Position numbers and translations under genes: made by a program. A stretch of DNA of 64,000 bases from Ostrea edulis (Eukaryota): positions 76,074,001 through 76,138,000 of the forward strand of contig NC_079167.1 in the NCBI RefSeq assembly GCF_947568905.1. The letters are read 5' to 3'. Shown here in pieces: positions 1 to 64,000 of this stretch. Each line of letters begins with the position of its first letter. The stretch's first letter is position 1. The notes under the pieces are model-generated. The model was given only the letters and a program-made list of their open reading frames with translations. It did no database searches and had not been told where the DNA came from.

Positions 1-227
1 AGCCATGTTTTCATATTAATTATCCTAATAAAAACAAATCCTATTGTTGTGTGTTATAATTAAAAGGAAAACAAAACGATGATTTAAAAAAACAGAAAAG
101 AAACTAAGCTAGGAAATCTGAAATGTGTGCGCAAATAAAATATTATATTCCTATCCAAATAAATACTTGTATACTAGTATACGATGCAAGAGAAATGTAA
201 ACAAACACAGGTAAGCGAGTTTAGCGA

Positions 228-334
228 GAACCAATCACGATGTAGTTAACAGCGCTTCTTCGGACACGACAATCGACTAGCCGAAGTTTCAAGGTACAAT
301 GAGCTCTAACGGGTCGTCAATTAGAGCTATATAC
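228..334 (+). promoter_or_regulatory. H4 promoter (CCAAT box and TATA-like box)
   Basis: CCAAT at 231-235 and TATATAC at 328-334; the box is TATATAAA in units 2 and 3. Conserved in all three copies. Confidence 0.65.
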
Positions 335-381
335 ACCAGCAATTTCTCAGTTTGTCAGGTCATTCAGCACTTGTCTATTGA

Positions 382-702
<321 letters not shown>

Positions 703-744
703 ATACTCTATCACCGTTTGTGCATCCCAGCGCAAAAACAAAAC

Positions 745-783
745 GGCCGTTATAACGGCCACCAAATTCTTTGAAAAGACGCC
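745..783 (+). terminator. Histone 3' stem-loop plus downstream element of H4
   Basis: GGCCGT-TATA-ACGGCC at 745-760, then ACCA, then GAAAAGACGCC at 773-783. Confidence 0.85.
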
Positions 784-1837
784 TTTATGAAACGTTATCA
801 AGAGAAACGGTTAACCTGTATTGTACTTTATGTTAACAAATTGGCATACAACTTTTTAAGAAAAGGTATGCAGTTTGTGGTTAACATGTTTCATTTGCAG
901 TTAAAGGATTTCAATTTGATACTTGATTTCTTTTCACATCGAGTCAATAGTCGGACTACACCACAACTTTGTAGGTTTATGTTAACACACAACCAATCGA
1001 TATCTAAGATCATTATTGAGCAGAAAGGCTGACCATGCAAATCCTATACTCTCAATAAATTTACATTGTGACCATTGTAATATATATCACACACACATTT
1101 ATCTAGATGGATTGTTTATTTATCACACAATAACATCAATAATTTGGACACCTTACACATATGAAGGAGACACGAAGACTTAAAAAGCAGCTGATCATTG
1201 TGATAACCCCCGTATTACAAAATATCCCACGTGACGGTATACATAGTACTAATCCGTACTATAGATATTTTAAAATGCATACCATGTAGGCACATGTTAA
1301 ATTATATTGATTATAGATATATATGTTATTGCTTCTTGTCGTCACAAATGTCCTACAAACATGTTTTACTTTTTCTTCTTTTTTTATACAAACTCTTTTA
1401 TTGCTAGGAATGCTGAAATAGCAAACTCAAGACTTTCTATTTGGCAGATTCCTCTGTGGAAGGCAAAGTAAATGTAATAATACGCTTAACATGGGTATCT
1501 AGTTTACCATTTGGTGACAGTTGACTTTCGTATTAACATATGCATTTACTAATTCTGTACATTATAACTGGAAAGTACTTGCAAACCGTGAGATACCGAT
1601 GCGTGGCACACCTACACAATTAACCAATACACAATATGCAGTCGCATGAAAGATGTTGTTCAAACAGTGGATTCATAAAGAAACTACCATTATCAATTCA
1701 CCTATTAAGGGCCTGTTGGGGCATGTGCGTTTTAAAATATAATCTTACACATGCGATTCAACATTTAATATAATATTGGGGGCATGTGCATTTTTAAAAT
1801 ATAATCTTACACATGCGATTCAACATTTAATATAATA

Positions 1838-2100
1838 ATGTAATCAGGTCAACATACTGTGGGTTTTTTTTAACATATTGTGGTGTTTTTTTTTTTGGTT
1901 TTTTTTAATCTTGTCTGTAATCAGTATTTCATATATAATTATATAGATATGTGCAGTGCAGAAGTGTGAACTCTGTCAGTATTACCGGTAGTACTTCTAA
2001 ATGATTGTTATTTATTTTCATTGTTATAATTAATTGCCTGTTAACATGTACATGCCCCCCGAGGGCCCTTGATTGGTGAATAAACTATATCATATCATAT
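1838..2100 (+). mobile_element. 5'-truncated LINE 3' end, unit 1 only
   Basis: Absent at the homologous site ~17878. Ends GAGGGCCCTTGATTGGTGAATAAA plus (CATAT)n tail. ATATAAT on both sides. Similar to 13300-13490. Confidence 0.6.
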
Positions 2101-2790
2101 AATATTGTGTGTATCTGTTTATTCTACATGTTTCTGTTTTCTATCCTTTAAATAGCACCGACTCTTGCTGCCTCTTGTTGATGTATCAGGCGTATTATAT
2201 ATTGCACTAGGGAAAACACACATGTATCAACTGAGTACTGATCAATGCCTACATATGAAACTTAAAATGCCACCAATGAGTGTATTACTCTTTACTGTGT
2301 ATTGTCTTTACTTGTATCAACAATTATATACTTTACATGTTTATGCTCATTTGGGCCCCGAGTTGGTAATACTATTCTATACAATGTAGCTGTCATTTGG
2401 GTGTTGAAGTTTTTGGCTGCAAAATTTCAATGACAGAAAATAAGACTTCGAAACTTTTTTGTTAATATCAATATTTGTATCTAATGCTATATATTCAACA
2501 GAACCAAAATGTTTATTTTGATAACATCTTCATCTTAGTTTCAATTTTATCAATGACTGGTTAAAGTTACAAACAGCTATCACAAAAACTGATGAAATGT
2601 ATGCAGTTGAAAATGAACACAATGAGATATACATTTGTTTGTTTTATTGTGTATTCTGAATGGCTTGTCTTGAATTCTATTTCTATATAGTACAGTGCGT
2701 AGTTTCAACACACATAGTACACTTGTATATGCATATTTTGTAGATATGCAATGTCAACCAATAAACGTTTCTCAATGCGTTGTTATAAAA

Positions 2791-2830
2791 GGCATCTTTT
2801 CGAAAAATTTGTGTGGCCCTGAAAAGGACC
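2791..2830 (-). terminator. H2B stem-loop plus downstream element
   Basis: Minus strand GGTCCT-TTTC-AGGGCC (2830-2815) and GAAAAGATGCC (2801-2791). Confidence 0.85.
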
Positions 2831-2864
2831 GTTTGAGTTTGAGGTTCTCAAGTCCTTGCTGAGT

Positions 2865-3288
<424 letters not shown>

Positions 3289-3532
3289 GTTTACCAGTAA
3301 ACTACGTGTGGAATAAATGGCCGCGCTGATATTTATAATACACGTCGGATAATGGCGGATATAAGCGTATTACGGACCTCCTTGTAAACATTAATTCGTT
3401 CGGTGTGCGCCAAGGTACGAGAAACACGATTGGCTGGCAGTTTACCCCGACTGTGTGTTTAAAAGGGTTGATGTATTGCGTGCGAGGGTTATTCGTTGCT
3501 TTGATTTCGTCAGCGCACCGTATTGAATCAAG

Positions 3533-4027
<495 letters not shown>

Positions 4028-5459
4028 TGAGGATGACAATATTTGCAGTAATTCATACATTTCAAAGCGCAAAATAAATGAAAACCAGAATGAATGCACG
4101 GCATGGGTTGCTATGTATTTGTTGGGGTTGTAATTAATAAGTAAGATTTACAAGAGAGAAGACATAAAAAGCGCTATATAAATTGTCCTCACTCCTTTGG
4201 ACTTCATTGAGAAATCATGGAAATACCAAAATGAAATGAGTTTTTATTTGCATTCTTTTTGTTTTTCTCAACCAGCTCTGTAGTTTGTCAATGAAAGAAT
4301 AAAACGGGTGCTAAAACTTTTGAAATACAGGGCGAGTGATCGTATATCTTCACGTGGTCATTCTTGCTTTTAATTTACATAGACGAAAAGCCACAAAGGA
4401 AATGATTTTGTACCAGTATGAATGTGAGAAATAGAGGTAGACATGGACCTGTCTGACATTAGATAGGGTGATCATGATGTGATGGGGGCAATAAAAAAAA
4501 ATGGAAAGAGAAAATTTTTGGAGACGACAACTAAGAAGCACGGAGATGTAGACGATCCTGGTACATGGATTGTAAATATATCTGCAAACAAAATATCACT
4601 ATCTTGGCCGAATTGTTTTATCTCCGAAATATACTCAATTTATTTATGAATTCACCAATCCTGTTACAGAATATGAGATATATAATGACAATAAACTAAA
4701 TACTAACAGTTCATTTACATATATGTAAATACAAGTATACATGTATATATTTGACATGTACCTGTGATATTAGACTGTATGTATGCAATTTAGTATTGCA
4801 TATTAACATACAATTAAATAGCACTTTACTTTGGGTACGTAATTCAAAACATTCATGTAAAAATTCACACAACCTTCTGACATGAACGACATTGACAGGG
4901 TTGCATAGTACTTTGCAATGGTTTTCCCTTGATATATCATCATCTGAATTGTAGATGTTCAAAGGGTAATATTTCTTTCTTATATCTTTACACATGAAGC
5001 AGTCATATAAAACAAAATGTGTATTTGAAAAATACTGTAGTTTGTCGCCAAATGATGACTTTACTTATAAGCATGAGGAATTCATTTTTCTGTCTGCGAA
5101 CTCACTACTGAATATAATATCTGAACGTACTACTGTCCATTTTTACATCCAGATAACTTGGTTCATATAGATACTAAACATTTGTTTAAAATTTTCTGAA
5201 TACATTCGATCCATGGATTTTCAAAACCTTTTTCTCCGCAAATGGTATGCTCAAATATATATATCGTTTTCATTTGAAACCTTGACGTACGCAGGAAAAC
5301 GCCATCCATATAAACCGAAAACTTTTTAATTTTCGGTGATTACTTTCACATGAACACGTTCGACTGTGTCTAGAAATTTCACACAAGGTGTGATGATAAC
5401 TTTGTCCAACAAGTCAAACGGGTACATGAAATGGTCTAATTCGACTTCTTTCTTTCGTT

Positions 5460-6250
5460 AGAAAATCAAAAAATTAAATAACACAGTTAGAACACTCATT
5501 CGTAGACGAAAACGATTGCATACTATTGCAAAAAGAACTAATGATCTTGGTAAATGGTCGAACTTTAAGAACATTAGAAATCACTGTATTTGCACCGTGC
5601 AAACGCAACGGACAGATACTACACACACGACTGTAATTAGTACTCTTAAATCTCACCTATTCGCGAAACACATACATGTAATAGATAATCCATATTGTGC
5701 CTGTGGAAAAATCGAAACAACAACACACTTTTTACTTGAATGTCTCTCTTCAAAGATATGATGTACGAGATAATAAATTTATTGATCCATTAAGACCAAT
5801 AACTGTAAATATCCTTGTACATGGAGACTTTACTAAAAATTTCTCCTGAAATAAAAATAGTTTCATTATATACATGTGCATCGTTTTATCACCGCATCCA
5901 AAAGATCTGTAGCTTAATCTTATCGAGTTCCGCTTTTATGTGGAGAGTGGTGGAATTTCTTGTTTGGAAGTTATTGTATATTCATTTCTGATGAACTTAA
6001 ATTATAAGATCTCTTCAAATGATGATCTATTTGCTTGTTAGATTTTTTTCTTTCATTTTTCTTTACTTCCTCGTTGTCATTTTTGTCATGTGCAACGAGC
6101 AAATGCACACTTATCATTCAAAGTTTGAAATTCAAGGAAACAGATTAATATAAGTTGTTATACAACTTGATCCCGAATCCTGTGTGCATATGACGTATTG
6201 TGTATATACATATATATTGATTTATTCAAATGAAATAAAGTTTAAACTAA
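5460..6250 (+). mobile_element. Internally deleted LINE remnant (CR1/L2-like); copy at ~21180-21970
   Basis: RTLIRRRKRLHTIAKRTNDLGKWSNFKNIRN (linker region) fused to LKSHLFAKH..NPYCACGKIETTTHFLLEC (C-terminal Cys/His motif). Tail AATAAAGTTTAAACTAA. Confidence 0.7.
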
Positions 6251-6589
6251 TTTTTTTTATCACCCCCCCCCCCCATACCGACGTTTTATCGCCTGCTTAT
6301 AGGATAGACCTGATCGTGATCAACTTTTTAAGATTGTTTTAATTTGAAACCTTTTTGTTTTATCGAAACCTTTTAAACAAATAGAGCTATTACTATTTAA
6401 CAGAAAAGTGTAGGCACATCGTAAACATGTCCTGAAATCTTTCCCGAGTTTGGATCATGTGTCACCTTCTGAAACTTCGTTTGACAATATAGCACCTAAA
6501 TTTATCATTTCTTTTACATTTTTAATGTTATGTGTGTATTGTGTGCAGCTCAATAAAGTGAATTGATCCCTACTCACAAAGTAGCGTAA

Positions 6590-6592
<3 letters not shown>

Positions 6593-6647
<55 letters not shown>
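6593..6647. repeat. (CT)n microsatellite; counterpart at ~22303-22359
   Basis: Direct reading. Confidence 0.95.
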
Positions 6648-6649
<2 letters not shown>

Positions 6650-6939
6650 TATATTATATATATTATATTTATAGTGGAAAGTATCTAATCACTCTTACGA
6701 TAACCTCGTAGTATAGCACTTACAACTTACATAATAATTGGAAGAAAAGAAAACAAACAACAAACAAACAGTTTAATTACACTTCATTTAAAATCAAAAC
6801 ATCAAGATTGATCATTTGTACATTTCATCTGTGTAATTTTTATTGAATACAGGCATTATTTATAAAAGGTATGAGTTGAAATGAATATGTAAACAAGGAT
6901 TAACGTTTTTCTTTTAAATCATAAATCAAAGCATAACTA

Positions 6940-7080
6940 ACTAACTATATTTATTTCCAATCAAGGGCCCTCAAGAGGCAGCATGAAAATACATACAAAT
7001 AATGTACATATACATATACAAGTAAAGAAAGAAGTGATTACATAACACATAGTTATATACAAATACAGTGTCATATATCT
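6940..7080 (-). mobile_element. LINE 3' end, same family as 16905-17401
   Basis: Reverse complement matches 17270-17401, including GAGGGCCCTTGATTGGAAATAAATATAGTTAGTT. Confidence 0.7.
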
Positions 7081-7698
7081 TATGATGTGTTGTATATATT
7101 TCTGTTGTAAAGTAAATAGATCAGGATTTCTTTAAGGCATGTGCTTGTGTGTGTGTTCTTAATATTGTGTAAGCCCATTCCAAATCGTTCTACCGCTCGT
7201 TTTTGATACCCGATGTGTACGACCCTCGGATGTTTTTCAAAAATTCTGACCGACATGATGTTTTCTACAGCAAAAGGAAAACGAGTGTGCCTTCTTTCGG
7301 GCTTTGAAAGGAAATCAAGCAACAATGGTATTTGTTATCGGCCACTGTAAAACAATTACCAAAGTTTAATGAATGAACGGACTTGCAAATCGACGGTTAA
7401 GGTGTCTATATTTCTGGATTTTGACTGCTGTAGTTTGGCAAAGCCCAATATGTAAGTAAATAGAATGACACGGGGAAATGTAAACCAGGGGGTTCCCATA
7501 ACATATCCGGCGGATATTCCATTGTTGAAGCGCAACTCGAATGCAAAGACTAACACCAAAGCACATAGTAACACAATACACATACCGATCGACTCAAACA
7601 GATTGGATGTTTTCAAGGAGGTCCGCGCTCGAAGTAAACAAAAACAGTGAGTGCGTTGCGATCGACTATTATTTACCGTTCTCGCATCGTTCGAAAAC

Positions 7699-8229
7699 AT
7701 GGCAGATACCGCAGCTCCCGCGAAAAAGGTTTCCAAGCCCAAGGTGCCTGCAGCGCACCCAAAATACATCGACATGATCAAGGCTGCCCTCGGGTCACTG
7801 AAAGAGTGTGGTGGATCTTCTAGACAAGCCATTCTTAAGCACCTGATGGCCAATTATAAAGTGGGCAATGACGTCAACTCCATCAATGCCCACCTCAAAA
7901 TGGCCCTTAAGAATGGAGTCAAAAAGGGTGCTTTGAAGCAAGCCAAGGGTAAAGGTGCCAGCGGCTCCTTCAAGCTTGGAGATAAGCCCAAGGCTGAGCA
8001 GAAGCCTAAAGCCAAGAAAGTAGCCAAACCAAAGGCTGCCAAACCTAAGAAGGCTGCTGCTGCCAAGCCCAAGAAGGCGACCGTAGAGAAAAAAGTGAAG
8101 AAGACGCCAAAGAAACCAGCCGCACCCAAGAAGGCCAAGACTCCCAAGAAGAAGGCGGCAGTCAAGTCCCCCAAGAAGCCCGCCGCCATAAAATCCAAAA
8201 CCCCCAAGAAGGCCGTCGCCAAGAAATAA
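7699..8229 (+). CDS. H1: Linker histone H1, 176 aa
   Basis: MADTAAPAKK, globular domain HPKYIDMIKAAL...GASGSFKL, Lys/Ala/Pro-rich tail. True ATG at 7699. Has ECGG where unit 2 has ERGG, and lacks an 11-aa tail segment. Confidence 0.93.
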   Translation: MADTAAPAKKVSKPKVPAAHPKYIDMIKAALGSLKECGGSSRQAILKHLMANYKVGNDVNSINAHLKMALKNGVKKGALKQAKGKGASGSFKLGDKPKAEQKPKAKKVAKPKAAKPKKAAAAKPKKATVEKKVKKTPKKPAAPKKAKTPKKKAAVKSPKKPAAIKSKTPKKAVAKK

Positions 8230-8276
8230 GCAGTCTTTGCAATCTTCCTGCACCGAGTGTTTACTCGCAAAACAAA

Positions 8277-8316
8277 AGCTCTTTTTAGGGCTACCAACAT
8301 TTTTAGAAAAGATGCT
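8277..8316 (+). terminator. H1 stem-loop plus downstream element
   Basis: AGCTCT-TTTT-AGGGCT at 8277-8292, ACCA, GAAAAGATGCT at 8306-8316. Confidence 0.8.
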
Positions 8317-9524
8317 GTTCTTACACGTGTGAGAGAAATGCGTTTCTACATCATTGAAGTGAATACTGATGCAAGCTGTTTTAACGTTTTCATACTTTGA
8401 TTTACATGTTCCGCATGCCATTCAGTTAAAAGAGGGGGAGAGGAAACTAACCCACGCTTTTACAAACAATATGACATTTTTTATCAGATTTTAATATTAG
8501 CTGTAGGGTAAGAAATAAGATGGAGACCGATGAATTATGACAACATATAGTACAGTACCTGCATCATTGAGTCCTCATTCGTTTGAGTAAAGCTAGTTGA
8601 ATTGAAACATTCATATATATGCATTTCCTATACATCCAATGGCTTGATTGTTTTCATTCGGTTTATTGTCCGATAAGAAAACAAAAATTAAAGTATCATC
8701 CGTGGACTTTTATTTCAGTACTTGATTTGTATACAGTCCCGGTTTGGCAGGACTACACATAATTCACTCTCATAATGCAATGTTTCATGTGTGTAACAAT
8801 GTTTTCAGACTTTAGTCAACGAGAAATGTCTGGTCGGTGTCTAAAAGTGAAAAAATGGGGTTATTTCTTTGTTAGGAACAGAGTGACGATACATCACCTC
8901 TAAGAGTAAGTTGTAATTCTCGCACGTCTAATGTAGTCTTCAAAATGAAATAAGGATTCACACATTTTAAACAGTTCTCCATTGTCCAGAGACTCGCTCA
9001 CTTCATGTGTACATCAACTTCATAGCCTCAATGTTGTTCAAGATTTATATAGGAGTGATTTTTGTTGGGATATAACAGAGTAGTCTAGGATTCTGGAATG
9101 ATTTGGGATCTTGAAATTTACAAAGTTGTCCGAAAAAGTCATTAGTCACAACTAACTAGTACTAATAACATCAAATCGTATGCCAATGATGTTAGTCACA
9201 ACTATTATTAAGTGAAAACAAACAAAAATTTAATGACTTCTTTTTATTGGGTGTTTCTTGAATTCCAAGAATTATGATTATTCTAGTAAGAATGCAATGT
9301 CATATATCTAGGTGACTTCATCTCTATCCAAATGTATTTGAGGTCTGCTTTTGTCATATAACTATTTTGCAACCTCTTTGTTAAACGTTCAGGTTACAAA
9401 TTTGATAATCATTGGTTTAAACTATATTTATTTGTATCAGTGCAAAATATACAAACAGGTGAAAAAGGAAGACTTTAAAACAAAGTTCTATGAATGAATG
9501 AATGTATGTACATGTATACGTACG

Positions 9525-9663
9525 TACATGTACTAAGAACTTTGGGAATCTGAGATATTTCAATTGCACATGATAAATATACAAAATTTAGTATTAATAT
9601 TGAATTATGTATATTGATGTGCTATTGAAATATCCCAGATTCCCAAAGTTCATAGTACATGTA
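9525..9663. repeat. 47-bp-arm inverted repeat (hairpin or MITE-like)
   Basis: 9525-9571 is the reverse complement of 9617-9663 with 3 mismatches; 45-nt loop. Confidence 0.85.
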
Positions 9664-10307
9664 GATATTAATACTTATGGTAGAAAATTGCCAGTCTGAT
9701 CGACTGGGCACAAGGCACTGTCCATTGGTACCCTCTGCATTCAGGACAGCATTTTATACTGTTTCACTTTTACTTCCCACATTGCATCCTTGTTGTGCTG
9801 TGCATTTTCATTCTATGTTGTTATGAGCCAATTTCAGATCAATGTTAATATAGAAATCCTTTACATATGTATGTGTATGCAATCATGTATGTGTATATAC
9901 ATGTATATGTACGGTGTGTGTATCTATAAGTATATGGTATCATGTGTTTATAATGAATATAATAAAATTGTGTATGCTCACTGAGGGTCCAAGTACTGGT
10001 GAATAAATAAATAAATAAATGTATCTACTTTTAAATGTTTTTAACATTTACTTGTCTTTCCAGACTTTTGTATCCACAAATAATGTTTACAATTGTACCC
10101 TGAAATCCCTTGTAACACCCCATCCCCTTCTCTGTTTTTCTTTTTTTACAAGTTTATGAATTCTGTGCAAAATGTGGATTGAAATGTCCCAAGTCAAGAC
10201 CAATCAACGCTGCATACCAGTGGCTAATCGCAGAGTGTCTTTCTGAACCGCTTAACCAATGACAAGTGTCGTAAGATATGAGAGCGCCGATTTCGATTTG
10301 CTTATAA

Positions 10308-10769
<462 letters not shown>

Positions 10770-10797
10770 TTTCACTCGTGTGACACACAAAACAAAC

Positions 10798-10837
10798 GGC
10801 CGTTTTCACGGCCACCTAATTCTTTCGAAAAGATGCC
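10798..10837 (+). terminator. H3 stem-loop plus downstream element
   Basis: GGCCGT-TTTC-ACGGCC at 10798-10813 and GAAAAGATGCC at 10827-10837. Confidence 0.85.
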
Positions 10838-10956
10838 TTCATATTGCTCTTGATCAAGAAACTTGTCGTGAATAAAGTATGACTGAATGACATGCATAAC
10901 CCTACATCCACACACTACTTTACCTAAATCTGGTAAAATAAGAAAACGTTTTAACG

Positions 10957-12753
10957 AGGTGGGTGTAAATGTAGTCTGGGACATATGTCCCGCGATGTTT
11001 GATATTCGCCGATTTAACGTTTTATGTTAGTTTTTCTTTAAATATCTTACTAAATGTGTTTTAAGACAATCACCAAGTGTCTTCATTGTGAATTTGATGT
11101 ATGAAAATTCCCTAATTATTTGATAAATGACTTATTTATTCTTTTGGGTGTAAAAGTAGTCCCGAAAATATTACGAAGAAAACGCATTTCCGGTTTTTGT
11201 TTTCGCCTTGTTTATGCACAAAACATTTATAACCTTTACGTATTGTGTCCTGTTGATAATCATAAGACACCCTTATTTCTAGTTATTTTGTCTGATTAAA
11301 CAAATTAATCTGATAAACGGTTTTTAAACCCATTTTTCCCTCGGGACATCGCAGCTAAATTGGGATATTAATTTAAAAACGGGACTGAGATGAAAACATT
11401 AAATCCGCATTCAGGTAAGGGCTGGTAATAAGGCGGTATTTATCATTAATATTTATAATATAATATATCACTTCGTTACAAACTCAAAATAATCTAGCAA
11501 CAATGCTAATGTACATGTATTTCATAGAAGTTAAATGTAATGTAATTTATATATAATATCGTGGAAGGATCAATAATTGAACAGCTATTGCATGGGGGTT
11601 GTTGGCCGTAAGTTAATAAGACATGTAAAGAATGTCTAATTTAATTACGTTGTCCAGTTCTTGCTACATATAACTGGAAAATCAACAAGTATATTGTTCA
11701 CACCTTTTAATTTTCAATATTGGTGGGGGGAAATTCGGCACCCAATCACGTTAAAGAATTTGGCCATTCAATTTCATTGCTCACCATTTTCATATGTGTG
11801 TATCTGTATTATAATTGATTTTGGTTGATTTAGAGAAATGGTCGTCGCCAACCTTTGTCTACCAAAGTAAAACAGGGTTATCAATTTATTTCTCATCGTT
11901 AAATCATGTGCGCGCTTCTGCATTTGAATAATTATTTTAGATGATCATTAATCTTGATAGCAGCTCTCATTTAATGTCAATAATTAGTAAAACCATGTAT
12001 ATTGATTAATAGTAATGCTAGAATTTAGTATTTAACTTACACACTTTTAATAATATTGAAGAGAAAATTTCAAATATTTATATTCATATTCGCTTCAAAA
12101 TGATACATGTAAATATATTCCATAGAGAGGACAGCTGAATATTCAACAAGACATATCTTTTCATTATTTATTGACATATTATTACTGATAATATTTTGAA
12201 TATACCAATTATAATCAAACTTTCTTACTAAACGTACTCTTTAAAACACTTGCCTAGCTATTCATAAAACGGGTTCAAACTGTCACTTTGTTCCGGTTTT
12301 ATTTTTACACTCTTTCGTATCGGATCAACCATCGAAGCGATGTCCCATAGAAAGAAGGACGAGCATTCATGTAACAAGTGGAATATTTAATAAATCTTTT
12401 TGTTGTGATATAAAACAATATCCAAGCAAAATCAACAGTCAAATAAAACACATTAAAACTTTATGTTAATTATGAACAAGGCAGAAAACAAAAACCGGAA
12501 ATGCGTTTTCTTCGTAAAATTTTCGGGACTACTTTTACACCCAAAAGAATAAATAAAAGTCATTTATTAAATAATTAGGCAATTTCCATACACCAAATTC
12601 ACAATGAAGACTCTTGGTGGTCGTCTTAAAACACATTTAGTAAGATATTTAAAGAAAAACTAACATAAAACGTTAAATCGGCGAATATCAATATTGGACC
12701 ACGCGGGACATATGTCCCAGGACACATGTCCCGGACTACATTTACACCCACCC
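10957..12753. mobile_element. Non-autonomous Mutator-like (MULE) DNA element, unit 1 only
   Basis: ~270-bp TIRs (GGTGGGTGTAAATGTAGTC...). 9-10-bp TSD (C)GTTTTAACG at 10948-10956 and 12754-12762. Empty site at 25089-25097. Confidence 0.85.
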
Positions 12754-13518
12754 GTTTTAACGCAAGTTCAGTAATGAAACTTTAAATGCTGTGAACACGT
12801 ACAGCTATATAAGTGTCAAAACAGTAGTCTACATTGCAAAGCATCAATTGTATAGATAACAATTTAACAAATGCACATTGAAAATCCTTGTCAGCAGGGA
12901 AGTACACAACAAACTATACAAACCTAGAGAATAGCTGTATAGAACGTACTAAGAACGCATACATAGAGAAATCGGTAGTCTGTAGTACACACTAAAACAG
13001 CCTACCTTAATTCTAGAAGGGTCAGATGCTGCGGTATTTCATTCAACCAACTCGGGGCTTTTGAGGGCATGTAAAGCATGCATTAATAAGAGAAAGGGGT
13101 TCAAATAATAGCTAGCATCAACATCGCACGGAGAAATTCTATAACAACAAAATATATAAATAAAAACCCAGATGTAGAAATATGTAGACGTTAGGGGGGT
13201 CATGATTATTCTGAGAGGTCAATGAAATCTACACTTCGTATTACATTCTTGCGTATATAATCACAGAACGTCGTATATTTCATTATGTTAATATTCAAAT
13301 CTTGTCTGAAATCAGTATTACACGTGTAACATCGTGTTAAATGTGTGCAGTGCAGAAATGTGAACTCTGACAGTAATAATATATTTCCATGATTGTTATT
13401 TATTTATATTGCTGTAATTAATTACTAGTTAATCTGTACACCCCACCCCCTTGAGGGCCCTTAATTGATGAATTAACATACGTCATAACGTATTATATCA
13501 GGAGACCATACATACAGT

Positions 13519-13596
13519 GGAGTTAATCATATGTACTTATACTACCTTTACTATTATTACATGTAGAGTTGTTATGTACATGTATATATATAGACA

Positions 13597-13643
<47 letters not shown>

Positions 13644-13887
13644 CCCCTATGTGTATTTCTGACTGTTTTGCATTAGGATACACGGTGGTACTTACATATA
13701 TACAAATAAGTATTATCATGTTCAAATGTCTCATGTATGAACATTGCTCATACTAATAGTGCATATTTTACTCTTCTTTTGTTTTGTTTTTCTTTTTATC
13801 GTCATTGCACATTGAAATGTTAACAATCATGTATGCTGTATGCCCGAGAGGGCCCTAATTTGGAAATAAATCATATTCTATTCTATG
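13519..13887 (+). mobile_element. 370-bp 5'-truncated LINE 3' end with TSD, unit 1 only
   Basis: CATACAGT at 13511-13518 and 13888-13895. Empty site at ~28223-28230. Reverse complement of 25602-25947. Contains (TA)n. Confidence 0.85.
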
Positions 13888-14468
13888 CATACAGTCTAAC
13901 AAAGGGCTTGAATTTATCATTGTTTTACTTTTCTTTTTCAACTTGCACAGATATATTTCTTATTTTAAACATGTTGAGTAGAAATTTGCTTAGCTTGATT
14001 AATAATGGATTATCTTCATTATTTACTTTTTCTCCCCCCCCCCTTTTTTTTTTTTTTGATATAGTATAGTAAACTTTCACAGTTGTGAGCCATGTTTTCA
14101 TATTAATTACCCTAATAAAAACAAATCCTATTGTTGTGTGTTATAATTAAAAGGAAAACAAAACGATGATTTAAAATAAACAGAAAAGAAACTAAGCTAG
14201 GAAATCTCAAATGTGTGCGCAGATAAAATATTATATTCCTATCCAAATAAATACTTGTATACTAGTATACGATGCAAGAGAAATGTAAACAAACACAGGT
14301 AAGCGCGTTTAGCGAGAACCAATCACGATGTAGTTAACAGCGCTTCTTCGGACACGACAATTGACTAGCCAAAGTTTCAAGGTACAATGAGCTCTAACGG
14401 GTCGTCAATTAGGGCTATATAAACCAGCAATTCTCAGTTTGTCAGGTCATTCAGCACTTGTCTATTGA

Positions 14469-14789
<321 letters not shown>

Positions 14790-15374
14790 ATACTCTATCA
14801 CCGTTTGTGCATCCCAGCGCAAAAACAAAACGGCCGTTATAACGGCCACCAAATTCTTTGAAAAGACGCCTTTATGAAACGTTATCAAGAGAAACGGTTA
14901 CCCTGTATTGTACTTTTTGTTAGCAAATTGGCATACAACTTTTTAAGAAAAGGTATGCAGTTTGTGGTTAACATGTTTCATTTGAAGTTAAGGGATTTCA
15001 ATTTGATACTTGATTTCTTTTCATATCAAGTCAATAGTCGGACTACACCACAACTTTGTAGGTTTATGTTAACAAACAACCAATCGATATCTAAGATCAT
15101 TATTGAGCAGAAAGGCTGACCATGCAAATCCTATACTCTCAATAAATTTACATTGTGACCATTGTAATATATATCACACATTTATCTAGATGGATTGTTT
15201 ATTTATCACACAATAACCTAAATGGACACTTTACACATATGAAGGAGACAAAACGAAGACTTAAAAAGCAGCTGATCATTGTCACTTTTGTGATAACCCC
15301 CGTATTACAAAATATCCCACGTGACGGTATACAAAGTACTAATCGGTACTATAGATATTTTAAAATGCACTTAA

Positions 15375-16904
15375 AGGACACATCTCGTGTTTTCAAAGTA
15401 TACAGAATTATATGCATTTTGTCTTCCTTATGCTTATAGAAATTAATTGTAATAGTTCGTTCACTGAAGTATTGCGATAATTTGCCACAATACGGACTTA
15501 AATCTAAGCCCCGATTTCAAAAAGCCTAGTTAATTAGATAGGTAGTCACGTGGTACAGTGACGTCATATGCGACCTTCGTCGATCAATTGTTGTAATAGT
15601 AGTGTTAGATATTTTTAAAAACTCGGGTTTTAGGGGCCTAATTTATTTACCATGGATAACATTTATTTCGATGTTGACAAATTCCCCGAGTCTTATATCT
15701 TTTAGCCACCAATGCGAGAAAAGCGAGTATGAAATCTGCATAAATTTGCGAGTAAATAATGTTTACATGGGATCACTGTCTAAACACTATTTGGTAATGC
15801 CATTTCTGTAAACAACTGTAATTAGCGCTGTTGCTTTTCTAAAATAAACAGTGCAATTATTATAAAATTTATTTTTGGAGAAGTTAGATAGGCCTAAATT
15901 ATAATACGATTATGTAGCATTGACAACTAAGCCTACTGTCACGGGTGCATTTCGGGGGAAAAAATAGAATAAAAATGATCAAACTTATTGTGAAAATCAC
16001 AATACTTTTAAATTATTTTATTCAAGCAATTTTATTAATCATTATATTTTGTTATCTACACGTTGTTACTTAGGAAGTGGGAGCGCGGCGTGCTGTTGTT
16101 GTAAACACGTACGCGTTCCTTTAAAAAAAAAAATGAAAGCATTATAATTCAATTCAAAGTTGGGAAATATCATATTTTATTATTTATAATTGAAAGTTCT
16201 ATTATCTTTTATCTTTAAATTTCTTTTTTTAAAACTACCAGTTGGTAGGCACTGCAAGCAAAGTTCTGCCTATATGTTGTTACAAGGTGAAGGTCAGTTG
16301 GTGCGAGTGTGTATTGAATTTGAGAGCAGAACGGAATGCATATGCGGTAGGCCTATATGTAACAGTGCGAAGCTTCGATAGAACCATTTTCTCGCAGTTT
16401 ATATACGTCTTTGTCCAAGAGCTTGTTTGAAAAAGTACAGGGACAAATTCTACTGGGTTTTTTTTATGGCAAAGTCGTTGTGCCGACAAAAAATATTCAC
16501 GTCTTGTCCCTCATACCTTCCTTCGAAAATTGAAAAAAACACAGTCCAAATCATCTCTCCTGACAGCAAGTACACCCTTAAACGGCACAAAACACCCCAA
16601 TGCAGTGCTATTTACAAGCCGTTAATGTGATAATTGTTTGTTTGTCAATTAAATCTAATCTGTTTATGAAATGGCTAACAACTGTTTTCAAATCTTCTCG
16701 CTCGAGGTCGCATATGACGTCACAGGTAATGGCGCGTAAAATATCGAAGAAATTATGCATATCGCAAGATTTGAATTTCATCGCTATCAAACTCGAAAAC
16801 TACGCAAACTGTTTCTTTTAAAACACATGTAAAGTAGTTTTAGGCATGAAATGAATTAATTTTGCTGAAAAAATTAAAAAGTTTAAAAACATGCGATGTG
16901 TCCT
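15375..16904. mobile_element. Non-autonomous Kolobok-like DNA transposon, unit 2 only
   Basis: TTAA on both sides (15371-15374, 16905-16908). ~19-bp TIR AGGACACATCTCGTGTTTT / AAAACATGCGATGTGTCCT with purine termini. Confidence 0.75.
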
Positions 16905-17401
16905 TTAAGGAGTACTTTGGTTTTGAGAACTATCTTAATAAAATTAAACTTTTTGATATTAGGCGATCTATTTGTAAGTTACGGATATCAGCTCATAAAT
17001 TAATGATTGAAGTTGGTAGATATTCTGGCATTACTAGGAATGAACGAATATGTAGCAAATGCAACTCCGGTTTATTAGGTGATGAGATCCATTTTTTGAT
17101 TAAATGTGAACAGTTTGCTGATGAAAGAAAATCTTTTTGTGGTGCTATAGAAAAAACAGTTAAAAATTTACCAAACTCAATGATGAACAAAAATTAATTT
17201 ACATACTATGTTCTGAAGAGCCATCCATTCTAAATATAACTGGAAAATTTATTTTGAACAATATATGACACTGTATTTGTATATAACTATGTGTTATGTA
17301 ATCACTTCTTTCTTTACTTGTATATGTATATGTGCATTATTTGTATGTATTTTCATGCTGCCCCTTGAGGGCCCTTGATTGGAAATAAATATAGTTAGTT
17401 A
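16905..17401 (+). mobile_element. 5'-truncated LINE (L2/Crack-like) ORF2 C-terminus and 3' tail, unit 2 only
   Basis: FKEYFGFENYL...KLRISAHKLMIEVGRY...ERICSKC...GDEIHFLIKC; GAGGGCCC...AATAAA tail. Confidence 0.85.
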
Positions 17402-18660
17402 TGTTAAATTAAATTGATTATAGATATATGTTATTGCTTCTTGTCGTCACAAATGTCCTACAAACATGTTTTTCCTTTCTTTTTTTATACAAACTCTTTT
17501 ATTGCTAGGAATGCTGAAATAGCAAACTCAAGACTTTCTATTTGGCAGATTCCTCTGTGGAAGGCAAAGTAAATGTAATAATATGCTTTCATCTTAACAT
17601 GGGTATCTAGTTTACCATTTGGTGACAGTTGACTTTCGTATTAACATATATGCATTTACTAATTCTGTACATTGTAACTGGAAAGTACTTGCAAACCGTG
17701 AGATACCGATGCGTGGCACACCTACACAAATAACCAATACACAATATGCAGTCGCATGAAAGATGTACGGACAGTGGATTCATAAAGAAACTATCATTAT
17801 CAATTCACCTATTAAGGACTGTTGGGGGGGGATGTGCATTTTTAAAATAGAATCTTACACATGCAATTCAACATTTCATATAATATTGTGTGTATCTGTT
17901 TATTCTACATGTTTCTGTTTTCTATCCTTTAAATAGCACCGACTCTTGCTGCCTCTTGTTGATGTATCAGGCGTATTATATATTGCACTAGGGAAAACAC
18001 ACATGTATCAACTGAGTACTGATCAATGCCTACATATGAAACTTAAAATGCCACCAATGAGTGTATTACTCTTTACTGTGTATTGTCTTTACTTGTATCA
18101 ACAATTATATACTTTACATGTTTATGCTCATTTGGGCCCTGAGTTGGTAATAAATACTATTCTATACAATTAGCTGTCATTTGGGTGTTGAAGTTTTTGG
18201 CTGCAAAACTGTGATGTACTATTTCAATGACAGAAAATAATAAGACTTCGAAACTTTTTTGTTAATATCAACATTTCTATATAATGCTATATATTCAACA
18301 GAACCAAAATGTTTATTTTGACAACATCTTCATCTTAGTTTCAATTTTATGAATGACTGGTTAAAGTTAGAAACAAAGCTAACATAATAATAACTGATGA
18401 AATGTATGCAGTTGAAAATGAACACAATGAGATATACATTTGTTTGTTTTATGGTGTTTTCTGAATGGGTTGTCTTGAATTGTATTTCTATATAGTACAG
18501 TGTGTAGTTTCAACACACATAGTACACTTGTGTATGTATATTTTGTAGATGTCAAGCAATAAACGTTTCTCAATGCGTTGTTATAAAAGGCATCTTTTCG
18601 AAAAATTTGTGTGGCCCTGAAAAGAACCGTTTGAGTTTGAGGTTCAAGTCCTTGCTGAGT

Positions 18661-18993
18661 TTACTTGCTGCAGGTGTACTTGGTGACAGCCTTCGTACCC
18701 TCAGAGACGGCGTGCTTGATTTCTCTGCTGGAGATGGTTGAACGTTTGTTGTAGTGGGCCAGGCGGGAAGCTTCAGCGGCGATTCTCTCGAAAATGTCAT
18801 TGACAAACGAGTTCATAATGCTCATAGCTTTGCTGCAAACGCCAGTGTCTGGGTGGACCTGCTTCAGGACTTTGTAAATGTAGATGGCATAGGATTCCCT
18901 CCTCTTCCTGCGCTTCTTCTTGTCCCCAGTTCTCTGGGGCTTCGACTTAGTGGCGGCTTTCTTAGCTCCTTTCAATCCGGTTTTAAGTGGCTT
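18661..18993 (-). pseudogene. H2B: Histone H2B pseudogene (start loss and 39-bp deletion)
   Basis: ATG changed to AAG at 18993-18991. [13 protein letters not shown] deleted (REI|KHAV). Several missense changes. Stem-loop 18628-18613 retained. Confidence 0.93.
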
Positions 18994-19234
18994 GTTTACT
19001 AGTAAACTATGTGTGGAACAAATGGCCGCGCTGCTATTTATATTACACGGTCGGATAACGGCGGAGAAGCGTATTACGGACCTCCTTGTAAACATTAATT
19101 CGTTCGGTGTGCGCCAAGGTACGACAAACACGATGGCCACGATTGGCTGGCAGTTGAATCCGACTGCGTGTTTAAAATTGCGTGCGAGGGTAATTCGTTG
19201 CTTTGATTTCGTCAGCGCACAGTATTGAATCAAG

Positions 19235-19642
19235 ATGTCAGGACGTGGTAAAGGAGGCAAAGTGAAGGGAAAGGCAAAGAGCCGATCCTCCCGTGCGGGA
19301 CTTCAGTTTCCCGTGGGTCGTATCCACCGTCTGCTGAGGAAGGGGAACTACGCCGAGAGAGTGGGAGCCGGCGCCCCCGTGTACCTGGCCGCCGTTTTGG
19401 AGTACTTGGCCGCCGAAGTTTTGGAATTGGCAGGCAACGCCGCACGTGACAACAAGAAGTCCAGAATCATTCCCCGTCACCTGCAGCTGGCCATCCGCAA
19501 CGACGAGGAGTTGAACAAACTTCTGTCCGGCGTGACCATCGCCCAGGGTGGTGTCCTGCCCAACATCCAGGCCGTGCTCCTCCCCAAGAAGACCCAGAAA
19601 CCCGCCAGCAAAAAGTACAAAGTCTGCTTGCAGGACCTATAA
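19235..19642 (+). CDS. H2A: Histone H2A with stop-loss C-terminal extension (135 aa)
   Basis: Intact H2A core. A 4-bp deletion (GTAA) removes the stop, giving ...[13 protein letters not shown]. Stem-loop 19648-19663 and element 19677-19687 intact. Confidence 0.85.
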
Positions 19643-22300
19643 CAAACGGCCGTTTTCACGGCCACCAACCTTTTTTGAAAAGACGCCTATAATCATTGAA
19701 ATGTCAAGAATCCGTCTAATCTTACAATCAATGTTCACGGAGAAATGGGGATGACAATATTTGCAGTAATTCGTACATTTCAAAGCGCAAAATAAATGAA
19801 AACCAGAATGAATGCACGGCATGGGTTGCTATGTATTTGTTGGGGTTGTAATTAATAAGTAAGATTTACAAGAGAGAAGACATAAAAAGCGCTATATAAA
19901 TTGTCCTCACTCCTTTGGACTTCATTGAGAAATCATGAAAATACCAAAATGAAATGAGTTTTTATTTGCATTCTTTTTGTTTTTCTCAACGAGCTCTAGT
20001 TTGTCAATGAAAGAATAAAACAAGGGTGCCAAAAGTTTTGAAATACAGGGCGAGTGATCGTATATCTTCACGTGGTCATTCTTGCTTTTAATTTACATAG
20101 ACGAAAAGCCACAAAGGAAATGATTTTGTACCAGTATGAATGTGAGAAATAGAGGTAGACATGGAGCTGTCTGGCATTAGATAGGGTGATCATGATGTGA
20201 TGGGGCAATAAAAAATTTGAAAGAGAACAAAATATTAATTGGAGACGACATGACAACTAAGAAGCACGGAGATGTAGACGATCCTGGTACATGGATTGTA
20301 AATATATCCGCAAACAAAATATCACTATCTTGGCCAAATTGTTTTATCTCCGAAATACACTCTATTTATGGATTCACCAATCCTGTTACACAATATGAGA
20401 TATATAATGACAATAAACTAAATACTAACAGTTCATTTACATATATGTAAATACAAGTATATATTTGACATGTATCTGTGATATTAGACTGTATGTATGC
20501 AATTTAGTATTGCATATTAACATAAATTAAATGTAGTTAGAGCACTTTACTCTGGGTGCGCAATTCAAAACATTCATGTAAAAATTCACACAACCTTCTG
20601 ACATGAACGACATTGACAGGGTTGCATAGTACTTTACAATGGTTTTCCTTTGATATATCATCATCTGAATTGTAGACGTTCAAAGGGTAATATTTCTTTC
20701 TTATATCTTTACACATGAAGCAGTCATATAAAACAAAATATGTAGTTTGTCGCAAAATGATGACTTTACTTATAAGCATGAGGAATTCATTTTTTCTGTC
20801 TCCGAACTCACTACTGAATATAATATCTGAACGTACTACTGTCCATTTTTACATCCAGATAACTTGGTTCATATAGATACTAAACATTTGTTAAAAATTT
20901 TCTGAATACATTCGATCCATGGATTTTCAAAACCTTTTTCTCCGCAAATGGTATGCTCAAATATATATATATATATATCGTGTTTATTTTAAACCTTGAC
21001 GTACGCAGGAAAACGCCCTCCATATAAACTGAGAACTTTTTAATATTTTCGGTGATTACTTTCACATGAACACGTTCGACTGTGTCTAGAAATTTCACAC
21101 TGGGTGTGATGATAACTTTGTCCAACAAGTCAAACGGGTACATGGAATGGTATAATTCGACTTCTTTCTTTCGTTAAAATCAAAAATTTAAATAACACAG
21201 TTAGAACACTCATTCGTAGACGAAAACGATTACATACTATTGCAAAAAGAACTAATGATCTTGGTAAATGGTCGAACTTTAAGAACATTAGAAATCATTG
21301 TACATGTATTTGCACCGTGCAAACGCAACGGACAGATACTACACACACGACTGTAATTAGTACTCTTAAATCTCACCTATTCGCGAAACACATACATGTA
21401 ATAGATAATCCATAGTGTGCCTGTGGAAAAATCGAAACAACACACTTTTTACTTGAATGTCCTTTCTTCAAAGATATGATGTAAGATAATAAATTTATTG
21501 ATCCATTAAGACCAATAACTGTAAATATCCTTGTACATGGAGACTTTACTAAAAATTTCTCCTAAAGTAAAAATAGTTTCATTATATACATGTGCATCGT
21601 TTTATCACCGCATCCAAAAGATCTGTAGCTTAATCTCATCGAGTTCCGATTTTATGTGTAGAGTGGTGGAATTTCTTGTTTGGAAGTTATTGTATATTCA
21701 TTTCTGATGAACTTAGGTTATAACATCTCTTCAAATGATGATATATTTACTGTACTTGTTAGATTTTTTTCTTTCATTTTTCTTTACTTCCTCGTCGTCA
21801 TTTTTGTCATGTGCAACGGACAAATTCACACTTATCATTCAAAGTTTTAAATTCAAGGAAACGGATTAATATAAGTTGCTATACAACTTGATCCCGAATC
21901 CTGTGTGCATATGACGTATTGTGTATATACATATATTGATTTATTCAAATGAAATAAAGTTTAAACTAATTTTTTTATCCCCCCCATACGGACGTTTTAT
22001 CGCCTGCTTATAGGATAAACTTGATCGTGATCAACTTTTTAAGATTGTTTTAATTTGAAACCTCTTTGTTTTATCGAAATCTTTTAAACAAACAGAGATA
22101 TTACTATTTAACAGAAAAGTGTAGGTACATCGTAAACATGTCCTGAAATCTTTCCCGAGTTTGGATCATGTGTCACCTTCTGAAACTTCATTTGATAATA
22201 TAGCACCTAAATTTATCATTTCTTTTACATTTTTAATGTTATGTGTGTATTGTGTGCAGCTCAATAAAGTGAATTGATTCCTACTCACAAAGTAGCGTAA

Positions 22301-22363
<63 letters not shown>

Positions 22364-23193
22364 ATTATATATATTATATTTATAGTGGAAAGTATCTAAT
22401 CACTCTTACAATAACCTCGTAGTATAGCACTTACAACTTACATAATAATTGGAAGAAAACAAAACAAACAACAAACAACCAGTTTATACATATACAAGTA
22501 AAGAAAGAAGTGATTACATAACACATAGTTATATACAAATACAGTGTCATATATCTTATGTTGTGTTGTATATATTTCTGTTGTAAAGTAAATAGATCAG
22601 GATTTCTTTAAGGCATGTGCTTGTGTGTGTGTGCTTAATATTGTGTAAGCCCATTCCAAATCGTTCTACGCAGTCGTTAATTCTACCGCTCGCTTTTGAT
22701 ACCCGATGTGTACGACCCTCGGATGTTTTTCAAAAATTCCGACCGACATGGTGTTTTCTACAGCAAAAGGAAAACGAGTGTGCTTTCTTTCGGGCTTTGA
22801 AAGGAAATCAAGCAACAATGATATTTGTTATCGGCCACTGGAAAACAATTACCAAAGTTTAATGAATGAACGGACTTGCAAATCGCCGGTTGAGGTGTCT
22901 ATATTTCTGGATTTTGACTGCTGTAGTTTGGCAAAGCCCAATATGTAAGTAAATAGAATGACAGGGGGAAATGTAGACCAGGGGGTTCCGATAACATATC
23001 CGGCGGATATTCCATTGTTGAAGCGCAACTCGAATGCAAAGACTAATATCAAAACACATCTAACAACACAATACACATACCGATCGACTCAAACAGATTG
23101 GATGTTTTCAAGGAGGTCCGTGCTCGATGTAAACAAAATCAGTGAGTGCGTTCCGATCGACTAGTATTTACCGTTCTCGCATCGTTCGAAAAC

Positions 23194-23760
23194 ATGGCAG
23201 ATACCGCAGCTCCCGCGAAAAAGAAGGTTTCCAAGCCCAAGGTGCCCGCAGCGCACCCAAAATACATCGACATGATCAAGGCTGCCCTCGGGTCACTGAA
23301 AGAGCGTGGTGGATCTTCTAGACAAGCCATTCTTAAGCACCTGATGGCCAATTATAAAGTGGGCAATGACGTCAACTCCATCAATGCCCACCTCAAAATG
23401 GCCCTTAAGAATGGAGTCAAAAAGGATGCTTTGAAGCAAGCCAAGGGTAAAGGTGCCAGCGGCTCCTTCAAGCTTGGGGATAAGCCCAAGGCTGAGCAGA
23501 AGCCTAAAGCCAAGAAAGTAGCCAAACCAAAGGCTGCCAAACCTAGGAAGGCTGCTGCTGCCAAGCCCAAGAAGGCGGCCGTAGAGAAAAAAGTGAAGAA
23601 GACGCCAAAGAAACCAGCCGCACCCAAGAAGGCCAAGACTCCCAAGAAGAAGGCGGCAGCCAAGTCCCCCAAGAAGTCCACTGCCAAGGCCCCCAAGAAG
23701 GCCAAGAAGCCCGCCGCCAAAAAATCCAAGACCCCCAAGAAGGCCGTCGCCAAGAAATAA
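23194..23760 (+). CDS. H1: Linker histone H1, 188 aa, stem-loop deleted
   Basis: Open ORF from ATG 23194 (KKD where unit 1 has KKG). The 3' flank jumps from the equivalent of 8241 to 9588. Confidence 0.88.
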   Translation: MADTAAPAKKKVSKPKVPAAHPKYIDMIKAALGSLKERGGSSRQAILKHLMANYKVGNDVNSINAHLKMALKNGVKKDALKQAKGKGASGSFKLGDKPKAEQKPKAKKVAKPKAAKPRKAAAAKPKKAAVEKKVKKTPKKPAAPKKAKTPKKKAAAKSPKKSTAKAPKKAKKPAAKKSKTPKKAVAKK

Positions 23761-24491
23761 GCAGTCTTTGCATTAGTATTAATATTGAATTATGTATATT
23801 GATGTGCTATTGAAATATCCCAGATTCCCAAAGTTCTTAGTACATGTACATATTAATACTTATGGTAGAAGACTGCCAGTCTGATCGACTGGGCACAAGC
23901 ACTGTCCCTTGGTACCCTCTGCATTCAGGACAGCATTTTATACTGTTTCACTTTTACTTCCCACATTTTTCATTCTATGTTATGAGCCAATTTCAGATCA
24001 ATATGTTAATATAGAAATCCTTTACATATGTACATGTATGTGTATACAATCATGTATGTGTATATATGTGTTTATGTATACATGTATATGTACGGTGTGT
24101 GTATCTATAAGTATATGGTATCATGTGTTTATAATGAATATAATAAAATTGTGTATGCTCACTGAGGGTCCAAATACTGGTGAATAAATAAATAAATGTA
24201 TCTCCTTTTAAATGTTTTTAACATTTACTTGTCTTTCCAGACTTTTGTATCCACAAATAATGTTTACAATTGTACCCCGAAATCCCTTGTAACACCCCAT
24301 CCCCTTCTCTGTTTTTCTTTTTTTACAAGTTTATGAATTCTGTGCAAAATGTGGATTGAAATGTCCGAAGTCAACATCAATCAACGCTGCATACCAGCGG
24401 CTAATCGCAGAGTGTCTTTCTGAACCGTTTAACCAATGACAAGTGTCGTAAGATATGAGAGCGCCGATTTCGATTTGCTTATAAACCCTAG

Positions 24492-24914
<423 letters not shown>

Positions 24915-25601
24915 TTTCACCCGTGTGACACAAACAAACGGCTGTTTTCACGGCCACCTAATTCTTTCGAAAAGATGCCTTCATATTGCTCTTGATCAAG
25001 AAACTTGTGAATAAAGTATGACATGCATAACCCTACATCATCAAACTACTTTACCCAAATCTGGTAAATTTCTGTAAAATATGAAAACGTTTTAACGCAA
25101 GTTCAGTAATGAAACTTTAAATGATGTGAACACGTACAGCTATATAAGTGTCAAAACAATAGTCTACATTGCAAAGCATCAATTGTATAGATGACAATTT
25201 AACATGCACATTGAAACAGCCTACCTTAATTCTAGAAGGGTCAGATACTACGGTATTTCATTCAACCAACTCTGGGCTTTTGAGGGCATGTAAAGCATGC
25301 ATTAATAAGAGAAAGGGTTTCAAATAATAGCTAGCATCAATATCGCACGGAGAAATTCTATAACAACAACAAAATATATAAATAAAAACCCAGATGTAGA
25401 AATATGTAGACGTTATGGGGGGTCATGATTATTCTGAGAGGTCAATGAAATCTACACTACGTATTACATTCTTGCGTATATAACCACAGAACATCGTATA
25501 TTTCATTATGTTAATTCAAATCTTGTCTGAAATCAGTATTACACGTGTAACACCGTGTTAAATGTGTGCTGTGCAGAAATGTGAACTCTGACAGTAATAA
25601 T

Positions 25602-28094
25602 AGAATAGAATATGATTTATTTCCAAATTAGGGCCCTCTCGGGCATACAGCATACATGATTGTTAACATTTCAATGTACAATGACGATAAAAAGAAAAAC
25701 AAAACAAAACAAGAGTAAAATCTGCACTATTAGTATGAGCAATGTTCATACATGAGACATTTGAACATGATAATACTTATTTGCATTATATGTAAGTACC
25801 ACCGTGTATCCTAATGCAAAACAGTCAGAAATACACATAGGGAAAAAAAAAAATATATATAGATGTCTATATATATACATGTACATAACAACACTACATG
25901 TAATAATAGTAAAGGTAGTATAAGTACATATGATTAACTCCACTGTAATGCAAAAGATACCACGGGACGGTGCATTGGTACTAGGTCAACATGTCATGTT
26001 TATAATGAGTGCATATGTGCAATATGGTTTCATATGGTTCACATATAATATACAGTAATACTAGTAGTATGAGCTTAGACAATGTACATAACACGAGACA
26101 TTACTTGATGTAATATATGTAAGTACCACCGTGTATCCTAATGCAAAAGAGTCAGAAATGCACACAGGAAGAAAATAATAACAATATATGCAATGACACA
26201 TAATAATAGTAATAGGCACGTAGTACAAGTGCATATGATTGAATGTAATACAAAAGATACCACGGGACGGTGCATTGGTACTAGGTCAACATGTCATGTT
26301 TATAATGAGTGCATATGTGCAATATGGTTTCATATGGTTCACATATAATATACAGTAATACTAGTAGTATGAGCTTAGACAATGTACATAACACGAGACA
26401 TTACTTGATGTAATATATGTAAGTACCACCGTGTATCCTAATGCAAAAGAGTCAGAAATGCACACAGGAAGAAAATAATAACAATATATGCAATGACACA
26501 TAATAATAGTAATAGGCACGTAGTACAAGTGCATATGATTGAATGTAATACAAAAGATACCACGGGACGGTGCATTGGTACTAAGTCAACATGTCATGTT
26601 TACAAGGAGTGCATAATTATGTATAAACATATTGGTTTGAACTTTCACATGTTTCATTTTATATTGCTTCTTTAATCCAATCGCAAAGGGCTACAAGTAC
26701 ATCAGTATTTTCACAATTGAGTAACCATATTAATCTATTCATGTTGTCAAGACTGGAAAAATGTTCACATTGTTGTTTTATAATTTCATACATGTTCTGC
26801 CTGAGTGAGTTATAAGTTCAACATTCAAAAATTAGATGAATTTCATCACAAATTTTACAAGAAGAACACTTTGTGCAAAATCTTAAATGTCTAGGGATTC
26901 CTGAATAACGACCTCGTTCTACTGGTAAATACGTAATCTTGCAAGTGCTTTACGTTGTGCAGGTGGTAAGAGTGTTAAGTAGTTTTCAAAAACAAAATTA
27001 GTTTTAAATTTAACATAAGTTTCAAGTTTTCCATATTGTACACTTCTGATATGTCCCCATTCTTTCAAATAATGATTGCATAACAATTCCTTGCATTTTT
27101 TCTTAAAAATTGATAGGTTATTTATTGCAATATGATTGTTTCTAATTCCAACGATTCCAAATAACTTTTTCACCACACCATACCATGATTGCGATTTTAA
27201 TGTACAAGCATTATGCTTACTTTGCATATATGCAGCATTTAGTAGAGGAAAAGAAGTACCCAGATTTTCTAATCTGTTTACATAATTTATTATATTTTTC
27301 ACTACATCAAAATGTAGTGGAAACCTGCCAAGTTCGGATAGTGTTGCAAAGTTTGAGCTTTTTCTATGAAGACCTAAAATAAATTTACAGAATTTTACAT
27401 GGAGGTTTTCACATTTTAATTTAGAGTAAATATCATGTAAGGAGATATCATTGCGATTGAAAAAAGAAGGGCGATTAAAAATTCCCCAAATCTCACTGCC
27501 GTAGAGTAAAATTGGTTTGATTGTGTGATCAAAGACATGAAGGGATGTTTTAATGCTAGGTTGTAATGATAAAAAATCTTTATGTAGTTTGAAATATGCT
27601 TTCATTGCCTTTTTGTACAGATCCTTTTGAGCATTAGAAAAGTTTCCAGCTGTATTGAAATATATTCCCAAATATCTGTAAGAGGGGACACACTGTATTT
27701 CCCTTTTCTCCAAAATAAAATTTTGCTTGAGAAATCTTCCTGCCTTGTTAAAGATTAAAACTTTAGTTTTATCAATATTGACTTTCAGCACCAACCAGAA
27801 CAGAATTTTTGCAATTTATCAAGGTTACATTGTAAACCAACTGCTGAATGTGACAGTAATATTACATCATCTGCATACATTAAACAGTGTATTATTTTAT
27901 TGTTTAGAACTATTGGGTCACTTGCATCTTTGAAGTACTCTGGTAAGTCATTGATAAATATATTAAACAAGTTGGGACTGAGGTTGTCTCCCTGTTTTAC
28001 ACCGAGTTTAATTTGGAAAAAGTCTGTATGATGACTTTTTATCTTAATGCATGATTTACTATTGTTGTACATACTTTTAATAAGCATATAAAAT
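25602..28094 (-). mobile_element. 5'-truncated LINE with RT (L2/Crack-like), unit 2 only
   Basis: GVKQGDNLSP, MYADD, YRYLG, KPILLYGSEIWG, ELGRFP and ERGRY..FCTKC..DEIH motifs. Frameshifts at ~27790 and ~26925. Inserted at GTAATAAT|ATAT (13380 in unit 1). Confidence 0.92.
25951..26601. repeat. 300-bp tandem duplication in the LINE 3' UTR
   Basis: CAAAAGATACCACGGGACGG at 25951, 26251 and 26551. The two full units read identical. Confidence 0.92.
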
Positions 28095-28803
28095 ATATCT
28101 CCATGATTGTTATTTATTTATATTGCTGTAATTAATTACTAGTTAATCTGTACACCCCACCCCCTTGAGGGCCCTTAATTGATGAATTAACATGTCATAA
28201 CATTTTATATCAGGAGACCATACATACAGTCTAACAAAGAGTTTGAATTTATCATTGTTTTACTTTTCTTTTTCAACTTGCACAGATATAATATTTCTTA
28301 TTTTAAACATGTTGAGTAGAAATTTGCTCAGCTTGATTGATAATGGATTATCTTTATTATTTACTTTTTTTCTCTCTTTTTTTGTTTTTTGGATATAGTA
28401 TAGTACACTTTCACAGTTGTGAGCCATGTTTTCATATTAATTACCCTAATAAAAACAAATCCTATTGTTGTGTGTTATAATTAAAAGGAAAACAAAACGA
28501 TGATTTCAAAAAACAGAAAAGAAACTAAGCTAGGAAATCTCAAATGTGTGCGCAGATAAAATATTATATTTCTATCCAAATAAATACTTGTATACTAGTA
28601 TACGATGCAAGAGAAATGTAAACAAACACAGGTAAGCGCGTTTAGCGAGAACCAATCACGATGTAGTTAACAGCGCTTCTGCGGACACGACAATCGACTA
28701 GCCGAAGTTTCAAGGTATGATGCGCTCTAACGGGTCGTCAATTAGGGCTATATAAATCAGCAATATTCTCAGTTTGTCAGGTCATTCAGCACTTGTCTAT
28801 TGA

Positions 28804-29124
<321 letters not shown>

Positions 29125-29225
29125 ATACTCTATCACCGTTTGTGCATCCCAGCGCAAAAACAAAACGGCCGTTATAACGGCCACCAAATTCTTTGAAAAG
29201 ACGCCTTTATGAAACGTTATCAAGA

Positions 29226-29450
29226 TATTTGAATATTGATAATGAGTCCATAATTGGGATTACCATATAACAATAATTCAAGTTCAGGTTGATTATCATC
29301 ACTACTAGTGATATTTTGTATAACATGAAAAAGTGTATTTCTAGAAATTGCATATTTAGAACAGATAAAAAAGTCATGATATGCATCTTCAATACAATAT
29401 CCACACATACACTGTAAGATAAACATTAATTATATAGATCTAAATTAAGA
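29226..29450 (-). mobile_element. LINE ORF2 C-terminal fragment abutting the array end
   Basis: CGYCIEDAYHDFFICSKY..RNTLF...LELLLYGNP motif. Confidence 0.65.
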
Positions 29451-29561
29451 TTGTTAGCATTGCTTCTTATTTGACAATGTAATATATTATGCCGACGTTC
29501 TCCAAAATGAAAAAATTCATTACCTTTTTACAAAAATAAGAATTTAGGAGATTCTTGAAAG

Positions 29562-29620
29562 ATTTATTGATTGGGGTTTTACGCCGTTTTGGCAATATTT
29601 CAGCCATTTTACGGCGGGAA
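29562..29620 (-). mobile_element. SINE-like 3' tail fragment
   Basis: Minus strand CGCCGTAAAATGGCTGAAATATTGCCAAAACGGCGTAAAACCCCAATCAATAA resembles recalled bivalve SINE tails. Confidence 0.4.
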
Positions 29621-29870
29621 GAAATTCCAGAAGCATTTTTAATATAGTCTGGCAAGTTGTTAATATTGTTTGACACTGGAAGGAAATAAGCTTTCCATAT
29701 ATAATGGTGTTCTAATATGAGGAATTCTAAATTGTAAACCAGTTCGAAGATTGTAAATATGAGTTGGTGAACGGAAAGGTTCTATAAAATCATACAAATA
29801 TTGAGGTGAATAACCATTGATAATTTAAAAAAAAAAAACAATAGCAGTTTGTGAATTTTTCTAGAAGTAA

Positions 29871-30107
29871 TCATTCAATAATGGTAAAACAGGGTATAGG
29901 AGTCCATAGATAGGTTATTAAATCCAAAAGAAACATGTATATGTTTGAAAATACAGTTTCCAAATGTGAATTAAGACCATGCCTTTTAGATATGCAAAGA
30001 GAATGGAGGAACATGAAACTCATATACACGCACTGTTTTCCTCTTGAGCTTATAGGGAATATTTCAGAACTTTGAGAATGATCACCTTGTAAAATGGAGA
30101 ATGGCAT
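29871..30107 (-). pseudogene. Fragment resembling the herpes-tegument-type deubiquitinase (peptidase C76-like) domain carried by animal Helitrons
   Basis: ILQGDHSQSSEIFPISSRGKQCVYMS fits the recalled QG-x-HQ-x4-F-x3-G-x-QC pattern. Short and decayed. Confidence 0.4.
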
Positions 30108-30569
30108 TAGAGTCTGTGGCCTTTACATTTCGAAATATCCATATGATTCTAGCATGCTGTGGCACTCAAAACTTTTAGATATCAAACTCAGTAGAAACAT
30201 GCTATTTTTCTTATTACAGATCAAGGTAATGAACTTTTTTGGTTTCATGATCTAATTACCTGACAAGTAGGATTTTATTGTGTGCCGGTATTTATGGAAT
30301 GGATAAACGAATATGATATTTATATACTATTTTTCAAAAGATATCTCAAATGAGTCATTTACCATGTGTTCAAAATATTCCCGCGTGGTTTTTAAATCTC
30401 CAGATTGTTCTCGCACTCTGTCATGTTATTCCAAAATGAATTATAATAGATTCATGAAGTTCTCAAACGATATCTCAAATATACCTTATATAGTTAAAAT
30501 AGTTCTCAAATTTTAATTAATGTCACACAATGAAAAAAAAATCTCGTATAATCTAATTGCTGAAAATCG

Positions 30570-30720
30570 TTGAGCAGGGAGGGATCTTTATCGTGCCACA
30601 CCTACTGTGACATGGGACCTCGGTTTCTGCGGTCTCATCCGAAGGACCGCCCCATTTAGTCGCCTCTTACGACGAGCAAGGGGCACTGAGGACCTATTCT
30701 AACCCGGATCCCTACGGGAT
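30570..30720 (-). mobile_element. SINE (ATCCCGTGGGGATCCGGG family), partial
   Basis: Homologous to 40136, 50800, 53522, 59911 and 63247; GTCGTAAGAGGCGACTAA core. Confidence 0.85.
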
Positions 30721-32969
30721 CATATAATCAATTGCATATCATGTTAAAATGTATGAACAATATATATATATGTACATATGCTTATGTTAGTAAACTTATG
30801 TTATCTGTGTTGTGTACACCACTGAACTCTCAGTATTATTATTTGTGTATATTGATGAGAAAGTCTTGGGTAATAGATGAATGTTATTAATTTTTCTACA
30901 TGTATGTGGTGTACGTATTACATGCCTGTAAACTGTATGGTTTTGTACAAATAAACTGAACTGAACTGGGTAGAGATTGAAATATGCCATGCAGACTTGA
31001 TCCGATGGGCTTGGTTAAGTTAGAGCAGTTGCTCAAATATCGTTCGCGATACCCTCAATCAAATTAATAAACCAACAAACACATCATGAGACCAACGGCA
31101 ATTAATATCAATATGAATTACTCCACAAACTACCAATGATTTGAAAAAAAAAGAAAAGTAACGTTGAAACAAGAAATCGCCCCATTCAAACAATTTACAA
31201 CTGCTCATGAACAATAGATCTTTATACTCTAGATAATCAACATTTTAATAGTATTTTGCAATAAAAAGTGTACTGTACATTATGTCCGTTGAATAAAATT
31301 TTATACTCCGTGTGATGCCGTGAAAACACACCGGGACAGTCAGTGGACGTGTGACTAAATTTCAGAGCAATACCTGTGACAAAAAAATCTGGAAAACTGT
31401 TTGACCTACTTCTACCCTTAAAATACTGTTAGTCTAGTCAATCTAGCTCAAAAATGAGCAATACCTCAAACTAATTGCAACAGAAATGAAATTTTGATTA
31501 TTCATGCAAGAAAACACATGCAAACAACATATTAAAAATCGGCTTTTGTATTTCCATGGGAAAATTGGAATTTTGGGGTAAAGTGATGTGTTTTTTCATG
31601 AAAATCGCTAAAAACTGAAAATTGAAGAAAATGTCCATTTTATGTAACATACAGTAAAAATAAGTTTCATATCTCAAATTTCAACCTGGAAATGTTCGAT
31701 TAATTTTGTTACAGCAGAATATATTCTTTCCTTGAGTCGACTGTAATTTTTGGGTAAAATCTTGCTTTTTTGAATATAATTGTTAAAGATTGAAATTTTA
31801 AGAAGAAAACCCACATTTTGTCATACGTTTGAGTCTACCAATAAAAAATTGAAGTTAGGATTTATTCATAAAAACTGCTCAACAAGTAAGATATATAGAT
31901 TATTGGCAATATATATGAAAAATACCATTTTAGGTAGGAAAACCTACCTTTTTCTAAAACAAAAATAGTGAAAAACTGGAAATGATAGGAAATGACTGTT
32001 TTATAGAAGATATGACATTGATCTTATAAATTTAAGAATAAAACGTCCAAATGCACAACCAAACTTTTCTGCACCAAAATTTATTTTCCCTTGCCGAATT
32101 TTGGGCTGAAATCTTCATTTTCCAACAAAAATCGTTAAAAACTGGATTTTGGAAGAAAATACTTTTTCCTGTCCATTGGGCATATATGAGTTACCACATG
32201 AAGATTTATACATTAAAATAAACTGTTAACACAAAAAAAGTGCCCCTTCAAAAATAAATGATCTGTAAAAGATGACCTACATTTTTGCAGTTACTCCCCT
32301 TACATCGAAAGTTGGAGGAGCGCTTACCATTCCGGTCCTATGTTTCACATAAATACATGTAGTATTTTAAAACAAACAGTGTGTAGTAAAGCTTACGTTG
32401 CCAAATTCTTTTATTAAGCTGAGTTTTAACAGTTCGTACTACATCTATGACGAAAAAAGGTTCAGTTTCTTCGATTTTATATAAAGAAATCTTTAATATG
32501 TGCACTTTGTCAAGTTCTAGAGTTTGGGAAAGAGGGGGGGAGGGGTATAGCCGTATTTGATGTTTAGTTCTATCCAAATTATTGTGCAATTAATACCGAG
32601 AATTTCAGGAGTAATCTGTTTTAAAGAAGGGGGTGTGTGTGTGAAGATAATTTCACAATATTGCCTGAAAATTGACAAGTAAATTTTAATCCAAAGTTAT
32701 AAAAATCCTTGATGGTGTGTGTGGTGGTGGTGGTGGTGGTGGTGGTGGGGGGGGGGGGGGGGGGGGGGGGGCTAAGGTTGTTCTCTCAGTTCAATTTTAC
32801 ACTTCCACCGTGTACAGTTTATGAGAATGCTATTTAAAAAAAAAAAAAAGAGGAAGGATGGCAACCAATCTGTCTAAAAATCGACCTCTGTACGTAAAAA
32901 TTTATCAACTTTGCATGTAATGATAAAAGGTGTAGAGCCATTATTGCTACGTGTCTGATAATTATATAA

Positions 32970-33165
32970 GTGATCATTTGAGTAATTACAGTACAGTTCA
33001 GTCCATGTTTTTACAAGTACAACGGCTAGTGTCACAATTTGCCTTGCATTTACAGCGAAAAACGTTCAAAAGTTTATCTGGCGCGACTTGTAATTTAGTT
33101 TTAACGGATACAAGAATTGTTGAAAGCAGTGATAAGCCCCAATTCGAAGGATCCAAATTAAATTC
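32970..33165 (-). pseudogene. Transposase C-terminal Cys-cluster remnant
   Basis: LDPSNWG...VAPDKLLNVFRCKCKANCDTSRCTCK, then after a frameshift HGLNCT. Confidence 0.7.
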
Positions 33166-33354
33166 TTGCAGTGCTCCTTTTCTGCAGCTGTAGTTAGTAG
33201 TTAGTGGCAATGACTGAACTTATAAAAATGATATTGTGTTAGACAATACTTCACAAAGCAAATCTCCTATAAGTGTCTCTATGGTATTCCATCGTACAAA
33301 GTTGATATGACATCGACACCAGAATATATCTTTTTGCTCTATGAAATCCTCATA

Positions 33355-33765
33355 TAGGAAGGTGAAGATAACGAACAGTGATCCATCTCGCAACTCCTAT
33401 CATCAATACAAAATAGAGAGGTGGGCAAACACGGACTCCTGGATATACCAGAAGTGGGATCAGGTGCCTATGGGCTATAAGGAGTAAGCACCCCCTGTTG
33501 ACCGGTTACACCCGCCGTGAGCTCTATATCTTAATAAGGCAAACGGAGTTACCCTTATTCAATATCATTGTGCCAAAAACGGCCTAACAATCTATATGAA
33601 ACAAGTCAGACAGATTTGACCCAATGATAGGTTGTATTGGCAAAGTAGATTGTTATAACGACCATATAATCGCAAAATGCTGACTTTAAACGAAACAGTT
33701 GAAACCCCTTCACCATCAACTTGTTTGTCAGTAGCCTGCCTCCATTTAAAAACTAATCATATACA
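33355..33765 (-). mobile_element. Penelope-like element 3' fragment
   Basis: Reverse complement is homologous to 58650-59038. Confidence 0.8.
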
Positions 33766-35348
33766 GATTTTTTTTCGCGATTTGTCTACATTTTGACTAT
33801 ACAGGACCCGTTCCGATGTCGAACATTCTTGACGTTGTGTCGCATCCTGTGAATGCATGTAGAAAGGGCAAGGATTGACAAACTTCGTTTCCTAAAAAGA
33901 CGTCTGGTTTTAACGATATTCTTCACTTAGGGGCAAGATCAAAAATTCAATGTCTCACAAAAAACTAAGTTCACATAGTTTTCACCAAGAACACCCCCCC
34001 CCCCCCTTTAAAACTTAATATGACAAATGTTGAAACTAATCGAATAACAAGAAAAGAAACGTACGATTATAAATAACACTCTGTATACCTTTTCTACTGT
34101 TTATTCACAAATGAAAGTGTACATTAAATCTATTAAATGTTTATTAATATGTTTTAAATATTATGTGGTATTCAACAGTCGCTTGTCTTTTTCCTTTTTC
34201 CACTAAAGTGTAATCGATGTCGGATGACAGAAACTTACGGGAGTTTTTATTCCCCTTTCCCTAACTAATTGAATTTAAATTTTCATCCGTTTCATTCAGT
34301 TATGTTTATTTCAGAGTTCGTTGCTATTTCTGTGCTTCATATATAGACATTTCAAACACAATGTGCATTTTATATGATCCTCTAAAATTTACGATAAATA
34401 ACTGTATCCCATTTCCATTCTCAATGATCGTGTGCCATCGTGGCGAGAATTCCATCGTCATCGAAAACAAGTTTTGTCTTGAATAGATGGCCGGGCGGTC
34501 TAGCGCGCTGTTCGCATGCTGCTAGGAGATGTGGTTCCGCAGGTCGTGAGCCCAAGACTAATTAGAAAGAGTAACTACTCGATTTTACATCAAATCATGA
34601 TACTATGCGCAAGTGTTTATTATTTATATTATCAATGTTTTATTATCATTATTATTACCCATGAATGACTCCCCAAACCTGAATTTGAAAAAGAAAAGCA
34701 AAAATACTTTACTTACTTAGTTTTATAAAAGTTTTTATACAAAGCGCTTGCTCAAATGATGAAGATACAAAATAACTGAAACTTTTAACTTTAAAGCCAT
34801 TTCCATACTTTCTTTTTTAACAACTAATTCCCCCTTGTAAATTGACACTAATTCTTTAAGACTTCATTTATAATTGATTATTCATAACTTTTAAAGTAAA
34901 TATTGTGTTTTATAATTAAAATTAATTCAGTAGAGGGTCAAACAAAATATTTTGAAGCTATATATTCGCGAAAGTTCCCCGGAAATGGAAGTCGGCAAAG
35001 AATATGAGATGCTGAGCAATATTGTATGTATATAGAAGGTCTTAAAATCACCTTTTTAATACAACTGTTTAGCTGTTTAATCGCGTTTTTTATTACATGC
35101 ACTTTAGATCGTCGTGTATAACTTTATTCCGATGACTGTCACAGTTAAGTTACTCCCCTTTACGTGTACGGTGTGCCGTAAATATCACAAAATATCGATG
35201 GTTTACTAAAACATTTAAGTCTAAATTTGAAATATTTCCCATTGTCCGATTTTTTGTATGTTGTTAATCACGCTTTTGTTTATTAAATTCCATCGAGTTT
35301 GTTTCTGTTGCAATTACTTTGAGGTGATTTGCTAGATTGACTAGACTA

Positions 35349-36292
35349 TGTAGGTCATAGTGCGCCAATCCAGCTGAAATTTTAACTGCACTTGTCTTCC
35401 TCTGAGAGGAAGCCTTTGACTAAATATCAGGGCAATATCTGTATCCGTAATGAAAAAAGCCAGGGAAACTTTCTGACCTACTTTTAGTTCAAAAGTAGGT
35501 CAAGGATGGACCAATCCTGCTGAAATGCAAACTGAACTTGTATTCATTTGAGCGGAAGCCTTTGACTAAATATCAGGGCAATATCTGTATCCGTAATGAA
35601 ATAAGCCCGGAAAACCGTTTGACCTATTTTATTTTCAAAAAGTAGGTCAAGGATGAACTAATCCAGCTGAAATGTAATCTTAACTTGTATCCCTCTGAGA
35701 GGAAGCTTTTGACTAAATATCAGGGTAATACATTGTATCTGTATCAGTAATGGAAAAAAGCCCGGGAACTGATCCAATGTAGGCAAGGATGGACCAATCC
35801 AGCTGAAATGTAAACTGAACTTGTATTCATACGAGAGGAAACCTATGAATAACTATCAGGGCTATATCTGTATCCGTAATGAAAAAAAAGCCTGGAAAAC
35901 TGTTTGACCTATTTTAAGCTGAAAAGTAGGTCGAGGACGGACGAATCCAGCTGAAATGCAAACTGAACTTGTATTCCTCTGAAAGGAAGCTTGTGTGTAA
36001 ATTTCAGGACAATATCTGTATCTGTAACGAAAAAAAAAAGTCAGAAAAACTGTTTGACCTACTTAAAGCCCTAAAGTAGGTCAAGGATGGATCAATCCAG
36101 CTGAAATGCAAACCCATTCTTACAATTATTGAGGGAAATATTGTGACCAAATTTCAAAGTTGTACATGCATTCGTTACAGAAAAAAAATCCGGAAAACAT
36201 TTCCCCGGGCGGACGGACAGCCAGCCAGCCGGACAGACACACGGACAGTACTATAACATAATACGTCTCGTCTATTGACGGACGTATATAAA
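35349..36292 (+). mobile_element. Helentron/HINE-type element with ~147-bp tandem array; left stub at ~31335-31429
   Basis: AATCCAGCTGAAAT motif at ~35366, 35512, 35659, 35795, 35943 and 36093. GGAC/GCCA microsatellite at ~36210-36248. Terminal hairpin TACGTCTCGTC-TATT-GACGGACGTA at 36262-36286. Confidence 0.75.
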
Positions 36293-39200
36293 TATATGTG
36301 TAACTATAAATAATAATCATTTAAAACATACATATCAATTATCACCTGTTATAGGGTGACTTGTGATTAATCACAAAGAATACCAACAACAACCTCTCGT
36401 ATCACGTGAAATGCTGATTACTGGGGATAAAGAATATTTATAGGAATTCTATTAATCTATTTAGAAAGAAAACCATAATTCTTCAATTGACATTTACGTA
36501 ATGGAATGAAACCGTGGGTGTACCAATTACCCCGGTACAGACGGAAATATTGCGTTTTTAAAATCATTTGATTAGCCACACAGAAATAAAAGGTAATTTG
36601 AGATGATCATTTCTTGAAATTAGATTTAGGCTGATTTCAAGGAAAGTCTAAGCTCATGCATTTACTATACGTAACATACTGGATTTTCTTTGTTCAGCAA
36701 TGAATGATTCACGGGATCTATATTTTTATTTCATGTATCTGTCAATATATTTATTTAAAAGACAGTAATTATACTCGCACGAAAGTATATACCTTTAGAT
36801 ATCTTGTATAACTTGCAGAGAAAACACAACAGTAATTTTATGACTTGAATAAACGTACGTGATCATATTTAGCATAAAATGACCCCTGGGAGGAATGTCA
36901 TAACCGATGCATTGCCAGGAATTACAAATGACATTTTTCATCTAAATTTCAAATGTTGCACTTTATATACAACATTGTTCATGTAGGCATATAGCGCTGA
37001 GTAACGGTAGCGATGACGTATTGCCTCTTTTCGTAATGTTTGCATGTAGGAGTTATCGTTCGTGTGGGACGGTATCTGTGAACTTCCGGTAAAGAGTATT
37101 CAATCACAAATATTTACTTTTTATGGTATGAATTCGCTTATTAATACATTACAGCCTAGCCATATCTCCTAACACTGCCGTTGAACACATCACAGATTTC
37201 CAAAAATTGCAAATACAAATGTTTCCTCAAGTAAGTCATTTAAAAGTAGCTAAACTGTACAAACTCAAAGTTGCACAATGTTCTTCATGTGCGGGACTCG
37301 GCGATCGGCTCCATTCTAACAGACAAACACATCAGACATTAAAGATTATAAAGAATTTGTATTCAGGTTGGCCCAGGAAATTGCATGCATTTCCTAAATC
37401 AGACCCACCCATTATGATAACCCTCGATTTACGGCGCAGGATTATTTTGCGTACAGTTGAGGTCCTATTAGGCCTAAATATCGATCGCTGAAGATTGCAT
37501 CGGAGGTAAAATTCTACATTAATTTAATATATATCAAAAAATGAAATGAAATAAACTGTGAAAATATAATAATATTCACAACTTATTCTCCATTACTGCA
37601 GACTTCTCTTCTAGCCCCCCCCCCCCCCCCCCCCCCCCCAATAAACAAACATTGTACGTTGTGTGATAAAGTAACTATCGATTCCATAAAGAATACAAAA
37701 GTAAGTGTTTTGCAAACGTGGACCCCTGGACACACCAAAGGTGCAAGCACTGAAGATCTTGTTTGTGAACACAGCAGTAATATTTATTAGTTAGTAGGAA
37801 TGACAATGGGTGAAAATTTGGTAACCAATTAGTCATAAATTCTTTTGACCGATTACAAGTAATTAACCAGTTAAAACTTAAAATTCTCAATTACTGTATT
37901 ATTTCATTTTATTTTAGCTTCAGTTTTTTTAATTCACTAAAAAACAGTATGATGAGTGCTTCGGTAAATAAAGACGTGAACAAAAACCGCATGATAGCAA
38001 GAATATTTGTAAAAATTCAAAATGTTCATTTTTTGCAACGCCACGCCAGAACGGTGCATCATATGATTATTTTCATTACAATATTTGGCTTCGAGTTTAT
38101 GTTAAAGAAATGGTTCTATTGTCTTGAAGTTTGTTTACAAGAATTGGTAACGTGGCAAATATCTGTTCGGACGGCACACGACATTAAAGTTACTCAGGAC
38201 GTGCGAGTCCGTTAGATGCATAACACAGCTGACATTTCTTCTCTTTCTCGTTTAAGTATTACTATGCGTGAAACATTGGGAAGTAACTCCGAAATATGAT
38301 TTAGTCTGAACTCCATGATTTTTAGGGTTACCCCCCCCCCTCCATTTTTATTTTCAACTTTGTATAATATATCTTTCTCTGACCAGAAATGTACATGCAT
38401 GTTACTTGTCCTCATTACCATATATTATAACGGTACGAATCATTGAACTGATTATAAAATCCATGGGGAAATTATACTGGCAGCGTCCACTTTAGCAGTG
38501 TGATACTAGTACTGCTTGGTAGTTTATTTTACGCAAGCATTATATAGAGCCTGACTGGGAACTTTCAAACAGGGTTTGACAAAATGGACTATAATTATCG
38601 GTATTGCATGCAATTTTACTTTGAAGATTATTAAATCTGATCAGTCATTAAAAAAGTTAATATTTAAACATCACCTAGACTTTTGAATATTACGAACCCC
38701 CCCCCCTTTTTTTTTTCCTTTTAAAACACATGTAATACAAGCACGATAGTATTTCTTTACTACACGGCCAATTGGTTACACATTTTCTAATCGGTTAGCA
38801 TTTTTTAAACCGAGTAATCGATTAACCGGCTAATCGTTGTTATCCATAGTATTTAACACATGGATATATATTTAAACGAACCAAACTTTGGATACATACC
38901 GTCCCGCACGAACGATAACTCGTACAAGCAAGAATTACGAAAATCCGGAATACTGATTAATTTGAAAATGTAGTGGGAATCAATCCAATGTAATCTCTTC
39001 CATATAGATTAGTATTTCGCACAATTAATTCATAACTTGCTGAAGAATAAATTCATAACTTAATAAATAATAAATCATGTTCGATAAAGCAGTTGTGGAA
39101 GGAAGATTTTCTTTTAAATCTCTGCTACCTCCAAAAATATAATTTTTATATTTATATACAAAAATATAATATAAATAAAATATAATAAAAATAATTTTGT

Positions 39201-40135
39201 TGCATATGACACAATACCATGAGCATTAGTGTTTTGTTTGTCGTTTTCCCACTCCATTTGCACCTCAGGAGTAAAAGAAAATCCCTAAAACTTATTGTAT
39301 ATCTAAAAGACACCACCAATCATCTCCCAAAAAGATGATTTGGCTACTGCATAAGATTTAAGAGGAGTTATGGGAACCAGGTTTTTTTTTTGTAGAAAAC
39401 GTCGTTTTTTCATCCTCCAATACGCACTTTCTGATTTGCCCAATACTGTAGCTCTTCCCTTTGTGGGACTCTTAGGCACATTGAGGCGCAAAACATACTT
39501 TTGTCCACACCCGGTGGGTACAAATACTTATCGCTGCGTTCGTATATTGCCTAAAGGAATATCATCATACGTCATGCAACCACCCAAGCTGCTGAGACAC
39601 ACAATTTTAGTAAGTTTAGTGATTATTTGTTAATCAAATAGCTCAAACAAAAATTGATAATTACCATCTTTCTTTTATTAAAAGTATTACTCGTGCAGAA
39701 GAGAAAATAAAAAAAAAATAAAAAATAGATTCATTTTTAATTTACTTGCCGAATTCAAGCAAATATTATTCTTCATAAGGTCAGTTTAATGTATATCAAC
39801 TTCTGATATAAACAAAATGTACGCTTTCATAACTTATAAGCGTGCAGAACGGTGATCAGGACTGCTTTATTTTGTATTCTATCGCTTCAAAAGTTTCAAA
39901 GGCACCGAATAGACGCAGTCAAGCATTACTTTTCTATTTTCAAACAGTTCTGCCACTGGCCTCCGACATGCACTGACATCACATAAACAACAATTCTGTA
40001 CCGAGTAAATCTCACGAAATTAAAGTCAATTAATTTCCCTCCACAATAATGCTTAGCAAAACATGCTACATTTTTTTTTTAAATAATAAAAAGAAGATGG
40101 TTTCAACTTTTGTGTGAAAAATATCAATATTTGAG

Positions 40136-40392
40136 ATCCCGTGGGGATTCGGGTTCTAGACTATATCCTCAATACCCCTTGCCTGTCGTAAGAGGCGACG
40201 AAATGAGGTGGTCCTTCGGATGAGACCGCAAAAACCGAGGTCCCGTATCACAGCAGGTGTGGCACGTTAAAGATTCCTCCCTCCTCAAAGGCCGTTAGCA
40301 CCGAGCATAGGCCTAAATTTTGCATCCTTTTACCGTATGAGTGAAATTTTTTTCGAGAGGGACGTTGAACAAAAAACAATAAATCAATCAAT
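40136..40392 (+). mobile_element. SINE (ATCCCGTGGGG family), near complete
   Basis: Same 5' start, CCTTCGGATGAGACC..CCGAGGTCCCG core, (CAAT)n tail. Confidence 0.85.
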
Positions 40393-40469
40393 AGATATCC
40401 AAGGGCAGGTAACTTTAACTTTAAACGGTTGTTTATGACACACGGGGTAATTTCAGTTTCTCCATATTT

Positions 40470-40972
40470 AACTCCCATATTTATGGAGCAATTTTCCATT
40501 ATCACCTGCATGTGATGCTTATGTCTCTCAACTGATTCGATACGCAAGAGCCTGTTCTGCGTATGAACAGTTTATAAATCGAAGAAGGCTTCTGACAAAC
40601 AAGTCGATGTTTGCTAATTCTATGGTCGTTATAACAATGTAATTTGCCAATATAACCAAACATGGGGTCAAATGCTGTCTGACTTGTTTCATACCAGTTG
40701 TTAGGCTGTTATTTATACATTGATTTTGACAACCGATTACTCCGTTTACCTTATCAAGATATATGGGTAATGGCGAGTGTAACCAGTCGACAGGAGATAC
40801 TTGCCTCTCCTGGGCACCTGACCCCCCCCCCCCGGGCACCTGACCCCCCCCCCCGGACACCTGACCCCCACCTCTGGATTATACATAGGGGTCCGTGTTT
40901 GCCGAACTCTTAATTTGTATTCCTTGCAGGAGTTATGAGATTGATTACTGTTCATTATCTTCGTCTACGTCA
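40470..40972 (+). mobile_element. Decayed Penelope-like 3' fragment
   Basis: YVSQLIRYARA-coding segment and shared 3' UTR, with an internal GCACCTGACCCC triplication. Confidence 0.75.
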
Positions 40973-41985
40973 AATAATGACCGAAAGAATATAATTCCTG
41001 GAAATTTCCTATTAATGGGACTGTCATCAAGAGTTAATCCCGTGGGGATCTGGATAAGAATAGATTTATTTCGTCCAGAGCAAACATTTTATACTATTCT
41101 CGTATTACAAACAGCACATGTGGCTAGTCTTTTTTTTTGGGGGGGGGGGTGTTTTCTTTTTTCATTATTATTGTTTTGTACAGGTGATTGTAGTTTGCTT
41201 TCTTAGATAATTTTATTATTTTGGATTTGTTTTTCGCCAAATATTTGTCATCTCTTTTGCTTTTCAGTTCCGATTTTCCATTTTTGCTCGTTTCTGTCGT
41301 TGCTCATTCCAGATCAATTGCTTTACTTAGAGTGATTAAGATCACCATTGACAAAAAAGTATCTATATGTAATCAACACAATGGAAACCTGTTAAATCAA
41401 AACGACGAACTGTGTTAACGACATTATATTAAACTTTGCTATAAACCTTTTTTCAAAACTGAAAACTAACTTCACATGTTTTATATGTAAAATGAACAGA
41501 ATTTATCGTACGGAATGTATCTTAATGTTTTTCAATTAAGTCCTAAAACAGTGGGTGGGTGGGGGGATTGTTATACAGTTAAATGGGTTAGGGTTTATAT
41601 ATTTCACCTGTATAACATCATAGGGAATTTCGCTTATTTCTAAAGGATACTATATTTGTATTTATTACAACAATATCAACCTGTGCAACCATGTTTTGAA
41701 ATCGAATGTCCTGAGGGTTGTGAACAACAAACAACTAAACAAAACTGATATGATATATTTAGCGACGATGTAACCCTTCCGTGTTTTTTTAGCTATCATC
41801 TGGAAGTAATATCCTAACTCTCGAAACGTAATTACATGTATATACAAATAAATTTCAATGTGACTTTTTTGTCAAATCTACCGCTAAACTTCAAATCCCA
41901 ACCTTTCATGTGATAACGTATGAGCTCAGAAATCTGTGATATTGATACGATCTGTAAATGCTATATATATATAGTCACACAGCAA

Positions 41986-42514
41986 GGCCGGATCCAGAGA
42001 GGGGGTCCGGACCCCTCCCCTTTTTTGCGGACCAAACAATTTAAGTTATTCAATTTCAACGAGACTTGGAGTCGTTATGATATGATAGGTGGATACTTGC
42101 ATGTAATTGCATCATTCATATTTATCAACATCAGTACATGTATATCATTTAATTCTAGGCTAAATAAGGATTTTGCACCTTTTACTGGCCTATTGGGAGT
42201 AACCTTTAAATAAGTTTTTTTAATTATTTAAAATCAGATGTTAGACGAATTTGACTCCACTTTTTTGGCACACTGTTTTCCCCTATAATAGCTCTAAAAC
42301 TTCATTGTTATTTCGGATTTCAAACATTTCGGTTGAGCATCACTGAAGAGACATTATTTGTCGAAATGCGCATTTGGTGCATCAAAATTGGTACCGCATA
42401 CGTTTTACATGTATACAAGCAAAAGGTGTAAATGGGGTGGGGGTGTAGATTGTGAAATGTAGCTACATGTAAAAGAAGTGCTAGACACCCCCTTCACAAA
42501 TTCCAGGATCCGCC
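41986..42514. mobile_element. Possible MITE with imperfect GGCGGATCC-type TIRs, enclosing hammerhead repeat 1
   Basis: GGCCGGATCCAG at 41986 and CCAGGATCCGCC ending at 42514. No clear TSD. Confidence 0.4.
42337..42380 (+). ncRNA. Minimal type I hammerhead ribozyme, intact core, within a repeat spanning ~42241-42410
   Basis: Stem I GCATCA/TGGTGC, CTGAAGA core, stem II GAC-ATTATTT-GTC, GAAA, palindromic TGCGCA stem III, AUU triplet (cut after 42374). Confidence 0.9.
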
Positions 42515-43027
42515 GATGCACAGCTATTGGTCAAGTTCCCTGCTCTGGCTTTGAGTAAATGTTTTATCCTTGAGTTCATTCATCAAAGAAAACGCGAGTC
42601 TAATCATGACTATATTTTAGTAATCCTACACTCACATGAAGTATAAACAACACATGCTATTTAGGATATCATAAAACAACATTAATCTGAATCAAGTGAA
42701 TATCAGCACTATCAATGAAACAGATTGGGTCCTCTTTCACTTTTTTTTCAATATTGTCTCACGAAATGATATTCCACACCAATACTTCATCTGATTCAGA
42801 GGCAAAACGATACGTTTGATTTCAATAATAAGGATAATTGAGAATAAATAAACAATAAATGATATGTTGAAATGAATCTGGGTTTTAATGGGCATTTGAT
42901 GATTGATACCTTTGTAGTGCTTCATTTTGTAAATAGGAAAAATCCAATAGTTGTCCTTTAATCATATTCGATCAATCTCTCTTTGTTAGTAAGCACTGGA
43001 TCATATGACGATAAATAGTCCTTACAG

Positions 43028-43038
43028 TATATATATAA
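43028..43038 (+). promoter_or_regulatory. Putative TATA box of the GPCR gene
   Basis: TATATATATAA about 85 bp upstream of ATG 43120. Confidence 0.45.
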
Positions 43039-43119
43039 GCCCGCTTGAGCTCCTTCAGGAAAGTGCCTAACTAAATTCATAATGTAGCAATTTATCCTGT
43101 TCGTTTAAAATCTTGGAAA

Positions 43120-45258
43120 ATGAACACAGCGCACTTTATTTATGTTCTCACACTCTGCTCTGTGCAGTATGTGTTGTGTGAATTGAATCCGGAATATTTT
43201 CCCGCCATTTTTCAGACGCCTGAAGAAGAATATTGTCAGAAGAGATACCGGTGTCAAGGACGATCTCGCTTTTCCGCTCTGGACAACTGTAGGTGTGATC
43301 CTGAATGCTTGATATACGAGGACTGTTGCCATGACTACAGAAGCAACCACACAGTTGTGAAAAAAGCGATTCCAAGACTTTCATGTGAGTTTAGAGGTGA
43401 TATTGACTTTGAAAATTTCATTTACATTGTGAATTCTTGTCCTTCTGGCACTGATTCATATCTTAGAGAGAAATGTGAAGCCGAGAACGATGTGTTCGAC
43501 CATCCATCCAGTGGCCCTAGTTCGCGATATTTGTATAAAAACATATATTGCGCTATATGTAATTTTGATGATTACATCATGTGGAATCCAGCAATCCAGT
43601 GTCATTGGGATTATATACCTCCAGACAAGAATCTGTCCGTATCCTCCTTAAAGAATGATACCGGATGTTACGTCACATACTCGCCTCCAGAAGAGAATCT
43701 GAAACAGCGGACTTGTTTTCCAATCAATGTGACGGAATGTCAGAACGTGACTTTGATGACGTTATGTAAAAACGGATATTACGTGCTTCTATTTGGACTG
43801 AAAATTGTCTTAAGAAACATCTACTGTGCGAAATGTGAAAGTTATCTCGAATCAAACCTAACATGTCATATGAAGGAAACAAAGTTAACGCCTTATAAAC
43901 CAGTGAGAGATTCGTACCTCCATAGCTACAGAATTCTATTTGATCTAAATTTGAAAAAGGAGATAAGAGAGAGGAGCTTCCGACAAAGATTGATTGGGTC
44001 ATCTACGAATTCACTATCTAATGTCTGTAGCACAGATCATCTTCTGGATCCTTTGACAGGACAGTGTTATAAGATAATGTGCAAACCTCCGTTTATTTAT
44101 CAAAATGGTAAATGTGTATTGAACGCACGATTTGCTAATGACCCAAACAATACCTCAACATCATGCCTCTCTCGAATTTTTCACCAAAATGAGTTCGAAT
44201 TAATTAATTCCACCACCATTTTTGTGTTCTCCCTCAATAGAACGATGCATGATTTTACGCTCTCAGAAAATGAAAGCGATGCGTACGTTTGCATAAACGG
44301 AACAGAAATTGATCAAATGACTTACACAAGACTTGCGATCTATTTTTCAAAAGAAGAGAGTCTGTTGTCTTTCGTTGGTGGAATCTTGTCATTAACGTGT
44401 CTGCTAGTGTGTTTCACTGTTTACGTTTGTTCCCCCAAGCTGCACAATGTTCCCGGCAAAAACCTTATGTGCTTGATGGCATCCTTGTTCGTTGCGCAGT
44501 TGTTACATTTGGTAGCGCCATTTATCTTCGAGTTGAAAAACCAAAGTTTATGCAAGGCCCTATCTATTGTAACGCATTTTGCTTTCCTAGCTGCTTTTTT
44601 CTGGATGAATGTGATGTCTTTCGACATATGTTTCATATTTTCAACGGGGTTTACTAATTCGGGTGAAAGGGGAAGTCCTTCAAAGCGTGTGCTGTTTTAC
44701 AGGTTCTATGCTTGGTTGGGTGCTGTTATCATAGTTGGGTCTGCAGCCTCGGTTGAGTATACTTCGGATTCAAGTTTTAAACCCGGATATGGTGATGGAG
44801 TCTGTTGGATTTCAAATAGCAGAGGGTTGATGGTCTTCTTCCTGGTCCCCATCGCAATTCTGTTGTTTTCAAATTCTGTTTTCTTCCTAATATCTGCCGT
44901 AAGTATACACATGTCATCCAAGAAAACTTCCCGGATTCTGAAGAGAAAGAACACTTGCAAATTACTAATTTACACAAAACTGTCGGTTGTGATGGGGTTA
45001 ACCTGGTGTTTTGGTTTCTCGGCAGCGGCAACTAATAGTCAGGCGTTGTGGTATTTGTTCATTTTCTTCAACACTTTACAAGGATTCTTTATAGCAACTT
45101 TCTTTTTATGTACGAAAAAGGTGTTCCAAATCGTCCGAGATGGTGCTTCTTCATTTTATTCCAATACCAGGTCGCTTACTGTTAAAAAATCTTTAACTTC
45201 AAAGTCTGGGAATGAGAAAGGTAGAAATGCTTCTAGAAAATTCGAAGCCCGATATTAG
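43120..45258 (+). CDS. Intronless family-2 (secretin/adhesion/Methuselah-like) GPCR with N-terminal somatomedin-B-like domain
   Basis: 712 aa. Signal peptide, CRCDPECLIYEDCCHDY, Cys-rich ectodomain, seven hydrophobic helices with HFAFLAAFFWMNVMSFD (TM3), PGYG..CWI (ECL2), VMGLTW (TM6) and NTLQGFFI (TM7). Confidence 0.93.
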   Translation: MNTAHFIYVLTLCSVQYVLCELNPEYFPAIFQTPEEEYCQKRYRCQGRSRFSALDNCRCDPECLIYEDCCHDYRSNHTVVKKAIPRLSCEFRGDIDFENFIYIVNSCPSGTDSYLREKCEAENDVFDHPSSGPSSRYLYKNIYCAICNFDDYIMWNPAIQCHWDYIPPDKNLSVSSLKNDTGCYVTYSPPEENLKQRTCFPINVTECQNVTLMTLCKNGYYVLLFGLKIVLRNIYCAKCESYLESNLTCHMKETKLTPYKPVRDSYLHSYRILFDLNLKKEIRERSFRQRLIGSSTNSLSNVCSTDHLLDPLTGQCYKIMCKPPFIYQNGKCVLNARFANDPNNTSTSCLSRIFHQNEFELINSTTIFVFSLNRTMHDFTLSENESDAYVCINGTEIDQMTYTRLAIYFSKEESLLSFVGGILSLTCLLVCFTVYVCSPKLHNVPGKNLMCLMASLFVAQLLHLVAPFIFELKNQSLCKALSIVTHFAFLAAFFWMNVMSFDICFIFSTGFTNSGERGSPSKRVLFYRFYAWLGAVIIVGSAASVEYTSDSSFKPGYGDGVCWISNSRGLMVFFLVPIAILLFSNSVFFLISAVSIHMSSKKTSRILKRKNTCKLLIYTKLSVVMGLTWCFGFSAAATNSQALWYLFIFFNTLQGFFIATFFLCTKKVFQIVRDGASSFYSNTRSLTVKKSLTSKSGNEKGRNASRKFEARY

Positions 45259-45711
45259 TGTAGTACAGAAACTTTGTAAGAGATCTCATCTATTCATCAA
45301 GAATTTTGTTTGTTTGTTTTTGAATGAAAGGAATTACCGCCATAATTCCAAGCATCCTTCTCGTATTCTTAATTGTAGCATATGGCATTTTTAATTTCAT
45401 GCTACGTAATATAATAACATTTCAATTTCAGGGACTAAACCCAAAGAAAGACAGCGATTTAGTTTAGATCACATCTTAGCTTAAATCTACGACTGCTTAA
45501 GGGTATGCGTAAGTTCTTAGACTATACAACTTCCTGGTTTTTTTTTTGGGGGGGGGGTTCTTTTTTTTGCACTTGTTTTCATGCGGCTTCCTTCTTTTTC
45601 ACTTCCGAATATACACCTTTCCAACTTTTTATATTTGTATTTTCATCATCAAATTCCCTGGTCCCACGGGTACCATGATATATGATCATTGGGGATGCTA
45701 TAGTCCTTTCT

Positions 45712-45955
45712 CTCGTGGTAGCTCAGTGGTAGAGCGTTCGCTTCGTAACCGATAGGTCGCTCGTACCGTGGCCGCGTCAAACCTAAGCCGTTAACATATG
45801 TAGCGATTGCCCCTTTGCCAACGCTTGGCATTTAGAAGTGAGAGTTACGGGTCCTTCGGATATGACCTTAGAAACTGAGGTCATATGCCGCGGTAGGCGT
45901 TGGAACATTCAAGAACCCTCAGCGCTAAGCAAAAGTCTAATTTGTGGTACTTCAC
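45712..45955 (+). mobile_element. tRNA-derived SINE with partly deleted B box
   Basis: GGTAGCTCAGTGGTAGAGCG A-box head at 45717. Body shares CCTTCGGAT..GACC..GAGGTC..GGCAC core with the other SINE family. Confidence 0.7.
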
Positions 45956-46145
45956 TACAGATAGGATACGGATGTATATTTAATTGCTGGGATAAAATTT
46001 AGAAATTCATTTCAAAATTAAGGATTATCTCCCTCATGCATAGCTCTATCCTTGGACGAATTTGGCTCCAGTTTTTGGCACTCTAGTTTTCCTTTTAGCT
46101 CTTACAAGTTTATTGTTATTTCGAATTTCCAAAATTTCGGCTTGA

Positions 46146-46189
46146 GCATTACGGAAGAGACATTATTTGTCGAAATGCGCATCTGGTGC
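46146..46189 (+). ncRNA. Minimal type I hammerhead ribozyme with core mutation (CGGAAGA), within a repeat spanning ~45975-46219
   Basis: Same architecture as 42337. Stem I GCATTA/TGGTGC, AUC triplet (cut after 46183), U4 changed to G. Confidence 0.85.
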
Positions 46190-46588
46190 ATCAAAATTGG
46201 TACCGTATAAGTTTTACATAGCAACGTCTCGGTATGAATAAAAAATGAGTGAAAAATTCTCTACAAGATGTAAAACAACCTCTCTGTCTCTCAGCAAATT
46301 ATAACATTGCGTATCATGTATATTGACATGTGTTGTTCTCAGACACGTAGCTTCTTCAAAGAAGGGGAGGTAAACTGAGACCTTCAAGGAAACCTAATAT
46401 TCCCCAATCATTAAATCGTTAGTGGGTGTAGGATGAGGCAATGTTCTTTTCATTGATGCAATCTTACATTTTTACTCTCATTTTTACTACTGTCATAAAA
46501 AATCAAAGGACGGGGTGTAATGGGATAAGCGGCCAATAAACGAAGATTTTAAAGACTTATACTCTTCGGTCTTGACAAAAAACACAGC

Positions 46589-46892
46589 ATCGTATTGTAA
46601 TGTACATCGTATTGTAATGTACACCGTATTGTAATGTACATATTGTAATGTACATCGTATTGTAATGTACATATTGTAATGTACATCGTATTGTAATGTA
46701 CATATTGTAATGTACATCGTATTGTAATGTACATCGTATTGTAATGTACATCGTATTGTAATGTACATATTGTAATGTACATCGTATTGTAATGTACATC
46801 GTATTGTAATGTACATATTGTAATATACATCGTATTGTAATGTACATCGTATTGTAATGTGCATATTGTAATGTACATCGTATTGTAATGTA
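46589..46892. repeat. Minisatellite of mixed 17-bp (CATCGTATTGTAATGTA) and 14-bp (CATATTGTAATGTA) units
   Basis: Direct reading; no spacers. Confidence 0.95.
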
Positions 46893-47222
46893 TATCGATG
46901 TATTTTTTGCGATTGAGAGAGGGATTATTGATTCGCCTCATGTAATTGTCTCTAAGCAAATAGATGGTGATCTGTACATGCTTAGTAATCAGCTATGAAG
47001 TTTAAGATTTTGGACATACCTTGCTTCCAGAAAAGCAATTTTGGAACATAAAACTATTGGCATAACTTAGTTATTCGTACGAACTAAATTACGCTAAAAT
47101 ATACGCCTTTTTAAACAGCCCCGGAAGTCGTCCGGCTGTCCGTTTCGTATCCGAGGTGCAATTGTTGTAACGAATGCAATGTCCTCTGGTGTAATAATGA
47201 GACATAAAATGACGAATGCAAC

Positions 47223-49410
47223 TGTAGAAAAATTGGGTATCTAAGTTACGATAGGGGCGAATTGCCAGGGGGTCCGCTCTCTTTTTACTAGAAGTGGAAA
47301 TCCCGAATTTCTCTCTTAGCTCCGGGATTTTAATAGGCAAGGCCGCGTTATTTTTAAATGATCGGGTTTTAGTGTTGGTTTTTGGGGCAGAGGATCGCGT
47401 TATTGACGTCACCGGTAGGATTGTTTAGGTCACCTGCGCCGTGGATGGTCGGAGGTGGAAGCCATTTTGAAATGTATGAATTTTTGGTTACTTTTATTAG
47501 TATAGATATTTATATGTAATTGTTGATATCTTGTCTTATTTATTCTGGTTTGTGGTTAGGAAGGAATTCCAATGGCGTGGTATTCTGGTCAAGGTAGTCC
47601 CAGATGGTTAGGTGACGGGAGGCACCCAAGGGGGTAAGGCAGTTGGGCAGGGAAGCTTGGTGGGTACACAGGTGTAGGGGGATGCGGTGTCACTGGGTGG
47701 CAGGGGTATTCCGGGGGTGGCGTCACGGGCACCCAAGCATGGAATGCAGGGCCACAAGAGGGACTTGAAATGGAGCGAACTTACCAACTTGATGGAATTG
47801 GTTCTATTGTAGTTTCAGGCCAGGGGCATGGAACCGGGACAGTTAACCTGTCACAGACACTGAAGGATATAGAGGCCAAAATAGAGGCTCAAAGGAATCA
47901 GTCTAATCATTACAGACGGGTTGAAGCAGTGGCTTATCAAATCTATGGGGAGGCTTCCCCCAAGTTACCTGCAAAATATACTACTGTGTGCTGGTCCGAC
48001 GTTGGTTGTGTTGCGTCTAGGTCTACTTGGGATGACCCTGTGCATACGGGAATTGTGTCTCTGTCCGGCGTGGTCAGGGTCGCTGATGATTGGTGGGATA
48101 TAAGTGTTCTCTCTCAGATTGAGAGGCTTCCCCCTGATAAACTCCAAAATAATGAACTAGATTGGTTTGTTGTCCGTGGCTTCACGAGTTCCTATTAGTC
48201 ATGGGGTGATTACTATGTAGCCCAGGTTCAATGAACAAGGGACAACCCAAGTTCAGTCATCGCAAGAAGGTACGGATAAAAATGAGTTGTAAACTCCTTC
48301 ATGCTCACAGGGCCCCGAAATCCGGGGAACAAAAGCTTGGCCTGTAGTAATCCCGTCGTTGGTAGGCGGGGCCTTTCCTTGTAGTGTTACATCTGCTGAT
48401 CTGGAGGCTGTGATGCCCTATGGTGTGGTGTCCCATATTCTGATGTGTCTGTCCTGTGTCGTGTTCGTGTGACGAAATTCGTGACCGTATGTGACTCTGT
48501 GATGTGACTTTCCTGTTTGTGGATTTCATGGGACGTGCTGTGTGACTGTGACATTCTGTGTTGTGAACTCCTTTTTGTACTGTTAAAGTATTATGATTTA
48601 TAAGTTTATTATACTGTGAATCATAGGTGAAATTAATTCATTGATTTGTAATATTGTATGTACCTATTGTAAGCTACAGTGCTGCAGGTTAAATTTGTCG
48701 GAATTGGAACATTCCTCCTCAAAAGGGGGAATGTTGTGATTGGGGAGTAAGATTTCCGGTCGAGATTGGAGTCCTATAATGTTGTATGTCCTACTCAGTC
48801 TCTCTTACCCGCGAATTCTCAAAGCGAGCGGGTGTGTTTTGTAGAACGCAGCACTGTGGTTATTGTATACATGCAGTATTTGTAAGATGTCCTGTTTATC
48901 AGTACATATATTTGTTTATAAGTGTTTTTCTGGTGTTCGGTTTACGGAAAATCACTTAATCAGTATATCAAATTAATGGTGTGTGATCGTATTTTCAACT
49001 GTTAAAATCTAATTAATTTAAGGGTAAATTTTATCCGTGTCCAGAATTACTTTGATATGTGTATTGATTTAATGTGCGGTTTCAACACCAGCCAGAGAGG
49101 AGTTTGGGGGTAATCACAACAATAGCTTTTTCAGATAAATCTACCAGTGAAGGGCCTTTCTATTTTGGAACAATCCTTCTCAAAATGGGGGGAATGTAGT
49201 GAAATTGGGTTCTAAATTACGATAGGGGCGAATTGCCAGGGGACCCGCTCTCATTTTTATCGGAAGTGGGAACTCCGACTCTCTTTCCTAGCTCCAGGAT
49301 TTCAAGAAACAAGGTCGCGTGTTGACAGCCCAAAGAATTGTGTCAGTAATTGTCATTTATTGTGTGTTTTTAATACATATTCTTTAAGTGATCGGGTTTT
49401 AGTGTTGTTT
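47223..49410 (+). mobile_element. Non-autonomous LTR-retroelement composite
   Basis: Direct repeats starting TGTAG..AAATTGGG at 47223 and 49195, the latter preceded by a polypurine tract. A second LTR at 48732-49121 has TGTTGTGATT/AATCACAACA termini and its own polypurine tract. Confidence 0.75.
47572..48198 (+). pseudogene. Uncharacterised ORF inside the LTR element, Gly-rich N-terminus, one in-frame stop
   Basis: ATG 47572 is in frame with the 142-aa ORF at 47770, with a single TAA at 47635-47637 between them. Confidence 0.5.
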
Positions 49411-49579
49411 TCCGGCCTTTGTTTTCTTCAGTTTACAATGAAGCATACTGGGATTCAATCTCTACCCAGAGTTATCGTTCCTTACACTCATTTACACCTC
49501 TGTCAATGTCTCAAGGAACGACAACTCTGGGTAGAGATTGACTGGGATTAACAAGGAAAGCGGAACTACAAGTGAATCT

Positions 49580-51590
49580 TGATAAAATTGCGACCTCGAG
49601 CGAGAAGGTTTAAAAACAGTTACACGTAAATGACAAAAAACAAAAAAAAAAACAAAAACAAACCCCGTCAATTATCACGTTAACAACTTGTAAATAACAT
49701 TGCCTCAGGGTGTTTTGTGCCGTTTCAGGATGACTGTCATTAGAAAGGATTTAGGCTGAGTTTTCTCTCTCGATTTTTTGAAGGAAGGTGTGAGGGGAAA
49801 ATGTGGACAATATTTTGTCGGCGCAAGGACTTAGCCATAAAACAAGCCCCATTCGCCTTTCTCCATGTAATTTTTCAAAAGGCAGTTGGACAGAGACCCA
49901 GATAAACTGCGATAAAATTGTTATATCGAAGCTAAACACTGCTAGGCATTTTGTTTTGGTCTTCAATACACATTTGCACCAATTGACCTCCACCTTGTAA
50001 CAACATCTAACTTGTGCGTGGTAGAACATTTGATGCCATATGCGACCTTCGTCGATCAACTCATTGTGAAAGTTTAAAAACTTGGGTTTTAGGGACCTAA
50101 TTTATTCACCATACACAACATTTATTTCGATGTTGACAAATTTCCCTAAGTCTTATATGTTTTAGCCACCAGTGCATACCAATAGCGACCCAATTGTTGC
50201 GAGGAAAGCGAGTTTGCAGAGTAAATAATGTTTACATGGGGTCGTTGTCTTAACACTATTTGGTAATATAATTTCTTTGAATATCTGTAATTAGCGTTGC
50301 TTATTTTTATTTTAAATAAATAGTGCAATTATAATTAGATTTATTTTTGGATTAGATAAATTAAGATACAATATATCATTGCAATATGAGAATAAATTGA
50401 ATTGAATTGACAACTAGGCCTACTGTCATGGGTGCATTTCGAAAAAAAAAAATTATTTAAAATAAAAATAATCAAATTTATAGTGGAAATCACAATACTT
50501 AATTTAAATCAAGCAATTTTATTTATCATTATTTTTTAATCTTCACATTGTTAGGAAGTGAGAGCATGGCGTTTATAACTTAGGCTATTGTATGTATTGC
50601 TGTTACGTGTTCATTAAAAATATGAAAACATTATAATGCAATTCAAAGTTAGAAAATATAATATTTCATTATTCATAATTGAAAGTTCAATTATTTTCTA
50701 TCTTTAATGTTTTGTAAATCTACCAGTGGAAAGAAACTGGTAGCACAAGTTATGCCTATATGTTATTACAAGGTGAAGGTCAGTTGGTGCGAGTGTGTAA
50801 TTGATTGTTTGAATATTGTTTAAAGTCCCTCTTGAGAATATTTCACTTATATGGGGACGTCACCACTGCCGGCGAAGGAATGCAAAATTTAGGCCTATGC
50901 TCGGCGCTTATAGCCATTGAGCAGGGAGGGATCTTTATCGTGCCACACCTGCTGTGACACGGAACCTCGTTTTTCGCGGTCTCATCCGAAGGACAGCCCC
51001 ATTTAGTCGCCTCTTACGACAAGCAAGGGGTACTGAGAATCTATTCTAACCCGGATCCCCACGGGAATGTGTTGAATTTGAAGACCAGAACGGAATGCAA
51101 ATGCTGCAGGCCTACATGTAACAGTACTTAGCTTCGGTAGAACCATTCTCTCGGACTTTATCTAGGTCTCTGTCCAAATGCGTTTTTGAAAAAGTTCATG
51201 GGGTTTCATGGCAAAGTCCTTACAACGACAAAAAATATCCACGTCTTTTCCTTCCTTCGAAAATTGAAGAAGAAAAAAAACTCAGTCTAAATTCTCTCTA
51301 CTGACAGCTAATACACCGTTAAATGGCACAAAACTCTCTAATGCAGTGTCATTTACAAGCCATTAATGCGATAACTGGTTCTTTTGTCCAATAAATCTAA
51401 TAAGTTTATAAAATGGCTAACCTCGCTCGTGGTCGCATATAACGTCACACATAATGGCGCGTAAGATATTGAAGTACATATGCATATCGTAAGATTTGAA
51501 ATCCATCGCTTTCAAACTCGAAAACTACGCAAACTTGTAAAGTAGCTTTAGGCATAAAATAGATTAGTTTTGCTGAAGAAAAAAAAAATT
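49580..51590. mobile_element. Kolobok-like family remnants (inverted arm 49580-50035 plus forward body 50036-51590)
   Basis: Homologous to 15566-16870; termini missing. Confidence 0.75.
50800..51066 (-). mobile_element. SINE (ATCCCGTGGGG family), complete
   Basis: Interrupts the Kolobok-like body; same 5' start and (CAAT)n tail. Confidence 0.88.
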
Positions 51591-51860
51591 AGAATTAAGA
51601 ATGGAAATTAAAATGTGTTAAGCTAACATGGAAGTAAGAATGTCATATATTAAAATCAAAGTTAGAATTGAGAATACAAGAAGGACGCATAAAATTATGG
51701 CAGTAATTGTCTTCCATAGCTCTAGCTTTGGTTAATCCCCCTCTCTTTTTTATAAACTAGTGTTGCAACATGAATGCAGTGTTTATTCTTATCTTCGAAA
51801 TATCAACTATATATAGAAAACGGAACACGCTGGACTGGTCTGAAACCTGACGTTAATGGT

Positions 51861-52157
51861 ATGAAAAGTGAAGATAATGAACAGTGATCAATCTCATAAG
51901 TCCCATAAGCAATACAAAATAGAGAGTTGGGCAAACACGGACCCCTGGACACACCAGAAGTAGGATCAGGTGCTTAGGAGTAGTAAGCATCCCCTGTTGA
52001 CCGGTCATACCCGTCGTGACCTTATATCTTGATCTGATAAACGGATTTACCCGTAGTCAAAATCAGTGTGCCAAGAACGGCCTAGCAATCGGTATAAAAT
52101 ACGTCAGAGAGCATTTGACCCAATGATAGGTTGCATGGACAAACTACATCGTTATGT
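51861..52157 (-). mobile_element. Penelope-like 3' fragment
   Basis: Reverse complement is homologous to 58740-59038. Confidence 0.8.
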
Positions 52158-53299
52158 TGAGTCAATATTCAGATTGCTTTTAATTGATATACAAATCTGC
52201 GACATTGATGTTCAAAATATGTACAAAATCAATCTAAAACAAGCATTCTGAGAGTATTGCATAAGCAATACATGGCCCATACCGACTCCCCCACTAATTG
52301 TCGAATGTACAGTTGATGTTGTTTGACCTTGAACTGTGACCTGATACACTGGTATCAAGTCACCATGTTTAATAGTATCGAATTATTTTAATGTGTCGTT
52401 GTTCATACCGTTGACGCATGTAGTTTTTATCACAAATGAAAAAGTCTTAGTCCGTGGAGAAATATTTAGATAATCGTGCAAATGGAAAACAAATCAACAT
52501 ACCGATATAACATCTCATATTTGTATTCTAAATACTTATAAAGGACTTCTAAATACTACTTACTATCAACTGTTTGAAGCCTGTCTTCGAATATACCCGC
52601 GATAGCAGTAATGCGCTAAATTGAGAACTGCCGAAGGTGCTCACTGACTGCACAAAAATAATCGCGTGGAAGAGACTGACAGAGAGAGAGGAACGGACAG
52701 AAAAGAAAGCTACAGGAGACTAATAAAATGCTTTCGAATTCAAACTCAGCCGTATTTGAAATTTTTAACCCAAAGACTAGGGTTGTTAGAAAACCCAACT
52801 ATCCGCCATCTTTTAAAGAAATATCTTTATCTAAAAGAAGAAATTTTTCCAAAAGAAAATATTTCTTTTCATTTCATTCAAGTTTATTCAGGTATAAAAT
52901 ATCACCGAATGTCATGGTTATCAATTTGAAACCTGGCATATAATCTATAGCACTATGCAGCTATAACGGTTAAAGAATAAGTAACTGTATGAATAACATG
53001 ACATATGATGATATAATAACCTAAGGATAACCCATAAAAGCTTAAATTAGCTTATTTTAATTGTTGTTTTTAATATTTATATAATGGATGTGATCAACAG
53101 ACAAAACAGAATAAAAAGGTTACATGATTAACAATTGGAATTTTGACAGGTTTTGATTAATGGTTGCATAAAGCGTTGAAAATTGACAAGCCTCAGACAA
53201 TTTTATAATAGATTACTATAATACTAAAGTGTCAAAAAATACGTATTAAACAAAATTGTACATGATACCTTGTTTTACCGCTTGGCTTGCTGGAAAATA

Positions 53300-54465
53300 A
53301 GGACTTTATGGCTTTTTTTTTTTTTTTTAGCATTGCTTAGTTGCCAACTCTTTTGTATCTAAAGGTAAATTATTCTAATCCTTGATGACATCGTAAAGAT
53401 AGAAGATTCTTTGCCTTTTATCTTCGGTATGATAAAATGTTTGTTGGTAGCACTTCTAGTATTATTATTGTTGAGAACAAATTCAACACCTCTCATTAAA
53501 TACATAGTTCAATCTTAATTGGTTCCGTGGGGATCCGGGTTGGAATTGGTCTTCGGTACACCTTAATTGCTTGTCGTAAGAAGCGACTAAATGGGGCGGT
53601 CCTTCGGATGAGACCGTAAAAACGGAAGCCCCGTGTCATAGCAGGTGTGGCACGATAAAGATCCCTCCCTGCTCAAAGGTCGTACAAGTGCCGAGCATAG
53701 GCCTAAAATTTACAGCCCTTCACCGACACTGGGGAATATTGTCGAGAGGGACGTTAAACAATATCCAATCAATCTTAATTGAGTGTCATCCACTCTTAAC
53801 ATGCCCATAGAATCTAGAATGTCACAAGAAATGCTGGCTCTAGGACTACCTAGATTTACAATAAATCTAACAACTTTGTTTTAGGTTACTTGCAATTTTT
53901 GTTTAAGTTGTTTGACAATACCCAAACCAAGATGAACATGCATAATCAAAATAGCATTGTATTAACGCAAAGCATAAGGTCTTTCTTGACTGTAAATTTC
54001 GGCAAAATACATTTCTGTATAAAAAAAGAGTCTAGCATTTACCTTTCGTATGATGCTTGAAACAATACTTTCACATGAGTGTAACTATCTATACAACATA
54101 TACCTAATTATTTAACACTATGAGATCCTTTGATTTCATGACCATTGTTTAGAATTTTAAAACTTGTAACATTTTGCAGTTTTTGGCGTGGTCCAAATGA
54201 AATAAAATGATTACTGTTTTACCAAGAAAAAGAGACAGTTTATTATCTACAAGCCAGGAAGAACAATTTTCCACACATTTCCTAGTTAATGTGCAGTGGC
54301 ACCAGAATCTCTATAAACATAACAAACACCACTATCGTCGGCATATAAAATCAACTTACAATCTTTGTCAATACTTAAAGACATATCATTGACATGAATT
54401 AAGAATAGAAGGGGACCCAAAATAATCCCCTGAGACACTCCACAATCTATCGAGTTAAAATTAGA
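53300..54465 (-). mobile_element. Decayed LINE RT fragment (CR1/L2-like)
   Basis: CGVSQGIILGPLLFLIHVNDM..KLILYADDS..WLVDNKLSL..GKT motifs with stops and frameshifts. Confidence 0.85.
53522..53769 (+). mobile_element. SINE (ATCCCGTGGGG family) with 12-bp TSD
   Basis: CAATCTTAATTG at 53510-53521 and 53770-53781. Confidence 0.9.
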
Positions 54466-54484
54466 TGCTTTTTTTTTTTTTTAG

Positions 54485-54885
54485 ATAATCAGTTTTTAAA
54501 TCGAGGCAAGCTACCGACAAGCAAGTTGATGGTACAGGGGTTTCAACAGTCTCGATTGAAGTCAGCATTTCGCAAATTCTATGGTCGTTATAACGATCTA
54601 GTTCGTCAGTACAGCCTATCATTGGGTCAAATGCTGTCTGACGTGTTTCATACCGATTGCTAGGCCGTTCTTGGCACACTGATTATAACTACGGATAACT
54701 CCGTTTACCTGATCAAGATATAGGGTTCACGGCGGGTGTGACCGGTCGACAGGGGATGTTTACTCCTCCTAGGCACCTAATCCCACCTCTGGTGTGTCCA
54801 GGGGCCCGTGTTTGCCCAACTATCTACTTTGTATTGCTTATAGTAGTTGTGAGATTGATCACTGTTCGTTATCGTCACCTTTCAT
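54485..54885 (+). mobile_element. Penelope-like 3' fragment
   Basis: SAFRKFYGRYNDLV-coding region and the shared 3' end TCACCTTTCAT. Confidence 0.85.
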
Positions 54886-56165
54886 CCAATAAATGAGAGT
54901 CATGTTTTCCATGTATGCATTCTTCCATAAAAGAGGGTGGTAAACTTACAGGGAAATAGCCATAATCATGGTATCCTTTCAACAGGATTCTTGCCACAGA
55001 TTTCCATTCTTCATCTTGCATATCGTATCTTGTTATAGGTATTGTGAATGTATACCCTGTGGTGCACTCTTCATAGAATTCTGACCAAAATTCGCTGAAC
55101 ACATCCCTAATCATCCCAATTCCATCACCAGCTTCGAAATCCAAAGTTTTCTGCTGAGCAGCTCTTTTAACAACTACATGTATGTAATCATTCAAGATCT
55201 CTGCATCCATGAAATTGTTCATCAAATCTTTCAAAATGTTGCCTTCATGAACAATAACTGATCTAACATTTTGTTTTTCTGTAGAATCTGTAGTTGGTCT
55301 AGTTGGAATTTCTATTCTGGGTAAGCTATCAAAAGGAATTGCAGATGTCTCTCCCAGTTGTGGTATTGTTACAAATGTATCTTCAGTAGGAAGAGATATT
55401 GTGTTATTGAGAGATATCACGTCTGGTGGAAATGGTCCAAACTGAACAATTCCGGAGGAATCATCTAAGCTTGGATTTGGCAAACTTTCTACATTTGAAA
55501 GAATACCTGCTTCCTCCGCAGCAACTTCAAGTATGTGTTGGGTCTTTTGGGGGGTTGATACCAAATAGACTCTGATAATTCCAGACTTGTATGATAATTC
55601 CAGACTTGTATGATAATTCCAAACTTGTATGATAATTCCAAACTTGTATGAGTCATACATGTCACCTATACTAATACTTGCTTGAATGGGAGATTCTGCA
55701 AAATCCCAAATGATCAAAGTCAAAGTCATCCTTTCGGAGAAAACCCATTCTTGAAAAAAAAAAGGGTTTAGCACTTCTCTTGTATTATCTTCTTTTGTTG
55801 CCATCCTGTGCATTGAAATTTTTCTAGTCCCCCCTCCCTGTTTTAGGCCTACTTGTTTGCAATCATCTTCTTCCTTTACAATCCAACCAATGTTGCATTT
55901 TCATTCCCAAGTAGATTTCTTTTCCTTGATTTTTGAGATTTTTTAAAGTCAGCACTGTCAGAGTCTGAATCGTCCGATTTTCCCCCTCCATATCTTGTCG
56001 GTACCTTTTTTTGTAAACGTTCCAATAAAGTTTGCTTTCTTTTTGATAAATCTTGTGATGGAGGTTTCATGAAATTCCTAAGAGCTAGCCTGTCCCCATG
56101 GGCAGGACTATATCTTTTCAATTCTTCATCAGCTATAGCCTTCAAAACATCTCTGTATTTACAAA
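54886..56165 (-). pseudogene. G2E3-like HECT-domain gene remnant
   Basis: EAGDGIGMIRDVFSEFWSEFYEECTTG..WKSVARILLKGY..YFP. The upstream ORF (DEELKRYSPAHGDRLAL..LLGNENA) joins via a frameshift at ~55885 (GW..KQ..GGGTRK). Truncated at the Penelope-like copy. Confidence 0.65.
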
Positions 56166-56639
56166 GTTTTAACATCTCTGTCAATCTACAAAGTTTAAAC
56201 ATCTCTGTCAATCTATAAAGTTTTAACATCTCTGTCAATCTACAAAGTTTTAACATCTCTGTCAATCTATAAAGTTTAAACATCTCTGTCAATCTATAAA
56301 GTTTAAACATCTCTGTCAATCTACAAAGTTTTAACATCTCTGTCAATCTATAAAGTTTTAACATCTCTGTCAATCTACAAAGTTTTAACATCTCTGTCAA
56401 TCTATAAAGTTTAAACATCTCTGTCAATCTACAAAGTTTTAACATCTCTGTCAATCTACAAAGTTTTAACATCTTTGTCAATCTACAAAGTTTTAACATC
56501 TCTGTCAATCTATAAAGTTTGTCAATCTACAAAGTTTTAACATCTCTGTCAATCTATAAAGTTTGTCAATCTACAAAGTTTTAACAGCTCTGTCAGTCTA
56601 CAAAGTTTAACATCTCCGTCAATCTACAAAGTTTTAACA
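56161..56639. repeat. 27-bp tandem repeat (ACAAAGTTTTAACATCTCTGTCAATCT)
   Basis: About 17 units, some shortened; produces the LTEMLKLCR ORF. Confidence 0.95.
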
Positions 56640-56834
56640 TTATACCTCTATATTGGATTGATTAGTAAGACAAGTAACGTAGTGACAGTTCTACTCCTTC
56701 CTATATAAAACTAATGCAATTTAGAACCATCATTTCAACTATTGAATCAATTTTCACACTCACATAAATGAATACACACATTTTAGTGAGAGAGCTTCAG
56801 GGACAGCATAATCACGCCTTTAGTTTTTTCTTAA

Positions 56835-57165
56835 ATATCATGGAGTAGAAAATTTTTCCAAGATCTAATACATTTTCACCATATGCCCATATAGGCCCTT
56901 CCCTAGGGCCTGAACCTCCGACACAGAGGCCATGTATTTCACAATTTCGGTAGAGGCACCCTTGCTCTTTATAACCATGTACTCAGTTTATCTGCTAGAC
57001 CCCAGGAGTAGAGAGGAAAATTCTTAAAGATTGTTTCAATTTTTACAGTTTTTGCCCTAAATTCATGGCCTCTGGGGATATTGGGATCATGAATTTCACA
57101 ATTCACTTTCCCCTTCCCCTACATATGCTACACTAAATTTAGTCAAAATTGGCCAAGTAGTTAAA
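56835..57165 (+). repeat. Cg170-like satellite monomers (oyster HINE core), about 1.7 copies
   Basis: Resembles the recalled ~166-bp oyster HindIII repeat (CATG..TTTCACAATTTCGGTAGAGG..CTCAGTTTATCTG..GGAGTAGAG). Confidence 0.55.
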
Positions 57166-57169
57166 TAAA

Positions 57170-57910
57170 TATGAAGATATCATCAATACATTTGATGCAC
57201 ACCACAATCTAATTAAAGATATCTTCAAATAATTAATGATATCTTCAATTCTAAATTATTGCGTGCATTAATTGAATTGACGATAGCATTAATTCTTCAG
57301 CTGAATTGATGCGCACTTCAATTGAATTAATGATCTCTTCAAATGAATTAATGATATCAACAATTGATATAATTGATATTGTTGAGAGCAACAGTGGATA
57401 TAATGCGCGCATTAAATCAATTGATGAGAGCAATAATTGAATTGATGTGCGCATTAATTCATTTGATGAGAGCAATAATTGATTTGATGCGTGTATTAAT
57501 TCAATTATTGCTCTCTTCAATTGAATTAATGATATCTTTAATTCATTTGAAGAGAGCAATAATTCTTTTAGAGAGAGCAACTATATAATTAAAGATATCT
57601 TTAATTCAACATATCCACAATTGAATTAATGATCTCTTTAATGGAATTGTTGCTCTCTTTAAAAAAATTGATGCGCGCATTAATTCCCTATACAAAAGCA
57701 TTGTAAATAATCAAAGATATTTTCAATTGAATTAAAGAGATCATCAAATTATTTATACCGAGCTCTAAATTGATTATTGTGAGCAATATTTCTACGAAAC
57801 TGCATGAAGCTCTCATCAATTGAATTGAAGAGAGCAATATAATTGAATTAATGTGCACATCAAATATATTATTGCTCTCATTAATTCAATACGGGATATC
57901 GGAACTATAA
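57170..57910. repeat. Modular bidirectional low-complexity repeat
   Basis: GAGAGCAA, GATGCGCGCATTAA and AATTGAATTAATGATCTC modules occur in both orientations. Confidence 0.8.
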
Positions 57911-58075
57911 AAAGTTTGGAGCTCTTCAGAAAAAGAAGTTACGAAAATGATGCGTCACTTAGGCAACTCTTGCACATACAAATTAGTGATGCTAAAGACG
58001 ACTCATTTTTCATACAAAAATATCTGTTGATTTGAAGATTATTTTTTTTTCAAAATGTCGCTAGTGAGTACCCTA

Positions 58076-58158
58076 GTACTTACTTACTTAATCCTCTTCG
58101 TACTAGGAAGCACATAAGGCCTTCACTGAGGATCACCAAGTTCCTCAGTGTTGGTTTC
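58076..58158 (-). mobile_element. 83-bp 5'-truncated RTE-like LINE end with 20-bp TSD
   Basis: TGTCGCTAGTGAGTACCCTA at 58056-58075 and 58159-58178; minus-strand tail GAAGAGGATTAAGTAAGTAAG. Confidence 0.75.
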
Positions 58159-58390
58159 TGTCGCTAGTGAGTACCCTAATACCAAAAACAAAAGTTCTTA
58201 ATTTAAATTCCTGATGGTTGGTAGCAGAGACAAAACAGAAAATTCACAGTACCGTTTATTTTCTCCATTGTATGTAAATATTTACTTAGCGAGATTTTCT
58301 CGAGTCATTATAACAAACGACTGCAGTCAAATGATACAGATTTTTGATGAATAAAAAAATAATCACAATTAATGCATCAATCTCCAGACA

Positions 58391-59038
58391 TGCACGCTAG
58401 TGAAATGCAAGGTTGAAATAAAGGACACAACAGAGTCGCCCACTTCTGCTTCATACTTAGATATTTTATTGAAAGTAGACATTAACGGCAAACTAACAAT
58501 TCAACTGTATGACAAACGGGATGATTTCAGCTTCTCCATCGTCAACTTCCCACATTTATGTAGCAATATTCCATTATCACCTGCATATGGTGTTTATATA
58601 TCTCAACTGATTCGATATGCAAGAGCTTGTTCTGGGTATAGTCAGTTTTTAAATCGAGGTAAGCTACTGACAAACAAGTTGATGGTACAGGGATTTCAAC
58701 AGTCTCGATTGAAGTCAGCATTTCGCAAATTCTATGGTCGTTATAACGATCTAGTTCGTCAATACAACCTCGCATTGGGTTAAATGCTGTCTGACGTGTT
58801 TCATACTGATTGTTAAGCCGTTCTTGGCATATTGATTTTGACTGCGGATAACTCCGTTTACCTGATCAGGATATGGGGCTCACGGCGGGTGTGACCGGTC
58901 AACAGGGGATGCTTACTCCTCCTAGGCACCTGATCCCACCTCTGGTGTGTCCAGGGGTCCGTGTTTGCCCAACTATCTATTTTGTATTGCTTGTAGGAGT
59001 TATGAGATTGATCACTGTTCGTTATCTTCACCTTGCAT
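58391..59038 (+). mobile_element. Penelope-like element RT thumb and 3' UTR (longest copy)
   Basis: EIKDTTES..ASYLD..LYDKRDDFSFSIVNFP..AYGVYISQLIRYARA..FRKFYGRY; premature TAA at 58781. Confidence 0.8.
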
Positions 59039-59382
59039 AGCATACTTCATAAAATTTTATGTTACTTCAACTAATACAGTAAATAAAGTAGTATAATTCA
59101 TAAAATGTTACAGTATATTAACTAGTACATTTGATAAAGTAGTATAGTTCATTAAATCTCATATTACATCACCTAGTACATAAAATGAAGTAGTACAGTT
59201 AATGAAGTATTACGTTACATTAATTGGTACAGTAAATAAATTAGAATTGTGTTCATTAGATACTATGTTACATTGAATTGTACACTAAATACAATAGTAT
59301 AGATCATAAGATATTACGTTACATTAAATAACACAGTAAATAAAATGGTATAGGGCATAGGATATGACTTTACATTATATAG

Positions 59383-59471
59383 TCCAGGGGTCCGTGTTTG
59401 CCCAACTATCTATTTTGTATTGCTTGTAGGAGTTATGAGATTGATCACTGTTCGTTATCTTCACCTTGCAT
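59383..59471 (+). mobile_element. Penelope-like extreme 3' end
   Basis: Matches 58950-59038. Confidence 0.85.
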
Positions 59472-59910
59472 AATACAGCAAATAGAATAGTGTAGACCAT
59501 AAGATATTACGTTACATTAAATTGTACGATAAATAAATATAATAGTTCATAGGATAGTACCTTTTATTAAATTGTACAGTAAATAAAGTAGTAAAATTCA
59601 TTAGATATTACTTTACATCATATGGTAGAGTAAATAGACTAGTAGAGTTCATACGATGTACCATTACACAATATAATATACTTATTAGAATAGGAGAGTT
59701 TTACAAAATATTAATTTTCATCAAATAGTAAAGTAAAGAAAATAGTATAGTTCATAAGATATTACGTTACATTAAATAGTACAGTAAATAAAATCATGAA
59801 ACAAGTAGTATGGGAAATACAAAGGTATAGTTTAGAAATTATTAAGTTAGATATTAACTAATGCAGTAAATAAAACAGGATAGTTAATGTAATAAAATGT
59901 TAAATGAAAG

Positions 59911-59982
59911 CCCCCGTGGGGACCCGGGTTAGAATAGATCCTCAGTTTCCCTTGCTTGTTGTAAGAGGCGACTAACTGGGGC
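59911..59982 (+). mobile_element. SINE 5' module only
   Basis: CCCCGTGGGG...GGCGACTAACTGGGGC. Confidence 0.8.
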
Positions 59983-61830
59983 TATATGATTAAAATATTT
60001 TGCGAAATTAATTACAAGAGTAAGTAAAATAGAACAGCAAGTAGAATAGATAGAATAGTACAGTAAATGAAACGTTATAGTTGATGTAAAAGGACATTAA
60101 ATGAACGGGTACAGGAAATGGAATATTTGAAGTTGTAAATAAAGTGGTACAGTAATCGAATTAGGTATAAAGTGCAGGTTATAAAAGAGTGTAGTTAATT
60201 AAAAACCATGGTCCATTCATCAATATGGCGCAAGGATTGTACAGTAAATGAAATAGGTGTAATAGTACAGTCAAATAAATAATACGGTATATGAAATAGT
60301 ACAAAATGTGAAATAGTGATGTATAGTAAAGGAAATAAGAAAAATGGGACAGTAATAGAAATAGGAAAAATAGGACAGTGAGAGAAATGGGAATATTAAG
60401 ACAGTAAATTAAGTAGGGAAAATAGGACAGCGTATGAAATAAGGAAAATTGGATAGTAATTCAAATAAAAAAAATTGGACAGTGATCAAAATAGCAAAAA
60501 TAGAACAGTTATTGAAATAGGAAAAATAGGAGAGTCTAAAATTGAACAAAAAATGAAATAAAAGATTAGACCAGAAATAAAATAGGAAAATTGGCGCAGT
60601 GAAGTACGAAAAACAGGGCAATAAGTGAAATTGGCAAAATAGGAACGTAAATAAAATAGTAAAACATGACAGTTAATGAAATAGGCAAAATAGGAGAGAA
60701 AATGAAATAGCAATATAGGAGGGTCAATGAAATAGGCAAAATAGGACAGTAAGAGATATAGGAAAAGTAAGACAGTAAATGAAGTAGATAAGATAGGACA
60801 TCAAAGGATAATGGGAAAGTAGTGCAGTAAATGAAAAGGGAAAATAGGATAATAATTAAAATAGGACAGTAAATGAAATAGTAAGATAGGGCAGCAAGTG
60901 AAAGAAGAAAAATAATAAAGTAAATGAAATAGAAAAATTAGGATATTGATTTGATTACATGTATGAGAAATGGGGCATTCAACGAAATAGGAAAATTAAG
61001 AGACTAAATGAAATAGGAAAAGTAAGAGAATCAACTATGATAAAATAGGACAGTAACTGAGATAGGGAAAATATAGCAATAAATGAAATCGGAGAAACAG
61101 GAAATTTATGAAATAGCAAAATAGAGCAGTAAATGAAATAGCAAAATAGGAGTGTAAATAAAATAAGGAAAATAGGACAGTAAATAGATTAGGAAAAATA
61201 GGACCTTGATAGGACAGGGGAAAATTAAAATAGTAAAATAGGGTATTAAATGAAAGAGGAACAATAGGAAATTAAATGAAATACGAAACCTACTGCATTC
61301 ATTTATTTAGGAAAAATGACATTTCCTAAAATGAAATAAAAGACGGGAGAATAATAAAGATGACAGAAATAGGAAAATAAATGAAATAACGAAGTAGATT
61401 GGTGAATGAAATAAGAAAAATAGGACAGTATATGGGATAGGAGAAATAAGATAATAGATGGAATAGCAAGAATATTAGCATAAAAAATAACCGAAATATG
61501 GCAGTAAATGAAATAGGAAAGATATGGTAATAATGAAAATGGAATGAGTAGACCAATGACGACATAAAATGAAATAGGAAATATAGATCAATAATTAAAG
61601 TAGGAAAGAGAGGACAGTAAATTAAATAGGAAAGACAAGATAGTAATTAAGGTAGGAAAAATGGGGTTAGTAATTAAAATAGAGAATAAAGGATACTAAA
61701 TGAAATAGGAAAGATAGGACAGCATTTGGAATAGAAAATAGATAGCACGTAAACATAATAAGGAAAAATAAGAATTTCACTGAAATTGAGAGAATCTGAT
61801 AGTAATTGAAATAGGAAGGATAGGTACTTA

Positions 61831-62408
61831 AATATCTTATTGAAAGTATATATTAACGGCAAACTAACAAATCAACTTTATGACAAACGGGATGATTTCA
61901 ACTTCTTAATCGTCAACTTCACATATTTATGTAGCAATATTCCATTATCACCCGAATATGGTGTTTATATATCTCAACTGATTCGATACGCAAGAGCTCG
62001 TTCTACGTATGGCAGTTTTTGAATAGAGGCAAGCTACTGACAAACAAGTTGATGGTACAGGGGTTCAAACAGTCTCGTTAGAAATCAGCATTTCGCAAAT
62101 TCTATGGTCGTTATAACGATCTAGTTTGCCAATACAACCTATCATTAGGTCAGATGCTGTCTGACTTGTTTCATTCCGATTGTAAAGCCGTTCTTGGCAC
62201 ACTGATTTTGACAACGGATAACTCCGTTAATCTGATCAAGATATATTGTTCACTGCGGGTGTGACTGGTCGAAAGTTGATGCTTACTCCTCCTAGGCACA
62301 TTGTCCCACCTCTGGTATATCCAGGGATTCGTGTTTGCTCAACTCTCTATTTTGCATTGCTTATAGAAATTATGGGATTGATCACTTTTCGTTATCTTGA
62401 CCTTTCAT
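61831..62408 (+). mobile_element. Penelope-like RT thumb and 3' UTR
   Basis: NGKLTNQLYDKRDDFNF..ISQLIRYARA; shared 3' end. Confidence 0.85.
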
Positions 62409-63246
62409 AGGATAGTAAGGAAAGTAGGAAAAATAGGACAGTAAGCTATATAGGGAAAATGGGATAGTAATTGAAGAAAGAAAGATAGTACAGTAAATGA
62501 AATAGGGAAAATACGACATCAAATGAAATAAGGAAAAATAAGATAATTGAAATAAGAAAAATACGATAATAACTGCATTGGGGAAAATAAAGGACAGTAA
62601 TTGAAGGAGAAACGATAGTATAGTATTTAAAGTAGGAGAAATAAAACAGTAAATCAAATATGAAACGTAGGACAGTAAACGAAATAAGGAGAAATAGGAC
62701 AGTAATTGAATTCGGAAAATAGGATATTAATTGAAATAGGAAAGATAGGACAGGAATTGAAGTAGGAAAAATAGGACTGTAAATGAAATAGGAAAAACAG
62801 GACATTCAACAAAATAGGAAACATATGACATTAAACGAAATAGGAAAGACAGTTCAATAATTGAAGTAGGACAGTGAATGAAATAGGAAAAATGGTATAG
62901 TAAATGAAAAAGGACAAAATACGAAATAAAAAAAGGAAATTAATTGGAGTGGGAAAATAGGACAGTAAACGAAATATAGAAAATAGGACAGTAATGGAAA
63001 TAGGAAAGATGGGACAATCAAGAAATAGGAAAATAGGATAATAAACGAAATAGTAATGGAAGAAGGAAAGGTAGGGCTTTGAATGAAATACGACAGTGAA
63101 TCAAATAAGAAATACGACAGCAATACAGATTGGAAAAATGTTATGGTAAATGAAATTGGAAAATCAATAGAATAAATGAAATTACACATAGAGGACAGTA
63201 CAGTAAATGAATAGTACAGTTAATGAAATAGTACGGTAAATGAAAG

Positions 63247-63318
63247 ATCCCGTGGGGATCCGGGTTAGAATAAATCCTCAGTACCCCTTGCTTGTCGTCA
63301 GAGGCGACTAAATGGGGC
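63247..63318 (+). mobile_element. SINE 5' module only
   Basis: ATCCCGTGGGGATCCGGG...GGCGACTAAATGGGGC. Confidence 0.8.
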
Positions 63319-63795
63319 TATAACATAGTGAGATAATTAGTACAGTAGATAAAAATGATACTGGGATAAGGGGATATAATTAGGAACAGGAGAGTGATAT
63401 ATTTGTACAATGAAAATTGTCTTGAATACTAGACTTAAAAACGGTGTGTGAGAACAATTGTTGTGAGTTGCAGAATTTAAGTCTGTGTTTTTTAAACTAT
63501 GAAGGTATTGCCTTTCTGTTGTAGTAAACTAAATAAAGTGAGATATCATGTTACATTAACCAGTACATTGAATAAAATAGTATGATTTACAAAATGTTAC
63601 GTTACATCAAATAATCCAGTAAATAAATGATATAGTTCTTATGATGTTATGTTACAACAAATAGTACAGTAAATAAAAAAAAGTATTGTTCATAAATTAT
63701 TACGTTACATCAAATAGTACAGTAATTACATTAGTACTTTCAAGTAGTATAGTAAATTAAGTAGGTTAGTTCATAAGAAATTACATTATATCAAA

Positions 63796-63971
63796 CTGAT
63801 CAGGATATGGGGCTCACGGCGGGTGTGGCCGGTCAACAGTGGATGCTTACTCCCCCTAGGCACCTGATCCCACCTCTGGTGTGTCCAGGGGTCCGTGTTT
63901 GCCCAACTATCTATTTTGTATTGCTTATAAGAGTTATGAGATTAATCACTGTTCGTTATCTTCACCTTGCA
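63796..63971 (+). mobile_element. Penelope-like 3' UTR
   Basis: Matches 58862-59037. Confidence 0.85.
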
Positions 63972-64000
63972 CTAGTATCGATCTGAAAATTTTACTTTAC

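What the first reader, a model, noticed from the sequence alone, without database searches (positions are those of the whole stretch)
46146..46242. Hammerhead ribozyme apparently inside the GPCR 3' UTR, disabled in cis but with an optimal cleavage site
Seen: a sense-strand minimal type I hammerhead ~890 nt after the GPCR stop. Reading by eye, I find no AATAAA or ATTAAA between the stop (45258) and the ribozyme; the first AATAAA is at 46237-46242, just after it. The core reads CGGAAGA instead of CUGANGA, but the AUC triplet, stem I 3' strand and palindromic UGCGCA stem III are intact. Established: Penelope-associated minimal hammerheads with palindromic stem III cleave as dimers, where one copy's core cuts the other copy's NUH site, and a 3'-UTR hammerhead lowers expression of rodent Clec2 mRNAs. 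Inference: this mRNA may resist self-cleavage yet be cut in trans by transcripts of intact copies of the repeat, a TE-RNA-dependent switch on a receptor mRNA.
Basis: partly seen in the sequence, partly recalled or inferred. Interest (0 to 1): 0.8.

Follow-up and report, generated by a model that had tools for sequence, protein, structure and literature searches.

The report
Decayed transposon hammerhead downstream of GPCR
The motif is real, but it is a core-mutated copy of a very abundant oyster retroelement tail carrying a minimal hammerhead ribozyme; it landed about 0.9 kb after a receptor gene, and nothing I could test shows that it regulates that gene.

Summary
At 46146-46189 (+) there is a type I hammerhead: stem I GCAUUA/UGGUGC, core CGGAAGA (U4 changed to G at 46153), stem II GACA/UGUC, GAAA, loop-less palindromic stem III and an AUC site that would be cut after 46183. 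No AATAAA or ATTAAA lies between the GPCR stop (45258) and 46237.

It is one of two same-strand copies of a repeat. Copy B spans 45966-46220; copy A spans 42241-42413 and keeps an intact CUGAAGA core. Both are 5'-truncated and share one 3' end. In two DNA runs their summed contig depth is roughly 40,000 times the unique flanks, so this is a very high-copy retroelement tail of the Penelope/retrozyme kind. This scan has already noted many such hammerheads elsewhere in this oyster genome.

Both copies are absent from the two homologous Ostrea edulis loci, where similarity stops 28-40 nt after the stop codon. No run on record as RNA holds the locus, so whether the motif lies in the 3' UTR could not be tested.

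The trans-cleavage idea fits the dimer topology (predicted A+B dimer -30 kcal/mol against -10 each) but has no evidence. Published minimal hammerheads of this kind cleave poorly even as dimers. The most likely reading is a neutral transposon relic. Interest is low.

The parts
46146..46189 (+). Core-mutated type I minimal hammerhead (copy B): CGGAAGA core (U4 to G at 46153), stem II GACA/UGUC, GAAA, loop-less palindromic stem III AUGCGCAU, AUC site with the predicted cut after 46183
   Evidence: RF00163, 22.2 bits, full-length alignment
45966..46220 (+). 5'-truncated copy B of the high-copy hammerhead-bearing retroelement tail. The family 3' end is at 46219/46220; contigs from other copies continue upstream of 45966 with their own consensus.
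   Evidence: (depth table, loose ends at 45966, 46219 and 46220)
42241..42413 (+). Copy A of the same repeat, truncated further at the 5' end, about 86% identical to copy B. It carries an intact hammerhead at 42337-42380 (CUGAAGA core, AUU site).
   Evidence: (RF00163, 27.3 bits)
43120..45258 (+). Intronless 712-aa ORF of a secretin/adhesion-type GPCR (7tm_2, weak somatomedin B match), under purifying selection (dN/dS 0.32-0.38 against O. edulis homologues)
45713..45965 (+). tRNA-derived SINE-like repeat (A box TAGCTCAGTGG) that abuts copy B. It lies between the GPCR stop and the hammerhead.
   Evidence: tRNA model, 21.4 bits, below threshold; summed depth about 2000 times the unique flanks; loose ends at 45713
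46237..46242 (+). First canonical AATAAA after the GPCR stop, 17 nt beyond the end of the repeat
45287..45712 (+). Single-copy 3' flank with no canonical poly(A) hexamer (only AATGAA, AATATA and ACTAAA variants) and a T/G-rich run at 45539-45570. It does not align with either O. edulis locus.

Best explanation
The motif is the hammerhead of a 255-nt, 5'-truncated copy of a very high-copy oyster retroelement tail, of the kind known as Penelope-like pLTR hammerheads or non-LTR retrozymes. The copy inserted, together with or next to a tRNA-derived SINE, into the fast-turning-over DNA downstream of an intronless adhesion/secretin-type GPCR gene. It has since picked up a U4-to-G change in the catalytic core. 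Having no stem III loop, it could never have cleaved as a monomer, and with the core change it is dead as a catalyst. It is most likely a neutral relic. If GPCR transcripts do run through it to the AATAAA at 46237, it is a passive passenger in the 3' UTR. Shown here: the motif, the repeat nature, the shared 3' end with variable 5' truncation, the very high copy number, and the absence from homologous loci. Inferred: retrotransposition as the origin, and the lack of function.
For: Two same-strand copies share an exact 24-mer and about 86% identity over about 170 nt. In DNA runs X3 and X6 the summed contig depth is about 1.0-1.2 million and 0.29 million on the repeat, against about 25 and 6 on unique flanks. 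Hundreds of contigs diverge exactly at 46219/46220 into unrelated AT-rich flanks, and at 42241 and 45966 on the 5' side. That is the pattern of 5'-truncated retroelement copies. Both copies are absent from the syntenic O. edulis locus L002 and from the paralogous L003, although neutral DNA still aligns at about 76% nearby (47922-49455). Rfam Hammerhead_1 aligns both copies full length with the same loop-less stem III architecture. The monomer's minimum-energy fold is an alternative hairpin that hides the cleavage site. Literature: minimal or type I hammerheads occur massively in metazoan PLEs and retrozymes, work as dimers and have low activity in vitro (PMC4209133, PMC7229834, PMC6765202). 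PLEs are very abundant in oysters (PMC8557442).
Against: There is no canonical poly(A) hexamer between the stop and the motif, and the first AATAAA comes just after it, so read-through into the element is plausible. The substrate half is fully intact and the site is AUC. No Penelope RT/GIY-YIG ORF lies in the window, so the autonomous partner of this family was not identified here. Depth sums are not true copy numbers, as the tool itself cautions.
Confidence: 0.85

Rival explanations
1. The GPCR mRNA extends about 980 nt to the AATAAA at 46237, so the dead-core hammerhead sits in its 3' UTR. Transcripts of intact copies of the repeat pair with it through the palindromic stem III and stem I and cut it after C46183. 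Receptor mRNA level would then depend on transposon RNA abundance.
For: No AATAAA or ATTAAA lies before 46237. The predicted heterodimer of copy A and copy B has the required topology, with A's stem I 5' strand and core facing B's AUC site, at -30 kcal/mol against -10 for each monomer (rough Kd about 1e-7 M). Retrozyme RNAs can be very abundant in bivalve tissues (PMC7229834). Contigs of the repeat are abundant in two runs guessed to be RNA.
Against: There is no RNA evidence that this gene is expressed or where its mRNA ends. The insertion is lineage-specific. A family of this size puts sense copies near many stop codons by chance. Minimal PLE hammerheads cleave poorly even as covalent dimers (PMC4209133, PMC6765202). 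The site region is mostly paired in the local fold (mean unpaired probability 0.37). Abundant retrozyme RNAs are highly self-paired circles (PMC7229834).
Confidence: 0.03
2. Both copies lie on one long primary transcript, either a read-through or a host-gene intron (in O. edulis the homologous GPCR is nested inside a same-strand GLTP gene). They dimerise within that molecule: copy A's intact core cuts copy B's AUC site, while copy B's dead core leaves copy A uncut.
For: The copies are on the same strand, 3.8 kb apart and flank the ORF. The dimer topology is as above. The O. edulis homologue lies inside a called GLTP gene on the same strand.
Against: No GLTP exon or spanning transcript was shown in this window. 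Upstream synteny with L002 ends at 41572. The ribozyme class has low intrinsic activity. Both insertions are lineage-specific.
Confidence: 0.02
3. The hammerhead tail and the abutting tRNA-like SINE (45713-46220, 508 nt) form one composite SINE-like retroposon with its own pol III promoter, comparable to the schistosome Sm-alpha elements. On this reading the hammerhead RNA is made from its own promoter and not as part of the GPCR mRNA.
For: The A box is at 45721-45731. The SINE 5' end is at 45713 and the repeat 3' end at 46220, with no strongly supported break listed between them other than 45966. Three X3 contigs join 46219 back to 45719, which indicates head-to-tail units of about 501 nt elsewhere in the genome. 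SINE-like hammerhead elements are known (PMC6765202).
Against: Depth on the SINE part is 20-50 times lower than on the hammerhead tail. Runs of five to six T, which act as pol III terminators, lie inside the repeat upstream of the hammerhead in both copies (46066-46070 and about 42263-42268). Copy A has no SINE head.
Confidence: 0.1

Closest known systems
Minimal or type I hammerheads of Penelope-like element pLTRs and metazoan non-LTR retrozymes (Cervera & de la Pena 2014, PMC4209133; de la Pena et al. 2020, PMC7229834; Lunse et al. 2017, cited in PMC6765202)
   Same: Type I topology with 6-bp stem I and 4-bp stem II. Very short palindromic stem III with no loop, so only a dimer can form the active fold. 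Massive copy number in an invertebrate genome, with 5'-truncated dispersed copies. The host is a bivalve, where PLEs and retrozymes are abundant.
   Different: This copy has a U4-to-G core mutation. It is solitary, not in a tandem array. No RT/GIY-YIG ORF is adjacent in the window. Stem II is the short canonical 4 bp, not the 6-8 bp described for many PLE min-HHRs.
Discontinuous hammerhead in the 3' UTR of rodent Clec2 genes (Martick et al. 2008, as summarised in PMC6155905)
   Same: A hammerhead sequence downstream of a stop codon, on the sense strand of a receptor-type gene.
   Different: The Clec2 ribozyme is type III, complete and active in cis, lies within a mapped 3' UTR and is conserved in several mammals. 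Here the motif is type I and core-mutated, has no loop in stem III, is not shown to be in the mRNA and is absent from homologous loci.
Schistosome Sm-alpha / Sj-alpha SINE-like hammerhead retroposons (PMC6765202)
   Same: A possible pairing of a pol III-type head with a type I hammerhead, and occasional head-to-tail units.
   Different: The link between the SINE head and the hammerhead tail is not established here, and T runs upstream of the hammerhead argue against pol III read-through.

Membership tests
Hammerhead ribozyme, type I (Rfam RF00163) | Conserved core CUGANGA ... GAAA ... NUH | tested here: not met
   Copy B reads CGGAAGA (G at U4, position 46153); GAAA and AUC are intact. Copy A at 42337-42380 meets it with CUGAAGA, GAAA and AUU.
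Hammerhead ribozyme, type I (Rfam RF00163) | Three helices around the core with open stem I, and a score at or above the curated gathering threshold (34 bits) | tested here: inconclusive
   The helices are all present and the model aligns over positions 1-45 of 45, but the scores are 22.2 bits (copy B) and 27.3 bits (copy A), both below 34.
Hammerhead ribozyme, type I (Rfam RF00163) | Self-cleavage activity | not testable with these tools
   This needs an in vitro transcription and cleavage assay. From established mutagenesis (Ruffner et al. 1990, recalled from memory) changes at U4 strongly reduce activity.
Penelope-like element pLTR hammerhead / non-LTR retrozyme | Short palindromic stem III that allows only a dimeric active fold | tested here: met
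   AUGCGCAU has no loop. The monomer minimum-energy fold is not the hammerhead fold. The AA and AB co-folds give intermolecular stems I and III.
Penelope-like element pLTR hammerhead / non-LTR retrozyme | High-copy dispersed or tandem repeat with retroelement-type 5' truncation | tested here: met
   Depth on the repeat is about 4e4 times the unique flanks. Copies share a 3' end at 46219/46220 and have variable 5' ends at 42241 and 45966.
Penelope-like element pLTR hammerhead / non-LTR retrozyme | Association with an RT plus GIY-YIG ORF (autonomous PLE), or a tandem array of 170-400-nt monomers (retrozyme) | tested here: not met
   The window has no ORF over 312 aa other than the GPCR. The two copies are 3.8 kb apart, not in tandem. 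Other places in the genome could not be read. Earlier scan notes report PLE-linked hammerheads in this genome; I did not check them.
3' UTR regulatory hammerhead (Clec2 type) | Lies within the mature mRNA 3' UTR | not testable with these tools
   No run on record as RNA holds the locus, and there are no contigs on its unique parts in X1 or X2.
3' UTR regulatory hammerhead (Clec2 type) | Conserved at the orthologous locus in related species | tested here: not met
   It is absent from O. edulis loci L002 and L003. Similarity ends at 45286/45297 and, for L002, resumes at 47922.

The most novel reading that the evidence does not exclude
A core-dead but substrate-intact hammerhead half, embedded in a receptor mRNA 3' UTR, is cut in trans by abundant transcripts of intact copies of the same retroelement family through stem III dimerisation. 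That would couple the level of a host mRNA to transposon RNA abundance, a natural trans-acting hammerhead.
Probability: 0.03. Interest if true: 0.8.

Novelty: new member of a known kind. Interest (0 to 1): 0.15.

Why it matters
As it stands this is one more decayed copy of a well-described class of transposon-borne hammerheads, so it matters little. The general idea is still worth one genome-wide test. With a family this large, hundreds of mRNAs may carry substrate-competent hammerhead halves. Natural trans-cleavage of host mRNAs by retrozyme or PLE RNAs has never been shown. A census of sense against antisense copies in 3' UTRs, plus 5'-OH end mapping, would test the idea far better than this single locus can.

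Tried and rejected
- An Rfam gathering scan of the whole window, and an E<=10 scan of 40-50 kb, found no hammerhead. Only scans of about 120 nt passed the filters.
- RNA evidence: the look-up of sequencing runs listed no run on record as RNA. Read laying showed that X3 and X6 are DNA. X1 and X2, guessed to be RNA, hold only the repeats plus one contig 8% diverged over 44310-45297 that leaves the window 40 nt after the stop. That contig comes from a paralogue or an orthologue, so it does not map this gene's 3' end.
- The exact-protein look-up found nothing, and the closest proteins are only 80-81% identical, so no transcript contig for this gene could be fetched.
- A Crassostrea-like Logan contig (L001) has at least 414 nt after its stop, but it is only 67% identical at DNA level and says nothing about this locus.
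- Aligning the 3' flanks of the window, L002 and L003 gives noise beyond about 45 nt past the stop.
- The block 47223-47348 shared with L002 has no clean reading frame in either sequence and gave no sign of a GLTP exon.
- The ORF at 47770-48198 has no Pfam match.
- No copy of the family occurs in the 24 kb of O. edulis sequence fetched, so no family consensus could be built to say whether AUC or AUU is ancestral.
- The search of earlier findings by sequence was blank.
- Lunse et al. 2017 (PMC5785218) is not held, so I cite it only through a review.

Full report
**1. The observation**

The sequence at 46146-46189 (+) reads as follows: GCATTA, CGGAAGA, GACA-TTATT-TGTC, GAAA, TGCGCA, TC, TGGTGC. 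This is a complete type I hammerhead layout.
- Stem I is open and 6 bp long, including two G-U pairs.
- Stem II is 4 bp.
- GAAA is followed by A15.1 through U16.1 reading AUGCGCAU, a loop-less palindromic stem III.
- The AUC triplet puts the scissile bond after C46183.
- The only departure from the core is G46153 where U4 belongs.

A second copy at 42337-42380 has the intact CUGAAGA core and an AUU site. The two share an exact 24-mer that is expected 0 times by chance. A strict descriptor scan finds only the intact copy in 64 kb, against 0-1 hits per shuffled window.

Rfam Hammerhead_1 (RF00163) aligns both copies end to end. Its own consensus also has a loop-less 4+4 stem III. The scores are 27.3 bits (copy A) and 22.2 bits (copy B), both under the gathering score of 34. 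The larger Rfam scans missed them.

The poly(A) statement is also correct. No AATAAA or ATTAAA lies in 45259-46236 and the first AATAAA is at 46237. The weaker hexamers are AATGAA 45323, AATATA 45408 and 45608, ACTAAA 45434 and GATAAA 45991.

**2. What the element is**

The two hammerheads are the conserved centre of a repeat about 86% identical over about 170 nt. I laid contigs of four public runs on 42000-46560.

X3 and X6 cover every bin, including the unique intergenic parts, at about 25 and 6. They are therefore DNA. Their summed depth on the repeat is about 1.0-1.2 million and 0.29 million. The tool warns that summed depth is not a copy number, but the order of magnitude (10^4) is clear.

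Hundreds of contigs leave the window exactly at 46219/46220 into unrelated AT-rich sequence, which marks the family's 3' end. Contigs also leave at 42241 and at 45966. At those two points the loose ends have a consensus of their own, so other copies continue further 5'. A shared 3' end with variable 5' truncation and huge copy number is the signature of a retroelement tail.

The architecture matches the minimal or type I hammerheads described in Penelope-like element pLTRs and in metazoan non-LTR retrozymes (PMC4209133, PMC7229834, PMC6765202). PLEs are very abundant in oysters (PMC8557442). Earlier notes of this scan say the genome is an oyster and list many such hammerheads on other pieces of it; I treat these as leads only. 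I did not find an RT/GIY-YIG ORF in this window, so the link to an autonomous Penelope element is by resemblance and was not shown here.

**3. The surroundings**

The ORF at 43120-45258 is an intronless 712-aa secretin/adhesion-type GPCR (7tm_2, E 3e-23). Its closest proteins are two O. edulis 'adhesion GPCR E2/E3-like' proteins at 80-81% identity.

Against both, dN/dS is 0.32-0.38 with dS about 0.3. It therefore looks like a working gene of a young family.

The O. edulis locus L002 is collinear with the window at 41572-41963, 42515-45286 and 47922-49455 (76-87% identity). L003 matches 42524-45297. The segments holding copy A (41964-42514) and copy B (45287-47921) have no counterpart, and neither locus contains the repeat. 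Both insertions are therefore specific to the window's lineage. Similarity to both relatives ends 28-40 nt after the stop codon, and L002 has an AATAAA about 170 nt after its stop.

Between the stop and the hammerhead lie 426 nt of single-copy DNA and a tRNA-derived SINE (45713-45965; A box present; depth about 2000 times unique) that abuts copy B.

**4. Is it in the 3' UTR?**

I could not test this.
- No listed run is on record as RNA.
- X1 and X2, guessed to be RNA, have no contig on any unique part of this locus.
- X2's 1228-nt contig over 44310-45297 differs at 8% of positions and departs from the window 40 nt after the stop, so it comes from a paralogue or an orthologue.
- No identical or >=90% identical protein is in the assembly collection, so no transcript contig exists to fetch.

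The absence of a canonical hexamer before 46237 makes read-through plausible, at roughly one chance in three by my judgement. Variant hexamers and a T/G-rich run at 45539-45570 offer earlier alternatives.

**5. How it would work, and how likely that is**

As a monomer, either copy folds into stem II plus an alternative hairpin (AUGCGC/GUGCAU) that hides the cleavage site, at -10 kcal/mol.

Co-folding gives the textbook dimer: an 8-bp intermolecular stem III, with each molecule's stem I 5' strand and core facing the other's site. The energies are AA -33.7 and AB -30.0 kcal/mol.

Several things count against a real switch.
- The class cleaves very slowly in vitro even as covalent dimers (PMC4209133, PMC6765202).
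- The site is mostly paired in its local context (unpaired probability 0.37).
- Abundant retrozyme RNAs are self-paired circles (PMC7229834).
- The insertion is not conserved.
- The arrangement is expected by chance. Assuming about 10^4-4x10^4 copies, about 3x10^4 genes and a 0.65-1 Gb genome (my assumptions), a sense copy within 1 kb after a stop codon is expected in hundreds of genes.

**6. Verdict**

The motif is a decayed member of a known kind of transposon-borne hammerhead. The regulatory reading is possible in topology but has no evidence and remains improbable (about 3%).

Noticed in passing
window 1-35000 (stem-loops at 3946-3991, 10793-10839, 19643-19688): Tandemly repeated histone gene cluster. 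Units of about 14-15.7 kb are repeated at 95-100% identity, with three Rfam Histone3 3' stem-loops above threshold.
   Followed up: no
window 45713-46220, and joints 46219->45719 in run X3: A tRNA-like SINE head abuts the hammerhead tail. Three X3 contigs join the tail's 3' end back to the SINE's 5' end with a period of about 501 nt. This hints at a composite or tandem SINE-hammerhead unit elsewhere in the genome, reminiscent of schistosome Sm-alpha. T5-6 runs upstream of the hammerhead argue against pol III read-through.
   Followed up: partly
window 46571-46912: Minisatellite of alternating 17- and 14-nt units (CGTATTGTAATGTACAT / ATTGTAATGTACAT), about 340 nt, just downstream of the finding.
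   Followed up: no
window 49455-49541; L002 2002-2063: A near-perfect inverted repeat of about 87 nt (MITE-like hairpin) that gives weak miRNA-model hits on both strands. A related copy is present in the O. edulis locus.
   Followed up: no
L002 (O. edulis OX387704.1:14699699-14711831): The homologous intronless GPCR of O. edulis lies inside a called same-strand GLTP (glycolipid transfer protein) gene, so it is a nested gene. Whether the window's GPCR is nested in the same way was not established.
   Followed up: partly
window 43120-45258 compared with L002 and L003: The three GPCR copies are about equidistant (dS 0.28-0.30, dN/dS 0.32-0.38), which suggests a near-simultaneous duplication or speciation of a young adhesion-GPCR-like subfamily.
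   Followed up: partly
window 54485-64000, 40526-40966, 33359-33767 and 51860-52196: A dispersed repeat of about 300-640 nt is present in at least six copies in the window and also in both O. edulis loci at 70-90% identity. Tandem arrays with 27-nt (56060-56599) and 26-nt (60297-62894) periods are also present.
   Followed up: no
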